The notes under the pieces: generated by a model
What the model was told of the DNA's origin: nothing
What the model saw: only the letters and a program-made list of their open reading frames with translations
Database searches by the model: none
Shown here: in pieces, positions 1 to 64,000 of the stretch
Position numbering within the stretch: the first letter of the stretch is position 1
Layout of the letters: every line of letters begins with the position of its first letter
Assembly: GCA_028030915.1 (NCBI GenBank)
Contig: GCA_028030915.1_4867.1
Reading direction: 5' to 3' (one strand)
DNA length: 64,000 nucleotides
DNA from: a phage
Position numbers and translations under genes: made by a program

Positions 1-101
1 CTCCGAATACTGAACTGCATTCCCAACAGTACAATTGAGTTAGTAATTACTGCATTAAAGAATGCTTCTTTCGGTGTCTGGTAAACTAATTCGTTATACA
101 T
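1..101 (-). CDS. hypothetical protein, 5' fragment (gene runs off the window start)
   Basis: ATG at 101..99 preceded by aaagga; open frame MYNELVYQTPKEAFFNAVITNSIVLLGMQFSIR continues past position 1; shorter than the ORF-track cutoff. Confidence 0.3.
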   Translation of the reverse strand, partial: MYNELVYQTPKEAFFNAVITNSIVLLGMQFSIR

Positions 102-197
102 TTGGTATTTCCTTTAAAGTACACTAAAGTGACCAAAAACTGTTACTAAAGAACAGTTGGTGTTTAAGCGACTGTGGGTTTATACACAATGCTCACT

Positions 198-218
198 AAG
201 ATGACATCTATCTGTAAA
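198..218 (-). promoter_or_regulatory. conserved intergenic motif copy 1 (+ strand AACATCTATCTGAAA-like), putative phage promoter/regulatory site
   Basis: gacatctatctgtaaaa directly downstream of the 222..539 stop and about 100 nt upstream of the ATG at 101; same motif at three other - strand intergenic sites. Confidence 0.3.
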
Positions 219-221
219 AAC

Positions 222-539
222 TTAGTATACGACCAGCACGACGCAGTCATCGATAGCCAGATTCAGTAATGCGTAGTCGTTACTTAACCGCTGGTAACGC
301 ATCCCTTTTTCAAACTGACTTAATTGTTCAGTCGGCATGGCGTATACCGCGCTTTGCACTACTCCCGTAAACAGTTCGTCGTAGAACTGGTCTACTTCCC
401 CGACTTTGTAAAAGCGCATTCTTTGATTGTTAGCAAAGACGCTGTCTAGCTTCCCGTTACTGGCTTTCTGTAACGCAGTAAAGGCACTGTCTGCATCATT
501 ACGCTCTAATGCACTTTTAATGGTTTGAAATAAAGACAT
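222..539 (-). CDS. hypothetical protein (105 aa)
   Basis: ORF with ATG at 539 and gaggag Shine-Dalgarno 9 nt upstream; no recognisable motif. Confidence 0.55.
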   Translation of the reverse strand: MSLFQTIKSALERNDADSAFTALQKASNGKLDSVFANNQRMRFYKVGEVDQFYDELFTGVVQSAVYAMPTEQLSQFEKGMRYQRLSNDYALLNLAIDDCVVLVVY

Positions 540-725
540 GGTACTGCACTCCTCGTTAGGTTAGAAGTCAAGGTCAACTACAAAAACAAAAAGGATGTCG
601 GTATCCTACGGATACCTCCGTTTATGTTCGCATCCAATACATAAACCCCCTTACCCCCGTACACTCCTCGATTGTCAAACGATGAGATCGAAACGTAAAA
701 AAGTGTAGTATGAGAGGAGGGTGGT

Positions 726-1658
726 ATGAATAAATCTAAGTCAGGGTTGCACATCTTCTCGATAGGTATCGTCGCGGAAGATAAACCTCGTGGTGCCACT
801 CGAGTTAAAGTCATCCCTATCGAAGTTAACTTTATTAATCCTACAGCTGTCGATGCAACAGAGACACCTGTAGAGAAGCAACACAACAGTTTAAGTGGTA
901 CTGACAACCTTACTGTAAAGCAAGGTAATGCCATCACTGCAAAATGGATGAAGTCCAACAGCAACCGGGTTAACCCTCCGGATGTGAAAAAAGAAGACTA
1001 CGTAAGAATCTGGCGTATCGGTGAAACCGATATGTACTTCTGGGAAGATTTAAACAACAGTAACGTTAAGCGACTGGAAGATGGGGTATACGCCTGGTCT
1101 GCTGACCCAGTAAACCAGATGGCCGATGACCTCTCTAACGCCTACGTACTGAATATCTCCCCGATGGATGGTCACGTTACTTTACGCACCAGTATGACTA
1201 ACGGCGAGAAAAATGCGTATCTATTTCAATTGAACACGCGCGATGGGTTTTTCCAGTTAGTAGATGACGAAGGGCGTAAGTTCTACCTTAACTCCCCAGA
1301 GGATGACTTAGGGTTTGAAAACGCCTGCCGATCGAAGGTTAATATCAATAAAGAGGACGCTTTCATTTATGCTAAACGTTCTATTAATCTCGAGACAAAA
1401 ACGATTAACGAGAAGTGCGAAACTCGCAACTCTACAGCGTCGAAAAACATGGCATGGACGACTGAAGACTGGAAGACCACATGCCCAACGAATCTATTTA
1501 CCGGTAACCTGGAAGTAGGTAAGGATTTCCTCTATAATGGCAAGGGTGAAGGTAAGGGTACATTCACAGTTACCGAATCGGTTATCGGTGGCATCACCTT
1601 TAGTCTTCACTTGCATACTGGCCATGGTCCGGGCAACGACACCAGTACACCGCACTAA
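726..1658 (+). CDS. hypothetical protein (310 aa), possibly structural
   Basis: ATG at 726 preceded by aggagg; 310-aa ORF; no family recognised. Confidence 0.65.
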   Translation: MNKSKSGLHIFSIGIVAEDKPRGATRVKVIPIEVNFINPTAVDATETPVEKQHNSLSGTDNLTVKQGNAITAKWMKSNSNRVNPPDVKKEDYVRIWRIGETDMYFWEDLNNSNVKRLEDGVYAWSADPVNQMADDLSNAYVLNISPMDGHVTLRTSMTNGEKNAYLFQLNTRDGFFQLVDDEGRKFYLNSPEDDLGFENACRSKVNINKEDAFIYAKRSINLETKTINEKCETRNSTASKNMAWTTEDWKTTCPTNLFTGNLEVGKDFLYNGKGEGKGTFTVTESVIGGITFSLHLHTGHGPGNDTSTPH

Positions 1659-1865
1659 GTTATTTACGTGTGTGGGGTATAATGTGACAATAAACCCCTA
1701 ACTGTAACGATAACCCGAATCGCTTGTGCACAGTTAGCCACTTTTTTCGCACAAAAGCCGGTTTATTGTCAACTAATTTACGAGTCGGGGCAGTTAATAT
1801 GCCTCGAAGTACAAGTAGTTGAACATAGGGTTCTTCTGCTATCATTTGTTAATGGAGATAAGTAA

Positions 1866-2075
1866 ATGAGCATTCGTGAAATCACCGCAGGCAGCGACGT
1901 TTCTGGTCTGGTAGAAGCAGGCACCGTTCAGGTTTCTGGACTGAGCACCGTTACCGAAGTTACCGAAGCGCTGGCTAAGAAAGCCGAAGCTGAAGGCGGC
2001 GTAGCATTTAAAGTTACCGCTTGCGGCGGCAACAACAAAATGTTCGGCAACGCCATCTATTACGTAAACGCGTAA
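1866..2075 (+). CDS. DUF1471 (YdgH/BhsA/McbA-family)-like small protein without signal peptide
   Basis: 69 aa; ...EALAKKAEAEGGVAFKVTACGGNNKMFGNAIYYV resembles the DUF1471 fold signature of enterobacterial YjfY/BhsA proteins; in-frame TAA immediately upstream of the ATG rules out an N-terminal signal peptide; ggaga SD. Confidence 0.55.
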   Translation: MSIREITAGSDVSGLVEAGTVQVSGLSTVTEVTEALAKKAEAEGGVAFKVTACGGNNKMFGNAIYYVNA

Positions 2076-2092
2076 TCGGCCTGCGGGCAAAA

Positions 2093-2147
2093 AAGATATA
2101 GGTACCCTACTCCCGTTGGGAGTAGGGTTTACCTTTTATTTTTTTCG
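2093..2147. terminator. bidirectional rho-independent terminator
   Basis: hairpin ccctactcc-cgttg-ggagtaggg (2105..2127) flanked by an A-run upstream and a T-run downstream; lies between convergent genes 1866..2075 (+) and 2136..3398 (-). Confidence 0.55.
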
Positions 2148-3398
2148 TGCTTTGTAGCGATGCATTTCAACAAATGGCTTACCCCAAGCCCCGAAAGGCC
2201 CGACGATTGCCTGCACGTCGTTTACCAAATTCTGGTTATACCAACGCGCGTTCCCCAACAAAAAGTTTTCCCGGTCGAAGAATGTGGTATTAAAGACCCA
2301 CTCCCCTTCTTCCCAGGTCGGCCAGTACCCTACACATTTACCAACACGGTTAAAGATAGGACCTAGCGTCTTCTTCCCATCTGGGTCAGTCGGGTCTTTT
2401 AAATAGAACCGGCCCCAGATAGCGTTGTGGCTTATTCCGTGAATCTCTTTTTCGAGATACGGGTTGTCTATCGTAAAGATAAACGAGGATTCGTGCGTCA
2501 GCAACGCTTTTAACGTTTCTGAGTTACGAATACGTTGAACGGACGTAGGCGTACTTAAATCACCTACACCGATGGCGTCCCAATCGTAATAGCGACGGGT
2601 TTCCAATACAATCTTCGCCACGCTAAGGTTTGGCAGACTCAGCATAATCGCACGGTCGCTGAAATAGCCCTGCGGCGGCAACCAATGCAGAATACCTCCG
2701 ATGACGAACCCAACGGTTTTCCCTGTAATGGAATCGGGTAAGGTCAACATTAACGAAGAATAGTAATCTCGCGTAGTATCGAGTTTGTTCATCGTTAAAC
2801 CGGATATGGGGTAGGTCTTTACTTTACCGATATTTGCCATCACCAGACAGCCAATGTCTGGCGTATTGGCACGCCGCACGATATTACCAGCGCCGGTTAA
2901 GCGAACGCCCACTGGGTCAGATTGGTGAGGTACCCACTGGCCGTTGATGTTGTACAGCACCCCAGTACGGTATTTCTCTTTCCACTCATCGTCGCAGACT
3001 ACAACAACGTCGTGTGCATCATCAGGATTGAAGTCCTGAGTGTAGTGGTACCCAGGAGGGCACAGGTGCGTTTCCACGGGCACATCTGCATTAATAGACT
3101 GGTAATGTGCCTCAACGAATTCGAGCTTCGGTAGGCCCTTCCCAAGCGTTGGAATCGCGATTCCTGACTTGGTGTTTAACCAATCTTGCAACGTGTCCGT
3201 ACGGTTTTGTAAATCAGCCAGGTGATACTGGCTATAGAAGGTATATTCAGCACCTAGTGCTTCTAGTCCTACTTCGAAAAAGTGGTAGTTAGCACAAAGG
3301 GTATTTAAGGGCTGCGTGACATCGATGGTTCCCCAAGTTCGGGTGTCTCGAGAGAAGCCAAAAGCGCTGTCGGCCCGCACTTGATAAGCAGTAGTCAC
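2136..3398 (-). CDS. hypothetical protein (420 aa)
   Basis: long ORF, divergent from the tail-fibre operon; no family recognised. Confidence 0.6.
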   Translation of the reverse strand: MTTAYQVRADSAFGFSRDTRTWGTIDVTQPLNTLCANYHFFEVGLEALGAEYTFYSQYHLADLQNRTDTLQDWLNTKSGIAIPTLGKGLPKLEFVEAHYQSINADVPVETHLCPPGYHYTQDFNPDDAHDVVVVCDDEWKEKYRTGVLYNINGQWVPHQSDPVGVRLTGAGNIVRRANTPDIGCLVMANIGKVKTYPISGLTMNKLDTTRDYYSSLMLTLPDSITGKTVGFVIGGILHWLPPQGYFSDRAIMLSLPNLSVAKIVLETRRYYDWDAIGVGDLSTPTSVQRIRNSETLKALLTHESSFIFTIDNPYLEKEIHGISHNAIWGRFYLKDPTDPDGKKTLGPIFNRVGKCVGYWPTWEEGEWVFNTTFFDRENFLLGNARWYNQNLVNDVQAIVGPFGAWGKPFVEMHRYKARKK

Positions 3399-3465
3399 TG
3401 GCTGTTTCCTCTAAGGATTCGGGTCATAGTATGAACTCGACGCCCTCAGAGAAAAGGAGTGTAAA

Positions 3466-6400
3466 ATGGCTGTCGTCCCTGACCCGCACTATCAAGAACC
3501 GGGGAATATGCAGACCGGTGAAGCGGTAACGCCGATCGGTACTAAGTACCGGATGCTGTTCCCCGCACACGCCCCCTTTTATACCACATCCCTGGTGGTC
3601 AAGAGTGGCGGCAAGAAATTAACATTAGGTGATGATTACGTCATCACCCATGCGTACGTTACGGGCATGGCACGCACTGGCCATGTTTGTCATGGTGGTG
3701 TGTGGATTACCAACCCGAAATATCAGAGTGGCTTTACACTCGATTACCACGCAATTGGCATCGGTGAAGCCACCGCAGAAATGATCGCCGCAGAACGAGA
3801 AGCGAATAAAGATCGCTATCCCGTAGACTGCCAATGGGATAACGTTATTGGGGATTTATATTTCCCACCGGTCGATATTAAGTTCGATTGGGAAAACTGG
3901 CGTGGCGAATCCGAGTTGATGGAAGCCATTGTTGCGGTTGGTGCTAAGCTCGGTGAAGCGATCAGTCGTGTTGACCCGATTGCTCGTAACACGTTAGACC
4001 TTCAATATCGCGCCGGCGTCACGCTTATCACATCCGAGCAGTATGCGACGTACGACGGTACTGGCGGCTACACCTATAACGCGTCACGTCGTCGTTATTC
4101 GTTATCTTACCAGAACACGACATTCGATGCGTATTCGTTAGCGGCAAAATACCGTTTACCGAGCATTCCACCGGAAACAACGTTGAACCCAGGCGAGTTG
4201 ATCGATTGGATGCTCTGTTACGCAAACGGTGGGACAAGTATCCTGCGTCTTCAGTTGAAGCAACGCGCGATTTATCTTACCTTAACGACGGCGATTGGTT
4301 CTGGTTCGTCTAATTACAGCTATACGTTGACGACTGGCCTGACCGATACCGAGTTGGCGGGTGATATTGAGCTTAGCGTGGTCAGACGCGAAGGTAACGG
4401 CGTTTACGACATTACCGTTAAAACAAGCAAGCAAACCGTTAACTACAGCTTTAACGTTGACAACCCACCGAGCGAATTTGCACCAGGGTATCAGAAAACT
4501 GATGTCGCAAAATGGTTGAAGTTTAAATCGGGCGTCAACCTAAACTGGTGGGCAGGTGAGAACGATTACGTCCAGATTCGTTCATTACCAGGCGCACCGG
4601 CACCTGACGTTAACAACGACGTGTACCAGCTGCTGGTAAAATATCACCAGATTGTCGATAAGCTGTACCGTGATGCACCAGCACATACGCACGTGCCGCG
4701 CAAGGATAACCCACATCGCGATTCGTGGGGCGCAATCCGTGCTTTGGAGAATAACGGTATTGCTTCGGACGCGACACTGGTATACGGAAAAACGCAACCG
4801 CAGCTGACAGATTACGTTAACAATCTGTTGCCGAAACTGTCAACGCTGGCGAATAAGCTTTTACGTTTACCGGCGGCTGCACAGTCTATCAACGGCACTT
4901 TCGGTATGAAGCCTGGCCTGACTTCGATAACGTCAGCAGTGGGTACCGATGAGTCTGAAGGCGTGGGTGCACAATTCACGGTTGACCCGAGGGTTATCCG
5001 TTTTATTGGCCGCGATTCGCAAACCGTTAACGCCGGGAATAACCCGATTACATGGCAAGGTGGGGCTAACCAACTCATCCTTTATCCGGATTCCCGTGGA
5101 TTGGAGTTCAACGGTAAGAAACTATTGGACCCTACTACGGTCGGACCGTACCTGCCGGGTAACGAGTCAGGTGGTGATGGACTGTTTTACGGAACATCCA
5201 CAGCTACTGTAACCATTAACGGCAACGGTATTCAGTCTGTTCCGTTCATTTGTACTTTTGTTCCACCGGAGTCCGACGACCTTGGCCTGATGGCTGTCCG
5301 TTTGTTGGCTACTGAATTCGGTGATCGTGAGGACTTGGCCGCAACGCCGGCACTCATCAAGAAATTGGATCAGCAGTTTACGGGCAAGTTGGTTGCCGTT
5401 AAATCGTACATCAACGACATGCCACTGACGAGTTCTATTTACATCGATAAAACTAACTTCGGCTTATCGAACGTACAGAACATCCCAGATGTGCAATTGC
5501 CGATTTCCCCGCTCCAACGAGCTGAGCTGGACAAGTATGCAGTCGTCGGTCACACACACACTCCTGCTGCGCTCGGGATTAAGCGTGCAACAACGACGGA
5601 GTTCGGTTTAGTACAGTTCGGCACCGCGGTTGACGATGCCACGCTGGCATTAGACGGCGGTGAGGTCATCCGACAGGCGGACGCTATCACAGAGATAGAG
5701 AAGGTTGCGAAGACAGTCGACTCTGGTGCTTCAATCAACATTATTCGTTACGGTTTACCCGGCACGGATATCATTGAGAACGGCATCACTTACACCGACT
5801 GGATGGTTACTATTAAAGCGAACGATTATTTCGTTGGTCGCGAGTACAAAGTACCTCTCTCCACATTTAACTTGGCGGAGCTATTCCCAGCGACGCACGA
5901 AGATGCTGAGTTTGGCGTGTATGTTGACGCGGCGGGCGATGACGGCAAGTACATTATCTACGAAAATCCAAACACGGCAGAAACTGAGACGATGACCAAA
6001 ATAGGTTCCATCATCACCAGTGAAACCGGTGTGGTTTTTGTAGAAATCCGCAACGTGACGCGTTTAGGTGAGTTCCGTGAATTAGGCGAGCACATCGAGG
6101 ATGATAACGCCCATATTCGTCGGGGCATGACGCAAGCTGAATTCGGATTTACTTACGGTACGGGCGGGCCTGTGTGGTCCACGGGTGCACCGGGTACAAA
6201 ACGTATAGATGCCGATTGGCGTTACGCGCAGGCTAGCAGCTATACGCCTATGTTGAAAGCGGACTACGATCCGGCTGCTGATAAATGGACGTTTAAAACA
6301 ACCAGTTTATCTGTAACCGATTATCGTTTTGTCCACAACACATTCCCGATGTTCCAGAATAACGGCATTACCGCGACGTGGACACCTTTAACCGCAACAG

Positions 6401-7179
6401 CGGACAGTGTGCTAGAAACGGTAATTGGCTGTTGCCATCACTCGGCCACGTTCATGCACCGTATTTCTGTACTCGTCGCACGCACCGCAGGGCGTATTAC
6501 CACTCCAGGCGGCGTGAGCACGTATGCGGGAATCGCGGTTAACTACGGACGTGCTGCACAGGTTGTTATTGGCTTGAACGGCGTTACTGGTTCCGGCCAT
6601 GACTGGACGGCACTTAATCCATCGGTGCGTTTCAGCCACGCGCGAACAGCGGACGGTATTTCGTTCGTGGGAACGATTAACATCGATTCCAAAACGATTA
6701 ACTTTGAGCTGACGCTAACCGCGACAACAAAGACGCTGAAATACACCTTGCAGTCGACCGGCGAGTCGTGGACTGAGGATTTGTCTACCCGTCTCCGTCC
6801 TGACTATATCGACTTGACGAAACTGATTACCGATCCGAGTACGCCGATTTATCACGGCGTGGGTGGTTTGTTTAGTTCCGACACAGAAGCGCGTTTGACT
6901 TACGCTAACCTGAACACGATGCCGACAAAGAATCGTTATTACGCCACGTTCCTTGACTATGCGATTAACTATTCCGGCTTAAACCGCGCAAGATTCTTTA
7001 CTGGCGTGGTGGATGCAGGTTCAACGATTAATGAGATGAACAGCGCGATGTGCAACTATTCATACAGTTCGTTCCGACCAGTGGATACAGGTAAAATTCC
7101 ACCGGCGGCGCACCCATCCAAGATGATGACGTTCAATCCGAAAAACACGTCAGGTCGAACACTTATTATTCGTGATTAA
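3466..7179 (+). CDS. tail fibre protein (large, 1237 aa)
   Basis: aaggag SD; N-terminal region shared with the next three genes (PFY...DY...); tail-fibre-type repeat ATTTEFGLVQFGTAVDDATLA; HTHTPAALG His-x-His motif; Ser/Thr/Gly/Asn-rich fibrous composition. Confidence 0.7.
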   Translation: MAVVPDPHYQEPGNMQTGEAVTPIGTKYRMLFPAHAPFYTTSLVVKSGGKKLTLGDDYVITHAYVTGMARTGHVCHGGVWITNPKYQSGFTLDYHAIGIGEATAEMIAAEREANKDRYPVDCQWDNVIGDLYFPPVDIKFDWENWRGESELMEAIVAVGAKLGEAISRVDPIARNTLDLQYRAGVTLITSEQYATYDGTGGYTYNASRRRYSLSYQNTTFDAYSLAAKYRLPSIPPETTLNPGELIDWMLCYANGGTSILRLQLKQRAIYLTLTTAIGSGSSNYSYTLTTGLTDTELAGDIELSVVRREGNGVYDITVKTSKQTVNYSFNVDNPPSEFAPGYQKTDVAKWLKFKSGVNLNWWAGENDYVQIRSLPGAPAPDVNNDVYQLLVKYHQIVDKLYRDAPAHTHVPRKDNPHRDSWGAIRALENNGIASDATLVYGKTQPQLTDYVNNLLPKLSTLANKLLRLPAAAQSINGTFGMKPGLTSITSAVGTDESEGVGAQFTVDPRVIRFIGRDSQTVNAGNNPITWQGGANQLILYPDSRGLEFNGKKLLDPTTVGPYLPGNESGGDGLFYGTSTATVTINGNGIQSVPFICTFVPPESDDLGLMAVRLLATEFGDREDLAATPALIKKLDQQFTGKLVAVKSYINDMPLTSSIYIDKTNFGLSNVQNIPDVQLPISPLQRAELDKYAVVGHTHTPAALGIKRATTTEFGLVQFGTAVDDATLALDGGEVIRQADAITEIEKVAKTVDSGASINIIRYGLPGTDIIENGITYTDWMVTIKANDYFVGREYKVPLSTFNLAELFPATHEDAEFGVYVDAAGDDGKYIIYENPNTAETETMTKIGSIITSETGVVFVEIRNVTRLGEFRELGEHIEDDNAHIRRGMTQAEFGFTYGTGGPVWSTGAPGTKRIDADWRYAQASSYTPMLKADYDPAADKWTFKTTSLSVTDYRFVHNTFPMFQNNGITATWTPLTATADSVLETVIGCCHHSATFMHRISVLVARTAGRITTPGGVSTYAGIAVNYGRAAQVVIGLNGVTGSGHDWTALNPSVRFSHARTADGISFVGTINIDSKTINFELTLTATTKTLKYTLQSTGESWTEDLSTRLRPDYIDLTKLITDPSTPIYHGVGGLFSSDTEARLTYANLNTMPTKNRYYATFLDYAINYSGLNRARFFTGVVDAGSTINEMNSAMCNYSYSSFRPVDTGKIPPAAHPSKMMTFNPKNTSGRTLIIRD

Positions 7180-7191
7180 GGAGATTTTTGA

Positions 7192-10100
7192 ATGAAAACG
7201 TATCCTTACGATCCTCGGGGTGTAAATCCTGAGTGTCACTTCATCGAGGAACGTATCATCGACTCCGACAATCCTAACGATCGGGTGGTGATGCTAGATC
7301 ATCGCCCGTTTTTCGAAGGATTGGTGGTAAGGCTCGCCGGCTCGTCCATACCGCTTACCCGCGGGACGGACTATGAGCTGGAGTATGCTTTAACACCGTT
7401 GGACGACTCGGTGACGACCCCGGTGTTTTGCGGGGTGCATCTTATTAACCCTAAACTGCGTGGTGCGGTGGTCTTTGAAGGCCAGATGCTCGGGGGTACG
7501 TTTTACAGTGGTTTGATTGAGATGTTGGATGAGCTAATTAAGGCACTCAACAATCCAACGGCTGCAGATTGGCTGCTTTTAGGTAATCGACCTTCCCTGT
7601 ACCCAGCCACCCCTGCAGCGGTAGCTTGGTCAGACATGCTGAATAAAAAGTATGTTGCCTCTGCAGTGCATGATGTGGAGTTAGATGCCGGGGCGGCCAA
7701 CGAGCAGATTCGTGAAAAGCTTACTGAGCTGAAAGATGCGGTTTTGGGCTTAGGAACTGAAATCGCCACATTTAACTACCCCGGACACATTGCGTCGACT
7801 AACCCTCATGGGACTACCGCGGCGCAGGCCGGTGCGCATCCTGTCAACCTGAAAACGCCAGATACTTTCCTGGCGTATGGAAAGACGTTGCGTCAGTTAA
7901 CCAGCGAGGTCCGTGCACTGGGTCTGCAACAATCGGATATCGACAAGTACATTTCTAAATGGGTATCGAAAGAATCCAGAGGGGTGTTTAATGCGACGAT
8001 ATCCGGTACTCGTGCCCTGTTCCGTTCTCCTGCTGGTGAATCCGAAATTGTGTTCTCTGCTGAGGCATTCACTCTTAAATCTAATGGCTCTGTTGTGTTG
8101 GCGTGTGGGTATGCCGACACTACTGGAACCGTCCGGTTTATGGAGTGGAAAGCAGGCATCAATACATTACGTATTGAGTCGACTGGCAGTGCCTTGGGGA
8201 TGGATAAGCTGACGCTTAATGGTACGACGTTACTGACCACAACCGCTCTCATGGGCTATCAACAAGACCCTGGTACCGGCGGTGGTACCGTTGACCCGGA
8301 TGACAACAAACTGTACATTAGCGGGGTGAACGGCATTACTTTCACGGGTAAAGGGTCAAAAGCCGATCCTGTCACCGGGAAGGTCACAGCCAAACCCGCG
8401 ACGACCTCTGAACCAGGCGTTGTGACGCTGACTGATAAGCCGAGCGATGTAGTCAAAGGGCAAGCAGCCACCCCGTCGGCGCTTTTGCCGTATGAGGGCG
8501 ACCTGTCTTCGTACGTCAGGAAGACAACGCTGCTGAATAACCAGCCGATGAACACTGGTAGTCGAACGCTGACGAAAAAGGATTTGGGTTTAGACTTGGC
8601 TGATAACACAGCCGACGTCGATAAACCACTTTCTGACGCGTTGGCAGAAGCAGTTACCGGTCTTAGCGATAAAGGCCATCATCACAACTTCGCTGATTTA
8701 CAGATCCCAACGGCTTCTCAAACTGTGCCAGGCATCGCGCGATACTCTACCAACTTAAACGGCTTGGCGGATAATCGTGGCGTTACCCCGAACGTTCTGA
8801 ACGAATTGTCAAAACGTTTAGACGTGGTTGCAGCCGCGTTAGCAAACGCGAAAGAGGATTCCGTGGCCGACTTCGCCGCTGTGCGTGGTAAGACATGGAC
8901 TGTGGGGTCTACGCGTACTACCCTCGCTGTAACAGATTTGAACTATTTCTATCTGTTAAATGGTACACGTAAAGAGGGGACGGTATCCGGCTCGATAGAC
9001 CTGCAAACCACACCGATGTTCCAGTGGTTCTCTCCGGATAACCGTATGGAAAGAACGTGGCAAAACGCGGTAATTAATACCGGTGCCGGTATTGATTTTA
9101 GTGGGTTCGAGGTTGCTGTCCCGGAAACAAACTACGGTGCGCAGATTGGTTTAACGACAACCGGAATGGGTGATTTGTCAGTCGTTAACCTCTTGGCGAA
9201 AACGTGGGTTCGTTGCGACTCTGGTAAGCTGCGGATTTGGGTTCGTGGCGGTGGTGCTGTTTCTGTTTATCTGGACGGTGAAATTATCGGTGCGGGTATT
9301 ACAGAAGCGGGGTATCTGGAGGCGACTGTCAAAGAGGGGTGGAAGCAACACTGCTTAGCATTCCGTGCAGAATGTAACGATAGCGCTAAAGCAGCCGCAA
9401 TTCGTTTCACAATTTACGACGGTGACTTTGCGGTTGGGGCCTCGGATAAAAACACCAAAGTTGCCCGCCTGCAGGAGTTTGTTAAGACGCCGAACGGTTT
9501 AAGGCATTACCTCTATGTGAACATGATAACCGATGCGTTATATTCGCGCGCCGAACCTATTGTGGACACGGAAGGTATTAACTTGGAACGCGGCTATATC
9601 GGCCACATTGATGTCCCTGACGCGGGATTGGTTGCAGGCACGACTTACGAGTTTGAAACGACGTTTGATTTTGGCATGGCGTCCGAACTTAAACGGCACT
9701 TCGAAACACGTCTAGCACACGGGGTGAGTAACACCGACTGGTCGTTGACGGATAACCCGAAAATGCTGCCGTTGAATAAGGTTGATCCATTACCTAAACA
9801 ATGGCTGTATGCGTATCCAACTAACCCGTCTGTTTCTGGGGATAACCTCGTTCGTTTAGATCGTGGGTTATTTGATTATAAATTCGTAAGTGCCACCTCG
9901 CTCAGGATTCTTCTTGCGGCGGTTGTTTCCACTGAAAACGCGTCCCCGTATTGCTGGTTTACACCAAGCAACCCGAAAGAAAATGGAATGGCGACATTCG
10001 AGGGTTCGGTGGTAATCGACACTGATTATCCTGAAGTCCCAAAAACCTCGGACGTCGAAGTTTCATTAAACTTCATGGCCCCTTCTGCTGATGGGAAAGG

Positions 10101-11322
10101 TAAAACCAGAGTCCTGCGGTGGAGTAACTCCCGCACCAGTTTAAACTGCGGCTTTATTGCTGCGCCGTACGATAAACCAACCGGAAGAATTGCCACCACA
10201 CAATCCAGCGTTACTAATACGCTGGTTGATGCTCCTCGTGTAATCAAGAGCGTGGATGTTCAGTCGCCTGACTGTTTAGACTATCTCCCGGTTTCAATCG
10301 CTAGCGAGTTCGCAGCCATTGGTTCGCGCTGGCTTATTCGTTATCGCTATATTGTTGATACGCAGATACTGCGAATATCGTCGATTAGTAAGATAGGCGG
10401 CCAGGCTTCGGCGACTGTTCGTGAGATAGAGTACGACATTCCGTTTGACGCGATTGATTATTTTAAAGGCGGCGCTTTATCGATTAGTGTTACTGGCATC
10501 GAAACTGGTGAAGGCGTCACAATCAACCACGGTTTGATGGACCCTTCCACAACAGAAGTAGATTTAAATCGTTTCCATTATCTACGCTCGCTATTTGAGT
10601 CGTATATTGAGCGTTCTCCGGACAGCCAGTCTTCTGGGCATGAGGAGATGTCGATATCAACCGTCGCGTTCGCGAACTTTGGAGATAACGTCGATAACCC
10701 GGTTACGGAATACATCACGATGTCTGCTGCAAGTGAGGGTTATCCGGAACTTGCACCGAACGGTAAACTCCCCGCACCGTTTTACAAAGGGCTGCAGAAA
10801 CGTGGTGCTCCGCTACTTGAGTCGGCTCCTGCAGACTATACGTCTAACGGTGGTGAATGGAAGTACGGCTTTATGCGGGCTTATCGCCCAACTCAAAATG
10901 AGCGTTTTGTGTCGGTAAATGGGACAATGCTCTCTAACTACCCAGGATATATCATCGTGGGTAGTGAGAAAATTCCGGGTAATGTTATACCTTTCAGTGC
11001 ATCGACAACAGCTGTTCAGATATCTGGGACTCTTGCCCGCACGAAACCGATGCAGCCAATTCACATCGTGTTCGTGCCTCCGGAAGGTTCTGTGCCGCCG
11101 CTGCAAGCGAAGTTCACTATTAATGGCGTGGGCAGTAGTGGTAATCCGATGTTCGTGATTACTGAAACGACACCGGTGGAACTTCGCACTGGTGGCGAGA
11201 CGATTCTCATTGAGAAGCGTAATCCATTCCATATCCCCACCAGGACATGGGATTGGATTTTACAAACGTTGGATACTGAACGTAGAAACGAAGGCAACAA
11301 CTCGGGTGAGTGGGCCTCTTAG
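7192..11322 (+). CDS. tail fibre protein (large, 1376 aa)
   Basis: taaggag SD, 12 nt after the previous stop; N-terminal RGTDYELEYA region shared with the 16649 gene; fibre repeats KPATTSEPGVVTLTD and GIARYSTNLNGLADNRGVTPNVLNEL. Confidence 0.7.
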   Translation: MKTYPYDPRGVNPECHFIEERIIDSDNPNDRVVMLDHRPFFEGLVVRLAGSSIPLTRGTDYELEYALTPLDDSVTTPVFCGVHLINPKLRGAVVFEGQMLGGTFYSGLIEMLDELIKALNNPTAADWLLLGNRPSLYPATPAAVAWSDMLNKKYVASAVHDVELDAGAANEQIREKLTELKDAVLGLGTEIATFNYPGHIASTNPHGTTAAQAGAHPVNLKTPDTFLAYGKTLRQLTSEVRALGLQQSDIDKYISKWVSKESRGVFNATISGTRALFRSPAGESEIVFSAEAFTLKSNGSVVLACGYADTTGTVRFMEWKAGINTLRIESTGSALGMDKLTLNGTTLLTTTALMGYQQDPGTGGGTVDPDDNKLYISGVNGITFTGKGSKADPVTGKVTAKPATTSEPGVVTLTDKPSDVVKGQAATPSALLPYEGDLSSYVRKTTLLNNQPMNTGSRTLTKKDLGLDLADNTADVDKPLSDALAEAVTGLSDKGHHHNFADLQIPTASQTVPGIARYSTNLNGLADNRGVTPNVLNELSKRLDVVAAALANAKEDSVADFAAVRGKTWTVGSTRTTLAVTDLNYFYLLNGTRKEGTVSGSIDLQTTPMFQWFSPDNRMERTWQNAVINTGAGIDFSGFEVAVPETNYGAQIGLTTTGMGDLSVVNLLAKTWVRCDSGKLRIWVRGGGAVSVYLDGEIIGAGITEAGYLEATVKEGWKQHCLAFRAECNDSAKAAAIRFTIYDGDFAVGASDKNTKVARLQEFVKTPNGLRHYLYVNMITDALYSRAEPIVDTEGINLERGYIGHIDVPDAGLVAGTTYEFETTFDFGMASELKRHFETRLAHGVSNTDWSLTDNPKMLPLNKVDPLPKQWLYAYPTNPSVSGDNLVRLDRGLFDYKFVSATSLRILLAAVVSTENASPYCWFTPSNPKENGMATFEGSVVIDTDYPEVPKTSDVEVSLNFMAPSADGKGKTRVLRWSNSRTSLNCGFIAAPYDKPTGRIATTQSSVTNTLVDAPRVIKSVDVQSPDCLDYLPVSIASEFAAIGSRWLIRYRYIVDTQILRISSISKIGGQASATVREIEYDIPFDAIDYFKGGALSISVTGIETGEGVTINHGLMDPSTTEVDLNRFHYLRSLFESYIERSPDSQSSGHEEMSISTVAFANFGDNVDNPVTEYITMSAASEGYPELAPNGKLPAPFYKGLQKRGAPLLESAPADYTSNGGEWKYGFMRAYRPTQNERFVSVNGTMLSNYPGYIIVGSEKIPGNVIPFSASTTAVQISGTLARTKPMQPIHIVFVPPEGSVPPLQAKFTINGVGSSGNPMFVITETTPVELRTGGETILIEKRNPFHIPTRTWDWILQTLDTERRNEGNNSGEWAS

Positions 11323-11356
11323 GACGGACTGCCTACGGGCGGGTAGTCCGTAGGTA

Positions 11357-11397
11357 AACCGCCCTTCCGTTATTGGGAGGGCGGTCTCCGTTTTATT
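11357..11397 (+). terminator. hairpin with short T-run between fibre genes (attenuator or weak terminator)
   Basis: accgccct-loop-agggcggt stem followed by ctccgttttatt; a second GC-rich stem at 11324..11354. Confidence 0.35.
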
Positions 11398-11417
11398 ACA
11401 GATTAGGAGTGTTTGCA

Positions 11418-14400
11418 ATGCCGAGAGAAGATGCGGCGCAGTTTAACGGTACCCTCAGTACCGCTACTTACCCGAACCGTTATTCGACGGTCATTCCCGT
11501 CGAAGCACCGTTCTATCGCATCGGGTTAACGTTAACCGTTACCGATAAAGCAACCGGAACCAAACGCAAGTTAATAGAAGGTCTTGATTATTTCTTAGGA
11601 CATTACTTCCAGGAATTAGCCGAGGCTGAGAACGATGCAATATACGGCAGCATAATGCTGCTGAACGCCACAGAGGTAGAATACGAGTTGTTGTCGGTTG
11701 GTCGACAGTATCGCATCCCTGCTTCTGAAATCGGCAAGTATCTGGTTAAGACGGATATGAAAGACCCGCGCAACTGCGATTGGTCTGAGCTGATGAAATA
11801 TCCACCGATTATCTCGCCAATCGACCCGCCAAAAGATCTCGAAGAAGCGATTCTTCGCGATGAAATCGTAAAGGCGTTGGAAGATATCCGTCTGGGTATT
11901 TTAGAGCGCGCCCACGAACTGGATGAGGCATTTGCCGAAGTTACCGATTTGATTTATCAGAACGGTAAGCAGGTGTTTGATGACGAAATGTATCAACACC
12001 ACCTGATTAAAAATGCACATGGTTACACCTGCGGTGACATTGGCGCACTCCCTGTGCTCGGTAAGGCCGTAGATGCGACTAAGGCATTCGGACGTACCCT
12101 GGCAGAGCTAGTGACGTTAATGTCTACCAGTGGCATCCAACAGAAACACGTTGACCTGCTTCTGGATAATACCCTGGGTGATTTACTGGGCCGTATGCGT
12201 GTTCTGAATAACGACGCGATTACGTTCCAAACAACGTCTGGTCACGTTATCAGCATGAAAGGTGAGAAGTTCATCATCACCTCGACAAAACCGCTGGTAT
12301 TAAAAGCTGACCAGGATAACAACGAACCGGGTATCGCTACGGAGTTCAGTGCTGGTCTGAACACGCTTTGGGTTCACTCGGGTAAAGCAGGTGACAAGTG
12401 GGGCGCTTATGATGCAGGTGTGCTTGCACCTGTGTATAACAGCGTGTATCTCGTTACACCGGATATGGTTAAGATGTACTTGACCTCGGTGAAGATACTT
12501 CCAGCAAACGCCTACTTCAAGTCCAGCGACACGTTGAAGATTTACGGCTCTGGTAAAGAAACAAACAAAGTTTACATGAATGCGGAGCTGCCTGCAGCAA
12601 CCACAACTGTGCAGGGTTTGTTTGCGATTACTAACCTCTCGGCATCCGCTGCAGCGTCCACAGCGATTTCCCAAAAAGCTGTTACTGACTTGAAGAACAA
12701 ACTCGACGGATATGTGGACGACACGTATACGGTCAATGGTAAAGGGTTTGTATTAGATTCAAACGGGCAGATGCATCTGACCTTAACCGCGGCAGATTTC
12801 GGTATTGAGAAAATGGACAATACCGGACCGTTAGAAAAGCCTGTTACTAACGCATTGCGTACCGTGCTATCAGGCAAAGCGTTTACATCGCACACCCACA
12901 CCATTGCAGATCTCGATAACGTGCCGTACGCATCCACGTCTGTTACAGGTTTGGCTAAACTGTGGGATGCAATCGACACTACCTCGGATAAGATGGTCAC
13001 TTCGCGCCAAGGCTTCTTGCTTGAACAGAAGATTGACACGCTGAATGACAAGATTGGTACGTTATTACCGGCGTGGACTGTCGGCGGATCATCGTACGGC
13101 AACAATAACTTCTTGCCTATACCAGTCCAGGGGAACTACGAAGGGTATACCAAAAACCAAACCTGGCAGAAAGGTTTGGCGCGTTACGAGTCTGGTAAGG
13201 TTTACTCGCTCCGTAATGGTTCTAACGGGAATCCACCTGGTGACTGGGCTATCTATTACGCTTACGCAGATGTAGCCGCGGATAACACGCTGACGAACAT
13301 GCAGCAGACGTCCGTACGTTACCGCCCCGCTGGAATGTCGGCGTATCCTGGGGTGAATCTGGTTGCTATTGTGATTACCGGTACAGATGCAATGATCTGC
13401 TTAGGCAGTGACGGTGCGTATTACCTGGTCATCTTTGACGGCACCATTGACCATGCAAAACATCATCGTGTTGTTAAAGTTCAGTTGGGCGATTACCGAA
13501 ATGGTAACGCGGCCGGTGTGATTACAACCGCTCCATGGGTTGCCGATCCATCAACAAACGATTTGATCGTTTGCAACGAGCGGGTTTATCTGCTCCGTAC
13601 TGTCCTTACCTCCGGTGACTATTTCGTGAGTATGCGTAGCATCGCACTTGACGAACTTAATCTGGGTGGTAGCAACACGTTTGTGGCGGATGTGTTAACA
13701 GGCGGGATGTTAACGTCGGGAGATAATATCTATTTGCGTCAGGGTCAGAAACGTTCTGATACAGATGTGTTGGTAGCGCCAGTAACACAAATCTACGCAG
13801 ACGCATCGGCGAAGTGGAATAGTGCGCGAAATTTCGTCCATGGTCCGGAATGTAATCACGCGATTGGTGTGGATGGGCTGAACTTTCGTGTTGGTTTAAC
13901 TCCAACGGTTTGGTTTGCTTCTACTACAGGGCAAACTATTAACTTTAAACAATGGGTGTCAAGCTTTGTTGTTGATTGTAGTTCAATGACGATAACGCTG
14001 GAAGGTGCTGATCGATTCCCTATTGTGGCCGATCTTACCACGGTTCGTTATAACGGTGGTGCTGAGATTGGGATTCCGAGCCGGAAATGGGGCGAAGGTC
14101 AAGCTAATAACCGAACCTTTGCAACATCGCAAGACAAGTATATCGTTTCGCAAGGACATGCAGGCGATCGCGACCTGATGCCTTACGTCACGATTACCAC
14201 GTTAGATGACGGTGTGAGTTGGTACGAGTACCTGTCGTGCGACTACAACTTCACTGCCAGAAGTTTTAGTGCGGTAATGTTAAACCAAGGTCGTGGTTCT
14301 ATCTACGAGCTGGGTATGGCGTATCCGCTGACTCTGGGAGCGAATTCCAGACTTATCTGGTTGTCACAGCCGCGTACCCGTTTGGCAATTGAAGTTGAGT

Positions 14401-16601
14401 TTGATCCGAACACCACTTACTCAGGTAAGGCGGGGTACGGCCCAACTAACAATCGTCGTGTGGTGGATTCTACCACGTACGAGAATCTGTCGCAGATGTG
14501 CCACATTGTTACACCGGCGTCGCCTGGTACAGAGTTAAACGGCTGGTATTGCACAGGACCAGAAACATTCCCTTACCACAACGTTTCTGGCACTTTCACG
14601 ATTCATGCCGATCGGTTGACGCTGTCACAAGCTGAATGGGATAAGATGAAGCAGATGATCATCGACGGAGCACCGGCAGGCGCTGCGAATGGTTATGCTT
14701 CGGAATTTATCCTTGCCGCAAATAACGCAGGAAAGGCATTGTTCTCCGTTTGGTTCATCGGCATTGGTACGGCCACACCGCTCACGTTAGCACAAGTAGC
14801 ATGTACGCGTACTGTGAACAACGTTAACGTGTTGGATATCTACTACTTTACACTGAAACCAACAATCAGCAACGGGCAGGTAACATTCCCGGCAGCGATA
14901 TTGGCATTGTTTGACTTCTATAACAACCTCGACTATGGCTTGAACTATGCTACGTTGGGTGAGATAACGGGAGGAAAAACACGCCGGCCGGGACAACCTA
15001 CACTGGTGTCAGTAGATGGTACTCAGTTCGGGTTGTATCTTCCACACACGTTAACCTTGCGCCAAATTGGCGACTTGGGTGCGCTTAACTACGGCGTTGG
15101 TCTTACGCTGTCTAATGGTACCTGGACGCGTTCTTCTGCTCCACACGGCATTGGACGCATGGCACCATCACACACTCCAGTCAGCCCAGCTTATCTGGCT
15201 CATCGTGATCAGGTGATGCTACACAACTCATCTCTCGACTACGTCTATTGTGGTGGTATCGCAATGTCGTCGAGTGATTTTGTCGCGGCTCCTAATTTTA
15301 GTGGCCCGACTGAATCGGTCGTCATTGCTGGTGTGGAAACAGCCGAAGGTTGGCTGGTATATGTGACTGAGGAAGTTGACCTGCGTTTCGGCTCGAGCAC
15401 TTATAAACTGCCTACGTGGTATATTGACCTCAGCGCAGCATTTCCAACAAACCATCAGAACCGGACATTCTACCTGCACGCCAAGGTAGAAAATGGTACA
15501 CCGAAGTACGTAATGGACGTGATTCAACATCCAGACACTGAAACGGAACTCTATATCGGGTATGTTAAAACGGGCTCGTCGCGAGTCGTCGAGACTAACG
15601 TCGAACATGCTAAGCGATTAGGGGCGGTGAAACAACTGTTGGAACATGCGGCGGTTGAGAATAAGCATGATGTGGAGGTGGGAAGGGATGCAGCAACGGG
15701 CAGACTGGCACCATTGCGTAAAGAAGCGATGGGTCCTTTGTCGATCGATGCTACGAAAGGCTATCTGGATAGTCAGTTGCTTTATACCGTATCTGACGCA
15801 CAGCGTCGCGGTAAAGCGATGGTCTCCAAACGTTTCGAAGGCTTGAAAACTTTGCCGGCGTTTACTCAGGCAAACAAGTCGGGGGCGTTTTGGAAACATC
15901 CTACAACAATTGCGACGGTAACGGCCGATGAGAACGGTGAAGCGGCATCGTTGGGAATGGAGTGGGTAGGTATTCCAACGCCCGCTTTCTCACCGACCTC
16001 AACGAACTTGATGGTGGTGGTGCAAAGTAAATTCGTCGTCCCAGGTACACCGGGAGTAGAAACGACCTTTAATGTCCACGTTGCCCCATGGGAGGCGGTG
16101 GATGGCTTTTTCTACAACGTCGAGGCGGAAGGTACGGATGTTAACATTGACGAAAATCCAGAAGTGTTATTGCCGTCACCACATACCGTGCACCACAAAC
16201 AGCACTCTCTGCCAGCAGGCGTGCCGTGCACCTTTACATTTGTCGCGGCGGTAAGTTCTTCAGCGCTCGAAACAGCCAACCAGCATATTTGCTCTTGGCT
16301 TTTCACGGAAGCGGGGGGACTACCAATCACCACCGATCTTTCGGATAGTAAGATTCAAATCTTACCACAGCCGGGAGAAACCTATGGCACTCCAGTTGTT
16401 CTGAACAGTCGTAGCTATACGTTTACGAATGTGGCAGGTGCAATCCCGGTTGTTACCACGGGCGCTCAGGGTTTATTCCCACCACCGATCGTGGCGTGGG
16501 ATGGCGATGATCTTACGTTAACGATTGCGCACGATTGGGTGAACGAGAGAGGACGTCAGCAGCCTGATATTATCCAGGTCAATCTTATGTTCCGTACCTA
16601 A
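11418..16601 (+). CDS. tail fibre protein (large, about 1727 aa from refined start)
   Basis: start refined to ATG 11418 (taggag SD) because the listed upstream start lies inside the hairpin; fibre repeats ATTTVQGLFAITNLSASAAAS and SVTGLAKLWDAIDTTSDKMVTSRQGF; HTHTIADLD motif. Confidence 0.7.
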   Translation: MPREDAAQFNGTLSTATYPNRYSTVIPVEAPFYRIGLTLTVTDKATGTKRKLIEGLDYFLGHYFQELAEAENDAIYGSIMLLNATEVEYELLSVGRQYRIPASEIGKYLVKTDMKDPRNCDWSELMKYPPIISPIDPPKDLEEAILRDEIVKALEDIRLGILERAHELDEAFAEVTDLIYQNGKQVFDDEMYQHHLIKNAHGYTCGDIGALPVLGKAVDATKAFGRTLAELVTLMSTSGIQQKHVDLLLDNTLGDLLGRMRVLNNDAITFQTTSGHVISMKGEKFIITSTKPLVLKADQDNNEPGIATEFSAGLNTLWVHSGKAGDKWGAYDAGVLAPVYNSVYLVTPDMVKMYLTSVKILPANAYFKSSDTLKIYGSGKETNKVYMNAELPAATTTVQGLFAITNLSASAAASTAISQKAVTDLKNKLDGYVDDTYTVNGKGFVLDSNGQMHLTLTAADFGIEKMDNTGPLEKPVTNALRTVLSGKAFTSHTHTIADLDNVPYASTSVTGLAKLWDAIDTTSDKMVTSRQGFLLEQKIDTLNDKIGTLLPAWTVGGSSYGNNNFLPIPVQGNYEGYTKNQTWQKGLARYESGKVYSLRNGSNGNPPGDWAIYYAYADVAADNTLTNMQQTSVRYRPAGMSAYPGVNLVAIVITGTDAMICLGSDGAYYLVIFDGTIDHAKHHRVVKVQLGDYRNGNAAGVITTAPWVADPSTNDLIVCNERVYLLRTVLTSGDYFVSMRSIALDELNLGGSNTFVADVLTGGMLTSGDNIYLRQGQKRSDTDVLVAPVTQIYADASAKWNSARNFVHGPECNHAIGVDGLNFRVGLTPTVWFASTTGQTINFKQWVSSFVVDCSSMTITLEGADRFPIVADLTTVRYNGGAEIGIPSRKWGEGQANNRTFATSQDKYIVSQGHAGDRDLMPYVTITTLDDGVSWYEYLSCDYNFTARSFSAVMLNQGRGSIYELGMAYPLTLGANSRLIWLSQPRTRLAIEVEFDPNTTYSGKAGYGPTNNRRVVDSTTYENLSQMCHIVTPASPGTELNGWYCTGPETFPYHNVSGTFTIHADRLTLSQAEWDKMKQMIIDGAPAGAANGYASEFILAANNAGKALFSVWFIGIGTATPLTLAQVACTRTVNNVNVLDIYYFTLKPTISNGQVTFPAAILALFDFYNNLDYGLNYATLGEITGGKTRRPGQPTLVSVDGTQFGLYLPHTLTLRQIGDLGALNYGVGLTLSNGTWTRSSAPHGIGRMAPSHTPVSPAYLAHRDQVMLHNSSLDYVYCGGIAMSSSDFVAAPNFSGPTESVVIAGVETAEGWLVYVTEEVDLRFGSSTYKLPTWYIDLSAAFPTNHQNRTFYLHAKVENGTPKYVMDVIQHPDTETELYIGYVKTGSSRVVETNVEHAKRLGAVKQLLEHAAVENKHDVEVGRDAATGRLAPLRKEAMGPLSIDATKGYLDSQLLYTVSDAQRRGKAMVSKRFEGLKTLPAFTQANKSGAFWKHPTTIATVTADENGEAASLGMEWVGIPTPAFSPTSTNLMVVVQSKFVVPGTPGVETTFNVHVAPWEAVDGFFYNVEAEGTDVNIDENPEVLLPSPHTVHHKQHSLPAGVPCTFTFVAAVSSSALETANQHICSWLFTEAGGLPITTDLSDSKIQILPQPGETYGTPVVLNSRSYTFTNVAGAIPVVTTGAQGLFPPPIVAWDGDDLTLTIAHDWVNERGRQQPDIIQVNLMFRT

Positions 16602-16648
16602 CAGATAGCGCTATGGGGCAAGGAAGCCCCAATCAAAGGAGTTTGGCA

Positions 16649-17851
16649 ATGGCCGAAATCATTCATCAGTACCCGCTCGACCTTACCGGGACATTAACGT
16701 CGAACGCCGTTACACGGCGTATTACGTTAGGTTCTGGTAAAGTTAACCGGGCTTTTGCATTTCCTGACGGAGCTTTCTACGCGGATACCTTCCGCTTGGC
16801 AGCTGCGAATAAACCAGGTGTCTACCCGTACAAACGCGGCACAGACTACGAACTGATTTTTGCACATACTGCATATCAGAAAATGACCAAGAACCGCGAA
16901 GTGGTCATGGGTGTGGTGGTAACTAACTCGGCCATTCCTACTGATATCGAGGTCTCTGCGCAAGTCGTTGGTGGTTTTCAGTCTGCGAACGTCGAAGGCA
17001 TCCGACAAGCGATTGCGTCGTTGAAAATTGAAGACCGCGTGGTGGACTTCAAGGATCTTCGAAACGTACCCGATACGTTCCCGTCCGCCCCGACGTATAA
17101 AGACCTTGGCGATATCTACGGTTTTGAGTATATCATTACCGTACTCGCGGGGATTAAAGATGCGATTAACTCCGGCTCTGCAGTACAGCTGGAAGAAATT
17201 AAAGGTATTCTGGATGGTCTGAAAAACGACTTCCTCGACGCCTTAAATACCCACATCAACGCCGAAGGTAACGTACACAATCTCGACATTCATCAGGTTA
17301 ATGGCCTGACGGAGACGGAGATTCGTGCCCTGATTCAAAGTGTACAGACTGCCATTGACGCCACTATCAGAGATATCGGCGACTTAAGAGCAGCAGACAC
17401 GGCATTGGGGCAACGCATCGATGCAATTGTGGCTTCGTTAGCCGCGTGGAACGACCAGCTTAACGTGGTTGCTCAAAATTACCAGAAAATGTCGTTAGCA
17501 TTAGCTAACCTTAATTCTCTGGTGTTGCAATTACAGAAGATGGTTAACGATCTTCAGTCTGCACTGAATGAAACAAATCAGCGTGTCACGGATCTTGAGA
17601 ATCAGGGCAAAGACTTCCAACAGCAAATTGATAACCTGCAAGGACAAATCAACAGTCTTAAAACTCAGGTTGTAAACAACACCAACGCAATTTCGCAGGC
17701 AAACCAGAATCTGGCGAACCATGCGGCTGCGGATAACCCACACCCGAATTACCTCCATAAACAGTATGGCGGTGTTGTGCAGGCTGCTGTTCACGTCAAC
17801 AACAACCTCACCTCGCGCGACGATGTTCAAGCTGAAGCGGGTACTAAGTAA
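16649..17851 (+). CDS. tail fibre-associated coiled-coil protein (about 400 aa)
   Basis: start refined to ATG 16649 (aaggag SD); N-terminal KRGTDYELIFAHTAY region shared with the fibre genes; long heptad-like segment LQLQKMVNDLQSALNETNQRVTDLENQGKDFQQQIDNLQGQINSLKTQ. Confidence 0.6.
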   Translation: MAEIIHQYPLDLTGTLTSNAVTRRITLGSGKVNRAFAFPDGAFYADTFRLAAANKPGVYPYKRGTDYELIFAHTAYQKMTKNREVVMGVVVTNSAIPTDIEVSAQVVGGFQSANVEGIRQAIASLKIEDRVVDFKDLRNVPDTFPSAPTYKDLGDIYGFEYIITVLAGIKDAINSGSAVQLEEIKGILDGLKNDFLDALNTHINAEGNVHNLDIHQVNGLTETEIRALIQSVQTAIDATIRDIGDLRAADTALGQRIDAIVASLAAWNDQLNVVAQNYQKMSLALANLNSLVLQLQKMVNDLQSALNETNQRVTDLENQGKDFQQQIDNLQGQINSLKTQVVNNTNAISQANQNLANHAAADNPHPNYLHKQYGGVVQAAVHVNNNLTSRDDVQAEAGTK

Positions 17852-17860
17852 CTTGTTTAC

Positions 17861-17906
17861 GAGCCGGACTATGTTTATGGACATAGTCCGCTCGTTCTAC
17901 TTTTTA
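17861..17906 (+). terminator. hairpin plus T-run after the fibre operon (terminator/attenuator)
   Basis: gagccggactatgt-ttatgg-acatagtccgctc (14-bp stem, one bulge) followed by gttctactttttaagg, just before the first Cys-rich gene. Confidence 0.45.
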
Positions 17907-17916
17907 AGGAAGCGTA

Positions 17917-18309
17917 ATGGCGATATCTATTAAAGACGTCAGAAACCGCGTCCAGATAGTCGAAGCTAACATGGCGACAGGCCCCCGCATCGAGGCGCAA
18001 GTGGCCTCTAAAGCCCATAATGCGGCAGACCGATTTGGGGGTTGGACGAAAGCACAGCTAGATTGCGGCGGGACATGTTCTTGGACATGCTCTAACGGTT
18101 GCTCGCACGGCTGTTCGAGCTGTTCAGGAAGCTGTTCTGCTTCTTGTATCGGTAGCTGTTCTTCGACGTGTGGCGGTAACTGTTCTGGTTGCTCTGGTTG
18201 TTCTGGTGGTTGCAGTAGTAGCTGTACCGGTAACTGCACAGGTGGTTGCGGTGGCTCATGTTCTTCCAGTTGTTCCGGGGCCTGCTCCGGCGGCTGTTCA
18301 GGTCGCTAA
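17917..18309 (+). CDS. Cys/Ser/Gly-rich peptide 1, putative radical-SAM substrate (RiPP-precursor-like), 130 aa
   Basis: aaggaag SD; about 49-aa leader-like N-terminus (MAISIKDVRNRVQIVEAN...) then a core with 21 Cys at mostly CxxxC spacing; paralog of the next two ORFs. Confidence 0.7.
   Translation: MAISIKDVRNRVQIVEANMATGPRIEAQVASKAHNAADRFGGWTKAQLDCGGTCSWTCSNGCSHGCSSCSGSCSASCIGSCSSTCGGNCSGCSGCSGGCSSSCTGNCTGGCGGSCSSSCSGACSGGCSGR
18064..18306 (+). repeat. low-complexity coding repeat (about 12-nt period, TGY-TCN-GGN pattern) in the peptide-1 core
   Basis: reiterated ggttgctctggt / agctgttct units visible in the sequence; generates spurious overlapping ORFs on both strands. Confidence 0.6.
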
Positions 18310-18319
18310 GGGGGATTAA

Positions 18320-18724
18320 ATGGCAATTGGATTAAAAGAACTGAATAACCGATTAAACACGATCGATGCAAACGCTCTAAAGAATACCACGAATGTGCAA
18401 AACTACATTCGCAATAAAGCTACGAATAACGCTGACTTGTTCGCAGGTCAAGGTCGTTCGCACTACGACTGTGGTGGTACGTGTTCTTTTAGCTGCTCAA
18501 GTTGCTCTGGCGGCTGCACAGGATCTGCGACAGGTGGTTGTGGGTCGACTTGTTCGGCAAACTGTGTATCAGGCTGTAGCAGCAGCTGCACGGGCTGTAG
18601 CTCTTCGTGCTCTGGTGGTTGTAGCGGCACGTGCACAGGCAGCTGTTCTGGGGGTTGTGGTAAATCCTGCTCCGCAAACTGCTCAGGTGCGTGCTCTGGT
18701 GGTTGTTCAGGTCCTAACTCCTAA
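18320..18724 (+). CDS. Cys/Ser/Gly-rich peptide 2, putative radical-SAM substrate, 134 aa
   Basis: 10 nt after peptide 1, aggggga SD; leader MAIGLKELNNRLNTIDAN...HYDCGG; core with 20 Cys. Confidence 0.7.
   Translation: MAIGLKELNNRLNTIDANALKNTTNVQNYIRNKATNNADLFAGQGRSHYDCGGTCSFSCSSCSGGCTGSATGGCGSTCSANCVSGCSSSCTGCSSSCSGGCSGTCTGSCSGGCGKSCSANCSGACSGGCSGPNS
18470..18721 (+). repeat. low-complexity coding repeat (about 12-nt period) in the peptide-2 core
   Basis: same TGY-TCN-GGN periodicity as the peptide-1 core. Confidence 0.6.
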
Positions 18725-18739
18725 CTGACGGAGGCTTAT

Positions 18740-18946
18740 GTGATCAGTCTCAAGACTATTCGAAACCGTCTCGTTACGGCAGAAGGTTACATTACAACCG
18801 CACAGGCAAACAACTATATCGCTAACCAGGGCACCGTGTCGACCACAAATAACCTGGCTGGCTTACCGCTTTCTCACTATAACTGTAATGGTGGGTGTAG
18901 CTGGTCCTGCAGCGGAAGCTGTAGCCGTGGAGCGGGGAATCGATAA
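18740..18946 (+). CDS. Cys-rich peptide 3 (short-core paralog), 68 aa
   Basis: GTG start with gacggagg SD; leader MISLKTIRNRLVTAEGY...SHYNCNGG matches peptides 1 and 2; core only CSWSCSGSCS (4 Cys). Confidence 0.5.
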   Translation: MISLKTIRNRLVTAEGYITTAQANNYIANQGTVSTTNNLAGLPLSHYNCNGGCSWSCSGSCSRGAGNR

Positions 18947-18968
18947 CAGAAAACGTTCGGAGTATTAA

Positions 18969-19856
18969 ATGAAAAACGATTTGCATCTTGCGTATAAAAC
19001 CACATTCAACCACCCGCTGCATCTATCTTCCCCAGATTCAGTGCGTGCACACCTTGCTGACAAAGTCAGACTGATTGCACAGATTCCTGGTGAGTGGCCA
19101 AAGGTTCGTGGTCGCTTCTTGACCGACAAGAAGAACTACACCGTAGAAAATACGTTTAAGATCCGTGATATGGTTGCAGAGGCCATCGTTATCTTTAACG
19201 GCGATGGTAACTCTCGTGGCGTGTTAGTCGACGGTAAGTATTTCTTCAGTGAAGGGATTTTGAACAACAGCGTCGATTTAGAACTGATGTTTACACCGTT
19301 TGACGAACTTGAAGCAAAACCGATGGCGCGCCGTTGGTGGAGTCCGGACTATCTGGGCTCGTTCCCTTACTACTTTGTACTGGTACCTGCCGATACGGAA
19401 ACGTATTTCGACACCGAACCATACATCGATATCGAGGGGTATAAAGAACTCGGCATCACCCGTTTAGCGGACATGATGGCGTATAGCTATAAGTTCGTGT
19501 GGGATAAAAAGCGTTCTGTCTGGTATGCACTGACTGACGATTTCGAAATCACCAAACGTATTCGTAAACCGTGGATGCAACATCTGGTTCAAACCCGATA
19601 TGGGGATTATCCGGCGACGGAAGCGGATTTGAGTAAGCTGGTAAGTTTCCTCTTAACGAAGGTGGATTTAACGAAAGAAGAAGCAGAAGCTGTTTCTGAG
19701 ATTCGTGGTCGTTCGGTAACGTTGGCCGATTTGAAACGCCTGAACGAAAGACACGCCGACCTGAACAAAATTTTAGCTGCCTATCACGACCCGATGTTAC
19801 TGGTGCCCGGCGCTAATGTAGACGAAGATCCTTTATTCGCCATTGATTATATTTAA
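18969..19856 (+). CDS. hypothetical protein (295 aa) between the Cys-rich peptides and the radical-SAM genes
   Basis: ATG at 18969 with ggag SD, 22 nt after peptide 3; no recognisable motif; position suggests a role in the cluster. Confidence 0.6.
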   Translation: MKNDLHLAYKTTFNHPLHLSSPDSVRAHLADKVRLIAQIPGEWPKVRGRFLTDKKNYTVENTFKIRDMVAEAIVIFNGDGNSRGVLVDGKYFFSEGILNNSVDLELMFTPFDELEAKPMARRWWSPDYLGSFPYYFVLVPADTETYFDTEPYIDIEGYKELGITRLADMMAYSYKFVWDKKRSVWYALTDDFEITKRIRKPWMQHLVQTRYGDYPATEADLSKLVSFLLTKVDLTKEEAEAVSEIRGRSVTLADLKRLNERHADLNKILAAYHDPMLLVPGANVDEDPLFAIDYI

Positions 19857-19878
19857 AAATATACTGGAGCAACCTGCA

Positions 19879-20793
19879 ATGACAGATCAAGTAGAATCCA
19901 GGATCTCGTCTGAACTGTACGACAAACCGTCAATTCTGTCGGTTGTCGCAACTTCTAAGTGTAACTTAGACTGTAGCTTCTGTGGAGGGGCTTATTACAT
20001 GGATAGAGAAGATACTTCTCGTGAGTTTCAACGTGAAGAGATTCTCTCGATTTTAGAGAAGAATCCGGATATCGGTGAGATTCATTGGACGGGCGGTGAG
20101 CCGCTGTTAGCGCAGCGCAAGATTGAAGACTTCGTGAACGAGTTGAAGGAGTCTCATCCGAACCTCCGTCATCACATGTACACCAACGGTTTAAAGATGC
20201 GTAAATCACATCTGCCGTTGCTGAAACAGTTCGACCTTATCTTTGTGTCCATTGACGGCTACAAGAAGTCGGAACGTCCGTTTATGAACTTTGTAAACGG
20301 TGGTAATCATGAAGCGCTGGAAGTGCTGTACGAGCTGGACAACTATTACACCTGGGGTGTGATGACGCGTGACCAGTTAGGTGATAAACGCTGGTACGAA
20401 GATTTCATCGAGCTGCACCGAGCAATCTATCATTACCGTCCAGGTGGGATGTCGTTGCTGTTTGATGCGATGATGCCGAAACCGTTATCGCCAGACCACG
20501 TCATGAACTTCATGTACGGGTATTGGAAAATACTCGACAATATCGAACGCCTTAACATGCAGAACGATTCTGAATGTGGGCTTGCGATCAGTAAAATGTT
20601 CGATACCGAGTGCAACACGTGCAGTGAAGTTCTGTGGCTTAACGCCGACGGTACGCAGGAGCAAATTCAGAACGCCCCAGAGATATTGGAAGTCGGCTGT
20701 AATCGCCTGGCGCGTTCTATCGGCGTTGATGCGTATAACTACATCAACCGTGTAATTTCTGCTAAGCGTAAACGGGCGGCGAACAATGAGTAA
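19879..20793 (+). CDS. radical SAM enzyme (about 304 aa)
   Basis: start refined to ATG 19879 (ctggag SD; the listed start is TTG at 19843); canonical CNLDCSFC (CxxxCxxC) cluster motif; GGEPLL motif; C-terminal Cys group ECNTCSEV...VGCNRL. Confidence 0.75.
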   Translation: MTDQVESRISSELYDKPSILSVVATSKCNLDCSFCGGAYYMDREDTSREFQREEILSILEKNPDIGEIHWTGGEPLLAQRKIEDFVNELKESHPNLRHHMYTNGLKMRKSHLPLLKQFDLIFVSIDGYKKSERPFMNFVNGGNHEALEVLYELDNYYTWGVMTRDQLGDKRWYEDFIELHRAIYHYRPGGMSLLFDAMMPKPLSPDHVMNFMYGYWKILDNIERLNMQNDSECGLAISKMFDTECNTCSEVLWLNADGTQEQIQNAPEILEVGCNRLARSIGVDAYNYINRVISAKRKRAANNE

Positions 20794-22114
20794 CAGCGAA
20801 CAGCAAATCCAGTACACACCACGCACATATCAGGTCGTGACTAACTTGTCATGTAACCTGGACTGCGAATACTGCTACGAGCGTAAATACCCACGCAACA
20901 ACAAAGTAGCTGACGTGATTGATTTTATCCACGCTTGCTTCGAGCGTGATAAAGATATCCCGAACGTTGAAGTCATCATCGATATCATCGGTGGTGAGCC
21001 GTTCATGCAGCCTAAACTTCTTTTGGCGGCCTTTGAAACCGCAGAGAAGTTATGTGCAGAACACAATCGCCCGTATATGTTCAGTATCTCCACGAACGGT
21101 ACGCTTCTGGACCGTCCGCTGAACAAAGAAATTATCGAGCGCTGGAAAGACAAACTGTCTATTGGGGTCTCCATCGATGGTTTACCTGAAATCCATGACA
21201 AATATCGTATCTTTACCACGACGCGTGAAGGGTCGTACGAAGCTGCGGTACGCGGTTACAATTACCTGAAGAGTGTTGGCATCGCTGAGCTGGGCGTAAA
21301 GGCGACGTTTACGATCGATACATTGCCGCACTATGCCGCCAGCATGAAATCGTTAATTGACATGTCCGGCGGTGGTACCATTTCTGGTAACGTAACGTAC
21401 GAAGATATCCTGCCGCGCCATATGGCGTTGGATATCGCGAACCAGATGATGGACGTGATGGACTACTGGATTGAGAAGGGTCTGCACACCAACCCGCGTA
21501 ACACGATTACGCACATCATCCCGGATGGCCTGAACTTTATGGCAACTTGGGACCCGGATTGGCGTGACAAACTCTTACATGACGACTCTGTTCGTCTCGA
21601 CCCAGAACGCCTGAAACCGTACTGCGGTACGTTGACGCACATGACCTGTCTCGGCTTTGATCGCAAGATTTACGGTTGTAACCGTTTCATGTCCACGGTA
21701 ACTTCCCGTTCTGCTGTAGCAGAACTGGTCGGTCGTGAGTTTGTGAGCCTGGACGGTGGTAAGCTGTTAGAAGAGATTCAAACGCAGTACACCAACTACC
21801 CAGAAACCTGTTTAGGGTGTCCGATGAAACACAGCTGCGGTAGCTGCGCAGCAGCATCGTACGAAAACGGTGAAGGTACACTGGAAGACCGTAAAGCGTA
21901 TCACGCCGAGCGTCGTCAGTGTGGTTGGACTACTGCGAAGCTGATGGCGGCGGAATATTGGTATCAGAAAACTGGTACGACCCGCGCATCAGATTTGCAC
22001 GATAAATCCATGTGCTATTGTTCACGTTGTGTACGCCAACGTGCTGAAGCAGAAAAATTACAAAACGGAGCCCAGAATGAAGTCAATACTGATTCACAAT
22101 TTTACGAAGCGTAA
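20786..22114 (+). CDS. radical SAM enzyme with SPASM-like Cys-rich C-terminal domain (442 aa)
   Basis: start overlaps the upstream stop (ATGAGTAA, translational coupling); CNLDCEYC motif; GGEPFM; C-terminal Cys cluster YCGTLTHMTC...GCNRF...CLGCPMKHSCGSCAAA...RQCGW...CYCSRC. Confidence 0.8.
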   Translation: MSNSEQQIQYTPRTYQVVTNLSCNLDCEYCYERKYPRNNKVADVIDFIHACFERDKDIPNVEVIIDIIGGEPFMQPKLLLAAFETAEKLCAEHNRPYMFSISTNGTLLDRPLNKEIIERWKDKLSIGVSIDGLPEIHDKYRIFTTTREGSYEAAVRGYNYLKSVGIAELGVKATFTIDTLPHYAASMKSLIDMSGGGTISGNVTYEDILPRHMALDIANQMMDVMDYWIEKGLHTNPRNTITHIIPDGLNFMATWDPDWRDKLLHDDSVRLDPERLKPYCGTLTHMTCLGFDRKIYGCNRFMSTVTSRSAVAELVGREFVSLDGGKLLEEIQTQYTNYPETCLGCPMKHSCGSCAAASYENGEGTLEDRKAYHAERRQCGWTTAKLMAAEYWYQKTGTTRASDLHDKSMCYCSRCVRQRAEAEKLQNGAQNEVNTDSQFYEA

Positions 22115-22643
22115 ACTGCACTTGGTCGATCGCTTCCTGCGCAAAAGCAAGCTGTACAATGTGCACGCAATTGTGGCAGGGGAAGACTTCACTGATGAAA
22201 TCCAAAGCCTGTTGATTAAATACGGGCTGAATGTGATGATCCCGGTCTACTGCGTTGAGAAAGGACACGAGTCTGTCGCGGAAATCGAAAAGCGCAACCC
22301 TGGCTTTGAGAAGCGACTGCTTGCATACCCACGCCACAAAATCGAACTGCTACGACACTCTATTGATGAAGCCAGTCCTGAAAGTTTAGTGGCATTGGGC
22401 TTGTCTTTCCCGCGGATGCGTATTCGTAACTTACGCTCCAATAACCCGGTTGACGCTTATTACACAGAGCGTCAAATCTTCGAAGAACACCTGCTCCCGC
22501 AGTTGGAAGAAGAAGAGCAACACAACATTTCTCTGTTGTGGGCCGGTAACCTCGATCAGGACTTCCAGATGCTGGACTTCGGTTTGTTGTTAGAACTTGG
22601 CCTGATTGAGGAGGACGAATGTCTGTTACTGACAAAAGCTTAA
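22077..22643 (+). CDS. hypothetical protein (188 aa from refined start)
   Basis: ATG 22077 with acggag SD; overlaps the radical-SAM 3' end by 38 nt in another frame; no motif recognised. Confidence 0.5.
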   Translation: MKSILIHNFTKRKLHLVDRFLRKSKLYNVHAIVAGEDFTDEIQSLLIKYGLNVMIPVYCVEKGHESVAEIEKRNPGFEKRLLAYPRHKIELLRHSIDEASPESLVALGLSFPRMRIRNLRSNNPVDAYYTERQIFEEHLLPQLEEEEQHNISLLWAGNLDQDFQMLDFGLLLELGLIEEDECLLLTKA

Positions 22644-23290
22644 CGAACGAAGAGATCCGCGCCCGTTATTTCCAGCGTGATTTGCCGATTGATCGTCACG
22701 GTAATTTCATGGAACGAATCGGTGCGCAGGATCAGGGCCGTACCGGATTTTGTGCATTACTCCATTACCATCTCATCGAAGGGATGTCTGATAAAGAAGC
22801 CCTGGCACGCATGAAGCTGTATGAGATGTCGGAGATTGAAGCTAACTTCACATTGAAACGCACGAAAGAGTTTATTGCTAATGTGCTGGAGATTGACCTC
22901 GACGAAATTCGCGGGAATCTGAAATCTACCGCACGTTACATTTACGAAGACGTGCAGAAGATGCTGTTGGAACTCGACCACCGCTACGAAGATGAGCGCC
23001 ATGGTTATATCGAGTTTGAAGGTAGTCACTTTCAAGCCGATGAATCGTCGCGTACCATCCTCGGTCAATACATTCAGGCAGATACCGCACCAGAATACTG
23101 GCTCGATACGCTGAATACTAAGCACAGTCCGTTTACAGTAGCCCAATGTAAAGCGTTGCTGGCCGCTATTGTTGCACGTGACCAAGTGTTGCACTCAGCA
23201 ATGGCAGATAACAAACGCCAAATCCGTGAGTTAGCTGAAAAGCGCGATTACACTGGATTAAAAACATTGTCCGAGTCACTCGGCATGTAA
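22619..23290 (+). CDS. hypothetical protein (223 aa), last gene of the + operon
   Basis: ATG 22619 with gaggagg SD, overlapping the upstream gene end; followed by a terminator. Confidence 0.6.
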   Translation: MSVTDKSLTNEEIRARYFQRDLPIDRHGNFMERIGAQDQGRTGFCALLHYHLIEGMSDKEALARMKLYEMSEIEANFTLKRTKEFIANVLEIDLDEIRGNLKSTARYIYEDVQKMLLELDHRYEDERHGYIEFEGSHFQADESSRTILGQYIQADTAPEYWLDTLNTKHSPFTVAQCKALLAAIVARDQVLHSAMADNKRQIRELAEKRDYTGLKTLSESLGM

Positions 23291-23348
23291 GCAAAGAAAA
23301 TAAAGGCCCTACCTCCCCGAAGGGAGGTAGGTACCTTTTATTTATTTC
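23291..23348. terminator. bidirectional rho-independent terminator at the convergence point of the + and - modules
   Basis: hairpin cctacctccc-cgaa-gggaggtagg (23308..23331) flanked by A-rich and T-rich runs; between the 23290 (+) stop and the 23372 (-) stop. Confidence 0.6.
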
Positions 23349-23371
23349 TTAGAAACTACTAAGTTGTTTTG

Positions 23372-23899
23372 TTAAACGAATCCGTCCAGTTCACCGTTGG
23401 TGGTGCTCAGGTCAGTTTTAACGATTGGCTGCGTTACAGTATAAACTGCAAGGCTGGCAGGTTGGTATTTAATGTGGCCTTCTTTCACCATAACAGTGAT
23501 GATTTTCTCACCACTGTCGCCGTCCTCGCGTGAAATGGTGAGTTCAGACAATGCAAACGCATCTTCCGTTTTACCGGCGGCAATTAGATCTGCGTTGACA
23601 AAAGCAAGCACTTCTTCATCGGTATCCCATTCTGCCTGGTCAGCGGTAACTGCTTTCGCACCGATGATGTTCAATGAATCGAGGCGGGTGTAATGCAGCT
23701 CTTTCTCGCCAGTAAAGTTAGCGGATTCCGCGGTGGCAGTGATGGTGAGTTTGGAGTTGCGAGTGTCTCCAGAATCTGCTGGTGAATAGTCAGCAACAGC
23801 GCCGAATGTAACGTCAGCAGTAGTTAACGGACTAGACAGTCCGCTGTTTGCAGCATTAAACAGCGCGACGAGTTGGTCTTTTGCAGAGATGACTGCCAT
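23372..23899 (-). CDS. paralog-family protein, short member with C-terminal NGELDGF tag (175 aa)
   Basis: N-terminus MAVISAKDQLVALFNAANSG resembles the family N-terminus; C-terminus TDLSTTNGELDGFV matches the tag of the A-type proteins. Confidence 0.6.
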   Translation of the reverse strand: MAVISAKDQLVALFNAANSGLSSPLTTADVTFGAVADYSPADSGDTRNSKLTITATAESANFTGEKELHYTRLDSLNIIGAKAVTADQAEWDTDEEVLAFVNADLIAAGKTEDAFALSELTISREDGDSGEKIITVMVKEGHIKYQPASLAVYTVTQPIVKTDLSTTNGELDGFV

Positions 23900-24022
23900 G
23901 GTTGTTTCCTTATAGTAGGTTTGTGGTGCATACTAAATCGTTCTAAAAACAACATAGTGGGCTTAATATGACAGTAAAGTTGGCTGTTAAACGAGAAAGT
24001 TTTTACCACTGAAAGGTACTCT

Positions 24023-24514
24023 ATGAAACGTCTATTTATCGTATTCGCGATTATAAACCTGTTGGCCGGTTGTGTTCAGTCGCCAAGCAACATAGGACAA
24101 TTTAGCGCCACACCAGTAAAGAATCACGACTTGGTGATTTATACATGCACAGGGACGCAGGAGAAGTTTGTAGACTACCGTCCGGTACTGGACAACCTAC
24201 AAATGATGCCGCGGTCAGTAACAGTAATGGATGTGGGTGCAAACTGGGTAGCAGCGTGGGACGGTGGCAAACTAGAGTCACCGATGATGTTTAAAGATAC
24301 AATTGGCAAAATCGACGGGAATGTTAATACCACCACAGGTGAGCGTTATTACCGTATTAATAAAACCGTAAACGATAGCCCCACTTACTCTTTTTCGGAT
24401 GTGAACCCGTATACCGGCGAAGGTAAAGGGATGACATTCTTTCGCTGCAGCAGCGGGTTTATCGGTGAAGTTCCTACTCCGATTACGATTGTTCCGTTAG
24501 AAGAAAATAAATAA
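24023..24514 (+). CDS. putative lipoprotein (163 aa)
   Basis: N-terminal signal peptide with lipobox MKRLFIVFAIINLLAGC; followed by a terminator. Confidence 0.65.
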   Translation: MKRLFIVFAIINLLAGCVQSPSNIGQFSATPVKNHDLVIYTCTGTQEKFVDYRPVLDNLQMMPRSVTVMDVGANWVAAWDGGKLESPMMFKDTIGKIDGNVNTTTGERYYRINKTVNDSPTYSFSDVNPYTGEGKGMTFFRCSSGFIGEVPTPITIVPLEENK

Positions 24515-24516
24515 TG

Positions 24517-24560
24517 CTTACCCACTCCCGTAAGGGGAGTGGGTAAGGGCTTTATTTACC
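24517..24560 (+). terminator. rho-independent terminator
   Basis: 13-bp stem cttacccactccc / ggggagtgggtaag followed by ggctttattta. Confidence 0.6.
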
Positions 24561-24639
24561 CTCTAAAACGCTCTGTAACGCTCTCTAAGCGCATTAAACG
24601 TATCAAATGATAAATGATATTACTTTTGATTAAAGTGGA

Positions 24640-25155
24640 TTAGATTTTAACTAGCTTGCTCCAATCGATGGGTTGTTGCTTAACCACTTTAACGGTACCA
24701 CGTGTCGGTGACCAGAAGGTGATATCAGGCTGGTTGCGTACGTCAACATGCAGCCAGGTAATATCGCACTCGATAAAGTGAATAAACGGAAACTCGTTAG
24801 GGTTCGCGGCAATATAGTCGTGTACTTTCTGCAACGGAGTATCAAGCATTGTTGCATCAAACGCATTACCGAATTTATGCATACTGCCTGATTCGGCGTA
24901 CAGTTTGTTTGCACGAGTTTGCCAATCGCCACCCTTTGGTTTCTCTTGATTAATAAAGAACTGCAGGGTACGCAGACTACGCTGTTGCTGGGAACTGGTT
25001 AAAATCACCATCCGCCCAAAACGATTACGAATCTGTTGGAGCGAGATTAGCAGTAACGGATTAAGGAAACGAATAGCACCTTCACCGTATTTCGCGATGT
25101 ACTCCTGCGGCATCAACTCTTTTAACGCGAAGTTGGCAGGATTCGGATGAAACAT
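24640..25155 (-). CDS. peptidase M15-family (L-alanyl-D-glutamate or D-Ala-D-Ala peptidase-like) cell-wall hydrolase
   Basis: zinc-ligand motifs SMHKFGNAFD (S-x-H-x-x-G-x-A-x-D) and WLHVD; aaggagag SD; 171 aa. Confidence 0.65.
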   Translation of the reverse strand: MFHPNPANFALKELMPQEYIAKYGEGAIRFLNPLLLISLQQIRNRFGRMVILTSSQQQRSLRTLQFFINQEKPKGGDWQTRANKLYAESGSMHKFGNAFDATMLDTPLQKVHDYIAANPNEFPFIHFIECDITWLHVDVRNQPDITFWSPTRGTVKVVKQQPIDWSKLVKI

Positions 25156-25164
25156 TTTCTCTCC

Positions 25165-25806
25165 TTAAGGGGTAGTCAGGAACGCACGTTTGATATTCAA
25201 ATACTGCACGTTTACCGGTTGCCCATTAGTAATGTCAACACGTTCGTGTTCAGGAATCGCTAACGTACGCGACGTTCTAAAGAACAGGTAGTTGCGATTA
25301 TAGGACAACGTCTTTTCTACCGGCCGGCTATAAACCACCTTAGAGTTATCGTCTACATAGGACGGCCAACCAAACTCGTGAACGGCATGGTAGAAGGACT
25401 TACGAATAAAGGTGTCAACGCCTAATGCCTCCATGATACGTAAGAACATCAGGTCAGCGAAAGTTTTGTCACATGCACGAGATAGATTACCTTCGACAGT
25501 GTCAGGGTAAAAGCCTACAGATGAACGTTTCTGGTAAAACAAATCATGCACACAAGCGGCAGCAGCCCAAGGCCCATCCGGATGCAGGATAGGACGTAAC
25601 GCTTCTGGAATGCTTGCCAGGTCCGTCACAAATCCTTTCGGTACCGTTACCCATAACGGGGTATCCGGATGCACACCTGCTAATGCTACCATCGCATCCA
25701 TTCCGGTCTGTTCACGATAGAGGCTGCGCAACGTAAACTCGAAATGGAAATCATCCGTGAGGATAAACCACGGCTTCTCTAACAACTTATACTTAAGTGC
25801 TTCCAT
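25165..25806 (-). CDS. DUF1353-family protein (213 aa)
   Basis: VTDLASIP and CVHDLFY motifs typical of DUF1353; lies between the muramidase and the M15 peptidase. Confidence 0.55.
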   Translation of the reverse strand: MEALKYKLLEKPWFILTDDFHFEFTLRSLYREQTGMDAMVALAGVHPDTPLWVTVPKGFVTDLASIPEALRPILHPDGPWAAAACVHDLFYQKRSSVGFYPDTVEGNLSRACDKTFADLMFLRIMEALGVDTFIRKSFYHAVHEFGWPSYVDDNSKVVYSRPVEKTLSYNRNYLFFRTSRTLAIPEHERVDITNGQPVNVQYLNIKRAFLTTP

Positions 25807-25813
25807 ACTGACC

Positions 25814-25906
25814 TCACGTCATATAACGCACGACCATCGTGAGGACCATTAATCCCAGTAAAATGGGCATTAAGCCTTTCGGCCAGTCGTCGTTGTCGTA
25901 TTGCAT
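25814..25906 (-). CDS. small hydrophobic peptide (30 aa), possible lysis-associated membrane peptide
   Basis: hand-found: ATG 25906 with ggaggg SD; MQYDNDDWPKGLMPILLGLMVLTMVVRYMT; stop 8 nt before the DUF1353 start; below the ORF-track cutoff. Confidence 0.3.
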   Translation of the reverse strand: MQYDNDDWPKGLMPILLGLMVLTMVVRYMT

Positions 25907-26094
25907 GGCTTTACCCTCCGACAGAAGATCGCACGTAATAGTTTGAAGAACCCAGAATCGTAATACGTTTCCGGAACGGTTTGTACTTCGGGGAACTTAG
26001 GCGGAGTTGGACGGTGGGTCATTACGTTTTCTCCTTGCGGCAAAAACAAGGGCGCGCCAGATAGCTTTCATTAAGGCAGCAAACCAATTCTGTT

Positions 26095-26712
26095 TCATTT
26101 GCACATCCCCAACTTAGCCACGTAGTCTGGCATTTCCTGATAGACGCGGCCATACCAGCCGTAAGTAAACTCTTCGTTATCCTCACGCCCTTCACTGATT
26201 TCCGTGTAGTACGCAACCTGATGACAGGTTAAAGCGAACATCAGTCGATTCAGGCCCTCTTCCCCACGGGCTTTGATGAAGCCTTCTAACGCTGTTAACG
26301 TACGTGGCCCGATACCACCATCGGCATCGATATCATCGTATAGTTTACCCTGACGGTTTAATACGTTCAGAATACGTTGCAGGGACTTGATACAGTTACC
26401 GCGTCCTGCGTTAATGCCGAAATCAAACATTCGGTCAGCTAGCAGGACATTCATTTTCATAATCTGGTCTAAACGCATCCGTTGCCACCAGAGTTTGTTG
26501 TAGATGTCTAACGCGGTTTCTAGGCTCAGGTCACGCATATCCCCTTTATAGCCATATTCACGCGCAGTGAGTTCAGTGACACCACGGTTCGTTGCTTTAC
26601 CCAAATCTTTCGGGTTATTAACGTAACCGGCTTCGATGTTTACTTTGGCACGAATAATGCCCTCTTTACTCCAACGATCGACCACGATAACCTCCTGCGT
26701 TGATAGGGTCAT
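26095..26712 (-). CDS. glycoside hydrolase family 108-like muramidase (lysozyme) with probable peptidoglycan-binding C-terminus
   Basis: IEAGYVNNPKDLGKATNRGVTELT resembles the GH108 EGGYVNDPxDPGGxTxxGIT signature; start refined to ATG 26712 because the listed start 26748 is encoded by the upstream terminator hairpin. Confidence 0.65.
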   Translation of the reverse strand: MTLSTQEVIVVDRWSKEGIIRAKVNIEAGYVNNPKDLGKATNRGVTELTAREYGYKGDMRDLSLETALDIYNKLWWQRMRLDQIMKMNVLLADRMFDFGINAGRGNCIKSLQRILNVLNRQGKLYDDIDADGGIGPRTLTALEGFIKARGEEGLNRLMFALTCHQVAYYTEISEGREDNEEFTYGWYGRVYQEMPDYVAKLGMCK

Positions 26713-26747
26713 AAAAAGAAAGCCTCTTCCCCGTGGGGAAGAGGGCA
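26713..26747 (-). terminator. rho-independent terminator (- strand) abutting the muramidase start
   Basis: - strand cctcttcccc-ac-ggggaagagg followed by ctttcttttt. Confidence 0.5.
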
Positions 26748-26790
26748 TGGGTTATTCTCAGGCTTTAACCCCGTCAAGTTCCTCGTTAAA

Positions 26791-28968
26791 TTATGATAAC
26801 GATTTCTTTGGCCGCTCCCACGGTTTAGGGGCGGATTTGGTATACGGATTACATTCCATCATCTTGCCGAGATACGCATCGTAATACACGAAGCGATCGA
26901 CATAGAACTTCTCCACCGGTGCACTACTGGTAGCCGATTTCACCCGGTTGCGTTCCACAGCGAGGTTAATCGTCCCGGTAGGCGCGGGTTTTAGCGTGAA
27001 CATCACCGCACGGTTGTAACGCCAAGTGTCGTGCACAATATCAAACTCCGATACACTGTGTGCCATGATACCAAACAATGTGGTGCTCGGTAAATTGGCT
27101 ACAGCATCACCGTATGGTGTTCCCACCAAACCGCCGGGTATGTTTTGCTTTTTGAACAGCGTACCTGAAATAATCGTACCTAAGAACTCCACAACTACAG
27201 GCTTGGTTGGGTCGGTGACTTTATCTATCCCATCCGCACTGGCCAGTCGATTGGCATCTAAAACTGCGAGGTAGTCGAGGAACTCTTGGTACTCGTCGGT
27301 AACATTCGGTTTCACCGTTCCGACGGATACCCAGTTGACGATACTTTTATTCCCACCGACAGCTTCGCCTGCCATCCCAGGGCGAGTCCATGACATCCCG
27401 TCTTCACGACCGTAGACATAGACTGGCGAGCCGGTAGCCGGGGTGTTCCATTGCTCGAACGCTGTATATCGTCCCGGCTGGCCCCAATCCCCACCCGGAC
27501 CGCCATAGTAGCGACTCTGGTAGCCGGTAAATTGCGCGACGACTAACTGGGTAGCACCGCCTTTGTCACGGGACCCAGCTAAGCCGTTACGGTTATTGGT
27601 GCCGCTGGGCACCGCCGCGCCTGGCCCGAGAGGCGCACCACCAGCTCCACCGATCTTGGTGGTGCTAAACGCATAGTAGTCGCCCCCACCCCCACCTCCG
27701 GCGATGGTGCCGTAGTTTTCGATGGTGACTTTGCCACGGAAGGCATCGGTAATGTGGATTGCGTCAGCTCCGTCTGCTGATGTGTTCGCAGGCAGAGAAT
27801 AGACCATACCCGAACCACCACGACCAAGAATGGTTCCCCGGTTAACGAAGTTCCAAACCACCTCGCCAATTTGCGGCAATTCGTCGATAACGAACGTCGG
27901 TTTCAGGTTGCTGTCGCGATAAACGAAAGCCCCTGCATCCACGGTCACGTTAACAAACAAACGCCCGCACGCCGCATGGTTGGTCAACGTCGTGGCCCAG
28001 TAGCTGTCCGAAACTTGCGACGTAGTTGTGTAGTTCAGGTTAAGGGTTTGCTCGTTATCTTGATAGCGTGCCACATTCAACGTGGCACTGCCCATGACTT
28101 TGTACGAACCCTCCACGGGTGCCAATTGCACTTGTCTTGGCCACTCGCCTGCCAAGTTCTCTACAGGAGCAATTTCGTTTACATCAAAAACACTCCGAAT
28201 GCCGAGTGTCTCGATGGCCAGAGCATCGTGCAGGCTACCGGTGAAATCATCCGGGACGTATGTGGTTTTGCCTGCATATGTCTCGAGTTTGTTACGTGAA
28301 AAGAACACATACTTCGTTCCAAACATCCCGCTCCCCGGTCTAGCGGTCAAAGCCACGACGCTGTTATACGCAGAGGTTTGGCCTATATCCTCCGGGGACA
28401 TCGGGGCGCTGACATCGACTTTATCAAGATCCACGATCCGTTTGGCTGCATTAGAGTAGAAGTTAATCCACTGCTGTTTATTCGCAGCCTTTAACGTGAG
28501 AATGATATTGGTAACAGTGTAGACGGTGTTGATATCCACGTCGCCGTTTATCACATCTAGCGTTTGGCTGCCGTACCAGACAAGACTTGTCTGTTTCGCC
28601 TGGAACGTGATGCGCGCAGCATTGTTTGTCCAAGTGATAGGCAGGTCTTCAAAGTCGTCGGTTAAAAAGGTAATCCCCAGTAAAGTGTCTAAATGCGGCA
28701 ACAGTTCGTGAATGGATGCACAAGTGGGAATGGCATCCAACTTAACCTTAGCGAAATAATCAGCAATATTTTGCTTCGTGACTTGGGCCGTAATTTGACC
28801 GTAATTTGAATACCCCGGACCCCCTGTCAGTGTGACGTCTAGGGTTTTTTCGTCACGATGCGCCACGGACACCAGGCGTACGTTAGCGGGGTCTACTGCT
28901 TTGGCGACCGCGTTTTTACGGTTGAGCGACCGAATCACGGTCGCCACTAAATCAGGAGTGTAGGACAT
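26791..28968 (-). CDS. Gly-rich fibre-like structural protein (725 aa) with C-terminal PYTKSAPKPW tag
   Basis: Gly-rich tracts (TIAGGGGGGDYY, GGAGGAPLGPGAA); C-terminal NPYTKSAPKPWERPKK resembles the C-terminus of the upstream 439-aa protein. Confidence 0.6.
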   Translation of the reverse strand: MSYTPDLVATVIRSLNRKNAVAKAVDPANVRLVSVAHRDEKTLDVTLTGGPGYSNYGQITAQVTKQNIADYFAKVKLDAIPTCASIHELLPHLDTLLGITFLTDDFEDLPITWTNNAARITFQAKQTSLVWYGSQTLDVINGDVDINTVYTVTNIILTLKAANKQQWINFYSNAAKRIVDLDKVDVSAPMSPEDIGQTSAYNSVVALTARPGSGMFGTKYVFFSRNKLETYAGKTTYVPDDFTGSLHDALAIETLGIRSVFDVNEIAPVENLAGEWPRQVQLAPVEGSYKVMGSATLNVARYQDNEQTLNLNYTTTSQVSDSYWATTLTNHAACGRLFVNVTVDAGAFVYRDSNLKPTFVIDELPQIGEVVWNFVNRGTILGRGGSGMVYSLPANTSADGADAIHITDAFRGKVTIENYGTIAGGGGGGDYYAFSTTKIGGAGGAPLGPGAAVPSGTNNRNGLAGSRDKGGATQLVVAQFTGYQSRYYGGPGGDWGQPGRYTAFEQWNTPATGSPVYVYGREDGMSWTRPGMAGEAVGGNKSIVNWVSVGTVKPNVTDEYQEFLDYLAVLDANRLASADGIDKVTDPTKPVVVEFLGTIISGTLFKKQNIPGGLVGTPYGDAVANLPSTTLFGIMAHSVSEFDIVHDTWRYNRAVMFTLKPAPTGTINLAVERNRVKSATSSAPVEKFYVDRFVYYDAYLGKMMECNPYTKSAPKPWERPKKSLS

Positions 28969-28982
28969 GGTGACACCTTAGT

Positions 28983-30302
28983 CTATAGCGGTGGATACCA
29001 AGGGACCGGGGCGGTTTTGCTATATGGACTGTAGACCATATAGCCGCCTTTGCTTGGGTCGTAATAGATGAAATAGTTACAGTAATTCGAGTAGAGGCTC
29101 GTCAATTGTTTGGATTGGTATCCGTTACGGTATAGTCCCTGGTAAGTAATAGCCGATGTCGTGGTGGTGTAAGCAGTGTGGTACAGTACCCGACGCCGGT
29201 TAGCAATACTTTCTTGGAACATCTCTTCGGTCGGAAACGCGTGTTGCATCAGCCGTCGAATACTCCCGGTACAGTATCGAGTGCCATACGGGGAACCCGT
29301 TAAATCATCCATTGTTTCAGGCGCTTCCGCCCGAGTCAACACGTACTCGTTTTGATACAACGTGACGCTCATCGAATTTGAGCTGGTTTCCCGGAACCTC
29401 ATGTAACGCGCATAACGTTCGACGTCCTCTTCCTGCGCCAAATAGGCCACGTTATTTTTCGGACCAAAGTGCAAGAAGAACGGACGGCGGAGATTACCCA
29501 TATCCTCAGGTGGCGTCAACTTCACGCAGTAATTGTACTCCCCACGCATATCAGGGTCTAAGCCTGGGTTGTTATTGCGTGTAGCGACATACCCATAGAG
29601 GTCATACGGGTTATCGGTAGCAGCATTACTGATGGTGAACGGGATGCCAGACCATGCCGACAGCGCCGCGATAAACTGGGTCATGTACGAGTTACTGTTT
29701 AGTCGCAGCGGGGTACCCATTGGAATATTGATTATCTGTTGGGTGTACATGCTCCAGTCGAGTCGATAGACCGTGCTGTAAACATCCATGGGTTCCCAAG
29801 CCCCGGTTTCGGTGGTGTGGTACAAGTCGGCAAAGCTGGGCTCTTCACGAATAAAGCTAATAGGAATGTGACCCGTGAATGCGGGGTTATCCGATTTAAT
29901 CGCCACCGTCCGATCGCCCGTTGCCACAGTGATCATTGCAAACTGGCTGTCGGGATACGTTAAATCGTCAGCAGTAAGCACCAACCCACATGCTGCGGAA
30001 ATCCGGTCGATGATGTCGCGGTAGACCGTCGCCCGATAAGGTACTTTAACCGGTACGCTGACGCCTTTAAAATACTGCGAAAGGTTTAAGCGGTCGTAGT
30101 AGATGTCCATCTTACCGCTGTAACCGCCACCCTGTAATCCGTTTACCACTATACGGCTGTTGCGGCCATCGCGCAAGGCATTGGTTAAAGGACCTTGTAA
30201 TAACGCCACGTTGGTTGCGTTGAGTGGTTTCTTGAGCTGCGGGTTATCACGATTAATCTGATCCCAAACCAGCTGCATGACAGGTTTGTTATAGTTGATC
30301 AT
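28983..30302 (-). CDS. paralog-family protein, A-type variant (439 aa) with C-terminal SPYSKTAPVPW tag
   Basis: family N-terminus (...INRDNPQL...MDIYYDRLNLSQYF); C-terminus SPYSKTAPVPWYPPL instead of NGELDGF. Confidence 0.6.
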   Translation of the reverse strand: MINYNKPVMQLVWDQINRDNPQLKKPLNATNVALLQGPLTNALRDGRNSRIVVNGLQGGGYSGKMDIYYDRLNLSQYFKGVSVPVKVPYRATVYRDIIDRISAACGLVLTADDLTYPDSQFAMITVATGDRTVAIKSDNPAFTGHIPISFIREEPSFADLYHTTETGAWEPMDVYSTVYRLDWSMYTQQIINIPMGTPLRLNSNSYMTQFIAALSAWSGIPFTISNAATDNPYDLYGYVATRNNNPGLDPDMRGEYNYCVKLTPPEDMGNLRRPFFLHFGPKNNVAYLAQEEDVERYARYMRFRETSSNSMSVTLYQNEYVLTRAEAPETMDDLTGSPYGTRYCTGSIRRLMQHAFPTEEMFQESIANRRRVLYHTAYTTTTSAITYQGLYRNGYQSKQLTSLYSNYCNYFIYYDPSKGGYMVYSPYSKTAPVPWYPPL

Positions 30303-30310
30303 TGCAACGT

Positions 30311-30350
30311 CCTAAAAAAAGAAAATAGGCCCTGAAGGGCCTATTTTTAG
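30311..30350. terminator. rho-independent terminator
   Basis: hairpin aggccctgaagggcct with T-runs on both strands; between the A-gene remnant and 28983..30302. Confidence 0.55.
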
Positions 30351-30376
30351 CTGCTATGGTGAAGTACGCTATCCCT

Positions 30377-30469
30377 TTAACTCCAGCTGATTCGACCTGC
30401 GTGTTGGGGATTATCCCGCTGAATGAGCCGACACAACAGCTCAAGTGCAGTGGATGAGTAAAACCCCAT
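30377..30469 (-). pseudogene. 30-codon remnant of an A-type paralog N-terminus
   Basis: ATG 30469 with caggag SD; translates MGFYSSTALELLCRLIQRDNPQHAGRISWS then TAA; compare A3 MGLYSAPELELLCQQVVRDNPELAGRISADS; sits where a fourth A gene would follow C3. Confidence 0.5.
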
Positions 30470-30480
30470 ATTAGCTCCTG

Positions 30481-31383
30481 TTAGCTAAGAACCAATTCGA
30501 TAACGTGGACTACCGACGCGCTATCGGTCGAATAGGTATACGATGGTGAGTCTGGTGAGTTGCTGCGATAGTACCAGGCGTTGTAGATGTCACGACCGTT
30601 GGCAAACAATGTTGCGCTTGAATCGGTTGGACTACCGCCGGAGCGCATCGGTAAGTCGCCAAAACGTCTTACGACGCCCGCGTACCGGAACAAGCTTGCG
30701 AACGTGTTGTGCCACTCGCCGTCTTGAAAATAACCACCGCTGCTTAGGTAGGTGCTGTGCCCATAACTGTAGTCTCCGAGTCGAGGCAAGCGTACCACAT
30801 ACTCGTAACCGTCTTTATTAAATGTCCGACGCTGGTTAGTGGTAGTGACGCCCCCTGGCGGGAAACCGTAGTCATCTGTTCCCCAGGCCAGACCTTGCCG
30901 GTATTGTTCTTCCCACGTCGTCCCTAAACGGGTCACCGTGTCAGGAATGAACAGAATGCGTCCTTTGAAAACGAATTTATGGAACAATGTTGGAGCTTGG
31001 TTCCAGGCATTAAAGCCAATTAAACCATTCAGCTCGGCATGGTTAAGAATAAATTCTTCGTTTGTCAGTGTGCCAAAGTAGCCACGATGCCAATCGCCAC
31101 GAATAAGTTCCTGTGGGCCGGGCCCTGTCATTGGAAAGTCGCCCTGTACAATCGGCAGCCCCATAACCTTTTCAGTGCCCTTTACCGCCACGATGCGATA
31201 TTGATACGTTTTATACGCCTCGGTGGTCGTGTCCTCGTACGTCGTTGTGTTACCTGGTAGTGTTACAATAGGTTCCCCCGGTGCCACTGGGTTAACACTT
31301 TGTCTAGGGTTGTCGTAACGATAGATTTCAATGGAATCTAAAGTCTGACCTGGCTGTTGTTTCCAGTTTAAGATAATCGACAT
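30481..31383 (-). CDS. module protein C3 (FN3-like N-terminus plus shared GPGP/GYFG domain), 300 aa
   Basis: MSIILNWKQ...IEIYR...YQYRIVAVKG beta-sandwich-like N-terminus; TGPGPQELIRGDWHRGYFGTLTNEEF; paralog of C1 and C2. Confidence 0.65.
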   Translation of the reverse strand: MSIILNWKQQPGQTLDSIEIYRYDNPRQSVNPVAPGEPIVTLPGNTTTYEDTTTEAYKTYQYRIVAVKGTEKVMGLPIVQGDFPMTGPGPQELIRGDWHRGYFGTLTNEEFILNHAELNGLIGFNAWNQAPTLFHKFVFKGRILFIPDTVTRLGTTWEEQYRQGLAWGTDDYGFPPGGVTTTNQRRTFNKDGYEYVVRLPRLGDYSYGHSTYLSSGGYFQDGEWHNTFASLFRYAGVVRRFGDLPMRSGGSPTDSSATLFANGRDIYNAWYYRSNSPDSPSYTYSTDSASVVHVIELVLS

Positions 31384-31386
31384 GTT

Positions 31387-32385
31387 TTACTCCACTAACT
31401 CGATAACGAATGCGTACAAACCGACCTTCTCAGCACTATCAACTAACGTAACTTGGGAGAGGTTACGTTTCGACGTATTGGTTATGCTTGAATCGATAGG
31501 CGCAGACCCGCGAACCAGAACTAATCCCGATTCAGGATCACGTTCTTGGCACAAGAAACCTTTGCCTTGGTAAGCGCTACCGCTCCCATAAATGGACGCT
31601 GGACTAATATTAGTCCAGTTAGGGAGCATTTGTTTGTTAGGGATACATTCTCCGAACGGATAAACAAAATCGTTATATTCGCAGCGACCATATTCCAAGT
31701 CATCATGGTCTGCGTTTCGCAACGATTCATCCAATGTCATTACTGTCGGTTCGTCCCCGTCGGTTAAACCGCGCAGCAATCGCATCCGATAGGTGTCGCC
31801 TTGCCATTCAAACAACCCACTCTGGTCAACACCTGCCAAATCCCCACGTCCGTTATCAGGACCAAATCCATCAACACCGTACACAAGCCCCGCGTTATAA
31901 ATGTCATTCCACGAGTAAAGTGTAGAGTTAAATCGTCCGCCGCTGTTCATCATGTAGTAAACTTTACCATGACGATAAAACTTGTTCATGATTAGCGTGC
32001 CCGTGCCCGATATCCCTGTTAATGCACGAAAGCCTGCAGGCAACGCGTCATAGGTCATCTGTTCTTCGAACGGCAACTGCCCCAGAAACGCCAAGTCGTC
32101 AGTATCGGAATAGTTAATCTGGTCGACGCCACCCACACCACGACGGTTTTTAATGACAATGGATTTTTGTGGACTACCTACGGTACGACCGTTAACAGTT
32201 ACTGTTAAAAGATACCAGTAACGGGTGTTAAGAATAACGGTTTCGTCCGTCCATTCCGTTTCGCCATTACTTAAAGTTGCAATAGGGGCTGGTAATGCGG
32301 CTGTATTTATTTTAGCCGTGCCCCGATAAATGTTAACAATTGAACCTGCCGGATTTTCATTTTTCCAGCGTAGTGTGAAAGCCAT
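31387..32385 (-). CDS. module protein B3 (FN3-like N-terminus plus shared domain), 332 aa
   Basis: MAFTLRWKN...VNIYRG...YWYLLTVTVNG; paralog of B1 and B2. Confidence 0.65.
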   Translation of the reverse strand: MAFTLRWKNENPAGSIVNIYRGTAKINTAALPAPIATLSNGETEWTDETVILNTRYWYLLTVTVNGRTVGSPQKSIVIKNRRGVGGVDQINYSDTDDLAFLGQLPFEEQMTYDALPAGFRALTGISGTGTLIMNKFYRHGKVYYMMNSGGRFNSTLYSWNDIYNAGLVYGVDGFGPDNGRGDLAGVDQSGLFEWQGDTYRMRLLRGLTDGDEPTVMTLDESLRNADHDDLEYGRCEYNDFVYPFGECIPNKQMLPNWTNISPASIYGSGSAYQGKGFLCQERDPESGLVLVRGSAPIDSSITNTSKRNLSQVTLVDSAEKVGLYAFVIELVE

Positions 32386-32395
32386 CTGTTACTCC

Positions 32396-33838
32396 TTAGA
32401 AGCCGTTCAACTCACCGTTCGCGGTTGCTAAATCTGTTTTAAGTGGAGGTTCTGCCTGAGTAGGCGGTAGTGGACGCGGTGCGTCGACGTGTGGTTCAAG
32501 TACAACCATCGGCCTAACTGTACCTACGCTCTTCGACACTGTCGATAACGGCAGCGCAGTATCGACGTTTGGTTCACCCACCACAATCGGGCTGATAGGT
32601 TCTTCCACCTGTTCCGCAGTTGTTGCTAGAGGTCTCGGCGCATCTGTTGTCGCAACCTCGACTGCAAGAGGGCGAATGCTATCAGGTTGTGGTGATGGTA
32701 CATTAGGAATAACCCTAACGCGCCACACAACATCCCCTTCCACATCAGCTAAAGGTAAGACGATGTCGTCCTTATTGATTTCCTCTAAAACAGGCCACCA
32801 GTAAGTGGTATCTGCAAGGGTTACCCATTCAACTGAGCCACCGCGCATATTGCAACGTTGTACTTTAACAGGGTTACCCCCGGTTAACAGTTGTTGCGTG
32901 AAGAAGACGGTGGTTCTGGTTAACGTGGTGTCATTTGCCCAGTCGCCACCCGTAGAACCGTCACCGAGTTGTGAAATAAGCCACAACGGCGTGGCCTTTG
33001 ATAAATCAGGGCTAACCGGAACGGAGACGCGGTAATAATGCGTCTTGTTATTCTCAGTTTTCGTGACAATCAAAGCCTGGTCAACAGGTTCGATACCGTC
33101 TGGATACGGACCAGCGTCACCTGTACCGAAAATGGCACCCGCTTGATAAAGGGCCGTCCAGGTTGCTGTTAACGTTCCGGTAGTCGGTAGATAAACAATC
33201 TTACCATCCTTGAAAAATTTCAACCACTCGAAAGTCATTTTCGTTGGGGCAATATCAGGACGAATTAGGTTGTTTAGTTCAGCAAAGGTAAATAACTCTT
33301 GCTGAGAAACGTGGCCGAAGTATCCGTTTGTGCTGTCCCCTGCCAACAGATATTTATTGCCTGGCCCAGAATCTGGATAGTACCTTACGGCTTCATTCAA
33401 ATAATCGACCGGGATATAGCCGCGATAGCATACGCTATTATACGCGGTTAAATTAATACGTGTTGGCGTTGCCAGCGATTTGATAGGCGCGTCTACCGAC
33501 TGTACACTGCTATCAGATAACCAAACACCGTATAAATCGCGTAGAGCTGGGAGAAGATCCCGCACGGTCTTGGCCGTTTGTGGTACGTAGACGCGCGGAG
33601 CTATTTTAAATAGATCTGATAATGTTAAACGGTCGTAATAGACCGTTATTTCCCCAGAGAATCCTTTACCGGGTTTACCTACCAACGTAATCACCGTGTT
33701 ACGACCATTCTTAGTGGTCTCGGCAGGAATACCCCTCACCCCAATCGAATCAGCACTGATTCGACCTGCGAGTTCAGGGTTATCCCTTACAACCTGTTGG
33801 CAGAGCAGTTCCAGTTCGGGTGCGCTATACAATCCCAT
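32396..33838 (-). CDS. module protein A3 (family N-terminal domain, central GPG/GYFG domain, C-terminal xPRPL repeats plus NGELNGF tag), 480 aa
   Basis: N-terminus nearly identical to A2 (MGLYSAPELELLCQQVVRDNPELAGRIS...ITVYYDRLTLSDLF); ends ...ATANGELNGF. Confidence 0.65.
   Translation of the reverse strand: MGLYSAPELELLCQQVVRDNPELAGRISADSIGVRGIPAETTKNGRNTVITLVGKPGKGFSGEITVYYDRLTLSDLFKIAPRVYVPQTAKTVRDLLPALRDLYGVWLSDSSVQSVDAPIKSLATPTRINLTAYNSVCYRGYIPVDYLNEAVRYYPDSGPGNKYLLAGDSTNGYFGHVSQQELFTFAELNNLIRPDIAPTKMTFEWLKFFKDGKIVYLPTTGTLTATWTALYQAGAIFGTGDAGPYPDGIEPVDQALIVTKTENNKTHYYRVSVPVSPDLSKATPLWLISQLGDGSTGGDWANDTTLTRTTVFFTQQLLTGGNPVKVQRCNMRGGSVEWVTLADTTYWWPVLEEINKDDIVLPLADVEGDVVWRVRVIPNVPSPQPDSIRPLAVEVATTDAPRPLATTAEQVEEPISPIVVGEPNVDTALPLSTVSKSVGTVRPMVVLEPHVDAPRPLPPTQAEPPLKTDLATANGELNGF
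33605..33838. repeat. nucleotide-level repeat (A3 5' region) shared with A2
   Basis: about 230 nt visibly near-identical to 37015..37247 (ggtcgtaata..ccgttatttccccag..tcctttaccgggtt..cctaccaacgtaatc..ttggcagagcagttcca..). Confidence 0.6.
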
Positions 33839-33849
33839 GAAGTCTCCTG

Positions 33850-34749
33850 TTAAGGCAGAACGAGTTCAAGTACCGCAATAGAGCGTATTGTAGCGGTACC
33901 GTAGTTACCCCATAACGGCGACTCTGGGTAGGGTGGACGGTTGTACCACTGAGCGGACAAGTTAACCATAGCCGCAAAGAATGCAGATTGTTGGGCAGTA
34001 ACCGAATCGATTGAACCGACCGGAAGGTCGTCAAAGCGCGGAAACTGCCCACTGTAGTTGTACAGGCGCGCGAAGGTGTTAAACCACTCACCGTCGAGAT
34101 ACAACTCGGTGTTACCGCTTCCAACGAAAGACGTCCAGTATTTGTAGTCGAACAAATACGGCAAGCGCACCACGTATTCGTAACCGTTTTTCGTCACCGT
34201 GCGGCGTTGGTTACGTGCACTAGCCCAGCTCGGCACATATCCGTTGCCATCCTGGCCGTACATCAGCCCCTGGTTATAAATGAACTGCGGGCTAGCGTAT
34301 ATTATCGAGTTATCGGACATAAACAGAATACGGTTTTTGTAAATGAACTTATGCCAGGCACCAACGGCGGAACTGAACATATTCACCACGAGGCTGTTCA
34401 GTTCCGCGTTAGTGAATAACTCTGCTGGCGTTACTGTTCCAAAGTATCCGGCGTGCCAGTCGCCGTATAACAGTTTCTGGGGGCCAGGCCCGGTGTCTAA
34501 AAAGAACCCTTGGGCGGTAGGGGTGTTGAAGACACGCTCACCGTCTTTAACCGCAGCTATCCAATAACGGTAAGTGGTGTTGTTTTCCACAGCGTTGTCT
34601 TCGTACGATGTAGCGTCACCCGGAAGGGTTGCCAGAGGCGTTCCCGGTGCATTAACATCAATGGTGGCGTTGCCCGGCGTCTTGCGATAGATTTCAATGT
34701 TATCGAGCGCCTGTGGCTTCCGTTGTGCAAAGTTTAATGTAATAGGCAT
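33850..34749 (-). CDS. module protein C2, about 299 aa
   Basis: start refined to ATG 34749 (gagga SD; listed start is TTG 34785); MPITLNFAQ...IEIYRK...YRYWIAAVKD; TGPGPQKLLYGDWHAGYFGTVTPAELF. Confidence 0.65.
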   Translation of the reverse strand: MPITLNFAQRKPQALDNIEIYRKTPGNATIDVNAPGTPLATLPGDATSYEDNAVENNTTYRYWIAAVKDGERVFNTPTAQGFFLDTGPGPQKLLYGDWHAGYFGTVTPAELFTNAELNSLVVNMFSSAVGAWHKFIYKNRILFMSDNSIIYASPQFIYNQGLMYGQDGNGYVPSWASARNQRRTVTKNGYEYVVRLPYLFDYKYWTSFVGSGNTELYLDGEWFNTFARLYNYSGQFPRFDDLPVGSIDSVTAQQSAFFAAMVNLSAQWYNRPPYPESPLWGNYGTATIRSIAVLELVLP

Positions 34750-34751
34750 GA

Positions 34752-35738
34752 TTAATCCTCGATAAGCTCGATTACTGGAATCCAAATACCGCCGGTCGCA
34801 CCAGGGACATGTTGTATACGCTGGAGGTTATCCACAGTATCAGTGGAATCCGCCGCCGCCCATCCGCGCGTCAGCCCCAACTTACTGTCTGGGTCAAACT
34901 CCTGACAATGCGCCCCACGGCCTGCCACCAGCGATCCACTTCCGAATATGCTGGTGTTCGACCACTTTATCAGGGACATCACTTTTTTCTTTTCTGGGAA
35001 CCAGCTACTTATCCCATAGATGAGTCGGTTGTATTCGCTATCGGCAGTATACGGCGACTCGTCATGGAGTTTACCGTTCCACTGTGCGTCGAGTGTCATG
35101 ACCGGGCTTTCACTGTCGAGCGTTAACCCGCGCAGCAGGCGCATCCGATAGCGGTCACCCAACCACGTAAACTCCCCAGCCTGGTCAACGTCAGGTAAAT
35201 CACCATGACCGCCTTCCGGACCAGGTCCCGCCACACCGTACAGCAAACCCGCGTTATAAATCGCATCACGGCTATACAGCGTGTTGCCGTTCACACGAAG
35301 ACCACTAAACAGATACAGAATTTTACCGTCTAGCTGGAACTTCATCAAGCCCGGCTTAACAGTTGGGTCGTATCCAGAAAGGGCCACAAACCCTGGCGGA
35401 TAATCACCCGCGCTAGGTAATTCACCGTACGCCACGTACCCGTAATACGCAAAGCGGTCATCACCGTACTGTGGAGCCACGATGCCGATACCGCGACGGT
35501 TCTGAATCAGAATTGATTTCTGCGGACTGAACAGTGTCCGACTTCCCACTGTCACGGTGGTCATGTAGTAATACGTTGTCCCCAGTATCGCTGTTCGGTC
35601 AGTATACTCAGTTTCCCCGTTAGTGAACGTTGCCAGGGGTTCAGGTAATGCCGTACGCACCAGAGGTTTGGTGTCGCGGTACAGCTTCACGGTCGAAGCC
35701 CCAGAGTTATTGTTCGTCCAACGAATTGTAAAAGCCAT
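34752..35738 (-). CDS. module protein B2, 328 aa
   Basis: MAFTIRWTNNNSGASTVKLYRD...YYYMTTVTVGS. Confidence 0.65.
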   Translation of the reverse strand: MAFTIRWTNNNSGASTVKLYRDTKPLVRTALPEPLATFTNGETEYTDRTAILGTTYYYMTTVTVGSRTLFSPQKSILIQNRRGIGIVAPQYGDDRFAYYGYVAYGELPSAGDYPPGFVALSGYDPTVKPGLMKFQLDGKILYLFSGLRVNGNTLYSRDAIYNAGLLYGVAGPGPEGGHGDLPDVDQAGEFTWLGDRYRMRLLRGLTLDSESPVMTLDAQWNGKLHDESPYTADSEYNRLIYGISSWFPEKKKVMSLIKWSNTSIFGSGSLVAGRGAHCQEFDPDSKLGLTRGWAAADSTDTVDNLQRIQHVPGATGGIWIPVIELIED

Positions 35739-35750
35739 TGTCGTTACCTC

Positions 35751-37247
35751 TTATTGGAATCCATCCAACTCACCGTTAGTATCGCCCAGAGTAATTTTTG
35801 AAGGTTGGGCGATTTGGTCAGTCGTGAGAATAATCGGTCTAATCTTAACGCTAGCCATGCCTGTTACCGCGACGGAATATGCACGTTCATCATTGTCCGT
35901 CGTGGCAAGCAGAGGACGTGGTGAGTCTGATGACGCTTCCCGTACCCAGGCAGGGGTGGCAGTTTCGGTGTTGTCGGTGTTGAAAACTAACGGACGTGGA
36001 TTCGCTGCGGCGGAGGTTTCCGTAATAGGCACCACACGAAGAGATTCATTTTGGTCGATGTCCGTCAGAGTAACCACGGACGGTGCCCATGTTAATTCTG
36101 CACCTTCGTCAATCAACGGCACAGGTTCATTGGCAACATCAAACATCTCCAAGATTGGCCAAAAGCCAGAAGAGGTGTAGATGTAGGTGTATGAACGATA
36201 GCTCCCACTGATAGACTGGTAATACGCTTGGTCGGCACCGAACTGGTGTCGTAACCACACGTAATCCAGGAAGTTAGCATCAGTCGTGCTAAGAGTTCCC
36301 CACTCCCCATATACGTTCACCGACCCCAATTTGCTGGTCAGTGACAGGATAGAGGTGATTGACGGCGGTTTACTCCAATCAGGCGCGGCGGCGTTCTCGG
36401 TGTAATACGGGATAGACATTCTGAAATAATGCGTTCCTTCATCATCCCGTTTTACCATGTATTTCAACTGTTCAACATCGACAGGTGTGTAAGTCGACTT
36501 CGGGCGAGGTCCTGCGTCTCCGGAATCAAATATTGCACCCTTGTTGTACAGGTCTGCCCAGGTAACGTTGCAAATCGCACGGGTCGGAACAAACACTACC
36601 GCCCCATTCAGAAAGAATTTGAGCCACTTGATAGCGTAGCGGTTAGGCCAGTTGGTGCCGTTATAGAGGGCATACACCATTTCATCAGATGTGAATAACT
36701 CTTCCGCGCTTACCAGCCCAAAGAATCCGTATAACTCATTACCGGCCATTAATCCTTTTGGCCCAGGGCCCGACTTCGGATACATCGCAATCGGTTCGTA
36801 AACATAGGTCATCTTGCATGACCCGGTATAACACAAGGAGTTAGCGTGCGCCGTCAGAGTTACAGTTTCCGGCGTAGCGTATTTCATTAATGCAACGTTT
36901 GGACTGGTGATGTCACTCGCGGTTAAGTTCAACCCGTTCAATTCATTGAACGCCGGTAACGCTTCCGCATGGGTTTGTGCGCTACGTGGAATACTCACCA
37001 TATTCGGGCCAGACTTAAATAGACTGGCCAGATTCAACCGGTCGTAATATACCGTTATTTCCCCAGCAAATCCTTTACCGGGTTTTCCTACCAACGTAAT
37101 CTGAGTGTTTCGTCCGTTAACGTTTTTCGCAACAGGAACACCCCTGACCCCAATGGAGTCAGGGGTGATTTTTCCTGCTAAACCGGGATTGTCACGCACA
37201 ATTTGTTGGCAGAGCAGTTCCATTGAAGGTTCTGTATACAACCCCAT
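35751..37247 (-). CDS. module protein A2, 498 aa, C-terminal NGELDGF tag
   Basis: MGLYTEPSMELLCQQIVRDNPGLAGKIT...ITVYYDRLNLASLF; xPRPL repeats; ends ...GDTNGELDGFQ. Confidence 0.65.
   Translation of the reverse strand: MGLYTEPSMELLCQQIVRDNPGLAGKITPDSIGVRGVPVAKNVNGRNTQITLVGKPGKGFAGEITVYYDRLNLASLFKSGPNMVSIPRSAQTHAEALPAFNELNGLNLTASDITSPNVALMKYATPETVTLTAHANSLCYTGSCKMTYVYEPIAMYPKSGPGPKGLMAGNELYGFFGLVSAEELFTSDEMVYALYNGTNWPNRYAIKWLKFFLNGAVVFVPTRAICNVTWADLYNKGAIFDSGDAGPRPKSTYTPVDVEQLKYMVKRDDEGTHYFRMSIPYYTENAAAPDWSKPPSITSILSLTSKLGSVNVYGEWGTLSTTDANFLDYVWLRHQFGADQAYYQSISGSYRSYTYIYTSSGFWPILEMFDVANEPVPLIDEGAELTWAPSVVTLTDIDQNESLRVVPITETSAAANPRPLVFNTDNTETATPAWVREASSDSPRPLLATTDNDERAYSVAVTGMASVKIRPIILTTDQIAQPSKITLGDTNGELDGFQ
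37015..37247. repeat. nucleotide-level repeat (A2 5' region) shared with A3
   Basis: see 33605..33838. Confidence 0.6.
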
Positions 37248-37260
37248 GGTATTTACTCCA

Positions 37261-38184
37261 TTACGGTAAGACTAATTCAAAAGCAAAGAATATCGTGGCC
37301 GAGTTCCCGACACCTGCGGTGTTACTAATCCCCATAGGCACGGTGCCATACGCATAAGCGAATATGTTGTTGCTCCACAAAGGAGCTAATACAGCGGCAC
37401 CTGACTCATTCGGCTGCGCAGTCGCGCCTTGTCTTTCAAGTGAGTCAATCGCACCAAGACCGAGGGCTGCGTACTGTGCACCGACAGGATACAAACGGCC
37501 CATTGTGTTTCGCCATTCACCGTTGTTGTAATCCTGTCCTGAGAGTGCCGCGTCGTACGGGACTGCGTAAGGTAATCGGATACGGTACGTACGACCATCC
37601 TTCGTGACCTTACAATCTTGTTTAGTCGCCGTGGCTCCCTGCGGAACAATACTTCCGACATCATCGGTCCCGTACATCATGCCGTACTGATACGCCATTT
37701 GTACCGAGTTGCTTTTCGAATGCATCGTCGCTGGGAAGAAGACAATTCGCCCACGGAAAATAAACTTGTGCCATTCCTGAGGGTCGTAAGTAAACATGTT
37801 TCCCTGCTGCGCGGTTAACATGAGTTTTAACTCGGCAGTATTAAAGAACTCGGTATTAGATACCGTACCGAAATAGCCTGACGCCCAATCGCCACGCAAA
37901 ATAGTTTGTGGCCCCGGTCCAGTGTCCGGATAGAACCCTTGCGTAATCGGATTGCCGATAAGTCGTTCATTATCTTTCACAGCAGCTACCCAGTAACGAT
38001 AAGTTGTATTCTTCGTCAGGGTATCGATATTATCTACGAACTCTACCGCGCTACCGGATAAGGTGGCGTGGGGTGTGCCTGGGTTGTAAACGTCGATTGT
38101 TGCGTTCCATCCTTCCTTGCGGTAGATTTCAATCGCGGTAAGACCTTTGCTGGCTTGGGACGGCCAGCTTAACCGTATAGTCAT
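37261..38184 (-). CDS. module protein C1, 307 aa
   Basis: MTIRLSWPSQ...IEIYRKEG...YRYWVAAVKD; TGPGPQTILRGDWASGYFGTVSNTEFF. Confidence 0.65.
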   Translation of the reverse strand: MTIRLSWPSQASKGLTAIEIYRKEGWNATIDVYNPGTPHATLSGSAVEFVDNIDTLTKNTTYRYWVAAVKDNERLIGNPITQGFYPDTGPGPQTILRGDWASGYFGTVSNTEFFNTAELKLMLTAQQGNMFTYDPQEWHKFIFRGRIVFFPATMHSKSNSVQMAYQYGMMYGTDDVGSIVPQGATATKQDCKVTKDGRTYRIRLPYAVPYDAALSGQDYNNGEWRNTMGRLYPVGAQYAALGLGAIDSLERQGATAQPNESGAAVLAPLWSNNIFAYAYGTVPMGISNTAGVGNSATIFFAFELVLP

Positions 38185-38193
38185 GACTGCCCC

Positions 38194-39192
38194 TTACTCG
38201 ACCAGTTCAAAGATAGGGTAGTAGCGCCCTTTCGTGGTGGGTGATAAATAGTTTATACGCTGAATCGTGGATACGGGTGTTCCACCGGCATTGTTAAAAA
38301 TACCACGATGGAGCACACGGTCTTCCGCGGTGTCGTGTTCCATACAGAGAACACCACCGCCGAAATACTGTGCCAAGGTTCCCAAAGTACCCTGCCCCAG
38401 AAAAGTATAACTGTTCGTTGCCCAGTTAGCCCAACGCTGTTTCCACGGCACCTCGTTAACCATCGTGTAAAGTAAATCGTTATACTCACACGGGTTGGTT
38501 AGAGAAGCGATTTCATCGTGGGTTTTCCCATTGTAGTCAGCTACGAAAGGATACGCAGGAGACTCGCTAGACGTCGTCAGGCCGCGAGGAAGACGCATAA
38601 TGTACGTATCCCCTTTGTGGACTATCTTAGCGTCTTGTGGAGTGGCTGGTAGCGTTCCATGGCCGTTCTCTGGGCCAGCATCGCCTGTACCATAGACTAA
38701 ACCAGCTTGATAGAGGGAAGCCCAGTCCACAGGCGTATTCGGGAACTGCGACGTGCTAGATAGCATGTAATAGATCTTCCCGTTTCGGGTAAATTTATAC
38801 AACGCCACACGATCGGTTAGTAGGTTAGGGAACATCGCCAAAAATGCAGGTGGCATTTGCGACGGAAGCCACTGTTCGTCGTAAGGAACCGCACCCATAA
38901 ACCCTAAACGGTCGTCACCGTTTAGAATAGTCATTGGACCGATCCCACGCTTTATCTCAATGGTGTATTTCTGGCTAGACGATGCCACTGTTTTACCGTT
39001 GGCGGTTACCGTCAGAAGGTAATAATAGGTTGCGCCTGGTGTGGCGGTGGTATCACGCCATTCTGTCTCGCCATTTGAGAGCGTTGCAATCGGTTCAGGC
39101 AAAGCGCTTGGTGTGATATCTTTAACATCACGGTAGATTTTTACTACCGTAGGGATTACGTTTGGATTTTTCCAACGCAAAGTAAAAGACAT
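38194..39192 (-). CDS. module protein B1, 332 aa
   Basis: MSFTLRWKNPNVIPTVVKIYRD...YYYLLTVTANG. Confidence 0.65.
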   Translation of the reverse strand: MSFTLRWKNPNVIPTVVKIYRDVKDITPSALPEPIATLSNGETEWRDTTATPGATYYYLLTVTANGKTVASSSQKYTIEIKRGIGPMTILNGDDRLGFMGAVPYDEQWLPSQMPPAFLAMFPNLLTDRVALYKFTRNGKIYYMLSSTSQFPNTPVDWASLYQAGLVYGTGDAGPENGHGTLPATPQDAKIVHKGDTYIMRLPRGLTTSSESPAYPFVADYNGKTHDEIASLTNPCEYNDLLYTMVNEVPWKQRWANWATNSYTFLGQGTLGTLAQYFGGGVLCMEHDTAEDRVLHRGIFNNAGGTPVSTIQRINYLSPTTKGRYYPIFELVE

Positions 39193-39203
39193 AGATGATA
39201 CCT

Positions 39204-40616
39204 CTACTTAAAGCCGTCCAGTTCACCGTTAAGAGACGTTAACGTTGTCTTGTCAGGGGGCGTATACATTTCAGCGGCGGCTGCAATAGGTTGGAAGTCG
39301 ACTGTCTTCGGCAGCATTAAAGCAGGCGGATGCAGTGCGAAACTGTTTTCTGAAGTAACAACTACCGGTTCGAAATCGGTAGTATCCGGATTACCGAGCA
39401 CTAACGGCTTGAGACTAAATGTGTTTTCTGCGGACACGCTGCACGGTTGGAGACTGTAATCTACCGCACCATGGATATCTTCTAAACCCAAGGTAACTGT
39501 GGACTTATCCACCAACTCCAGCACCGGGAACCAGTAGTAGTTGCCCGCACTCGATGATTTTTCTAAGTTTGTCCAACTGGCTCCAGACAACGTCGCCATG
39601 CGATGATTGGCGACGTTGGTGTTCAGTGTATCTTTCAATAAACAGAACAGCGACCAGTAACTGTTAATCGGTTTGTCCCACGTTCCATTATACAGAAAGT
39701 TGAACATCTCAAACTCACTACCTGCTAACTCAGCGGCAGTTGGGGTGCCGCTGACATATGGGTCCTTCCCAGCACTAGGTAGACGAACGCGGAAGTAAAA
39801 CCTTTTATTGTCTGCGCCTGTAAAGCTAATGATGCGTCCCTGGTTAACGGGCGTCGCCGCAGGGTATTTACCATTATCGTCTGTTCCGTAAACGAGTCCG
39901 TTTGTATATAACGTATTCCAGGAGATGGAGCCAGCGACAGGACTGATCGGGAGGTAAATAACCCTACCCTGGTAAAAGAACTTGTACCAACCTTCGGCAC
40001 CAGAATGTACCGGTGGTAACGCACCGGCCGATATAGTGGCATTAAGAAGTTGAGAGTGTGTAAACAACTCTGCAGTTCTGGTTGTTCCGAAATAACCCGC
40101 GATAGTGTTACCTTGCAGCAACGTTTTAGGGCCAGGTCCAGAATCGGGGTAAATTGCACCACTCGGGACGGTATAACGTATCGTTAAGCTGCCTGTAAAC
40201 GCAGGGCAATTGCCTGAGATATTTAATTTCAACGTCTGCGGCGAAACGCTCGGTTTAGGTAAACTTGCGTCAGGTGACTGCAAATCAGAAGCAACTAATG
40301 TAAGCCCCAATGCGTCGTTTATTGCAGGTAGCGCGTCTCGTACCGTTAAGACTGTATCTTTGATAGCCACAGTCGGCACAAAATTAAATAAAGTGGCCAG
40401 GTTAATCCGGTCGTAGTACACGGTAACATTACCTTGTACACCTGTCCCTGGATACCCGGTGAAAACAGCTTTGGTGTTACGTTGGTTTAACGTAACTGAG
40501 GTTGGGCCACCGGTTAAAGCAGCGATAGCCGGCGTCAACTTAACAACTAAATCAGGGTTATCCCGATTGACTTGGTCGTATACAAGCAGTGCCGACTCCT
40601 TCGAGTAAAATAGCAT
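39204..40616 (-). CDS. module protein A1, 470 aa, C-terminal NGELDGF tag
   Basis: MLFYSKESALLVYDQVNRDNPDL...NVTVYYDRINLATLF; YPDSGPGPKTLLQGNTIAGYFGTTRTAELF; ends ...TSLNGELDGFK. Confidence 0.65.
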   Translation of the reverse strand: MLFYSKESALLVYDQVNRDNPDLVVKLTPAIAALTGGPTSVTLNQRNTKAVFTGYPGTGVQGNVTVYYDRINLATLFNFVPTVAIKDTVLTVRDALPAINDALGLTLVASDLQSPDASLPKPSVSPQTLKLNISGNCPAFTGSLTIRYTVPSGAIYPDSGPGPKTLLQGNTIAGYFGTTRTAELFTHSQLLNATISAGALPPVHSGAEGWYKFFYQGRVIYLPISPVAGSISWNTLYTNGLVYGTDDNGKYPAATPVNQGRIISFTGADNKRFYFRVRLPSAGKDPYVSGTPTAAELAGSEFEMFNFLYNGTWDKPINSYWSLFCLLKDTLNTNVANHRMATLSGASWTNLEKSSSAGNYYWFPVLELVDKSTVTLGLEDIHGAVDYSLQPCSVSAENTFSLKPLVLGNPDTTDFEPVVVTSENSFALHPPALMLPKTVDFQPIAAAAEMYTPPDKTTLTSLNGELDGFK

Positions 40617-40630
40617 AGGGACTCCGCATC

Positions 40631-40660
40631 GCCAAAAGATGGGGCTCCGAAGAGCCCCTA
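40631..40660 (-). terminator. hairpin with short T-run (weak terminator)
   Basis: - strand ggggctcttcggagcccc followed by atctttt; between 40664..41494 and A1. Confidence 0.4.
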
Positions 40661-40663
40661 CAC

Positions 40664-41494
40664 TTAGCTGTTATAGTGGTAGTACGCCACACCTTTCACG
40701 CCGTCTTCATCAATACCCGTTTGGATAACCACACGGTCGTACGATTTGTTAGCGAACTGAGCGGTGGATGTCGGCACATCCTGAACGGTGTTACTGTTCA
40801 GTGGCCCCGCGTAGTTCGGAATACCCAGGTCATCCAACACCTTACGCAAACCAGCCCACTGCGGTAGGCCAGAAGCATCTACTGCCAGTAGGTTTTTATA
40901 CGCGGTAAAGTCAATACCGTACGTCAACAGGTCGATGCACTTCTTACCGAGAGACGGTGAAATAGGCTCTTGAATCGCATTCAAGACATCCGATTTCACC
41001 GAAGTGTCTAGTACCGGTAAACCACGGTTATAACGCAACGTCGCAGAACCGATATAAGCCGGAGATGTCGATAGCGCTGCAATGGTCTGTGTATTGGTGT
41101 AATTTGGGGTATTGGCACCAAACAGTGAGTAGTTTTGGATATCGATTGCGGAGAAGTTTACTCCGTAGGTATCCAAGAGCACCGAAAAGGCTGAGTGGAG
41201 GTTGGGTGCGTCAAACGTGACGAACTGCGCCTGGACGGAAGGCCCCCACGGCAATAACCGCGCTAAGTTCACACGGTCGTAGTAAACGGTGATTGCGTCT
41301 CGAAATCCAGAACCCTGAATACCGCGCAAGCGTGCCGACGTATTGCGGTTGTTGGAAGCTGCATTAACGGGAACCTGTGTCACTTTCTCCACGTAGCAGT
41401 TTGCCGGCGACGCTTTAATAGGCAGGTTTGGGTTATCCCGGTTAATGAGGTCAAAGACCAACTCGTTTGACGGCTTAGCATAGTTGATCATCAA
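40664..41494 (-). CDS. paralog-family protein (about 280-aa class), 276 aa
   Basis: N-terminal family domain (...LINRDNPNL...ITVYYDRVNLARLL); C-terminus ...AYYHYNS. Confidence 0.6.
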   Translation of the reverse strand: MMINYAKPSNELVFDLINRDNPNLPIKASPANCYVEKVTQVPVNAASNNRNTSARLRGIQGSGFRDAITVYYDRVNLARLLPWGPSVQAQFVTFDAPNLHSAFSVLLDTYGVNFSAIDIQNYSLFGANTPNYTNTQTIAALSTSPAYIGSATLRYNRGLPVLDTSVKSDVLNAIQEPISPSLGKKCIDLLTYGIDFTAYKNLLAVDASGLPQWAGLRKVLDDLGIPNYAGPLNSNTVQDVPTSTAQFANKSYDRVVIQTGIDEDGVKGVAYYHYNS

Positions 41495-42382
41495 TTATAC
41501 CTCGCTTGGATCGTCCAGATCGTTGAACTGGAGATACAACGTTCCGACGATGGTGGTACAGGTAACAGGCAGTTTCAACACCAGCGCATACTTGTACTTC
41601 GCGTTTGTCGGCATTGCAACAGGGTCATTCAGACCAACGCTGATAACCTCCGCGCCCGCCAAACCGTAGGAAGCGGAGGTGGTCGCTACCCATGCAGTAC
41701 CCGTAATATCTTTCAGCAGGTTAACCATATCCGTCAACGGCTGTCCGGACAGAATACCCGGCTTGTATGCCAGCAACTCATCACGGTATTTGGTGAAGTT
41801 GTACGGGTAGGAATAAACCTCTGCAATGACCGCAGTAACATTTTCGGAACCCATCTGACCGTTCGGGTATTTCAGACCGGTCAGGACGTTAGTGGTGACT
41901 GCAGAGACTAACGACTCATCGCCTTTCACGACTTTAAATGTCGCCTGTCCAACCCAACCGATAGACTCAGGATGTGCAACAACACGCACAGTTCCTTCAG
42001 TCTTATCACCGTTCCATTCGATATCTGCGTCCTGCAGGTCAGCTTCTTCCAGAACAAAACCGTAACGTTGGTTCAGTCCAGGAATGGCCGCATACAAGGT
42101 TTCGTTGGATGGGCCGATCGCCAACGTGTCACCAATCAGCACTAACAAGTCTTCGACTTTCATGCGGTTGTAGAAGACATTTTTCTTACCCGACCAGGTA
42201 GAGCCCGTTACTCCATCTGCCGTAATTTTAATTTGCGTGTTACGGTTAGTCAGCGTTTCCTTCTCCGTACCACGAATGTCCTTTGGCGTGGACCAGATGA
42301 TATCAGTCATCTTAACAGCAAGCGAGTTCTGTGCGTTCACTGCTGCCAACAGGACGTCTTTAGAAGGTTGATAAATAGCCAT
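41495..42382 (-). CDS. paralog-family protein, 295 aa
   Basis: MAIYQPSKDVLLAAVNAQNS...NVFYNRMKVEDLL; C-terminus ...LYLQFNDLDDPSEV. Confidence 0.6.
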   Translation of the reverse strand: MAIYQPSKDVLLAAVNAQNSLAVKMTDIIWSTPKDIRGTEKETLTNRNTQIKITADGVTGSTWSGKKNVFYNRMKVEDLLVLIGDTLAIGPSNETLYAAIPGLNQRYGFVLEEADLQDADIEWNGDKTEGTVRVVAHPESIGWVGQATFKVVKGDESLVSAVTTNVLTGLKYPNGQMGSENVTAVIAEVYSYPYNFTKYRDELLAYKPGILSGQPLTDMVNLLKDITGTAWVATTSASYGLAGAEVISVGLNDPVAMPTNAKYKYALVLKLPVTCTTIVGTLYLQFNDLDDPSEV

Positions 42383-42392
42383 TCGCTAATTC

Positions 42393-43232
42393 CTAGTTGT
42401 TGTAGTGCAACATACACTCGCCGATTACTTTCGGGTCGTTCTGAATGCCGGTAATCAGCAATACGTTATCGTACGCTTTATTGGCGGTCGCCAACTCACT
42501 CGTTTTGTAGCGGGTAATTGTGCAGTTCGTCGGATCAAACGACGGTACCCCACGTGCGACCAATGTGGCCATCAGATTGGACGTGTAACCCAAATCAAAG
42601 TTACTTCCTACGTCCATTCGCCCGTTCTTAAACGAGGCCATAACCTGCACTTCATCAGTAAAGTCTTCCCCGTACGTCAAGAAGCCCATGTATTTCTTAC
42701 CAGTGCTTGCTGCTGCAGGGTGGTTCAAAGCCGACAAGATGTCGTTTACCACGAGGTCTTCGAGGCTATTCTTACCCCGGATAGACATAAAGGTGATGCT
42801 GCCAGTGTATTGGATACAGCTAGCGTTAATGCGCATCGTGTTGTTTACGTTCAGATAAACGTATTGTTCTGGGATATCATCTGCGACCAGGTTTAACCCA
42901 TAACGACCGTTCAGGTTCTGCGCAAACGCAGTACGTTTCGACTCCACGTTCAACCAACCGTAGGCATTCGGTGCAGTTACCTGAGGTGTCATGTTCTTAA
43001 ATAAGTCGTTCAGCGACAAGCGCTTATAACGGAACGTCTGAGGACCGATATAGCCACGACCTTGACGACCACGAATGATAATCTCAGTATTGGCACCGCT
43101 TGCTGTCGGTGTGATTGCTTTCGGCGTACCGATGATAGCATTGTCTAAACCCATCGGTAGAACAGCATCCGGGTTTTCGGCATTAATCGCATCGTACAGA
43201 TATTGTCGCTGAGACAGACTATATAAAGCCAT
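42393..43232 (-). CDS. paralog-family protein, about 279 aa
   Basis: start refined to ATG 43232 (gaggagg SD; listed start is TTG 43250); ...DAINAENPDA...TFRYKRLSLNDLF; C-terminus ...MLHYNN. Confidence 0.6.
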   Translation of the reverse strand: MALYSLSQRQYLYDAINAENPDAVLPMGLDNAIIGTPKAITPTASGANTEIIIRGRQGRGYIGPQTFRYKRLSLNDLFKNMTPQVTAPNAYGWLNVESKRTAFAQNLNGRYGLNLVADDIPEQYVYLNVNNTMRINASCIQYTGSITFMSIRGKNSLEDLVVNDILSALNHPAAASTGKKYMGFLTYGEDFTDEVQVMASFKNGRMDVGSNFDLGYTSNLMATLVARGVPSFDPTNCTITRYKTSELATANKAYDNVLLITGIQNDPKVIGECMLHYNN

Positions 43233-43251
43233 AATAGCCTCCTCGGCCAAA

Positions 43252-43290
43252 AAAGAAAGGAGTAGCCAGGAGGAGGATTTCCTCCTCCCA
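43252..43290 (-). terminator. hairpin-type terminator between paralogs
   Basis: - strand ggaggagga-aat-cctcctcc followed by T-rich ctcctttcttttttgg. Confidence 0.45.
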
Positions 43291-43301
43291 GCGAGGCCTA
43301 A

Positions 43302-44213
43302 TTAGGCATTAAAATGCAGGTACATGACGCCCTGGAAGTTGGTGCACAGAGTGTCATCCAGCTGCAGCAGCAGAACCTGGTTGTAAGCAGTGTTTGCACC
43401 TTCAACCGGTTTCTTAGGATCGTCGCCTGAAGCAGTGCCATCGTCAGTAGTAGAACCAACGTACAACACGTTAGCACCTTTCAGGTTATAATCCGCAGGC
43501 TCATCAGATGCAACCCACAGTTCCGGCACAACTTTATTCAGCTCAACCGGGAATGCAGAGTCGCCAGCGATAACACCTTTCGCCTGTACTTTCAGGAATG
43601 CTGCGATTGCTGTGCAGTCTACACCGTAAGAGTAGATGTAGCCCTGACCCTTCGCTTCGCTTGGACCATCTGGGTAAACCAGGCCGTCGAGCTTGGTTTG
43701 TGTTACCACCAGACTCAGACGTTCACCAACCTGAGGCTTAGCACCGATTTTAACCGGGATGCTGCCCAGATATGCGTAGCAGTCTTCTTTGAAGGTAATG
43801 ACATGGTCAACCGGTGCTGGGTCCGGATCGTTCGGGTTAGTCAGCGGCGGGTTGGTATTTTCCGGAATAGCCGCCGGAACGATATCGTCTTCGGTCAGCT
43901 TCAATCCGTATTGGTTGTTCAGGGTCGTCAGCAGGTCTGTGGTGGTTTTCGGCAGTTTAACGTCGAGGTATGCTGTTACGTTACGGAACAGCGCACCGCC
44001 TTCCAGGCGATTATAAGTCACGTCCTGAGTACCGATGTACCCGGAGTTCTTTTTCGCAGTCAGGGTCATGCTGGTATTGCGATCGGCACCTTCGTCGACA
44101 ATAGGGGTCGGTGTGCCGAGCGTTATTTTAGAAAGTTCCAGTTCTGCGTCTGGGTTTTTCTCATTAATAAAATCCAGAACCAGCTGATCGGACGTTTTGT
44201 TTAAAGGTTTCAT
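43302..44213 (-). CDS. paralog-family protein, 303 aa
   Basis: ...LDFINEKNPDAEL...DVTYNRLEGGALF; C-terminus ...MYLHFNA. Confidence 0.6.
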   Translation of the reverse strand: MKPLNKTSDQLVLDFINEKNPDAELELSKITLGTPTPIVDEGADRNTSMTLTAKKNSGYIGTQDVTYNRLEGGALFRNVTAYLDVKLPKTTTDLLTTLNNQYGLKLTEDDIVPAAIPENTNPPLTNPNDPDPAPVDHVITFKEDCYAYLGSIPVKIGAKPQVGERLSLVVTQTKLDGLVYPDGPSEAKGQGYIYSYGVDCTAIAAFLKVQAKGVIAGDSAFPVELNKVVPELWVASDEPADYNLKGANVLYVGSTTDDGTASGDDPKKPVEGANTAYNQVLLLQLDDTLCTNFQGVMYLHFNA

Positions 44214-44234
44214 TCTTACTTCCTTTACTCAGGA

Positions 44235-45080
44235 TTAATCAGGGTCGTTGTAGTGCAAATACAAACGCCCGCCAAAATTCAGACAGTACAACGACAGCTC
44301 CACAATCAGCACGTTGTCGACTGCTGGGTTGGTTGGTAATTCCGCTTTGTTACGCCCGTTATAGACGACGACGGCTTCACGAAGGTTAAAGTCGATTGGG
44401 TTACGGTACGTTGTCCAGTTATCACCGGTGACCGTTTTGAGAATCTGTGCCAGACGTTCTGCGGTTATCGCAGCACCTAGTCGTTGAAATTCCTCCGCGA
44501 AATTATCAAAGCGCCAGGGATACGAATAAACTGCACCTTGACCGACCTTGATGTTAAAATACGGATACTCGTAAGGTGTTACTGTTAAGGGTTCGAAGTT
44601 TGCAGGAAGCAACGCATCGCCTGGTAACAGCTGTACCTGTTGTTGCCCTATCCAACCTAAAGAAGTGGGCGTGGCAATCAGATCCACACGCCATGTCTTC
44701 CTGTCGATTTCGGTATTCACCACATCTGCGGGTTTAAGGCTGAGACCGTAATACTGGTTAATTAACCCGACCACGTCATGCATCTGGTAAACAGCATCGA
44801 GACGTGCAGGAACACGTAAAGGTTGAATCCCGTCTGGGTCGGTAAACATGTCTGCGAAGTCAACACGATCGTAATACACGGTAGTGGCACCGATAGCATT
44901 AGCGGTGGCCAATGCCTGAATGCGCACCATCGCGTTATGACCATTGGCTTTTGCCAGGTCTTCGTCAGACGTCGGAATCGCAGGGACACCGAAAACCACA
45001 TCTTCGACTTTTAAATCGAGATTGTTTTCGACGTTAACCTCCGCGATAATAATCTTTTCAGCAGTGGCTAAAAGTGGCAT
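44235..45080 (-). CDS. paralog-family protein, 281 aa
   Basis: ...TTVYYDRVDFADMF; C-terminus ...LYLHYNDPD. Confidence 0.6.
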   Translation of the reverse strand: MPLLATAEKIIIAEVNVENNLDLKVEDVVFGVPAIPTSDEDLAKANGHNAMVRIQALATANAIGATTVYYDRVDFADMFTDPDGIQPLRVPARLDAVYQMHDVVGLINQYYGLSLKPADVVNTEIDRKTWRVDLIATPTSLGWIGQQQVQLLPGDALLPANFEPLTVTPYEYPYFNIKVGQGAVYSYPWRFDNFAEEFQRLGAAITAERLAQILKTVTGDNWTTYRNPIDFNLREAVVVYNGRNKAELPTNPAVDNVLIVELSLYCLNFGGRLYLHYNDPD

Positions 45081-45090
45081 GTCAAAATCC

Positions 45091-45933
45091 TTATATCGGG
45101 AGATAGTGAAGGATGAGATTACCGGCGTAGTTGCTGTCCGCAGCTAGCTTGATAATCGCCACACGCTGATAATCGGGGTTGTAACTATCGTTCGGTGTGA
45201 CTGAAGTTATCCCCATATATCGTGCACCTTGAAGCGCAATTTGTTCAGGTTGGGCAGTCGCCCCCGTCACATATGCAAACTTTAATGGCACCACTTCGTT
45301 AAGCAATTCAACATCCGCCGCGGTGATTGCGCGGTTGTAAGCCCAATCGGTAGTGAACTGTTTTTGCAGTTCAGTCCAATCGTAACCATACGCCACATAC
45401 TCAGCCTGTGGTTTACTAGCAACCACGAACGGCGCGATAATTGCGCTGAGGTCAACATCCGTCACCACGTCCGCCAAGTTCGGGAAGAACTTCGCAAAGC
45501 GTAAACGGAAACCACCTTGCCAGGCCAAGCAACCAGGCTTAATAGTCACATCGATTAACCAGCTTTCTCCCAAATCTTTTACTGACTGGTCAACGATATC
45601 GTCGGCAACTAAAGACAAGCCGTATTTCGCATTCAGAAACGGCAACAACTCAGAGAGTTTATTTACCGGGTCGGCAACGACTACCGGTATTACGTTCCTG
45701 AACAGAATTTCCATTTCGATACGGTCGTATTCGAGCGTAACGTTGCCTTTGTAGCCCTTGCCGTTCAACCCGTATAAGAGCACACGCGTATTCCGGTCAG
45801 CGCCAGGCGTTTGGACAGACTCAGGGAAGCCAGTTGCAACCTGCTCCCATGTGAGTGGATTGGCCGTTAATCCGTTCTGTCGGTTAATAGCATCTAACAA
45901 CATCTCTTTCGAGGGCTTATCGTAAATAGACAC
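45091..45933 (-). CDS. paralog-family protein, 280 aa
   Basis: ...LLDAINRQNGL...NVTLEYDRIEMEILF; C-terminus ...LILHYLPI. Confidence 0.6.
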   Translation of the reverse strand: MSIYDKPSKEMLLDAINRQNGLTANPLTWEQVATGFPESVQTPGADRNTRVLLYGLNGKGYKGNVTLEYDRIEMEILFRNVIPVVVADPVNKLSELLPFLNAKYGLSLVADDIVDQSVKDLGESWLIDVTIKPGCLAWQGGFRLRFAKFFPNLADVVTDVDLSAIIAPFVVASKPQAEYVAYGYDWTELQKQFTTDWAYNRAITAADVELLNEVVPLKFAYVTGATAQPEQIALQGARYMGITSVTPNDSYNPDYQRVAIIKLAADSNYAGNLILHYLPI

Positions 45934-45943
45934 CTATACCCTC

Positions 45944-46741
45944 CTAGTTGTTAAAGTGTAGGTTGAGGCTGCCCTGGAAGTTCGTACATTTATCGGTCAG
46001 TTGCACTGACACGACTTTCGCGAACGCCGTATTTGCTCCCGGCAAGTCTGCAGGTACGCCGTCGAATACGACAGTGGCACCACGCAGGTTATACGGGGAT
46101 GGGGTATCTTCAGCTACCCAAATCTCAGGAACACATTTGTTGAGTTCGATTGCCAACGCCGTGTCATCTACCTCGATACCGACCGCTAAGAGGCTCAGGA
46201 AACGAGAGATGTGGCTACAATCGATGTCACGCGAATAGATATACGCCTGACCCAACTGGATGTCCTGGTGATCCGGGTACAGAAGACCGCTCAACTCTGT
46301 ATTGGTTACTACTTCTGCCAGAGGTGTAGCAGGTTTCAGCTCGATGACCGCTTGACTTCGCCACTCGTGGGAAGTTTCAACAGCAACGACTGTGTGCGTC
46401 TGTCCATCAATGGGGTTATCTTCGATATCCTCAGGTAAGATAGACAGATTAAAACGCTCGTTAATCGCCGCGAGTAAGTCGTGCGTGGTTTGCACGTCCT
46501 CGTCTCCAAAGGCAACATCGCCTTTAAGGTAGTCCTCTAATGGACGACGATGGTAGTCCACAATCACTTGCGTACCTTCATCACCGCGCATCTTCGAGGT
46601 AAGGACTACCTCCGAATCACGACCGTCTACTGACACAACCTCCGGCAGTCCGATATCAACATCGTCAAAGGTAAGCGGTGGGCTTATCTTATTCTCTTCG
46701 TTGATGAGTTTTAGCAGATTCTGTTTTGAAGTAAAAGACAT
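45944..46741 (-). CDS. paralog-family protein, 265 aa (first gene of the array)
   Basis: ...LLKLINEENKIS...VIVDYHRRPLEDYL; C-terminus ...LNLHFNN. Confidence 0.6.
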   Translation of the reverse strand: MSFTSKQNLLKLINEENKISPPLTFDDVDIGLPEVVSVDGRDSEVVLTSKMRGDEGTQVIVDYHRRPLEDYLKGDVAFGDEDVQTTHDLLAAINERFNLSILPEDIEDNPIDGQTHTVVAVETSHEWRSQAVIELKPATPLAEVVTNTELSGLLYPDHQDIQLGQAYIYSRDIDCSHISRFLSLLAVGIEVDDTALAIELNKCVPEIWVAEDTPSPYNLRGATVVFDGVPADLPGANTAFAKVVSVQLTDKCTNFQGSLNLHFNN

Positions 46742-46839
46742 CGCGTTAACTCGAGTTAAGGGATTATTGAGGTCGTAAGATTTTTAGACCCCCTGCCAGC
46801 ATATTAAAAGCGTAGTGCGTACCAGAATCCGAACAAGAG

Positions 46840-46892
46840 CAAACAAAAAAAGAAAAGGAAACAAAAAAGAAGGGGAGCCGAAGCTCCCTTTT
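46840..46892 (-). terminator. rho-independent terminator
   Basis: - strand aagggagcttcggctcccctt followed by cttttttgtttccttttcttttttt. Confidence 0.55.
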
Positions 46893-46894
46893 CT

Positions 46895-47326
46895 TCACGA
46901 CTTCGGCAGTTCCCATTCAGGATAGACGAAGCTTCCATTGTGTTCTTTGTAGTGTTTGTAGAGTTCCTGGACAAGATCAGAAATCTTATCCCCGCACTCT
47001 TGAAACCAACTATCCCAGCAAAAGTGCGGGAAGTCGTTCCACGAATAAGATACCTTGTCATTGAAAGCTTCCCAACTGACATACCACCAATACCCCTTCT
47101 GCAGTTCATAGGCATCCCAGAACATATACCCACTAGACGTTTCGTATACCACGATAATCCATTTGACATCGTTCGTCCCTTCGTCGCAGATACCGAATGC
47201 GTGGTCAGTGGTGTCGAACGTGTAGTCCGTCTTATAGGGTTTGTTTTTGTTGTTTATCCGAATACGTGCACCCTTCGGCATCAGAGCATGGAAAGTATCG
47301 CCGTTCAGCTTTTTGATTACGTTCAC
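46895..47326 (-). CDS. hypothetical protein (143 aa, Trp/Tyr-rich)
   Basis: ORF with terminator downstream; overlapping alternative ORFs judged spurious. Confidence 0.5.
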   Translation of the reverse strand: MNVIKKLNGDTFHALMPKGARIRINNKNKPYKTDYTFDTTDHAFGICDEGTNDVKWIIVVYETSSGYMFWDAYELQKGYWWYVSWEAFNDKVSYSWNDFPHFCWDSWFQECGDKISDLVQELYKHYKEHNGSFVYPEWELPKS

Positions 47327-47347
47327 GACTTTATCCTCAATCGTCGA

Positions 47348-47566
47348 TTAACAGACCCACACGAGGCCGTTATTCTTTGGGCGGTCTTTAACACCGTAGG
47401 TTACTTCAACATTGTCAATCATTTTATCGCCGTCTTTCATTGTTTTCATGAAAGCTTTGGCTTCTGCTGCAGACATTTTCAGCAGCAGGTCAATCATGTC
47501 AGGCTTACGTTTGGCGGTGGTTTCAACAACAGGTTTGATTTCAGATTTGGAGAAGAGGTTGCGCAT
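47348..47566 (-). CDS. hypothetical small protein (72 aa)
   Basis: compact ORF in the gene string. Confidence 0.4.
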   Translation of the reverse strand: MRNLFSKSEIKPVVETTAKRKPDMIDLLLKMSAAEAKAFMKTMKDGDKMIDNVEVTYGVKDRPKNNGLVWVC

Positions 47567-47627
47567 GGGATATTCCTTTTTTGTAGATTGCAGGTTGATT
47601 GGCGGGACTTTGCCCGCCGGGTTATTG

Positions 47628-48074
47628 TTAGTGTACTTCTTTTTCTAAACGCAGGCGATGCGTCGCTAAGGCGATTGCACGGTTTTCGAATTCAAGACTG
47701 AATGGGCTGATTTGTGCCATGTATTTCTTTACGATATCGTCAGAGACAACTTGACGACGATAATCACGAATCATTTCAGCAAAGCTGCTAGTAGGAAGTT
47801 CATCGTATTCGATTTCCATACCACGTTTATTGATGTAGTACGAAGCAATCATGTCGTTAAACATTACATCGCCGGCTTCACCTAGAGGGAACTCGTCGCG
47901 AGTAGGTTCTGTGGTCTGGAACGTGGCTTCTTTGGCGTTGGCGATAATCTCTTCGAAGTCCTCAGTAGTGAATTCGCTAGGGTCTTGTTTGTTGGCCGCC
48001 ATCACGATTAGGAAAGAAATCATAATCGGGTTTTTGCTAGCGTACTTAGTAAGTTCGTTATTCAGAATGTACAT
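47628..48074 (-). CDS. hypothetical protein (148 aa)
   Basis: ATG 48074 with aaggag SD; conserved intergenic motif about 63 nt upstream. Confidence 0.55.
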   Translation of the reverse strand: MYILNNELTKYASKNPIMISFLIVMAANKQDPSEFTTEDFEEIIANAKEATFQTTEPTRDEFPLGEAGDVMFNDMIASYYINKRGMEIEYDELPTSSFAEMIRDYRRQVVSDDIVKKYMAQISPFSLEFENRAIALATHRLRLEKEVH

Positions 48075-48129
48075 GTTAAAACTCCTTAAGATAATGGTCG
48101 ATTAGATAAGAGTTAATGGTTAACTCTCA

Positions 48130-48155
48130 CCTAAGTAATATATATCTGAAAATAA
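48130..48155 (-). promoter_or_regulatory. conserved intergenic motif copy 2 (variant atatatatctgaaaa)
   Basis: between the terminator at 48171..48209 and the ATG at 48074. Confidence 0.3.
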
Positions 48156-48170
48156 TTGTAATCGGACTAG

Positions 48171-48209
48171 GCAAAAAAAGAAGAAGCCCTACTCCCGAAG
48201 GAGTAGGGT
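48171..48209 (-). terminator. rho-independent terminator
   Basis: ccctactcc-cgaa-ggagtaggg hairpin with - strand T-run cttcttcttttttt. Confidence 0.6.
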
Positions 48210-48245
48210 ACTGCTTTATTCGCTACCCTTGGTATAAGCGTCATC

Positions 48246-48674
48246 CTAGTTGATGTGGAGTAGAGTGTCCTTCAACGCCTTCTGCTTTTCGTACGACTGA
48301 CGACACAAGGAAGTCAGCGTCGAATACGCCGTGCCGGTACGCACCGGTAATTCGCCACCCGCTTCGGTGGGTTCTGTACGAACAAAAGACCCTTCTTCAA
48401 ACGGCGGCGCTGCGTGTGGGAAGTTCTTTTTCATGTATCGCTTATACCAGCCGGCCACAACACGGATAACTTTTGGCATCTGAGATCGTCGGTCACGTAC
48501 TTTCTTCCCGTGCATCTGATTCATCTCGGAAGACATGCATAGCGAGGTGTACTGACTGAATCCGTCACTGACCCACTTACCGTCCTGGACCAGTAATTTC
48601 TTACCAACTGCTACAGCGATTCTCGGAGAGAAAATGACCGCACCATCTCTACGTTTCTTAGGCTTAAGCATCAT
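48246..48674 (-). CDS. hypothetical basic protein (142 aa)
   Basis: ORF; Lys/Arg-rich; N-terminus MMLKPKKRR resembles the start of the upstream gene (MLKPRKQKR). Confidence 0.5.
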   Translation of the reverse strand: MMLKPKKRRDGAVIFSPRIAVAVGKKLLVQDGKWVSDGFSQYTSLCMSSEMNQMHGKKVRDRRSQMPKVIRVVAGWYKRYMKKNFPHAAPPFEEGSFVRTEPTEAGGELPVRTGTAYSTLTSLCRQSYEKQKALKDTLLHIN

Positions 48675-49467
48675 TATCGTCCTTGTATAGGGAGTCGTAA
48701 GGGCTGTTAGTGTTCATGTTAAATTCTTGTTCTACTTCAGGATGTTGTGAAAGGGAATCCAGAAAGATCGGTTGATATCCACCCTCTGTACGTTTCTTTA
48801 TCATTTCAAGGAACGACTTTCCATCAGGAACATCAGGTGTTGATACTAACACCGTGTCAGAGACTGTCGGTAAACGCGTGCAGCCTTCAGTGTTCAGCTG
48901 TAGTACCGCGTCTGGTGCGATGTGTCTGATGTTAGGAAACTTCAACGCGATCTCTTCCATCTTCGCTTTCAATGCATCACCGTTTAGCAGCGGTACAGTC
49001 GGCGTCATATAAGCGAACTCAACATCTCGATCGGCCACATAATCGCGTAAGTGTTTTCGGGCTGCTACTGTAGCAGAAACTTGCTCTTTATTAGCGTTTA
49101 TGCCGATGTCATTAAAGCGTTTTAGTTTGTCTAAGAAAACGCTAATGTTTTCCTTCGGCATAGGGCGTGGGAACTTACGCAGAAAATAAAGTTGTTCGCG
49201 GCCAGGCACCCAGCTGAGTACCCAGCACGCTTTTAGTGTACGGAAGATATCACGATAGGGTTTCTTCTCTTGAAAGAAATCCCCTTTTAACTGGCAACGG
49301 TCTTCAACCATTGCCTGGAGTTGGGTGGCTACGTTGGCCATTGCCGACCAGGTGATAAGACGACTACGGTGTTTACCCACGTAGAGACGTCCACCTGTAA
49401 CACGACGGGACTGTGGATGTACTATTTTGACAAACTGTAATCTTTTCTGTTTGCGTGGCTTTAACAT
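48664..49467 (-). CDS. hypothetical protein (about 267 aa)
   Basis: start refined to ATG 49467 (aaggag SD 7 nt upstream); the listed longer ORF would begin without an SD. Confidence 0.5.
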   Translation of the reverse strand: MLKPRKQKRLQFVKIVHPQSRRVTGGRLYVGKHRSRLITWSAMANVATQLQAMVEDRCQLKGDFFQEKKPYRDIFRTLKACWVLSWVPGREQLYFLRKFPRPMPKENISVFLDKLKRFNDIGINANKEQVSATVAARKHLRDYVADRDVEFAYMTPTVPLLNGDALKAKMEEIALKFPNIRHIAPDAVLQLNTEGCTRLPTVSDTVLVSTPDVPDGKSFLEMIKKRTEGGYQPIFLDSLSQHPEVEQEFNMNTNSPYDSLYKDDNDA

Positions 49468-49544
49468 TTTAATACTCCTTATGGTCGTAACTAATTTGAA
49501 ACTGTTGCTTTTAAGGATTAACGAACAGCCTGCCAACCTCTAAT

Positions 49545-49961
49545 TTACTCATCTTTTACCTCGAAACCGTGACTACGGAAATACTCGATGGCCGCAGAAC
49601 GTTTACCTACACAGGAGAGTTTTTCATAGAGCAACTCAAGGAGTGTTTTTGGTTCCCAACGTTGCTCTATGAAATAGATTAGGGCACCCAGGTTCCGTCC
49701 TAACATCTTGTCACGCAGATCCGCATCTCGTCGGGCATCCCGTAGCTCGTCTTCGAGTTTCCGGTTCTTAGACTGTTCCTCAGAAAGTAGTCGTGTAAGC
49801 TTACGGCGTTCTTCGAAAGATTCATCAAGATTTCTCTTCCACGCTTCTTTCGAAATTTCCAACTCAGTCTTTGATAGGCTGAGTTCCAATTCCAGTATTT
49901 CTAATTGGCGGCGCAACTGTTTTTTCTCCTGAAACAGGCCGAACATGTTTTCTCCTTGCAA
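49545..49961 (-). CDS. hypothetical coiled-coil protein (138 aa)
   Basis: charged heptad-like sequence LRRQLEILELELSLSKTELEISKEAWKRNLDESFEERRKL. Confidence 0.5.
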   Translation of the reverse strand: MQGENMFGLFQEKKQLRRQLEILELELSLSKTELEISKEAWKRNLDESFEERRKLTRLLSEEQSKNRKLEDELRDARRDADLRDKMLGRNLGALIYFIEQRWEPKTLLELLYEKLSCVGKRSAAIEYFRSHGFEVKDE

Positions 49962-50011
49962 TAGCCCTGTCGATTCTGTTACGAATTTCTGCTAACGTTA
50001 ACGGTTCCCAC

Positions 50012-50317
50012 TTAAAATCCATTGTGACCTCCCTGTGCGATGTATAACGCACATTTCGCATTGAGTGCTTCGATATTAGCGATAAGTATCATCACCCCGC
50101 CGAGTGTTCGTGGTACGCGAACTGCTTCGTACTCGCGACCTTGTGTACGGACACAATATTCATCGCCCAGGAACGCGATTTCGTAATACTCAGCACGTAA
50201 CGGTACAAATGACTGTAGCAACATATCTGCGGTTTGATAGTCGTCAGTCAGTTTCCCGCCCTCGAGTAAATATTTCTGAATCTCGTGAATAGTCAGTCCC
50301 CGTAATGAAATAGACAC
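50012..50317 (-). CDS. hypothetical protein (101 aa)
   Basis: GTG start with aaggag SD; overlaps the upstream gene by about 74 nt in another frame. Confidence 0.45.
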   Translation of the reverse strand: MSISLRGLTIHEIQKYLLEGGKLTDDYQTADMLLQSFVPLRAEYYEIAFLGDEYCVRTQGREYEAVRVPRTLGGVMILIANIEALNAKCALYIAQGGHNGF

Positions 50318-50669
50318 CGGCTTCTCCTTCGTGGTCGATTAATAACAGTTCAGGTGGCACGTCATAGTCGATGGGTGCGGACTCCTCCATCGCGCTATAC
50401 AATCGCTGACAGAACTCTCTGGAAGTTTCCAGGTGCCCTCTTGACACATGTCTGACATGTGGTATGTTAGGATGATAAAACTCGCCGTAGGTTATCGCTA
50501 ACTCAACAAACCATAGACATAGTTCTCTTGGCCCGTACCGGTTATAAAACTTTATCACCCCAACATCAAACATCTTGTTGTAATGCGGTAAATCGCGATA
50601 ACGAAGTTTTAGTGTACCTACACCGATGCGTTGAAGCTCGATAGAGATAGCTACGTCTATGGTTACCAT
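50244..50669 (-). CDS. hypothetical protein (141 aa)
   Basis: ORF in the gene string. Confidence 0.5.
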   Translation of the reverse strand: MVTIDVAISIELQRIGVGTLKLRYRDLPHYNKMFDVGVIKFYNRYGPRELCLWFVELAITYGEFYHPNIPHVRHVSRGHLETSREFCQRLYSAMEESAPIDYDVPPELLLIDHEGEAGVYFITGTDYSRDSEIFTRGRETD

Positions 50670-50692
50670 TCACAATCACCCTTATCTACCGA

Positions 50693-51076
50693 TCAGTTAA
50701 ATCCGGTATATTCGTTGATGCTACCGTCCTTGATATACACGCCTGGCGTCAGTGCAACTTTACGTGGATCGTTATCAGCACGCTCACTGTTACACTGAAC
50801 GTTCCACTCGTTGACTAAGCGCTCCATTTCGCGCGATGCATATAGGCGCACGTCTGTAACCAGCTCGCTGGCCTCACCCAGATGCGTTGCGTGAAGCACG
50901 CTGTTCTCCAGGCTGTAGAGTTTAGCGAGCAGGATTTTGTTAAGTTCTAACGCTGCTTTTGCAACGAGTGCATACCCTTGACGTTGTCCGTCTGTGCTTG
51001 CATTCAGTAACGTCAGCTGATGGTTTTTCATGTGTTCGATTGCCAGTGCTAAGTCGGTGTTCATTGGCATTTCCAT
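50693..51076 (-). CDS. hypothetical protein (127 aa)
   Basis: ORF; start overlaps the upstream stop. Confidence 0.5.
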   Translation of the reverse strand: MEMPMNTDLALAIEHMKNHQLTLLNASTDGQRQGYALVAKAALELNKILLAKLYSLENSVLHATHLGEASELVTDVRLYASREMERLVNEWNVQCNSERADNDPRKVALTPGVYIKDGSINEYTGFN

Positions 51077-51396
51077 TAGTATTTATCCTCACGGTTGCTA
51101 AACTCTTCTAACATCTCGTCGTACACACTCCTGGTATCTTTTAATCCCTGGACGGCCGCGTCATAGACACGACGCGCAGGGGACGTAAGATGGTAGTGCC
51201 CAATACGTTCGATAATGTCGTGACAGCGACTTATGTGCGTGCAGAGCCTACTCGCATTAACGCCCAGTTCCGCGAGGTCGTGTCTTAACTGCAAGTTATC
51301 GGCCTGTACACGACGGTTAGCGGCAGCTAATTCTCGGTTTTCTTCGTACAGTTGTTTTTGTCGCTTGTTAATCAGCGCCAGTAACCAGTTCAACAT
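51076..51396 (-). CDS. hypothetical protein (106 aa)
   Basis: ORF in the gene string. Confidence 0.5.
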   Translation of the reverse strand: MLNWLLALINKRQKQLYEENRELAAANRRVQADNLQLRHDLAELGVNASRLCTHISRCHDIIERIGHYHLTSPARRVYDAAVQGLKDTRSVYDEMLEEFSNREDKY

Positions 51397-51406
51397 CCTG
51401 TCCCCC

Positions 51407-51925
51407 TTAACGCTTCAGATAGATAACGTTATGGTTTTCGTACTTCGCGTCTACCCAGGAAAATTCCCAGTAATGTCTCGGACGATCGGCGATTTTCATG
51501 TCCAGTTCCAGTATACCGTCTAAAGGTACCTGTCTGAGCACCTCTACGATGCTCTGCAGCTCGTTACGAGGCCGGTCGTGGATTAGCTCCAGATAACGCT
51601 CCAAACGCGCAGGCGTCGCTACAGTGCGAATATGAGTACGTTTATCATCGTCGTGCAGGTAAAGGAAGTTTGGTGTGCGTGGAACGTACCAGTGCCAGGT
51701 ACCGATATACGGACCAGGCTGATAATCAGACAGTTGCTTGATTGCATTTAATACCGACGAACAACGGAAATACCAGATGTCCCATTCATCACGAGGGAAC
51801 AGTTCCGCGACTTTCACTTTCAATGGGTCGATACTAATATCCCCCGCAGCCAATACTTCCGGGGCAACGCCCGATTCTAAAACGTTACGTTCCCGTTTGG
51901 TATACAGGTTCATGATAATATTCAC
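51407..51925 (-). CDS. hypothetical protein (172 aa)
   Basis: ORF in the gene string. Confidence 0.5.
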   Translation of the reverse strand: MNIIMNLYTKRERNVLESGVAPEVLAAGDISIDPLKVKVAELFPRDEWDIWYFRCSSVLNAIKQLSDYQPGPYIGTWHWYVPRTPNFLYLHDDDKRTHIRTVATPARLERYLELIHDRPRNELQSIVEVLRQVPLDGILELDMKIADRPRHYWEFSWVDAKYENHNVIYLKR

Positions 51926-51952
51926 TTAATGCTCCTTAGGATTTAAAATAGC

Positions 51953-52306
51953 TTACTGTTTAGCCCAGTATTCGGCTAACGTTTGGTCACCTTTACCGAT
52001 GCGAGCATGAATGCCCATTTTACGCAGCCGGTACAGTTCAAGGGACATGGTGTTTAGTTTGATAAGATTTACGTCCGTTGGACTCTTAAGGCAATCGTCT
52101 AATACATTAACGAATTTATCCAGCGCCTCTTGCGGAACTTTACCTTCTGGGTAGTCGTACAGTGTTATCACTTTAAAGGTGTAACCGTCGATATTCGACA
52201 ACTGTTTTACAGCTTCACCGATATCACGATTTATCATCGGTGTCCTATTGAGACGCATTGGTCTGGCAACACCGATTACTCTACTCATTGACCACCCCCA
52301 AACCAC
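51953..52306 (-). CDS. hypothetical protein (117 aa)
   Basis: ORF; overlaps the upstream gene by 26 nt. Confidence 0.5.
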   Translation of the reverse strand: MVWGWSMSRVIGVARPMRLNRTPMINRDIGEAVKQLSNIDGYTFKVITLYDYPEGKVPQEALDKFVNVLDDCLKSPTDVNLIKLNTMSLELYRLRKMGIHARIGKGDQTLAEYWAKQ

Positions 52307-52613
52307 TTACAGTGGATGCTGCGGGGACATCCAGGTTATTCATCCATAGCGACAGCTTGTTCATCTTCGCTGCGGTCTCTGGGCTAGGGTTATTGCGCAA
52401 TTCACTTAAAGCCATCGCATACTGGGTTGCCAGTATTTGACTGCCGTAGAAAGCACCACGGCTTACAGGCAGCGCCTCGAAGCGTGCATCGAAATTGTTT
52501 GCTTGGTTAAGTTCTTTAACAGTGCTCAGAATGGCTTCTTGCATTCGAAGTTCACCGTCGCCTTCAAGGTCAGTTGCCTGACGCAATACCGCAATGTGAT
52601 AGACTTTGGACAT
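52281..52613 (-). CDS. hypothetical protein (110 aa)
   Basis: ATG 52613 with aaggag SD; conserved intergenic motif about 68 nt upstream. Confidence 0.55.
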   Translation of the reverse strand: MSKVYHIAVLRQATDLEGDGELRMQEAILSTVKELNQANNFDARFEALPVSRGAFYGSQILATQYAMALSELRNNPSPETAAKMNKLSLWMNNLDVPAASTVSGLGVVNE

Positions 52614-52675
52614 TTTAATTGCTCCTTAATACATGACATAAGCTCTGATTGAAACGTAAATTTCAGAGGTTCACT

Positions 52676-52700
52676 GAGATAACATCTATCTGAAATAAAA
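52676..52700 (-). promoter_or_regulatory. conserved intergenic motif copy 3 (aacatctatctgaaa)
   Basis: between the terminator hairpin of the 1005-aa gene and the start at 52613. Confidence 0.3.
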
Positions 52701-52736
52701 TAAAGCGTACCAGCCACCCCGAAGGATAGCTGGTAT
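52696..52736 (-). terminator. hairpin plus T-run (terminator of the 1005-aa gene)
   Basis: taccagc...gctggta stem with - strand T-rich gctttattttat. Confidence 0.4.
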
Positions 52737-52740
52737 ACAC

Positions 52741-55700
52741 TTAATTAGTTTCGAGCGGATCGTCTGGGATAGTAAACGTTATATCGAGTGAAGCTGTTGT
52801 GTGGTCGGGTATTGCCAAGTCACGATAAATATCATGTCCTGGGCCATGTTCTTTATAGAGGAGATACAACCCGATTGCACGCATCGCTTCTCCAGTATAA
52901 AACCCAAAAGCCTGACCGTTATCCGTGGTAGGATTTGCCCACGGAGACCAGGCACCGTTAATGGCTTTTCCTGGAATGTCGGTGACGGTGAAGTTGTCAC
53001 CCATCTCCTTCATCCCCATATCCATAATACGGCTCAACCCTTCCACTGTACAGCCAGCCATTGCCGCATAAGCGCTGCCTGCTATCCAGAGCGCACACAT
53101 ATGTGCTGTGAAATCATTCTCTACCCATACCGGTTTATTTGGTGCCGTAGGGAATTCATTCGGCGTGTGGTTGTCAAAGCGGTCTAAGAACCCTACGAGC
53201 CACTTAGCCCAATTTTCAACGTACTCTACTAGCTCTGGTGGAACCTCTTTACCACGCACAACTAATTCGTACCAACAACGCGCAGCGGCGTTATACGCGC
53301 GTGGCTGATAACCTGCCCACGGATGTCCATCTCCCCAATGGAACGTTGTCCACGTATCTGCCGGTCCGTAAGTGTAGTTATCCCAACGGTTCCAAATATA
53401 CGCCGCACAACCTGGACCTAACTCACCTAGCTGCGCCTGGTAGTTGGTTTGTGAATCGTGCATAAACCGAATCTGATTTAAGAGCCAGACTTTGTAGCGA
53501 TCATCGGTGTGTATGGTGTACATAAACGGATACTGATAGCCAGGATACGGCATCCCGTGCCATGCACCTAGCTGATACGTTCCTTCCGAATAAATGTTCG
53601 AGAACGGTATCGTTCCTGGACAATACGCGAGCGAGTCAAGACGGTAATCTTTTATCGTACAATCGCCCACTTTACCCGTAAATGCAGAACCTCCCCGAAT
53701 CGCGATGCGAAACGTTAATGTCCAGCCATCATCTGCATTAAACAGTGGCGGAACATCGTTTACGCAATACCAGCTAAAGTGCGCATTCTCCACAGCCGAA
53801 TCGGGCAGTATGGTTACCTGATCGATAGTTGTGTAGTTTGGCGCAGACGGTTTTGTTTCGACATCAGTATCGTGGTCAGGTTGATAGCCCGAGAGTGTTG
53901 CGTCTTCAGGGCGAATAATAACCTGTTTCCATTCCCCGTTAGTCGCGGGCAACATCCACCACCAACGCCACTTGTTGGTATCTTCGAAACGGAAGTTGAA
54001 ATCGGCATCAGCACGATAGACAATTGACTGTGGGGGCGCAACTCCAGCATCGGTTAACCAGAAACCGATAATGAAGCCCGCATCGTCGTTCGGGAATAAC
54101 GCTTCTACGATTGTGCCTGAACGACCATCGTAGATGTTGCTCTCAAACTTCTCCTGCCACGTACACCCACCGTAATCTGAACATGCTCGCGCATCGGCAA
54201 TGATGTAATCTTCGCCGTTGGCCGGATTAGTCATTCTGGCCAGATGCCCTAAACCGATGTCATGCTGTTTTACTTCCATCGATGTTGATCCTGGAAGCGT
54301 ACAGCCGTACCAGTTTACTTCTTCAGTATCCGCTTTGACGGGGTTAATATCCACCATCACTTTACACGCAAGTGCATCACCGTTGTCGCAAACACCGCCA
54401 TATGTCACACGTAACTTCGATTGACTGTTTATCCTGAAACGCACGGCTTGCTGTTCCATAAAGTTCTGCACAGCTTCCTCAGAACGGAACACAATATCAC
54501 CATTTTCATCACGACTGTAAGCGACCTCAACGGTGCTGGGGTATTTATAGTCGTACGAGATACCATCTGTAAATGGTGTTTCGGCTAGCTTAGAACGACG
54601 GAAAAACTTGTCCTTCGCATCGATATACGTGTACTCGTGCGCTGTATAGAACACGGAGTCTAATGCGGCTTTATAGCGCGGTTCACCTGTGATACGCCAG
54701 AGCAGATAACAGGCATCAATAAACCACACCTCAGCATCTGCCGCGTTACCCATCTGGTTGACAGAGCCTTTTAACGGGGTATGAACCGGACGGTTGTGCC
54801 ACGGCTCATTGCGGTCAAACAAATATCCGCCGTGCTCTACAGGTACCTGGGAAGCGTAGTTAATCAAATATACACCGTTAATACTGGTGTCCTTTAATTG
54901 TACGGTTCCTTTCTGGGCATCAGGTAAACCGGATTCGATGACTTCGCCGTCTTGAACCTTCTCACCCGTCCACACAACAAACCAGTCAGGTTCGTACCGC
55001 GGACCTTTCGAGGTAGAACCACCCCATATTGGGGTATATCCGGTTGGGTCGTTTAACATCCTGTTCCAGTCCACCCACGCTTTTACATCGTAAGGTTTCT
55101 CTGGATTGGTGATTAAGTAATCAGGGACTTTAGACCAGTCAATTAACCCGTCTTCCGATTCCTTAATTTTCTGTACGTCAGCATTAACCGCTCCCCAGGT
55201 AGGATGGCCACGATGTGCAGAAAAGAAATTGTTCAGATATTCACCAAAGAACGGTGCGCCTTGGGGTATCTGACAACGCCCGTTCGTAAACGTTACCGGT
55301 ACACACTTGTAACCACCGTGGGTTGGCTCGGTCGGATGCACCGGATAGTCTGACAGCACCGGTTCTTTACCGTTAACTAGCCAGTTACAAATCCAACGTT
55401 GCGGTGACTCAGGAATGGCCTGACCTGCGTAATAGTAGGTAGCGTACGCTTCCCATGCATGAATCGCCGCATCTAACCACATCTGGTTTTTGGTAGCAAT
55501 GTACATGTGACAGTAGCCAATAATCAGCAACGATTGACCTTCTGTGGTGGCGTCACCATTAGGTTGATACACTGCCATGGAGTCAGCAATGAAATGCCGG
55601 TTATTAGATAGCACCCCTTCTGGGTTAATCAGATAATGGTCATTGTGGGCGTCGTTAGTTAAGCCGGTGTTTCGACGAACAAAGTCCTGATGTCCGTAAG

Positions 55701-55758
55701 CCAGCGACAGTGCGTAGTTCAGCGCATGTCGTTTAGCAGAGATTTTAAATTTGCGCAT
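52741..55758 (-). CDS. large hypothetical protein (1005 aa), Trp/Tyr-rich, possibly a virion-associated glycan-processing enzyme
   Basis: uninterrupted 1005-aa ORF; aromatic-rich composition (WRWWWM, many W/Y/G/D/N); the enzyme guess is inference only. Confidence 0.55.
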   Translation of the reverse strand: MRKFKISAKRHALNYALSLAYGHQDFVRRNTGLTNDAHNDHYLINPEGVLSNNRHFIADSMAVYQPNGDATTEGQSLLIIGYCHMYIATKNQMWLDAAIHAWEAYATYYYAGQAIPESPQRWICNWLVNGKEPVLSDYPVHPTEPTHGGYKCVPVTFTNGRCQIPQGAPFFGEYLNNFFSAHRGHPTWGAVNADVQKIKESEDGLIDWSKVPDYLITNPEKPYDVKAWVDWNRMLNDPTGYTPIWGGSTSKGPRYEPDWFVVWTGEKVQDGEVIESGLPDAQKGTVQLKDTSINGVYLINYASQVPVEHGGYLFDRNEPWHNRPVHTPLKGSVNQMGNAADAEVWFIDACYLLWRITGEPRYKAALDSVFYTAHEYTYIDAKDKFFRRSKLAETPFTDGISYDYKYPSTVEVAYSRDENGDIVFRSEEAVQNFMEQQAVRFRINSQSKLRVTYGGVCDNGDALACKVMVDINPVKADTEEVNWYGCTLPGSTSMEVKQHDIGLGHLARMTNPANGEDYIIADARACSDYGGCTWQEKFESNIYDGRSGTIVEALFPNDDAGFIIGFWLTDAGVAPPQSIVYRADADFNFRFEDTNKWRWWWMLPATNGEWKQVIIRPEDATLSGYQPDHDTDVETKPSAPNYTTIDQVTILPDSAVENAHFSWYCVNDVPPLFNADDGWTLTFRIAIRGGSAFTGKVGDCTIKDYRLDSLAYCPGTIPFSNIYSEGTYQLGAWHGMPYPGYQYPFMYTIHTDDRYKVWLLNQIRFMHDSQTNYQAQLGELGPGCAAYIWNRWDNYTYGPADTWTTFHWGDGHPWAGYQPRAYNAAARCWYELVVRGKEVPPELVEYVENWAKWLVGFLDRFDNHTPNEFPTAPNKPVWVENDFTAHMCALWIAGSAYAAMAGCTVEGLSRIMDMGMKEMGDNFTVTDIPGKAINGAWSPWANPTTDNGQAFGFYTGEAMRAIGLYLLYKEHGPGHDIYRDLAIPDHTTASLDITFTIPDDPLETN

Positions 55759-55761
55759 GGC

Positions 55762-56232
55762 TTAGTATCCTGTTCCGCAAATGGCCCCTTTCCAGGTTGT
55801 GCCGCCATCCGTAGATGACAAAGACAACACATCCTCGGCGTCTAGCGTGTACGATAACGGAGGTTCTGCACCGTTAGGCCATTTAACCGAAGCCGGCCAG
55901 GTGATTTTGTTTGCACCGGTACCCTGACGTAGCGTCAGTAATAACTCATATCGCGTACCCGGAACCGGGTCGGTAATAGGTGTGATAGAAAGCGCAGTGG
56001 TGGGGTCACCTAAACGGATAATGAAGTCGTCCGCAATATTGGGATCTATTTCAACGATACCGTCAGCACCGGATAAGTTTTGGATAGGGTTTGCATCTGC
56101 CCCGCCGCCGATTTCACTGAGAGGAAGTTTGTACTCCTTTTCATCAACGCTAATAAGCGCTACTGCGCTCGACTTATCACCGTCGTAAGAATCGAGTTCA
56201 TGCAAACGTTTCTTTTTGACTACAGTTGCCAT
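55762..56232 (-). CDS. hypothetical protein (156 aa)
   Basis: ORF directly upstream of the 1005-aa gene. Confidence 0.5.
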   Translation of the reverse strand: MATVVKKKRLHELDSYDGDKSSAVALISVDEKEYKLPLSEIGGGADANPIQNLSGADGIVEIDPNIADDFIIRLGDPTTALSITPITDPVPGTRYELLLTLRQGTGANKITWPASVKWPNGAEPPLSYTLDAEDVLSLSSTDGGTTWKGAICGTGY

Positions 56233-56765
56233 TATGCATCGTCTCCGTAGGTTAACACTGCATCATCACCGATGCATAAAACAGTTTCTTCATCCAGACT
56301 TGCCACAGCTTCTTTTTCATTAAACGCCGTGAATGTAAAGGTAGCCGTCCAAGCCGGTGAATCGTCACTCATCGCTGCAATCAACGGCTCGTTTGTTGGT
56401 GTAATAACCCCTGTCGAGATGTCTTCACGTGACAAGTTTAAACCGCATAACTGGTTTACAACTGTCGCTAAATCAGCATAGGTGTCGCCGGGAGCTACAG
56501 TAACCAGTATCGGTCCTTGCGGGTCGATAATCTTATTAGCGACTAGACGGTCGTAATAGACGGTAACCTTCTTGCCGTTAGGTTTACGTGCTTTCGCAAT
56601 GTACGCTTGCGAGGTACGGGCACTTTCAACACCTAAGTCGATTGGCCCTACTCCGCTTATCACAATCTCGTCAGGCGATAATGACAAGCCGTTATCGTGA
56701 TTAATCAACGCCACGACAAGCGCTTTCGACGAGAGTGTTAGGTCGGGCTGATAGCGGTCTGCCAT
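56232..56765 (-). CDS. paralog-family protein (outlying member), about 177 aa
   Basis: start refined to ATG 56765 (ggagg SD) because the listed N-terminal extension is encoded by the upstream terminator; ...ALINHDNGL...KVTVYYDRLVANKI. Confidence 0.55.
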   Translation of the reverse strand: MADRYQPDLTLSSKALVVALINHDNGLSLSPDEIVISGVGPIDLGVESARTSQAYIAKARKPNGKKVTVYYDRLVANKIIDPQGPILVTVAPGDTYADLATVVNQLCGLNLSREDISTGVITPTNEPLIAAMSDDSPAWTATFTFTAFNEKEAVASLDEETVLCIGDDAVLTYGDDA

Positions 56766-56775
56766 TAACGCCTCC

Positions 56776-56820
56776 AGAAACAAAAAAAATAAGCTACCAC
56801 ACATATGATCGTGTGGTAGC
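56776..56820 (-). terminator. rho-independent terminator
   Basis: gctaccacac-atatgatc-gtgtggtagc hairpin with - strand T-run ttattttttttg. Confidence 0.55.
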
Positions 56821-56834
56821 CTACTCGTACGCCG

Positions 56835-57230
56835 TTAGTGTAGTGTAGCGCTGTGCACCACAGTTAACCCGCGACGTTTGATCTCATCCGCGATGGATTG
56901 CAACAGCTTATCGTAACCCACCTTTACAAATTCAGGTAAGCCGCGGTCAACCATCTCCATCTCGGTGATTTCTTCACGGAAAACTTGACAACAGCCTTCT
57001 AAATAACGTTTAGCTTCTGTCACGTCATCGACATACCGCGCATAACTCAGGGCGATCGCGTAACCTTCTGCAATAAACGCATACTTCATGAAGACTTCAG
57101 GGTCGAGTTCTTCAACTGCTACGTCTAGACGTGAAGCGGTCTGACGTACAGAGTTACGTAATGATTCAGAAAACAGTGTAGTCGTAACCATATCCTGATT
57201 AGGAACGGTTTTAGGCATAATCAATTTCAC
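56835..57230 (-). CDS. hypothetical protein (131 aa)
   Basis: ORF in the gene string. Confidence 0.5.
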   Translation of the reverse strand: MKLIMPKTVPNQDMVTTTLFSESLRNSVRQTASRLDVAVEELDPEVFMKYAFIAEGYAIALSYARYVDDVTEAKRYLEGCCQVFREEITEMEMVDRGLPEFVKVGYDKLLQSIADEIKRRGLTVVHSATLH

Positions 57231-57241
57231 GAGGACTCTCC

Positions 57242-57625
57242 TTACGATAACTCGCCCATGTAAATTACTTCATAACCGAACCACTCACCGATTTCAATAA
57301 GGTAAGAAACTAGCAAGTGGCGATGACAGAATTTCCCCGGTGGGCAATAGCACATTAGTACGACCTCGCCCTGGCGGAGAATCTCTATCAACTTATCAGT
57401 GTCTTCATCAAACAACCGACTAAGTTTCTGCAGGTAGCGTTTGGTATACGCAGCTTCTGCGTCGGGGCCTTTGTCAGACTTCTTGTAGTCCATCAGAAAG
57501 TCCCAGTCGGGTGCCAAATATTTCAGCCCCGACTTAACTGTTATATCCAGCTTTGGCAAATTCCGTTTTTCAGCTATCCGCCACTTCGCCAGTTGGAGCG
57601 TCCACAGCTTTACTTGCTTTGGCAT
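57242..57625 (-). CDS. DUF488-like protein, about 127 aa
   Basis: C-terminal VVLMCYCPPGKFCHRHLLVSYL resembles the DUF488 signature (..TLLCxCxxPxxCHRHLLAE..); start refined to ATG 57625 to reduce overlap with the upstream gene. Confidence 0.45.
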   Translation of the reverse strand: MPKQVKLWTLQLAKWRIAEKRNLPKLDITVKSGLKYLAPDWDFLMDYKKSDKGPDAEAAYTKRYLQKLSRLFDEDTDKLIEILRQGEVVLMCYCPPGKFCHRHLLVSYLIEIGEWFGYEVIYMGELS

Positions 57626-58577
57626 TTTTCGCTCTCTCTTTTTCTTTCTCCTGAAGCGCTTTAAAATGTGGCGCATACGCGCACCACTCTTCCGCGGTAA
57701 ACGATGTGATACATAACCGGTCAGTATCTTCACTTACCGTAAAGGTCGTGTGGTTTCTTTCCGTGTCCTTAAAGTTAGCAAAAGCCGGCACGTCCAAACC
57801 CATAGCAGAAATAGCACTACCAAGAGCAGAACACCATACCCGTCTGTAAGCATCGTTGATTTTAATCTCCCATCCCACTGACGGTGTAATACCAAGACTA
57901 CGATAATTCTGCGACTTTGCTGACGGATTGGCATAAACGATGAGCACGTTATTCTCACGGTCTATCGCGAATTCGTAGTTGTTGTAGTTACTGACCTGTA
58001 CCAACCTACGAATATCTTCCGGCAACTCCTGCCACATTTCCAGTTTCTCTTTATCCCACGCAGGTGTTAGAAGCGGTGGAACGCGACCGGCATGATCTTG
58101 GAAATACATCAATTCGCTATAGAGGTTCTTTAAGCGAGCGTACTCGTCTAATGTCCAATCTCCCAGCTCTAGACTATTCTCCAACGCATCTAGCTTATTC
58201 CAACCAACAACTGCATAGGCGTGGTGCTGTTTGCGCGTAATACCACACATCAGTTTAGCGAGACCGTTAACAACATTGCCCTGTTGAACCAGAGGCGACC
58301 AGCCGTTAGCGTAGCCGGCGCTAACGACAGGCGGGAAGTTCTCTTCCCCGAGCACCGCCCATGTAACATGATCGGTTTGTGCATGGTGTCTATCCATCAA
58401 CCGTTCAACAATGGCCACGCTACAAAGAATTTCCATGAAGTTCGCGTTACCTCCATTCCACATGGAGAAATACGCAGGACGGACATGTCGTGCTTCATTG
58501 GCCGGTGCTTTGCATAGCAGCTGATACATTATCCAGGTGGAATCCAACCCTGCTGAAAACGAAACGAGCTTCGCCAT
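57570..58577 (-). CDS. PP-loop (SGGxDS-type) ATP pyrophosphatase-family protein, 335 aa
   Basis: N-terminal LVSFSAGLDSTWIMYQL matches the PP-loop nucleotide-binding motif; specific subfamily not assignable by eye. Confidence 0.45.
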   Translation of the reverse strand: MAKLVSFSAGLDSTWIMYQLLCKAPANEARHVRPAYFSMWNGGNANFMEILCSVAIVERLMDRHHAQTDHVTWAVLGEENFPPVVSAGYANGWSPLVQQGNVVNGLAKLMCGITRKQHHAYAVVGWNKLDALENSLELGDWTLDEYARLKNLYSELMYFQDHAGRVPPLLTPAWDKEKLEMWQELPEDIRRLVQVSNYNNYEFAIDRENNVLIVYANPSAKSQNYRSLGITPSVGWEIKINDAYRRVWCSALGSAISAMGLDVPAFANFKDTERNHTTFTVSEDTDRLCITSFTAEEWCAYAPHFKALQEKEKERAKNAKASKAVDAPTGEVADS

Positions 58578-58585
58578 CCTTTACC

Positions 58586-58813
58586 TCACTTTTGTTTCTG
58601 TTTTTCTTCACGCATCAACGCCGTTTTACCCGTGCCTCTTGGCCCTTCTATTAAAAGGTTCTGTTTGTGGACCGTATGTCGGTCCACTACGTTAAGTTTA
58701 TTGGCACGGTATCGATTACGTAGCGCAATCGCCAGCATTTTCTTTGCTTGCGTTTGTCCATATACGTAACGGTCGAATGGCGACACTATCTCAATCGGTG
58801 TGAGGTTTTCCAT
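58586..58813 (-). CDS. HslU N-terminal domain fragment-like protein (75 aa, Walker A only)
   Basis: MENLTPIEIVSPFDRYVYGQTQAKKMLAIALRNRYRANKLNVVDRHTVHKQNLLIEGPRGTGKT aligns by eye to the E. coli HslU N-terminus through the P-loop; ORF stops 12 residues later; start overlaps the upstream stop (TAATG). Confidence 0.55.
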   Translation of the reverse strand: MENLTPIEIVSPFDRYVYGQTQAKKMLAIALRNRYRANKLNVVDRHTVHKQNLLIEGPRGTGKTALMREEKQKQK

Positions 58814-59022
58814 TAATTTTCCTCTTTCAATATCTCAGCAACTGCTTTACGGCACGCATTCACCGCGTCAGGATAAGTGGTACTGTTCGGGTCTACGCGG
58901 TCAATGCACATTCTGAACGTACTGGTTGCGGTCTCGCGACGTTCTGCAGTGCGGGTACTGGTGCTGATGGCGATATAGATACAAAACAACACAGCAGCCA
59001 CGATCGGCCAACATAGATTCAT
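58813..59022 (-). CDS. small membrane or secreted protein (69 aa)
   Basis: hydrophobic N-terminus MNLCWPIVAAVLFCIYIAIST; translationally coupled to the HslU-fragment gene. Confidence 0.5.
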   Translation of the reverse strand: MNLCWPIVAAVLFCIYIAISTSTRTAERRETATSTFRMCIDRVDPNSTTYPDAVNACRKAVAEILKEEN

Positions 59023-59720
59023 CAGTAGTCCCCCGTTGCCCCTATCGCAGTCGCTACTTTACTGACAACCTCGTCAACCGGAAGCACCACCTCGTCTTTC
59101 TTGCTCACAATCTCTGGTACTTCTTTGACATGTTCAACGGTCACGTCAAACTTCCGAGTATAACCAACGAGCAGGTTGGCCATTTCTGCACGACTAACGA
59201 ACTGTTGTTCTTCCGACAGATGTAACGACGTATCAAGTAGTCCAGAATGCATGAAGTTTTCAATGAGCTGGTCTTCTTCCGCTTTGAAGTCGTACCGCTC
59301 GTTCGGGGCGGCCACAAACGCATAACCGAAATATTTCCCTTCTTCCTGTTCAGGACGTAGCGATTTAACTAACTTCTCAGCGTGTTCACAGAAGTCCGCC
59401 AAAGTATAATCGTCAAGTGTGGCAACTGCGGTTTCTGTTGCAATTTCACCGGTGTCGAGTTCAGTGAGGTGCATCACCCAAAGATGCCATGGTCGCGGTT
59501 GGTCGAACAGCCCACCGACTAACATATCTGTGGCGATAGCACGAATACGTGGGCTTGCTGTAAAGTGAAAACCACGGCCCGCGTACGGCCCGAGGCGACG
59601 AATCGAACTACCGATAAACGTGATACGATTCAGAGCGTTTTCAGCGACGGTGTGTGCCGTACGTTCTGTGGCAACTTTCGGGTTATACTTTTTGTTACGG
59701 GGTTTCTTTTGCTTAGCCAT
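59022..59720 (-). CDS. hypothetical protein (232 aa)
   Basis: ORF; start overlaps the upstream stop. Confidence 0.5.
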   Translation of the reverse strand: MAKQKKPRNKKYNPKVATERTAHTVAENALNRITFIGSSIRRLGPYAGRGFHFTASPRIRAIATDMLVGGLFDQPRPWHLWVMHLTELDTGEIATETAVATLDDYTLADFCEHAEKLVKSLRPEQEEGKYFGYAFVAAPNERYDFKAEEDQLIENFMHSGLLDTSLHLSEEQQFVSRAEMANLLVGYTRKFDVTVEHVKEVPEIVSKKDEVVLPVDEVVSKVATAIGATGDY

Positions 59721-60100
59721 TAGTTAAAAACCTTTTTGCAAACTGTGTGGAATACTTTACGAATTTCACGAAGGGATTGTTCGGTGTGCAGATAACGATA
59801 CGTTATCTTCCACGCGTTATACGTGTTTTTCAGGGTGATTTCGCTGAGGTCATAAACGAAATCATCATCAGGGTACATGAGTCTCGCCATGGATAAATCC
59901 CACAACGGTGGAATATCCGCTTTCATTAACTCAGCAACTAGCTCATGCGCTTTGTGCTCAAAGCCAACACCAAGAACAAACACTACATGGAACTCCCCTG
60001 GCGAGTTCTTTTTAGAATATGGTCCGTGTCCATGACATGACCACATTGTCGTCGAGCGTGGGGTAACGGCAAATAACTTCACACGCATCCCGTACCCCAC
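59720..60100 (-). CDS. hypothetical protein, possibly the C-terminal part of a frameshifted gene
   Basis: GTG-start ORF without SD; overlaps the better-supported small ORF 60012..60191 in another frame. Confidence 0.35.
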   Translation of the reverse strand: MGYGMRVKLFAVTPRSTTMWSCHGHGPYSKKNSPGEFHVVFVLGVGFEHKAHELVAELMKADIPPLWDLSMARLMYPDDDFVYDLSEITLKNTYNAWKITYRYLHTEQSLREIRKVFHTVCKKVFN

Positions 60101-60191
60101 GCTCGACCCAACCGTTTACGAGCGCTTCGGATGCCCGTAGTTTAAACCGATCCAAAACTTTCAGATCCACACCACCGTATAAAACTGGCAT
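60012..60191 (-). CDS. small ORF (59 aa) with strong SD, possibly the N-terminal part of a frameshifted gene
   Basis: hand-found: ATG 60191 with aaggag SD 8 nt upstream; MPVLYGGVDLKVLDRFKLRASEALVNGWVERGVRDACEVICRYPTLDDNVVMSWTRTIF. Confidence 0.35.
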   Translation of the reverse strand: MPVLYGGVDLKVLDRFKLRASEALVNGWVERGVRDACEVICRYPTLDDNVVMSWTRTIF

Positions 60192-60219
60192 CTTTAATTC
60201 TCCTTAAGGGTGTCTTCAT

Positions 60220-60672
60220 TTAATGGTTGTGTTCTGTAAAAATTGCGAGTGCGAGCCAGTGCTCCATCACTCTTTCCATCACATCTGGGTCAGGTCGATA
60301 GTTGAGTCTAAACGTCCAGCTTGGATAACAGAGATTCGCGTTGCCTTCTTGACGCAGCCAAGTAAAGTTTAACTGAAAACGTTTCCCGTATTCGTGCGGC
60401 TGCCATCCTTCTAATAAATGATTAATGTCTTTAAGACCCGCCTCGGTTGCCACAAATGTTAAGCTGTGGTGTCTACGTGTACGAAGCTTGTCTCCGTCTT
60501 TGCGAACTTCTCCCGTGAATGCCCAAACGGTTGCGATATTCGGCCATTCGCTAAATGCCCTAATGATTGCACGCGTTTTAACATCGACTGGTTTTTCAGC
60601 ATCCAGCGCCCGGATTGTGCGCTGCTTGTACACGGCCAATTCCGCATCATTGACGACTGAACATTGAAACAT
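60220..60672 (-). CDS. hypothetical protein (150 aa)
   Basis: ATG at 60672; ORF in the gene string. Confidence 0.5.
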   Translation of the reverse strand: MFQCSVVNDAELAVYKQRTIRALDAEKPVDVKTRAIIRAFSEWPNIATVWAFTGEVRKDGDKLRTRRHHSLTFVATEAGLKDINHLLEGWQPHEYGKRFQLNFTWLRQEGNANLCYPSWTFRLNYRPDPDVMERVMEHWLALAIFTEHNH

Positions 60673-60690
60673 GGTATATCCCCCAGAGGG

Positions 60691-60732
60691 TTAAAAATAA
60701 AAAGAGCCCTACCTAACCGAAGTTAGGTAGGG
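60691..60732 (-). terminator. rho-independent terminator
   Basis: ccctacctaac-cgaa-gttaggtaggg hairpin with - strand T-run ctctttttatttttaa. Confidence 0.6.
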
Positions 60733-60738
60733 GACTAC

Positions 60739-61044
60739 TTAAGCGACAGCGCGTTTGCGTTTATCGACGACTTTCTTGGTTGCTTTCGCTGCCTTCTTAG
60801 TGGCAGGGATAGTATCAACCGGGGTGTCGGCTACCAAGGCACGCTCTACACCGTCTGCACGTACGACGCGCAGATTCTTCGCCTGTGGTAAGCCTTTGAA
60901 AGTGATGGTCAAACCCGCGCGGAGACCTTGATACAGAAACCCTTGCAGGTTCAGTTTCTTGGCGGTTGCAGTGTTCTCACAACCTTTCTCCACGTACAGC
61001 AGAGTCGTACCTGCGCGTTTAACAATTGTGTATTGTTTAGCCAT
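60739..61044 (-). CDS. hypothetical protein with Lys-rich C-terminal tail (101 aa), possibly nucleic-acid binding
   Basis: aagga SD; C-terminus TKKAAKATKKVVDKRKRAVA; conserved intergenic motif about 39 nt upstream. Confidence 0.5.
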   Translation of the reverse strand: MAKQYTIVKRAGTTLLYVEKGCENTATAKKLNLQGFLYQGLRAGLTITFKGLPQAKNLRVVRADGVERALVADTPVDTIPATKKAAKATKKVVDKRKRAVA

Positions 61045-61077
61045 CTACTTTTTCCTTTCTTTACAGTTAGGTTCAGT

Positions 61078-61100
61078 AAAATAACATCTATCTGAAAAGT
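61078..61100 (-). promoter_or_regulatory. conserved intergenic motif copy 4 (aacatctatctgaaaa)
   Basis: between the stop at 61107 and the ATG at 61044. Confidence 0.3.
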
Positions 61101-61106
61101 CGTGCG

Positions 61107-61439
61107 TTAGACCATCATCTCTAAGCGCACATACTCTTTACGGCTAGGATGTACCTGCGCCATAATCCGATGATGTACACGGTCGATGAGCAGCGTTTCG
61201 TTTACGCGCGGAATAAACCGAAATACGTTTAACGGTAACGTGAACTCAACACCCGTCACAATATTAGACAGTGTCATTAGTTCTTCGCCGATACCTTTAA
61301 CTTCTGCAACCACGGAACGATCGTGTACCTCACCACCTAACGGGGGTGTGAACGCCCGAATAAAACGGACATGCAGTTCCTGGTGCGTCAGTGTGGGCTC
61401 AATGGGGTTTAGGTTCGACATGAAGCTGTCCTGGGGCAT
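61107..61439 (-). CDS. hypothetical protein (about 110 aa; start uncertain)
   Basis: the listed 183-aa ORF overlaps the upstream gene heavily; an internal ATG (61439 or 61421) is the more plausible start. Confidence 0.4.
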   Translation of the reverse strand: MPQDSFMSNLNPIEPTLTHQELHVRFIRAFTPPLGGEVHDRSVVAEVKGIGEELMTLSNIVTGVEFTLPLNVFRFIPRVNETLLIDRVHHRIMAQVHPSRKEYVRLEMMV

Positions 61440-61716
61440 ACGCGGTACCTTTTTCATTGGTTGTGTTAGCAACGCACCACATCCACTGTTTAGTTTCTTT
61501 GTCTTGCCAAGAAAACAAGATAGAACCCTCGCGGATTTCAGACGCATCAACTTCGGGATGGAATAACATGAATTCGTTTTCATCGTTGTCCACCACGACA
61601 TACTGCCCTTCCTCCATACGGTCGAAGTTAGCGACACCAACGGTAATCGGTTCCGCATCGACAGAAAGGGTCACTTCACGTTTTGGCAGGTCACGATGAA
61701 TAGCACTTAACCACAT
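61399..61716 (-). CDS. hypothetical protein (105 aa)
   Basis: ATG 61716 with agagga SD. Confidence 0.5.
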   Translation of the reverse strand: MWLSAIHRDLPKREVTLSVDAEPITVGVANFDRMEEGQYVVVDNDENEFMLFHPEVDASEIREGSILFSWQDKETKQWMWCVANTTNEKGTAYAPGQLHVEPKPH

Positions 61717-61765
61717 TCTCTTAATTCCTCTTTACGTGGGTTGTTTCACATAAGTTAGTGGACTG

Positions 61766-61812
61766 ATGTAAATAAAAAGGGACCTCCTCACCCGTGGGCA
61801 AGGAGGCGGGCC
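61766..61812 (-). terminator. rho-independent terminator
   Basis: GC-rich hairpin cctcctcacccgtgggcaaggagg with - strand T-run cccttttttattt. Confidence 0.5.
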
Positions 61813-62307
61813 TTACAGTTGGTTTTCTTCACGGTCGTCTGTCAGGACGGCTGCGCAGATAAAGCGCGCGAGTTTCAATTTCGCAGCTGCAGTCTCCTCT
61901 GCAGACGGATTCGGGTCAACCGGCGCAGCCAAATCGACATCTGCCAGCTCTTCCGCGTATTTCTCAGCAGCTTCATCGAAGCCTGCACGGATACCTGCCA
62001 GAAGGTCTTGTACTTCATCGCTTGGCACAGGACCATCGATAAGAATCTTCTGAGCGTCAGACGGCTCTACATCGGCAAAGTTCATTTCGTTCAACATGCC
62101 AATGCGTTCTGCGTTAGAGGTGATGAGTTGTGCCAACAGTTTTTCAAAACGGTTGATGTGTTCATCGTCCAACGGTTGACCGGTCAGTAGCTCGTAGTAG
62201 CGGGCCATTAGTGTGTTCGCGTCGGCCCCTTCCTCATGACGCACGCCTAAATCGAAATCGTGCTGAGGGAGCTGACCTAATTCGATCATATCCATAGTTA
62301 ACCTCAA
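61813..62307 (-). CDS. hypothetical acidic protein (164 aa)
   Basis: ORF; Asp/Glu-rich. Confidence 0.5.
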   Translation of the reverse strand: MRLTMDMIELGQLPQHDFDLGVRHEEGADANTLMARYYELLTGQPLDDEHINRFEKLLAQLITSNAERIGMLNEMNFADVEPSDAQKILIDGPVPSDEVQDLLAGIRAGFDEAAEKYAEELADVDLAAPVDPNPSAEETAAAKLKLARFICAAVLTDDREENQL

Positions 62308-62335
62308 CGGTGTTTAAGGGTCATACAATGGCGAA

Positions 62336-62626
62336 TTACGCCGTTACCGGAACAGGGGTGATTAACAGCTCCCCTTCCACCTCACGTAACTGATAACCGT
62401 ACATAACGTTGTAGGATTTAATGCCGTCGCGTTGTTTGGCTTTCGCGACGAGCTTTTCCAACACGCGACTATGTGCACGAGTCATCTCTTCTTTCGAATA
62501 AACAACTTGGAGTACGTGCTGTTCGTCAATAACGGCACGGAACTGCATTACGTCGCCGTCCTCAACGTTGTAAACGACTTCTTTAGACTTCGACACTGTA
62601 CGATTAATTTGCATTATTTTCTCCAT
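62336..62626 (-). CDS. hypothetical protein (96 aa)
   Basis: ORF; start overlaps the upstream gene end. Confidence 0.45.
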   Translation of the reverse strand: MEKIMQINRTVSKSKEVVYNVEDGDVMQFRAVIDEQHVLQVVYSKEEMTRAHSRVLEKLVAKAKQRDGIKSYNVMYGYQLREVEGELLITPVPVTA

Positions 62627-63416
62627 TAGTAGTTTTCAGGGCACGTCCGTACACATAACTTTCGGGTAGCCAACCGTTTTCTAATAACCACATTGCGGCT
62701 GGACCCCCAGTATATTGGTGGTAAGTGTAAACTAATTCATCCCCCACCGGTAATTCGGATTGGATACAATGCATCAACAGTCCGAACTCCTCACGGCTTA
62801 GGGCAACCACCCCTTCTGCGGTAAACCATCCACCAATAACCCAGCGTTGTCCACGATGTGAGAGCACTGTCAACTTGTAGCTATCGGCGTTCCGCCACGA
62901 CATCAGCCTCCCACCCATAACGAGCGTTGAGTAGATAGAGCTTGTACCGTAAAGCATTCTAACCCAATCCAAGAACGCTTTCTTACTATCGAACAACGAA
63001 CTGACATCCCCACAGAAATCCTCATCGTGGCTAGGCACCGATGTATTAATTTTGCGGTAGTTTATCGTTTCGCAACAAAAGCCCATGCGAGCATATTCGT
63101 CCCCTTCCGAACGAGTAAAATGCATCGCGTAGTTACACCCCGCTGAGCGGAGTAAAGCATCCGCAAGCGAGGTTAACTGGGCGTCTAAAGCACGAACCAT
63201 GTTGATAACTTCTAACATGTATCCGTGGTCCAGACAGAGCACAATCGCATCAGGCGCAACTGTGTCCCGACTGAACACTTCAAAGATTCGGTAGTAAAGA
63301 CGACGTTCATCTTGTAACGTGGAAGGATCGATATCATTTAACAACGATAACGCTTTACGGTCTTCCAACCACGTTCGGTCCAGAATCCTCTCCGTGCGTT
63401 CGATAACTCTCAGCAT
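62604..63416 (-). CDS. hypothetical protein (270 aa)
   Basis: ORF in the gene string. Confidence 0.5.
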   Translation of the reverse strand: MLRVIERTERILDRTWLEDRKALSLLNDIDPSTLQDERRLYYRIFEVFSRDTVAPDAIVLCLDHGYMLEVINMVRALDAQLTSLADALLRSAGCNYAMHFTRSEGDEYARMGFCCETINYRKINTSVPSHDEDFCGDVSSLFDSKKAFLDWVRMLYGTSSIYSTLVMGGRLMSWRNADSYKLTVLSHRGQRWVIGGWFTAEGVVALSREEFGLLMHCIQSELPVGDELVYTYHQYTGGPAAMWLLENGWLPESYVYGRALKTTNGENNAN

Positions 63417-63425
63417 ATTCTCTCC

Positions 63426-63953
63426 TTACGCAAGGGTGTAGTGATGCGTGATTACACGATACTCTAACCCTTCGATAGAAGGAAACTCGTGCTCTATCGC
63501 AACGCCCATGTTGACCTTCTTACCTTTCTGTCCCGCCAAATGCAAAATGGCGTGGTAGTGTTTTAGAAACTCTACCGAGTAAGCAACCGGGTCAAAAGTT
63601 TGGCAGCAGAATTGCTCAGTAATGATGCTCTTCGGGAACTCCTTATAAAGCATTAATGAAAACGGTTTCTGGCCGTGCAGCCCCACGAACGCAGAGACAA
63701 AACCATTTGCTAATTCACCCAACATCTCACGCGTTCCTGCGTCTTTTAGCGTAGGTCGCATTAGATAGCAAACATCTTGGGTTTGTTCTAATGACAATGT
63801 CTCCAACGGGACAACCGATGGGTCTGACGTAAAACCGTATTTCGGACTGACAGTAATCTCCACACGCTTCGTTACAGCTTCGAACCCCAGACGTTGGTAC
63901 AATGCCGCATGTTCGGTGTCATGCGGAAAACAGGTGATATCAAGCATCTGCAC
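63426..63953 (-). CDS. hypothetical protein (about 173 aa; start GTG 63953 or ATG 63947)
   Basis: ORF near the window end. Confidence 0.45.
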   Translation of the reverse strand: MQMLDITCFPHDTEHAALYQRLGFEAVTKRVEITVSPKYGFTSDPSVVPLETLSLEQTQDVCYLMRPTLKDAGTREMLGELANGFVSAFVGLHGQKPFSLMLYKEFPKSIITEQFCCQTFDPVAYSVEFLKHYHAILHLAGQKGKKVNMGVAIEHEFPSIEGLEYRVITHHYTLA

Positions 63954-64000
63954 TTCCAGGAGTCGCGTTAAACGCTTCCACTCGTGGAACAGGGGCTCGG

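Follow-up and report, generated by a model that had tools for sequence, protein, structure and literature searches.

A probable mosaic gene remnant at the end of the DUF7941 gene array of an SPN3US-like jumbo phage

In the 64,000-nt stretch of phage DNA analyzed here (referred to as the window), an ORF of only 30 codons follows C3, the closing gene of the third of three A-B-C cassettes, at a position where another A gene would be expected. Initial annotation, made from the sequence alone, had read this ORF as the N-terminal fragment of a fourth A-type gene and as a footprint of an actively remodelled array. This raises the question from which gene or genes the ORF descends and whether it is still a gene. 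Based on the comparisons described below, it is very probably a non-functional mosaic gene remnant, i.e., a scar left by recombination where the array of an SPN3US-like jumbo phage meets the gp154-gp155 module.

Genomic setting and position of the ORF

The window was identified as DNA of an SPN3US-like Seoulvirus, with the region of interest sharing 96–98% identity with about 30 Seoulvirus genomes, among them SPN3US, SEGD1, the SPFM series, and SPLA1a. In SPN3US numbering, it comprises seven paralogs of ~280 aa (gp138–144), the three A-B-C cassettes (gp145/146/147, gp148/149/150, and gp151/152/153), gp154 (439 aa), gp155 (725 aa), and the endolysin gp156. An N-terminal DUF7941 domain (PF25613) is common to all A genes, gp154, gp155, and gp138–144. 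Mass spectrometry of tailless particles/mutant assigned the SPN3US "paralog family B" to the head (PMC5694885), whereas DUF7941 proteins of phage Goslar were placed on the peripheral baseplate as host-recognition filaments and proposed to oligomerise via their N-terminal domain (bioRxiv 10.64898/2026.04.21.720040). Since these published locations conflict for the homologues of gp138–gp154 (28983..46741), we refer to the proteins as virion fibre or host-recognition candidates and not as tail fibres. The nine-gene array from A1 to C3 is flanked by two terminator-like hairpins with T-runs (Table 1), the only intergenic ones of this kind in the region, which fits the array as one transcription module.

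Translation of the minus strand of 30377..30469 gave exactly MGFYSSTALELLCRLIQRDNPQHAGRISWS*, as in the initial annotation and in the ORF listing (30 aa, ATG start). The ORF is located between gp153 (C3) and gp154 in a gap left unannotated in SPN3US, while in SPLA5c the locus is labelled "virion structural protein". Its translation signals are intact, with the stop codon of C3 at 30483..30481, an AGGAG motif at 30479..30475, and, after a 5-nt spacer, the ATG at 30469. The same SD-start context (TAACAGGAG) also precedes A3 in the alignment, and the 3' end of C3 together with the SD forms a left homology arm common to relatives carrying a fourth A gene (A4). In every allele seen, SD and ATG were intact, and the ORF was never closed at its start. 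BLASTP confirmed the supposed homology to the N-terminus of the A proteins, with 18/28 identities to A3 of the window (E 1e-11) and 22/24 to the fourth A gene carried by Salmonella phage JN03 (E 3e-14). The predicted tryptic peptides of the product are MGFYSSTALELLCR and DNPQHAGR, the latter under the assumption of no missed cleavage between LIQR and DNPQHAGR.

The sequence was found in about 29 independent Seoulvirus records, which argues against an assembly artefact, and the identical ORF was present in two metagenome/IMG contigs. An exact scan with a 20-mer (ATGGGGTTTTACTCATCCAC) matched SPN3US alone in IMG/VR, one SPN3US-like genome and one JN03-type contig in metagenomes, and, as an unrelated chance match, one Marinamargulisbacteria contig in the GTDB genomes. 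Seven soil contigs from the metagenome scan, with an ORF reading MGFYSSTNVDTC..., had the 20-mer alone in common and were discarded as unrelated. Two overlapping ORFs were also rejected as genes, namely 30289..30444 on the minus strand, which is just the old gp144-type frame continuing through the terminator, and 30356..30457 on the plus strand, which is without support.

Table 1. Coordinates of the features discussed (positions in the window unless another contig is named)
Feature	Position	Strand	Remarks
30-codon ORF (putative remnant)	30377..30469	-	translation and ORF listing; without annotation in SPN3US
Shine-Dalgarno motif AGGAG	30475..30479	-	5 nt upstream of ATG; inside 11-nt spacer past C3 stop
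C3 (SPN3US gp153)	30481..31383	-	closing gene of third A-B-C cassette
A4-derived segment	30403..30469	-	ORF nt 1–67, codons 1–22; 67/67 identical to L029 A4
A3-type segment	30386..30402	-	ORF nt 68–84, codons 23–28 (..AGRIS)
Junction of 140-bp deletion	30386..30389	-	CAGC microhomology; from alignments with SPLA5c and 98-codon alleles
Relic of 3' end of gp144/Phobos-gp143-type (276-aa DUF7941) gene	30347..30385	-	39 nt, out of frame
Terminator-like hairpin and T-run (second flank of A1..C3 array)	30314..30347	-	stem 30347..30322, T-run to 30314
Terminator-like hairpin (first flank of A1..C3 array)	40641..40658	-	with T-run
gp154 homologue	28983..30302	-	439 aa, N-terminal DUF7941; opens gp154-gp155 module
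gp155 homologue	26791..28968	-	N-terminal DUF7941; glycine-rich GP38-adhesin-like region, residues 373–553
Inverted repeat inside A2	37139..37167	-	13 bp, CACCCCTGACTCC-ATT-GGGGTCAGGGGTG; codons ~27–37
30-codon ORF MQYDNDDWPKGLMPILLGLMVLTMVVRYMT	25814..25906	-	between endolysin and DUF1353 gene; hydrophobic stretch
B2/B3 hybrid of SPLA5c	L002 5628..6702		split into two ORFs
Site of lost cassette 2 in L029	L029 6632..8074		recombination in A2/A3 5' ends
A3::C3 relic of JN03	L003 8565..9038
A3::C3 relic of L016	L016 1180..1650
A3::C3 relic of L030	L030 9514..~10000

Three-part composition and allele series

Comparison with the A genes of the window and of its relatives revealed that the ORF is a mosaic. 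Its nt 1–66 are 62/66 identical to A4 of JN03 and only 38/66 to A3 of the window, whereas nt 67–84 are 16/18 identical to A3 and 8/18 to A4 of JN03. This A3-type stretch runs on in the longer alleles of other phages (29/33 to A3 vs. 14/33 to A4). Behind it, 140 bp are deleted, and the resulting frameshift gives the window ORF its WS* ending. In another frame, the remaining nucleotides read ..AGVKGIAYFTIAAKN.. up to the ancestral TAA stop at 30349..30347, and the translation past the junction (..AGVKGIAYFTIAAKNRP) corresponds to the C-terminus of a gp144-type paralog. Derivation from a fourth A gene, as initially proposed, therefore holds for the first ~22 codons, while codons 23–28 are A3-type and the tail is gp144-type; an origin of the whole A part from A4 was ruled out, since it is A3-type from codon 23 onward.

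A full-length A gene at this position, which the initial annotation had suggested looking for in related genomes, was identified in Logan contig L029, with the gene order A1B1C1, A3B3C3, a spacer of 11 nt, a 504-aa A gene directly after the intact C3, its B and C partners, and the endolysin. This A4 gene, starting MGFYSSTALELLCRLIQRDNPQLAVPLDPNTV, is identical to the remnant over nt 1–67, and collinearity between L029 and the window extends from the start of A3 to ORF nt 71 (window 33839–30399). A4-B4-C4 was also found in JN03, metagenome contig L016, and Logan contig L030, in these cases after a decayed cassette 3. Orthologues of A4 with 55–61% identity are the last A genes of Erwinia phages (ChrisDB gp171, Phobos gp152). 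The window resembles the A4-B4-C4 genomes JN03, L029, and L030 in the position after C3, and its SD is shared with L029 as well, but everything past A4 codon 22, including B4 and C4, is replaced by the older A3::gp144-type remnant, the terminator, gp154, and gp155.

Among relatives, the locus comprised 127, 98, 91, 30, or 11 codons, so that a conserved independent short gene, which would have spoken against a remnant, was not observed. In the longest allele (127 codons; P0003, L021, and L022), A3-type codons 1–69 are fused to the gp144-type gene, with TATTAC followed by AATGGGCC at the fusion point, joining ..GPLNSNTV.. of that gene; its 207 nt of A sequence revealed 84.5% identity to A3 of the window, 67% to A2, and 48% to A4. 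The alleles of 98 codons (P0001, P0002, and L023–L028) carry an 87-nt in-frame deletion between (T)GGGG repeats, and the 91-codon allele of SPLA5c has the same deletion, being shorter only since its hairpin loop reads TGA. A further frameshifting deletion of 140 nt at the CAGC microhomology characterizes the 30-codon alleles (window, ~29 phage records, L009, L011, and SPLA3), of which that of SPLA3 has an N-terminus different from that of the window. Finally, E. coli phages EC001 and Lh1B harbored 11 codons, MGLYSALYHNS*, i.e., six A3 codons and the last gp144-type codons. Common to all alleles is a 1-nt deletion destroying the ancestral ..AYYHYNS* ending. The 87-nt deletion has ATTGGGG at its left end, and the inverted repeat in A2 (Table 1) occupies the corresponding position.

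The dual origin was also visible in the longer products. Residues 1–33 of the 91-aa product of SPLA5c matched PHROG 3589 (A family; E 9e-10) and residues 40–88 matched PHROG 1037 at positions 235–284 (of 290), while Pfam matches of the longer alleles covered DUF7941 positions 1–71 and 228–272 (of 276), the latter being the tail in the 98-aa allele. The stretch of tail, hairpin, and gp154 start was 77% identical to the end of Phobos gp143, its hairpin, and the start of gp144. Erwinia phage Phobos and Cronobacter phage CR5 have their gp154/gp155 homologues flanked by the gp144-type gene on one side and the first A gene on the other, so this block stands before A1 there but after the array in the window. 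Based on this synteny, the tail and the terminator are leftovers of the gene that formerly lay upstream of gp154. That they were recently copied from the 3' end of gp144 in the window itself was rejected, since the identity is only ~72% and the terminator differs. For the tail donor, the best matches were 71–77% identical, and none was found at high identity.

Array haplotypes and proposed origin

Altogether, nine array haplotypes were counted, with two to three functional cassettes among near-identical phages, and the proposed remodelling of the array is thus well supported. SPLA5c lost a cassette by recombination between B2 and B3, and L029 is without cassette 2 (Table 1). In JN03, L016, and L030, A3 codons 1–127 run into the final ~34 codons of C3 in a different frame, and this relic acquired additional inactivating lesions, namely a TAA nonsense codon in JN03 and, independently, a 1-nt deletion in L016. 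EC001 and Lh1B, isolated on E. coli, possess only two cassettes. Genomes ending with A4-B4-C4, such as JN03, are without the gp154-gp155 block, and the terminator before the endolysin is common to both types and forms the right-hand boundary of the replacement; thus, the two blocks are alternative terminal modules. In literature searches, neither the remnant nor the cassette haplotypes were found described. SPLA1a and SPLA5c are not equally sensitive to O-antigen glucosylation, and an indel between them in the "virion structural protein" region was noted without analysis (PMC10949491).

The 5' end of the locus is A3-type in the two-cassette genomes SPLA3, L021–L024, and EC001, and A4-type in genomes retaining C3 (the three-cassette window, SPN3US, and L025–L028, and the two-cassette SPLA5c). 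Both types occurred with the 140-bp deletion (A4-type in the window, A3-type in SPLA3) and without it (A4-type in L025–28 and SPLA5c, A3-type in L023/24), and the deletion junction was identical in both backgrounds. In the simplest reading, these four combinations with one identical junction place a crossover within the interval from ~nt 67 to nt 84, at the RDNP motif or shortly behind it, an event that would add or remove a cassette. Taken together, this four-gamete pattern and the nine haplotypes strongly indicate recombination inside the remnant.

Each junction in the history of the remnant was seen directly in sequences, while we infer the order of the steps and their direction (cassette gain vs. 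loss). As a first step, an A3-type gene would have been joined, near its codon 68 (..TVYY), to the final ~50 codons of a DUF7941 gene of the gp144 type, which together with its terminator lay directly upstream of gp154, as in Phobos and CR5, giving the 127-codon ORF. The 87-nt in-frame deletion between the (T)GGGG repeats would then have led to the alleles of 98 and 91 codons, and the 140-nt deletion at the CAGC microhomology, by its frameshift, to 30 codons. Finally, A genes would have undergone homologous recombination at their conserved 5' ends, swapping the first ~67 nt, which could explain why the remnant is A3-like in two-cassette genomes and A4-like where C3 was kept. The same crossover point would divide genomes ending with A4-B4-C4 from those ending with the remnant, gp154, and gp155, and the lineage of the window may itself once have carried A4-B4-C4. 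Survival of SD and ATG would be explained by their being part of the conserved junction of C stop, SD, and A start, and by a recent event.

More speculatively, the left arm of the remnant (3' end of C, SD, and the first ~67 nt of A) and the terminators on the right might constitute a recurrent cassette-exchange site, an idea to which we give rather little credence. If it were true, co-infecting Seoulviruses would gain or drop A-B-C cassettes and swap A4-B4-C4 for gp154-gp155, thereby retuning host recognition. The 140-bp deletion would then also have an effect of its own, since it would separate translation from the hairpin directly ahead of gp154, and haplotypes might differ in host range or in the dosage of gp154/155.

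Coding status, hairpin, and alternative explanations

With respect to the A-type proteins of SPN3US (PHROG 3589; gp145, gp148, and gp151), 28 codons of the remnant align to the extreme N-terminus, and both its SD/start context and the cassette order (C then A) are alike. However, these proteins have 470–504 aa, with an N-terminal domain of ~150 aa and a C-terminal part, while the remnant is reduced to one helix with a frameshifted end and is followed by the terminator and gp154 instead of B and C genes. An AlphaFold2 model of A3 residues 1–160, built with twelve paralogs of the window (pLDDT 85, pTM 0.73), revealed nine secondary-structure elements (helix 8–19, six strands, and two further helices), of which the remnant spans only the first helix plus the following loop; according to the model, its 30 aa fall short of the complete ~150-aa globular N-terminal domain of DUF7941. 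In Pfam, the 30-aa product gave no match even at E<=10 and thus fails the DUF7941 gathering threshold of 27 bits, while the 127-aa product of P0003 scored 51.3 bits and the 98-aa product 24.4 bits. The 127-codon form might therefore retain some activity. The peptide of 30 aa, which may plausibly be made, would be the first helix of the N-terminal domain alone and would have no selected function.

The locus combines homology, truncation, and a disabling lesion, i.e., the 140-bp frameshifting deletion relative to SPLA5c and L023–L028; further lesions in its lineage are the 87-nt and 1-nt deletions and the illegitimate fusion junction. In the 53-codon tails of the three distinct long alleles, a small sample, about 10 nonsynonymous changes stood against one synonymous change, while pN/pS was 0.12–0.31 for gp154/gp155 in the same genome pairs. 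The probability of at least 10/11 nonsynonymous changes is about 7e-4 by our own binomial estimate, in which about 40% nonsynonymous changes were assumed as in the flanks. This pattern in three distinct long alleles points to evolution without purifying selection.

Behind the ORF, the terminator announced in the initial annotation was found as a hairpin, AAAATAGGCCC-TTCA-GGGCCTATTTT, with an 11-bp stem (five G-C pairs) and a 4-nt loop, followed by CTTTTTTT. As a G+C-rich hairpin directly followed by a U-tract, it is a predicted intrinsic terminator, and it dominated the RNA fold in both the minimum-free-energy and the centroid structure. Phobos has a hairpin at the equivalent place in front of its gp154 homologue, with a like layout in CR5, and that of the window was inherited together with the gp144-type relic. 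The T-run ends about 11 nt and the stem base lies about 20 nt before the start codon of gp154 (30302). A promoter would not fit in between, so that gp154-gp155 would be reached by read-through. A promoter scan revealed no excess of sigma-70-like sites (13 vs. 14.3 in shuffles), and an Rfam scan of 30100–30700 gave sub-threshold, hairpin-driven matches (sbrA, 25.6 vs. 45 bits; Atu_C8, 18.5 vs. 50 bits). In 98-codon alleles, the ORF crosses the hairpin up to a TAG stop that overlaps the SD of gp154, whereas in the window it stops about 30 nt upstream of the hairpin, an overlap being confined to the alleles of 91–127 codons. As terminator or attenuator, the hairpin is likely the element still working here, and the 140-bp deletion could alter gp154/155 expression. 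The loop (30333..30336, minus strand) occurred as TTCG (Phobos, EC001, and L021–L024), CGAA (L025–L028), TTCA (window and L011), and TGAA (SPN3US, SPLA5c, and SPLA3); these four alleles form two reverse-complement pairs, suggesting repeated loop inversion of a perfect hairpin and one substitution.

The permanently intact SD and ATG speak against a mere pseudogene and leave room for a small selected product or a role in translation. One explanation of this kind, which we consider improbable, is a leader or coupling ORF, whose translation would control the hairpin and thereby read-through and coupling into gp154-gp155; the 140-bp deletion would shift the stop upstream of the hairpin, uncouple the two, and let the hairpin form. 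Such a role would agree with the lack of promoter room and with the 98-aa products, which end in ..NRPRRAYFLF or ..NRPFGAYFLF, i.e., are translated across hairpin and T-run. But viable phages have stops after 11, 30, 91, 98, or 127 codons, the ancestral layout in Phobos and CR5 is an ordinary gene whose end lies 5 nt in front of the hairpin, and the fold showed no alternative anti-terminator structure that could compete with the hairpin, as a leader-peptide attenuator would have; moreover, late transcription relies on a phage-encoded RNA polymerase, and terminators of such polymerases are not established. Even less credible is a true small-protein gene whose 30-aa helix caps or competes in a head-to-tail DUF7941 filament during virion or fibre assembly. 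The N-terminal oligomerisation proposed for DUF7941 proteins (bioRxiv 10.64898/2026.04.21.720040) would suit it, as would the intact start and the identical ORF in the Seoulvirus records and the two metagenome/IMG contigs, except that identity of the ORF is uninformative in genomes ~98% identical overall. It is contradicted by products of 11, 91, 98, or 127 aa, or of 30 aa with another sequence, in relatives, by the last two codons and the stop stemming from a frameshift, by the neutral evolution of the longer alleles, by the coverage of one in nine domain elements, and by the missing annotation in SPN3US.

A chance ORF or sequencing artefact unrelated to A genes can practically be dismissed: 30-codon ORFs are indeed common (193 ORFs of at least 25 aa in 16 kb), but the BLASTP E values, the 67/67 nt shared with a syntenic full-length A4, and the many independent assemblies refute it. 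We thus prefer the mosaic gene remnant. Pseudogenes or recombination scars in mosaic host-recognition loci are an ordinary and familiar kind of object, with the stf frameshift of laboratory lambda PaPa and the gp37/gp38 mosaics of T-even phages as classical examples of disabled or mosaic fibre loci. As in these, isolates in common use have a host-recognition gene knocked out through a small deletion or frameshift, and modules swap by recombination at conserved segments beside variable parts; the difference is that the remnant is reduced to 28 codons, derives from three paralogs, and lies among tandem three-gene cassettes of DUF7941 proteins specific to chimalliviruses and not in a classical tail-fibre gene. 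SPN3US-like phages are under development for biocontrol of Salmonella and E. coli, and close relatives differ in host range. While unimportant as a gene, the remnant is an exact marker of how the DUF7941 fibre-gene array of these phages is rebuilt, showing that crossovers fall at the RDNP motif, within the initial ~70 nt of A genes, and the haplotype catalogue provides candidate host-range determinants and natural junctions usable for engineering. The comparison also draws attention to a pseudogene that is missing from some annotations and labelled "virion structural protein" in others. The DUF7941 proteins of the Goslar "fibre cloud" (gp86, gp92, and gp161) likewise combine an N-terminal DUF7941 with host-recognition-type domains, corresponding to the GP38-like region of gp155 here, but cassette arrays or remnants are not described in that preprint (bioRxiv 10.64898/2026.04.21.720040).

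Apart from the array, a second ORF of 30 codons was observed downstream of the endolysin gene (Table 1). Gene calls include it in SPLA3, SPLA5c, and all Logan contigs, and, based on its hydrophobic stretch, it may encode a small membrane protein of the lysis region.

Follow-up and report, generated by a model that had tools for sequence, protein, structure and literature searches.

The nine minus-strand open reading frames at positions 30481-40616 of the window (the whole 64,000-nt stretch of phage DNA analysed) are three anciently diverged copies of a single three-gene cassette that encodes probably lectin-like virion proteins. Judged by its 97.6-98.6% identity to SPN3US, Proteus phage 7 and SPLA1a, the window derives from an SPN3US-type giant Salmonella phage of the SPN3US species. 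The 10,136 bases of the nine-gene block are 97.6% identical to SPN3US at the nucleotide level over their full length, and the nine ORFs correspond one-to-one to SPN3US_0145 through SPN3US_0153 (orthologues of gp145-gp153). Virion presence of these proteins was already known; the cassette structure is new here, and the three-gene unit occurs across chimalliviruses. The original prediction described a thrice-repeated module of paralogous structural proteins, with near-identical 5′ ends of two A genes in the pattern of swapping receptor-binding cassettes, as what looked like a diversifying host-recognition or virion-decoration array. Its array, paralogy and domains stand, as does its view of the proteins as structural, modular and exchanged; the near-identity of the A2 and A3 5′ ends and the near-identical anchor do not, and recent diversification and a tail receptor-binding role are not supported.

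Gene order and domain architecture

The cassettes run A1-B1-C1, A2-B2-C2 and A3-B3-C3, with order, strand and limits exactly as first claimed; all features below are likewise on the minus strand. Their genes are separated by gaps of 2-13 nt, and hairpins lie on both sides of the block. Cassette 1 comprises A1 (39204..40616, 470 aa; gp145 orthologue), B1 (38194..39192, 332 aa; gp146) and C1 (37261..38184, 307 aa; gp147), cassette 2 comprises A2 (35751..37247, 498 aa; gp148), B2 (34752..35738, 328 aa; gp149) and C2 (33850..34749, 299 aa; gp150), and cassette 3 comprises A3 (32396..33838, 480 aa; gp151), B3 (31387..32385, 332 aa; gp152) and C3 (30481..31383, 300 aa; gp153). The start of C2 is probably the ATG at 34749 and not the TTG at 34785, which opens the mechanically called ORF and makes it overlap B2.

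BLASTP within classes (E values of 1e-50 to 1e-97) revealed identities of 29-39% among the A proteins, 39-48% among the B proteins and 37-45% among the C proteins. The family N-terminal domain proposed for the A proteins proved to be Pfam DUF7941 (PF25613, gathering cut-off 27 bits), which matched residues 1-150 of A1 (E 3e-31, 109 bits) and A2 (E 5e-30, 105 bits); A3 can be aligned throughout with A1, A2 and PF25613-positive homologues, an assignment made by alignment and not by a Pfam scan. The globular domain at the N-terminus of A1 has the fold of phiKZ gp127. A1 and A2 cover profile positions 1-153 only, the linker and canonical C-terminal domain of DUF7941 (profile ~154-276) not being encountered in the A proteins, and the remainder consists of a probably lectin-like domain (~150-372 in A1, with A2 built alike) and a C-terminal tail, beginning at ~371 in A1. 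In the A1 tail, residues 380-470 are predicted to be disordered, with two 26-residue repeats and a terminal LNGELDGFK; the A2 tail has 128 residues, three repeats and a terminal TNGELDGFQ, and that of A3 ends in ANGELNGF.

B and C gave no match to PF25613 and thus are not DUF7941 members. Both begin with a seven-strand β-sandwich of FN3 topology (residues 1-84 in C1), in agreement with the FN3 signature read from their sequences, and continue into the lectin-like domain (85-307 in C1). Alignment of all nine proteins confirmed that this domain of ~220 residues, with the motifs quoted for it, is common to the three classes. Searches of the nine copies against Pfam at E up to 10 returned no match at all, to lectin, FGE-sulfatase, DUF1566 or any other family. 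The shared-domain profile had no match among PDB chain sequences, and A1 and C1 gave nothing useful there; a 2021 survey reported that jumbo phages had no such domains. Elsewhere the domain forms a large family of 1849 cluster representatives for which there is no curated model, in which some fusions include Kelch, LamG, discoidin, bacterial Ig or glycine-rich domains. Tandem fusions hold 2, 3, 4, 6 or 8 copies, so three is not singled out as a required number, and a hypothetical obligate A:B:C heterotrimer of lectin-like domains is weakened accordingly.

On the upstream side, a GC-rich hairpin (40641..40658) lies between gp144 and A1, followed by seven full-length DUF7941 paralogues (40664..46741; orthologues of gp144 down to gp138), presumed to be the subunits of this family that build filaments or a scaffold. 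A terminator-like hairpin with a T-run (30322..30347) closes the block at its other end. Beyond it lie the orthologue of gp154 (28983..30302, 439 aa), with a DUF7941 N-terminal domain and a C-terminal domain common to gp155 (phrog_6409), and the orthologue of gp155 (26791..28968, 725 aa), in which the DUF7941 anchor is joined to an adhesin domain of the gp38 type, rich in glycine (residues 373-553), that scored 66 bits with Pfam GP38 (cut-off 25) and weakly matched the PDB sequences 6f45_D and 9v85. The gp160 orthologue (23372..23899, 175 aa), an abundant virion protein, has a short DUF7941 N-terminal domain and shares the C-terminal motif KTDLSTTNGELDGFV with the A proteins. A scan for sigma-70 promoters yielded no excess of matches over shuffled sequence.

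Divergence and exchange of the cassettes

The 5′ ends of A2 and A3, thought to be near-identical over about 230 nt, share 74% nucleotide identity over 234 nt (74% amino-acid identity, dS ~1.0). Even so, no other part of the two genes is as well conserved, dS being saturated outside this stretch, and a second such patch lies in B2 and B3 (31763-31907 versus 35122-35266, 73%). With dS at ~1.0 and identity at 74%, a recent conversion event between the two 5′ ends is rejected, although the stretch is still less diverged than the rest of the gene. Between 26000 and 48000 the best direct repeats were paralogous stretches of 73-74% identity; no near-identical repeat pair was present, which rules out retroelement-driven diversification of the lectin-like domain, and no reverse transcriptase was found among the ORFs examined. 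Purifying selection acts on A and B in Seoulvirus (dN/dS 0.05-0.2), an unusual signature for an arms-race receptor binder, and only C2 and C3 are relaxed (0.5-0.7). The genes are ancient paralogues, and recent diversification is not supported.

The modular character of the array was borne out by congruent A, B and C trees, which resolve five cassette types, and by cassette numbers ranging from one in CR5 through two in EC001 and SPLA3 and three in the phage studied here to four in ChrisDB. PhiEaH1, PhiPA3 and RSL2 keep the same order, with one extended protein followed by two or three FN3 proteins. Natural isolates have lost whole cassettes and in one case swapped one: deletions were found in SPLA3, EC001 and SPLA5c, and the swap in JN03. 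Cassette 3 is absent from EC001 and Lh1B (both grown on E. coli) and from SPLA3 (grown on Salmonella), and is dispensable in these three natural isolates; no host link to its loss was seen among these three. An apparent loss of cassette 3 in SPFM11 is probably an artefact, as the match breaks off where the linear record ends, and a second matching place lies in that record.

Two junctions fall in the A-gene 5′ end. The SPLA3 deletion has its crossover inside 15 nt of identity at this conserved end, and the JN03 swap has its left junction there, starting at the ATG of a short ORF that in our window is the stub of a fourth A gene (30377..30469, 30 codons, MGFYSSTALELLCRLIQRDNPQHAGRISWS followed by a stop). 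Over its first 22 codons the stub nearly matches the 5′ end of JN03's intact type IV A gene (21/22 residues), and the 15 nt after codon 22 are identical to nt 69-83 of A3. The stub is a recombination scar. The B2/B3 junction of SPLA5c contains a local duplication. As to the proposal of swapping by recombination behind a conserved anchor, these two junctions do lie in the A-gene 5′ end, but the anchor itself is only 74% identical between A2 and A3, and whole cassettes, not distal tips, are exchanged.

Virion location and proposed function

The expectation that these are structural proteins was borne out for the SPN3US orthologues, all nine of which were detected in triplicate, doubly CsCl-purified virions (PMC10052503 Table S2). 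Their spectral counts per kDa (3.6-13.3, compared with 11.7 for the 12-copy portal; PMC10052503) suggest that the proteins are present in few copies and that members of a cassette occur in roughly similar amounts. In heads of a SPN3US tail-tube mutant purified over two CsCl gradients, gp138-gp155 had head/WT ratios of 0.89-1.67, the nine cassette proteins 1.06-1.67, and the sheath, tube, baseplate and fibre proteins at most 0.07 (PMC10052503). An earlier SPN3US tailless mutant gave the same outcome, the family being kept with heads, and the small gp237 was the only family member to behave as a tail protein (PMC10052503). A tail receptor-binding role is not supported by these data; the undiminished levels in tailless heads are at odds with taking the proteins for tail fibres, and likewise with the "fibre cloud" model of 2026, which puts DUF7941 proteins on the baseplate. 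The SPN3US proteomics places them with the head or neck, the anchor site being contested by the phiKZ structure (PMC13250141) and the Goslar preprint (bioRxiv 10.64898/2026.04.21.720040), which point to the outer baseplate.

We favour, with about even confidence, a reading of the trios as surface adhesin cassettes tethered through A, in which the binding, the A-B-C assembly and the anchor site are all putative. A most likely plugs the cassette in, because DUF7941 is the only recognisable virion-attachment module of the trio; its N-terminal domain would link the cassette to the particle's network of DUF7941 proteins. B and C, with FN3 in place of the anchor, would be recruited by their own A, possibly through its disordered, repeat-bearing tail. 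Lectin-like, FN3 and gp38-type domains displayed in this way would then be surface adhesins, binding glycans or proteins of the host or the environment, a role made plausible by the combination of FN3 and a probable lectin-like fold and by the gp38-type domain of a neighbouring family member. Differing cassette types may widen the binding range of the particle. Whole A-B-C units are gained, lost and exchanged, partly via recombination at the conserved A-gene 5′ end. A bolder version, which we advance tentatively and consider somewhat doubtful, is that the head or neck, and not the tail, bears a coat of adhesins with several specificities, made of a DUF7941 scaffold tipped with lectin-like trios, plus a gp38-type adhesin; the capsid would make first contact with cells or surfaces, and the "fibre cloud" model meant for all chimalliviruses would be wrong for this lineage.

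It is unlikely, in our estimate, that the cassettes are instead tail or baseplate receptor-binding proteins, placed at the distal ends of DUF7941 filaments radiating from the outer baseplate and determining host range like swappable tail-fibre tips. The A1 anchor shares its fold with phiKZ gp127, modelled in the outer baseplate periphery (PMC13250141), but as an AF3 model docked in a 4.4 Å map; Goslar gp22 makes filaments in vitro, and the same preprint proposes baseplate attachment of all chimallivirus DUF7941 proteins (bioRxiv 10.64898/2026.04.21.720040). The gp38-type domain of gp155 is of a tail-adhesin kind, and a nearby DUF1353 gene is annotated in RefSeq as a tail assembly chaperone. 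Against these points stand the retention of gp138-gp155 in tail-tube-mutant heads, the concordant earlier mutant and the tail-like behaviour of gp237 alone.

Distinctly improbable is a head-structure role without binding, as capsid cement or as head proteins that lie inside or are ejected, the repeated cassettes just adding structural mass. The SPN3US group puts the whole family in the head and once marked gp143 "head ejection?", A and B are under purifying selection and cassette 3 is dispensable; however, binding outside the cell is typical of modules such as FN3, lectin-like and gp38-type adhesin domains, the shared domain is fused with lectin and Ig domains elsewhere, a relative makes external filaments, phiKZ gp127 is external, and the nine SPN3US head proteins that are listed as substrates of the prohead protease include none of these proteins. 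We give very little credence to B and C being glycosyl hydrolases (depolymerases) carried on the virion, although all six bear the name "glycosyl hydrolase" in the Proteus phage 7 record; hydrolase domains are predicted in some Goslar DUF7941 proteins (bioRxiv 10.64898/2026.04.21.720040), but B and C match no hydrolase family in Pfam, NCBIfam or PHROGs, and fold searches likewise left the annotation unsupported.

Significance and comparison with known systems

The family has been called possibly the largest paralogue set in any single phage genome, and half of it is now resolved into a repeated unit of one anchor-bearing and two FN3-bearing proteins with a shared lectin-like domain, from which testable hypotheses follow. 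The conflict between the SPN3US proteomics (head) and the recent cryo-EM-based models (baseplate) is sharpened. EC001, Lh1B, SPLA3, SPLA5c and JN03, which lack or swap single cassettes, are ready material for host-range and adsorption work, and phages of this type are under development for Salmonella control. The shared domain matters beyond this phage, as a large family lacking a curated model, with arrays of up to eight copies.

The same genes belong to SPN3US "paralog family B" (gp83, gp138-154, gp160/161 and gp237; Thomas 2016 PMC5105663, Ali 2017 PMC5694885, Scheuch 2023 PMC10052503), within which gp138-gp154 form a published 17-member virion paralogue family, and were already known as a 17-20 member set staying with tailless heads. 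Those papers treat the family as one undivided group with no function assigned, and the text consulted gives no account of a periodic A-B-C order, of separate anchor-bearing and FN3-bearing classes, of a probable lectin-like fold, or of cassette types and natural indels. Unlike the Goslar "fibre cloud" proteins and phiKZ gp126/gp127, A is without the canonical DUF7941 C-terminal domain, and B and C are without DUF7941 altogether; the three-gene cassette is not described in the Goslar and phiKZ works (bioRxiv 10.64898/2026.04.21.720040; PMC13250141), and their proposed baseplate site conflicts with the SPN3US head proteomics. No sequence relationship is detectable to the C-type-lectin-fold binders Bordetella phage Mtd, Treponema TvpA, the Legionella Lcl C-terminal domain or the Bdellovibrio fibre tips, and here diversity comes from ancient duplication and cassette exchange, not from a retroelement-type template/variable repeat pair. 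If the head assignment holds, the cassettes would resemble T4 Hoc and other proteins that decorate the head or form head fibres in being dispensable, low-affinity, capsid-displayed adhesin domains, adhesion being putative here; Hoc is, however, a single Ig-domain protein on every hexamer, whereas here there are ~18 proteins of one family, most of low copy, with three-gene cassettes. The branched-fibre arrays of RaK2 and phiKp24 likewise comprise many adjacently encoded paralogous putative binders with a common N-terminal docking domain, but those are tail-borne depolymerase tailspikes of known capsule specificities, whereas the cassette proteins have no enzyme fold and do not behave as tail proteins.

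Gene layout and cassette types

At the DNA level, the region 30481–40616 is 97.6–98.6% identical to its counterparts in Seoulvirus, a genus of giant phiKZ-group phages that form a nucleus; Salmonella phage SPN3US, Proteus phage 7 and SPLA1a are among the members matched. Its nine minus-strand ORFs pair one-to-one with SPN3US_0145 through SPN3US_0153: A1 (39204–40616), B1 (38194–39192), C1 (37261–38184), A2 (35751–37247), B2 (34752–35738), C2 (33850–34749), A3 (32396–33838), B3 (31387–32385) and C3 (30481–31383). Spacing within the block is 2–13 nt, hairpins flank it at 40658–40641 and 30347–30322, and its neighbours are seven genes upstream (gp138–gp144) and two downstream (gp154 and gp155). 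The threefold A-B-C order that the original prediction had described on this strand was recovered, and its proposal of paralogy was confirmed by all-against-all BLASTP, with within-class E-values of 1e-50 to 1e-97. The comparison also tied the middle of A to the C-terminal portions of B and C, and the downstream-domain motifs quoted earlier reappeared in the alignment of the nine shared domains.

Cassette number varies from one in Cronobacter phage CR5 to two in EC001 and SPLA3, three in the window and SPN3US, and four in Erwinia phage ChrisDB, with an invariant A-B-C order throughout. Neighbor-joining trees of A, B and C are mutually congruent and resolve five cassette types: type I (cassette 1 of the window and of ChrisDB), type II (window cassette 2), type III (window cassette 3 and ChrisDB cassette 2), type IV (the extra cassette of JN03 and ChrisDB cassette 4) and type V (ChrisDB cassette 3 and the CR5 cassette). 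The congruence indicates that the three genes travel together and, with the types shared with ChrisDB, that the duplications are older than the split between Salmonella and Erwinia phages; judged from these trees, the unit of inheritance is the A-B-C cassette. The more distant chimalliviruses PhiEaH1, PhiPA3 and RSL2 keep this order, with a lectin-like protein that has a C-terminal extension followed by two or three FN3-bearing ones. The first protein of their set is without a DUF7941 anchor, so the anchor was added in the SPN3US/Erwinia/CR5 branch.

The surroundings of the structural cluster were also inspected. Two adjacent plus-strand genes at 19843–22114 (316 and 442 aa), annotated as radical SAM in relatives and bearing CxxxCxxC-type motifs, are followed by a DUF4376 protein at 22619–23290, and these adjoin the cluster. 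On the opposite strand, a 163-aa ORF (24023–24514, plus) has a lipoprotein-like N-terminus (LLAGC) and no Pfam match; around it lie lysis-type genes, namely a GH108 plus PG_binding_3 endolysin (26095–26748) and a weak Peptidase_M15 match (24640–25155). The DUF1353 protein at 25165–25806 (minus), named 'tail assembly chaperone' in RefSeq, is non-virion in SPN3US proteomics (~3 spectra per replicate).

Natural rearrangements and selection

EC001 has lost cassette 3 via a 9-nt microhomology, and Lh1B shows the same coverage gap. SPLA3 has lost cassette 3 by a crossover within a 15-nt identity, CTGATTCGACCTGCG, which occurs both in the A3 5′ end and in a short stretch downstream of C3. The latter (30377–30469) is a stub of an A gene, 30 codons long with its own ribosome-binding context. 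Over its first 22 codons, 21 of 22 residues agree with those that open the intact type IV A gene in JN03, a phage whose type IV cassette starts exactly at the stub ATG and stands in for gp154 and gp155; JN03 also lacks most of cassette 3. SPLA5c has B2 and B3 rearranged at their conserved patch, and its A2 tail carries a small deletion. The idea of cassettes recombining behind a conserved anchor stands in part: the conserved A-gene 5′ end is a recombination site, and the mobile piece is the whole three-gene cassette.

The 5′ ends of A2 and A3, described in the original prediction as near-identical, turned out to be only 74% identical, in nucleotides and amino acids alike, over their first 234 nt. 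With dS ~1.0 here and saturated over the remaining gene, the two genes have diverged least in this stretch, which is no recent copy; B2 and B3 also contain a comparable conserved patch. Ongoing diversification found no backing either, as dN/dS comparison of the window with four Seoulvirus genomes gave no general signal of diversifying selection. Values were 0.05–0.23 for A and B genes (1.26 for one near-identical B2 pair, on almost no substitutions) and up to 0.5–0.7 for C2 and C3. The gp160 gene reached ~0.9–1.7 in two comparisons, against EC001 and against JN03, well in excess of the genes around it.

Two further observations concern the related genomes. SPLA3 is 96–100% identical to the window over most of the cluster (C1, 100%), with lower values for A1 (88%), gp144 (80%) and gp143 (92%; 39204–41494 compared), a pattern suggestive of a mosaic produced by recombination, with a boundary close to where gp144 meets A1. 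Several SPFM records (LR535901, LR535903-04, LR535906, LR535911, LR535913 and LR535917) align to the region only piecemeal, in 40 short fragments that add up to 24% coverage at >99% identity; the proteins they encode are odd and truncated. This suggests indel-riddled assemblies and no real biology.

Domain architecture

Pfam DUF7941 matches A1 and A2 over profile positions 1–153 of 276 only, and the structure model of A1 is confident for residues 1–379 and disordered for 380–470. The fold of the shared lectin-like domain is graded as likely, not proven, because the scores are modest and model-derived. The domain had no match among Pfam, NCBIfam or PDB sequences, and a 2021 survey recorded no C-type-lectin-fold FGS domains from jumbo phages. 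Searched with a profile, 1.84 billion representative proteins yielded 1849 relatives, 1178 of them at E ≤1e-10, making this a large family without a curated model. Most have FN3 plus the domain, the domain first, or anchor plus domain, while a few are tandem fusions of 2–8 copies, including single polypeptides with 3, 4, 6 and 8 copies (proteins P0095, P0096, P0097 and P0101). Some fusions also carry Kelch, LamG, discoidin, bacterial Ig, glycine-rich or DUF285 domains, partners that fit a surface-exposed binding module. One triple fusion (6123–8207 of L013) sits on a short contig whose other ORFs appear phage-like by eye.

After the last lectin-like strand (W.PVLELVD), each A protein continues into a tail of 100–128 residues with two or three proline-hydrophobic repeats, ENTFSLKPLVLGNPDTTDFEPVVV and ENSFALHPPALMLPKTVDFQPIAA in A1, closed by a strongly conserved K[TI]xL..xNGEL[DN]GF. 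Across the 64-kb window there are four copies of this terminal motif, in the three A proteins and in the gp160 orthologue (23372–23899, minus), a small, abundant DUF7941 protein with a C-terminal KTDLSTTNGELDGF motif as in the A proteins. In CR5, a gp155-like protein (10282–12450) ends in ...DTLDGFKK and a gp160-like one (15989–16531) has DGELDGFK near its end; the motif is therefore more widely used in CR5 than in the window.

Site in the particle and putative function

Ali et al. 2017 (PMC5694885) named this family paralog family B without assigning a function. Scheuch et al. 2023 (Table S2, PMC10052503) found gp138–gp155 in triplicate wild-type virions and, at undiminished normalised levels (ratios 0.89–1.67), in tail-tube-mutant heads from two CsCl gradients, where sheath, tube, baseplate and fibre proteins fell to ≤0.07. 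Spectral counts per kDa were 3.6, 3.6 and 4.8 for cassette 1, 10.3, 13.3 and 5.1 for cassette 2, and 5.1, 10.7 and 6.1 for cassette 3, against 11.7 for the 12-copy portal (PMC10052503); by this rough measure, the nine proteins are low-copy, in roughly similar amounts within a cassette. In the gp155 orthologue (26791–28968, minus), a DUF7941 anchor domain is combined with a gp38-type adhesin domain rich in glycine (Pfam GP38, 66 bits; weak matches to solved S16 and gp38 adhesins). This strengthens an adhesin role for the family, and despite its gp38-type domain the protein stays with tailless heads (ratio 0.89, PMC10052503).

On the most parsimonious reading, the products of each cassette are three lectin-like surface proteins, and we give about an even chance to their being surface adhesins tethered through A. 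A would attach via its DUF7941 anchor, and B and C, anchorless yet in the virion, would probably be held by the cognate A, an arrangement that would explain the congruent trees, tight gene linkage and comparable abundance. A baseplate or tail-fibre version is rather unlikely. It draws on the Goslar 2026 preprint (bioRxiv 10.64898/2026.04.21.720040), in which DUF7941 is a chimallivirus-specific family, each protein is modelled as docking, by its linker and C-terminal domain, on the N-terminal domain of the next, purified gp22 forms filaments, and a baseplate-anchored 'fibre cloud' for host recognition is proposed. The retention in tailless heads speaks against it. A non-binding role in head structure seems improbable, and an enzymatic role very improbable. 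Under the adhesin reading, the proteins of this SPN3US-type phage more likely sit at the head or neck.

The genes, their paralogy and their virion presence were already known. The accessible parts of the SPN3US family, Goslar and phiKZ papers do not describe the A-B-C periodicity, and the searchable literature yielded no account of the three-gene cassette structure or the domain assignments, of cassette types backed by congruent trees, of the indels and the swap of cassettes in natural isolates, of the A-gene stub, or of how large the unannotated domain family is. The main interest lies in these ready-made natural variants and in a conflict over the site: the only direct data on these very proteins point to head or neck, whereas the only structural datum on the fold, the phiKZ atlas placement of the gp127 N-terminal domain where the gp139 band ends in the outer baseplate (an AF3 model docked into a 4.4 Å map, PMC13250141), points to the baseplate.

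Follow-up and report, generated by a model that had tools for sequence, protein, structure and literature searches.

Seven consecutive minus-strand genes at 40664..46741 of the window (the whole 64-kb stretch of DNA that we analysed) are anciently duplicated copies of one virion protein family. We infer their polymerisation, external position and role in host capture, and lean, if not strongly, towards reading them as distinct subunits of head-to-tail host-capture hetero-filaments outside the virion. The window belongs to an SPN3US-like jumbo phage (DNA identity 98-99%), and the array is 98.3% identical in DNA to SPN3US gp138-gp144 over its whole 6,078 nt, with gene order and lengths equal; judged by this identity, the seven are orthologs of gp138-gp144, the same genes without biological difference. 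The array of 265-303 aa ORFs described in the first-pass annotation is thus real, yet the family is already known as SPN3US "paralog family B" (Thomas et al. 2016, PMC5105663; Ali et al. 2017, PMC5694885; Scheuch et al. 2023, PMC10052503) and is now Pfam DUF7941. New here are three subfamilies among the seven, in the order alpha-beta-gamma-alpha-beta-gamma-beta; a 1:1 ortholog of each in Cronobacter phage CR5; fusions of the N-domain, in relatives worldwide, to domains of adhesins, lectins and glycosidases; and the finding that SPN3US head proteomics is at odds with the baseplate model of DUF7941. The genes and their flanking hairpins are as follows.

46873..46888, minus strand: GC-rich hairpin with T-run adjoining the first gene upstream (consensus scan only)
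45944..46741, minus strand: gp138 ortholog, 265 aa, full-length DUF7941, subfamily alpha, ending ...LNLHFNN
45091..45933, minus strand: gp139 ortholog, 280 aa, GTG start, full-length DUF7941, subfamily beta, ending ...LILHYLPI; Pfam E 4.8e-71; 55% identity to CR5_135
44235..45080, minus strand: gp140 ortholog, 281 aa, full-length DUF7941, subfamily gamma, ending ...LYLHYNDPD; Pfam E 1.5e-79; 58% identity to CR5_136; clusters with gp143
43302..44213, minus strand: gp141 ortholog, 303 aa, full-length DUF7941, subfamily alpha, ending ...MYLHFNA; Pfam E 2.7e-85
42393..43232, minus strand: gp142 ortholog, 279 aa, ATG 43232, full-length DUF7941, subfamily beta, ending ...CMLHYNN; Pfam E 3.2e-80; orthologs fall into 40 protein-database clusters
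41495..42382, minus strand: gp143 ortholog, 295 aa, full-length DUF7941, subfamily gamma, ending ...LYLQFNDLDDPSEV; Pfam E 4.3e-82; 59% identity to CR5_141
40664..41491, minus strand: gp144 ortholog, 275 aa, ATG 41491, full-length DUF7941, subfamily beta, ending ...AYYHYNS; Pfam E 4.7e-87; 62% identity to CR5_142
40641..40658, minus strand: GC-rich hairpin with T-run adjoining the seventh gene downstream (consensus scan only)

The upstream hairpin is terminator-like and may end the preceding unit, while the one at 40641..40658 suggests that the seven are transcribed together as one unit.

All seven proteins match DUF7941 (PF25613) over its full length, from profile positions 1-5 through 274-276 of 276, with E values of 1e-68 to 1e-87 and scores of 229-292 bits (gathering cut-off 27 bits). 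Among themselves they share 23-35% identity, over the whole length in many pairs (all-against-all BLASTP, E down to 4e-45), and a profile built from any six recovers the left-out seventh full length every time (E 3e-30 to 3e-56). The first-pass annotation had described a shared N-terminal domain followed by a diverged middle; the shared domain stands, but by these alignments homology runs end to end, through N-domain, linker and C-domain. The related LH[FY]N ending noted there is also real, taking the form G..L.LH[YF]N in 7/7 proteins with the variants LQFN+8 aa and LHYLPI, and homologs from CR5 and phiEaH2, as well as Goslar gp33, keep endings of this type. Spurious or low-complexity similarity had been named as what would undo the family; shuffled window ORFs (n=2,360) reach no more than 6.8 bits, whereas true members score 27.5 bits or higher, so low complexity does not account for the similarity. 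In the 64-kb window, the profile of the seven detects 14 proteins with 15 N-domain modules, in line with the thirteen or more members counted earlier. The additional carriers are the three A proteins of the triplets below and four single genes, one of which has two copies.

30481..40616, minus strand: three A/B/C triplets, orthologs of gp145-gp153
28983..30302, minus strand: gp154 ortholog, with a DUF7941 N-domain followed by a second, weaker match, and a C-terminal domain also present in gp155
26791..28968, minus strand: gp155 ortholog, 725 aa, with two tandem DUF7941 N-domains, a gp38-type domain at about 370-555 and a C-terminal domain
56232..56765, minus strand: gp122 ortholog, N-domain-only DUF7941 (Pfam E 7.3e-18, HMM positions 4-152), adjoining tail proteins gp123 and gp124
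23372..23899, minus strand: gp160 ortholog, 175 aa, DUF7941 N-domain plus C-terminal ...NGELDGFV; Pfam E 3.5e-11

Both profile and Pfam place the N-domain in the A proteins, 56232..56765 and 23372..23899, as previously proposed. We delimited the triplet domains from the profile, Pfam, a BLASTP domain network and C-terminal motifs. The A proteins, to which the profile aligns at HMM positions 1-143 only, combine the N-domain with a domain common to the B and C proteins and end in ...NGELDGF, whereas the B and C proteins, which end in ...ELVE and ...ELVLP, respectively, have no DUF7941 match in Pfam. The published, PSI-BLAST-defined family B nevertheless takes in the B and C proteins and leaves out gp155, though gp155 carries two N-domains. 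Specifically, the gp155 ortholog matches Pfam DUF7941 in two stretches (E 3.4e-23) and GP38 (E 5.7e-18), and its PDB sequence matches are 6F45_D and 9v85. Its AF2 model (pLDDT 78.7, loop regions low-confidence) resembles the PP01 gp38 receptor-binding domain (9v85; Foldseek E 2e-8; chain C TM 0.60, 25% identity) and phiKZ gp127 (Foldseek E 6.8e-5). Sequence and model together indicate that gp155 bears a gp38-type glycine-rich receptor-binding domain. The seven genes have no domain of this kind. Tail-fibre adhesins of the gp38 type are known from T-even phages, S16 and PP01; in T-even phages gp38 caps the long tail fibre gp37, whereas here the domain lies behind two DUF7941 N-domains.

A tblastn search with the gp141 ortholog returned 111 phage records, and all records listed are 197-307 kb in size, so the family appears confined to phiKZ-like (chimallivirus-type) jumbo phages, as a preprint on phage Goslar also states (bioRxiv 10.64898/2026.04.21.720040). 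An exhaustive N-domain search yielded 3,427 metagenomic representatives, and among the top 150, roughly one in two has 2-9 N-domains in tandem within a single chain. Among the 35 longest N-domain relatives, the domain is fused to GP38 adhesin (6), ConA/laminin-G lectin, BNR/sialidase, Ig, SPRY, cadherin-like and glycosidase domains. None of the seven full-length proteins contains a recognisable binding domain.

Structure prediction for the N-domain, suggested earlier as a check, recovered the fold of phiKZ gp127 (PDB 9XQD). For the product of 45944..46741, AF2 gave a pLDDT of 90.8 but a pTM of 0.56, with a single low-confidence block at residues 151-160, so the predicted architecture is two confident globular domains, N and C, around a low-confidence flexible linker. 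The C-domain is best explained as terminating in the LH[YF]N strand. Across 66 homologs one Pro of the linker is invariant and two Leu are nearly so, a pattern to be expected if this segment folds against a partner.

In SPN3US, all of gp138-144 were detected by MS in twice-CsCl-purified virions, at 200-2,239 PSMs, an ~11-fold range within the same particles. The most abundant is gp141, whose PSMs number 2,239 for wild-type virions and 2,297 for tailless heads, and gp160 is also very abundant (1,750 PSMs in wild-type virions). The tailless head/wild-type ratio is 1.1-1.7 for gp138-155 plus gp160 (1.2-1.6 for gp138-144 alone), compared with 1.39 for the major capsid protein and <0.07 for tail proteins. 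DNA-full heads contain these proteins too, as do protease-null prohead preparations, where the ratio is lower. Two other members, gp237 and gp122, instead follow the tail; for gp122, 22 PSMs came from wild-type virions and none from tailless heads. Head retention conflicts with a fibre anchored at the baseplate alone and would also fit a place inside the head; the SPN3US papers propose for family B nothing past 'head' and 'head ejection?'.

Work on other phages points to the particle's exterior. Goslar gp22 forms filaments in negative stain and AF3 predicts head-to-tail oligomers; DUF7941 proteins exceed 2,500 copies per Goslar virion, and the authors, who do not mention SPN3US, propose a baseplate-anchored host-recognition 'fibre cloud' (bioRxiv 10.64898/2026.04.21.720040). 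In any phage, the bulk of DUF7941 proteins is without assigned cryo-EM density (bioRxiv 10.64898/2026.04.21.720040). Goslar gp22, gp23, gp31, gp33 and gp34 share the Pfam family and the N-domain/linker/C-domain layout of our seven, and gp34, gp33 and gp31 match their profile full length (E 1e-43, 6e-42 and 2e-27; identity 20-33%), gp33 ending in ...LLMQYN. Both phages also encode members with the N-domain alone and others that carry a fused host-binding domain. They differ in that the single Goslar locus examined holds three full-length genes against seven here, the abundant gp22 and gp23 lying elsewhere in the Goslar genome, and in the filament anchor, which is the baseplate in the Goslar model whereas the seven stay with tailless heads in SPN3US proteomics. 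The family's only solved member, phiKZ gp127 (PDB 9XQD), is a virion protein on the outer peripheral baseplate with one copy per star lobe, that is 6 per virion, and residues 1-150 alone modelled (PMC13250141). It is ~17-18% identical to the seven, and phiKZ has just 2-3 family members.

We propose that the linker and C-domain of one DUF7941 subunit would dock on the next subunit's N-domain, and that such a docking chain would build long flexible hetero-filaments on the virion exterior. The conserved residues of the low-confidence linker and the tandem N-domains in single chains support such polymerisation indirectly. The shaft would consist of the seven full-length paralogs, which are well conserved. 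Their N-domain-only neighbours (the A proteins, gp154, gp155, gp160 and gp122) would join the same filaments via their N-domains and bring binding modules that vary, among them the gp38-type adhesin domain of gp155, for host surface capture. Each of the seven has a 1:1 ortholog in CR5 (42-62% identity, bootstrap 96-100%, against only 23-35% between paralogs) and in phiEaH2 (57-80%), whereas the triplet proteins are merely 30-54% identical to their counterparts and gp154/gp155 merely 39-49% to those in CR5, with no gp154/gp155 orthologs in the phiEaH2 locus. This contrast fits a constant shaft with variable tips.

The first-pass annotation had suggested interchangeable virion subunits. That they are virion subunits is supported by the SPN3US MS data and the virion protein phiKZ gp127; that they are interchangeable is not, since all seven are co-present and have 1:1 CR5 orthologs, and we found no long DNA repeats or inverted repeats able to swap genes. 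They instead resemble separate subunits that assemble together, not alternatives to one another. Family copy number does vary between related phages (seven plus three triplets here, nine plus one triplet in CR5, three full-length at the one Goslar locus examined, 2-3 in phiKZ), as would suit paralogs that are redundant or exclude each other and are deployed singly to diversify the virion. We consider this very improbable, because a single SPN3US virion preparation contains all seven, each paralog is an old lineage kept separately in CR5 and phiEaH2, switching would have no such repeats to drive it, and the array resembles a single unit between two hairpins. In one sense interchangeability survives, as a head-to-tail co-polymer would let different paralogs fill equivalent filament positions.

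Two further explanations concern location. The seven could be internal head proteins, for ejection or in internal vertex 'antler' complexes, acting after injection or in head assembly: the SPN3US group classes all of them as head proteins from two different tailless mutants and labels gp141 and gp160 'Head ejection?' and 'antler' / '?antler', their head/wild-type ratios match that of the capsid protein, and they occur in prohead-like preparations. We think this unlikely, since none of the seven belongs to the 8-9 proteins that the prohead protease cleaves, the internal vertex complex of phiKZ and Goslar is made from other, identified proteins, the sole structurally located family member sits outside on the baseplate, Goslar gp22 forms long filaments, and the adhesin, lectin, sialidase and Ig-type fusions are sensible only outside the particle. 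Alternatively, the filaments might form a baseplate-only fibre cloud as in Goslar, held at six peripheral-baseplate anchor sites, with head presence reflecting co-purified free or entangled filaments. In its favour, phiKZ gp127 and a fitted gp126 lie at outer baseplate lobe tips, the peripheral-baseplate gene gp32 of Goslar lies among the closest homologs of the seven there (gp31, gp33 and gp34), SPN3US gp237 and gp122 go with the tail, and the array lies near tail/baseplate genes in the window. Even so, we judge it less probable still than an internal location, because CsCl-purified tailless heads of a tail-tube mutant keep all of gp138-155 at whole-virion proportion to capsid protein, and chance co-purification is not expected to keep stoichiometry for ~20 proteins.

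For SPN3US-type phages we therefore favour head or neck attachment of the external filaments over a baseplate-only anchor, as the seven stay with tailless heads in capsid-protein proportion. A fuller version, which we put forward tentatively and do not hold to be the likelier outcome, is that DUF7941 builds a head/neck-anchored 'hairy' capture network rather than a baseplate fibre, with a shaft of seven conserved subunits in repeated alpha-beta-gamma triplets, and N-domain-only subunits that bear class-specific C-terminal docking tags (NGELDGF, ELVE and ELVLP) and variable adhesin modules, for example the gp38-like domain of gp155. If true, the phage capsid would carry a host-recognition organelle of a new kind, modular and self-polymerising, and SPN3US proteomics would be reconciled with Goslar filament data. 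In SPN3US-type phages, ~20 of ~80 virion proteins belong to the network. SPN3US 'paralog family B' is in any case now tied to the DUF7941 filament model, and the two datasets disagree on protein location. If the proteins self-assemble into host-capture filaments, adsorption and host range of the jumbo phages under development against Salmonella, Erwinia and Cronobacter would depend on them to a large and hitherto overlooked extent, and the variable N-domain-only members, above all gp155, would be the engineering targets.

We also considered the PF12699-type protease-processed head/ejection proteins of chimalliviruses as an identity for the seven and rejected it; none has a PF12699 match in Pfam or is among the SPN3US proteins reported cleaved. 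Shine-Dalgarno context bears on three gene starts: AGGAGG 7 nt ahead of GTG 45933 supports that start over the shorter RefSeq SPN3US annotation of gp139, GAGGAGG upstream of ATG 43232 favours this codon over TTG 43250 for gp142, and for gp144 the context favours ATG 41491 over TTG 41494.

Seven minus-strand ORFs encoding proteins of 265-303 aa occupy 40664-46741, as the first-pass annotation described. Across these 6,078 nt the identity to Salmonella phage SPLA5c is 99.3%, and that to SPN3US, a 240-kb phage of the genus Seoulvirus, is 98.3%. The SPN3US records list the genes as SPN3US_0138 to 0144 (gp138-gp144, the numbering used here) and describe their products as either 'virion structural protein' or 'hypothetical protein'. 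Terminator-like hairpins at 46888-46873 and 40658-40641 flank exactly these seven genes. They are followed on the coding strand by gp145-gp153, which form three A/B/C triplets, by gp154 and gp155, and by genes for an endolysin and for a DUF1353 protein named tail assembly chaperone in RefSeq. The same window holds the tail proteins gp122-124 and the large tail/baseplate paralogs gp168-170:

3466-16601, plus strand: three very large paralogous ORFs of 1,237, 1,376 and 1,742 aa

None of these ORFs has a Pfam match; their SPN3US counterparts are gp170-168, the tail fibre/baseplate proteins known as 'paralog family C', and two radical-SAM proteins adjoin the ORFs (listed region 19843-22114). No tRNA genes were found in the window, and a sigma-70 promoter scan, a model unsuited to these phages, returned 18 sites vs 20.4 expected from shuffles.

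Pairwise identity among the seven proteins is 23-35%, extends end to end in many pairs, and reaches E values down to 4e-45. Similarity between the genes at the DNA level consists only of short motif-coding matches, with no inverted repeats found. The common N-terminal domain (N-domain) noted in the first pass is real, but the likeness is not limited to it: the whole protein is common to all seven, and leave-one-out profiles built from any six recover the seventh at full length (E 3e-30 to 3e-56). Nor is the similarity low complexity, as 2,360 shuffled window ORFs score at most 6.8 bits. All seven match the whole 276-position model of Pfam PF25613 (DUF7941) at 229-292 bits (cut-off 27), as well as PHROG 1037, 'virion structural protein'. 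Using a profile of the seven, we found 14 proteins with 15 N-domain modules in the window, in line with the earlier count of thirteen or more; the seven further proteins (three A proteins, gp154, gp155 with two copies, gp122 and gp160) match the profile only over positions 1 to about 150. Also genuine is the C-terminal G..L.LH[YF]N ending: it recurs in the CR5 and phiEaH2 orthologs (Cronobacter and Erwinia phages, respectively) and, as ...LLMQYN, in Goslar gp33.

Shine-Dalgarno context favours the start codons ATG 43232 and ATG 41491 and supports GTG 45933. The gp139 entry of SPN3US in RefSeq/GenBank is 813 nt long and starts 10 codons downstream of a GTG (window 45903-45933). Because a perfect AGGAGG lies 7 nt before this GTG, and starting there recovers the family N-terminal motif M.IY.KPSKE..L, the public gp139 annotation is probably truncated at its start.

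The AF2 model of the first paralog (66 sequences) has a mean pLDDT of 90.8 and a pTM of 0.56, which in model terms is the signature of two confident domains in an unfixed mutual position. Approximate domain limits are residues 1-140 (N-domain) and 165-265 (C-domain). LH[YF]N is the last strand (residues 258-263), so the motif is predicted to be part of the C-domain fold. The sole weak block, residues 151-160 (pLDDT 59), lies in a linker with an invariant P156 and near-invariant L141 and L150 across the 66 sequences, and this linker may be a segment that gains order on a partner.

The array is already known: what we found is a family previously published for a near-identical phage, described in SPN3US by Thomas et al. 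(2016, PMC5105663). Paralog family B was named with 20 members, gps 83, 138-154, 160/161 and 237 plus candidate gp122, and ranges from 2 members in phiKZ up to 20 in SPN3US (Ali et al. 2017, PMC5694885); the count was later raised to 21 (Scheuch et al. 2023, PMC10052503). The Pfam entry for this family is DUF7941, although the published family is broader than DUF7941. We considered the B and C proteins of the triplets as DUF7941 members, but they have no DUF7941 match and are tied to the published family only via a second domain in common with the A proteins. Conversely, gp155 contains two N-domains yet is not flagged as family B in the SPN3US publications. What may be new is that SPN3US family B is tied explicitly to the DUF7941 filament model, along with the disagreement over location; the alpha-beta-gamma organisation of the seven, the class-specific C-terminal endings and the gp38-type adhesin architecture of gp155, described below, may be new as well.

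Published work on the family covers phiKZ and Goslar. According to the phiKZ 'structural atlas', the outer peripheral baseplate has six star lobes, and at the tip of each a single gp127 caps the gp139-dimer band (PMC13250141). Goslar encodes ten DUF7941 proteins, of which two reach roughly 580 and 2,140 copies/virion; AF3 predicts oligomers built head to tail, each subunit docking its linker and C-domain on the N-domain of the next, purified Goslar gp22 gives filaments by negative stain, members are fused to carbohydrate-binding, glycoside-hydrolase and LRR domains, and a baseplate-radiating 'DUF7941 fibre cloud' for host recognition has been proposed (bioRxiv 10.64898/2026.04.21.720040). SPN3US is absent from the text of that preprint.

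We then took the 15 window N-domains to 1.84 billion representative proteins in an exhaustive HMMER search, which returned 3,427 hits, 1,704 of them with E <= 1e-10. Only this search revealed the breadth of the family; a word-indexed search with the seven-protein profile found almost only gp138 and gp142 orthologs. Among 145 proteins counted from the top 150, 75 have one N-domain, 50 have two, 16 three and two four, and the remaining two carry eight and nine in one chain; natural proteins thus string the module together like beads. DUF7941 is matched by 34 of the 35 longest hits. Six of these 35 contain a GP38 tail-fibre adhesin domain, and the set also carries ConA/laminin-G lectin, BNR/sialidase, Ig, SPRY, cadherin-like, DUF285, arabinofuranosidase and 3-keto-disaccharide hydrolase domains. 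The fused domains are of extracellular binding or glycan-acting types. A comparable architecture is found in the window:

26791-28968, minus strand: gp155, with two N-domains, a gp38-type glycine-rich receptor-binding domain and a C-terminal domain

Currently annotated only as 'hypothetical protein', gp155 matches Pfam GP38 (E 5.7e-18) and has S16 and PP01 gp38 as sequence hits. In Foldseek its AF2 model (pLDDT 78.7) matches the PP01 gp38 receptor-binding domain (E 2e-8) and phiKZ gp127 (6.8e-5). These data make gp155 a strong candidate for a receptor-binding protein of SPN3US-type phages. Proteins P0083-P0088, predicted from the public LR5359xx records of Salmonella phages SPFM5, 8, 10, 12 and 20, align with gp155 only as ~20-residue blocks in reversed order, which looks as if 60-nt sequence lines had been reversed and would be a deposition artefact, not biology.

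Published SPN3US proteomics compared twice-CsCl-purified wild-type virions with tailless heads made by 255(am107), a tail-tube mutant.

Table. PSM sums for the seven proteins in SPN3US
gp138: wild-type 282, tailless heads 292
gp139: wild-type 234, tailless heads 249
gp140: wild-type 200, tailless heads 174
gp141: wild-type 2,239, tailless heads 2,297
gp142: wild-type 377, tailless heads 376
gp143: wild-type 1,038, tailless heads 1,156
gp144: wild-type 447, tailless heads 432

The normalised head/wild-type ratio of the seven is 1.22-1.56, against 1.39 for the major capsid protein and <0.07 for tail proteins. DNA-full SPN3US heads also contain the seven; protease-null prohead preparations, samples that also hold tails and debris, have them at a lower ratio. 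The same head-like behaviour is seen for gp145-155 and gp160, with gp155 classed as a head protein at a ratio of 0.89, while gp237 (ratio 0.06) and gp122 (22 vs 0 PSMs) follow the tail. PSM per kDa scaled to the capsid protein (1,615 copies), an estimate only as good as spectral counting, gives rough copies of about 390 for gp141, 185 for gp143, 35-85 for each of the other five and about 535 for gp160.

The best-supported reading, which we favour modestly, is a head-to-tail filament that serves host capture. The seven would polymerise head to tail, and the domain fusions across the family and the architecture of gp155 support an external, binding role. In SPN3US-type phages most of this network appears to be anchored at the head or neck, and gp237 and gp122 may be its members on the tail side. 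The Goslar proposal and the phiKZ structure place family members at the baseplate, but the SPN3US proteomics argues against a baseplate-only location. The same proteomics is the basis for an internal head or ejection role, and the SPN3US authors marked gp141 and gp160 tentatively as 'head ejection?' (PMC5694885) and, in a supplementary table, as 'antler', the antlers being internal densities under the vertices. Such a role fits poorly with the domain fusions and with the phiKZ structure, and we consider it unlikely; the antler assignment itself is probably superseded, since the equivalent internal vertex complex of phiKZ and Goslar has since been built from other proteins. Less likely still is a cloud confined to the baseplate that co-purified with heads. 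The first-pass annotation spoke of interchangeable virion subunits; that the seven, all of them detected in the same preparations, are truly interchangeable alternatives seems very improbable.

Each of the seven has a 1:1 CR5 ortholog (42-62% identity), and a neighbour-joining tree, in which ortholog pairs have 96-100% bootstrap, resolves three subfamilies: alpha (gp138, gp141; 83% support), beta (gp139, gp142, gp144; 96%) and gamma (gp140, gp143; 96%). Their order in 40664-46741, alpha-beta-gamma-alpha-beta-gamma-beta, suggests that a unit of three genes was duplicated before Seoulvirus and Derbicusvirus diverged. This periodicity mirrors the adjoining A/B/C triplets. The CR5 (Derbicusvirus) locus (L003 17481-25464) keeps the same subfamily series with two extra genes inserted, giving nine tandem full-length genes, and has a gp154-like gene, a gp155-like gene and one triplet only. 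The phiEaH2 locus has the seven genes and three triplets, without gp154 or gp155, and an EPS depolymerase gene, G173_gp058 (L004 19708-21525), lies directly upstream of its array; host-interaction genes have therefore been swapped between hosts around a conserved array. We looked for DUF7941 in this depolymerase and it is absent. The seven are relatively well conserved, with 57-80% identity to phiEaH2 and 43-62% to CR5; the triplets are only 30-54% identical to their counterparts, and identity to the CR5 proteins is 49% for gp154 and 39% for gp155, a pattern that would fit conserved shaft subunits and fast-changing accessory subunits.

Comparing window 23372-23899 and 30481-40616 (minus strand) with the CR5 and phiEaH2 loci, we found C-terminal endings specific to the individual protein classes of the cluster and kept in both phages. 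The A proteins and gp160 end in ...L(S/T)xxNGEL(D/N)GF(K/Q/V), the B proteins in ...(I/F)EL(V/I)E, the C proteins in ...ELVLP/S, and gp154 and gp155 in ...PxPW.... These endings look like putative class-specific docking or assembly tags. The gp155 C-terminus reads ...KKSLS, a stop, and then in-frame FNEELDGVKA and a further stop (window ~26755-26793, minus strand), whereas P0079, P0082, P0089 and CR5_144, homologs in other phages, continue to ...NGELDGFK; the in-frame stop thus cuts off the C-terminal tag in this phage. The same loss occurs in the 98%-identical cluster representative P0078, and the region is either a decayed remnant or a read-through site.
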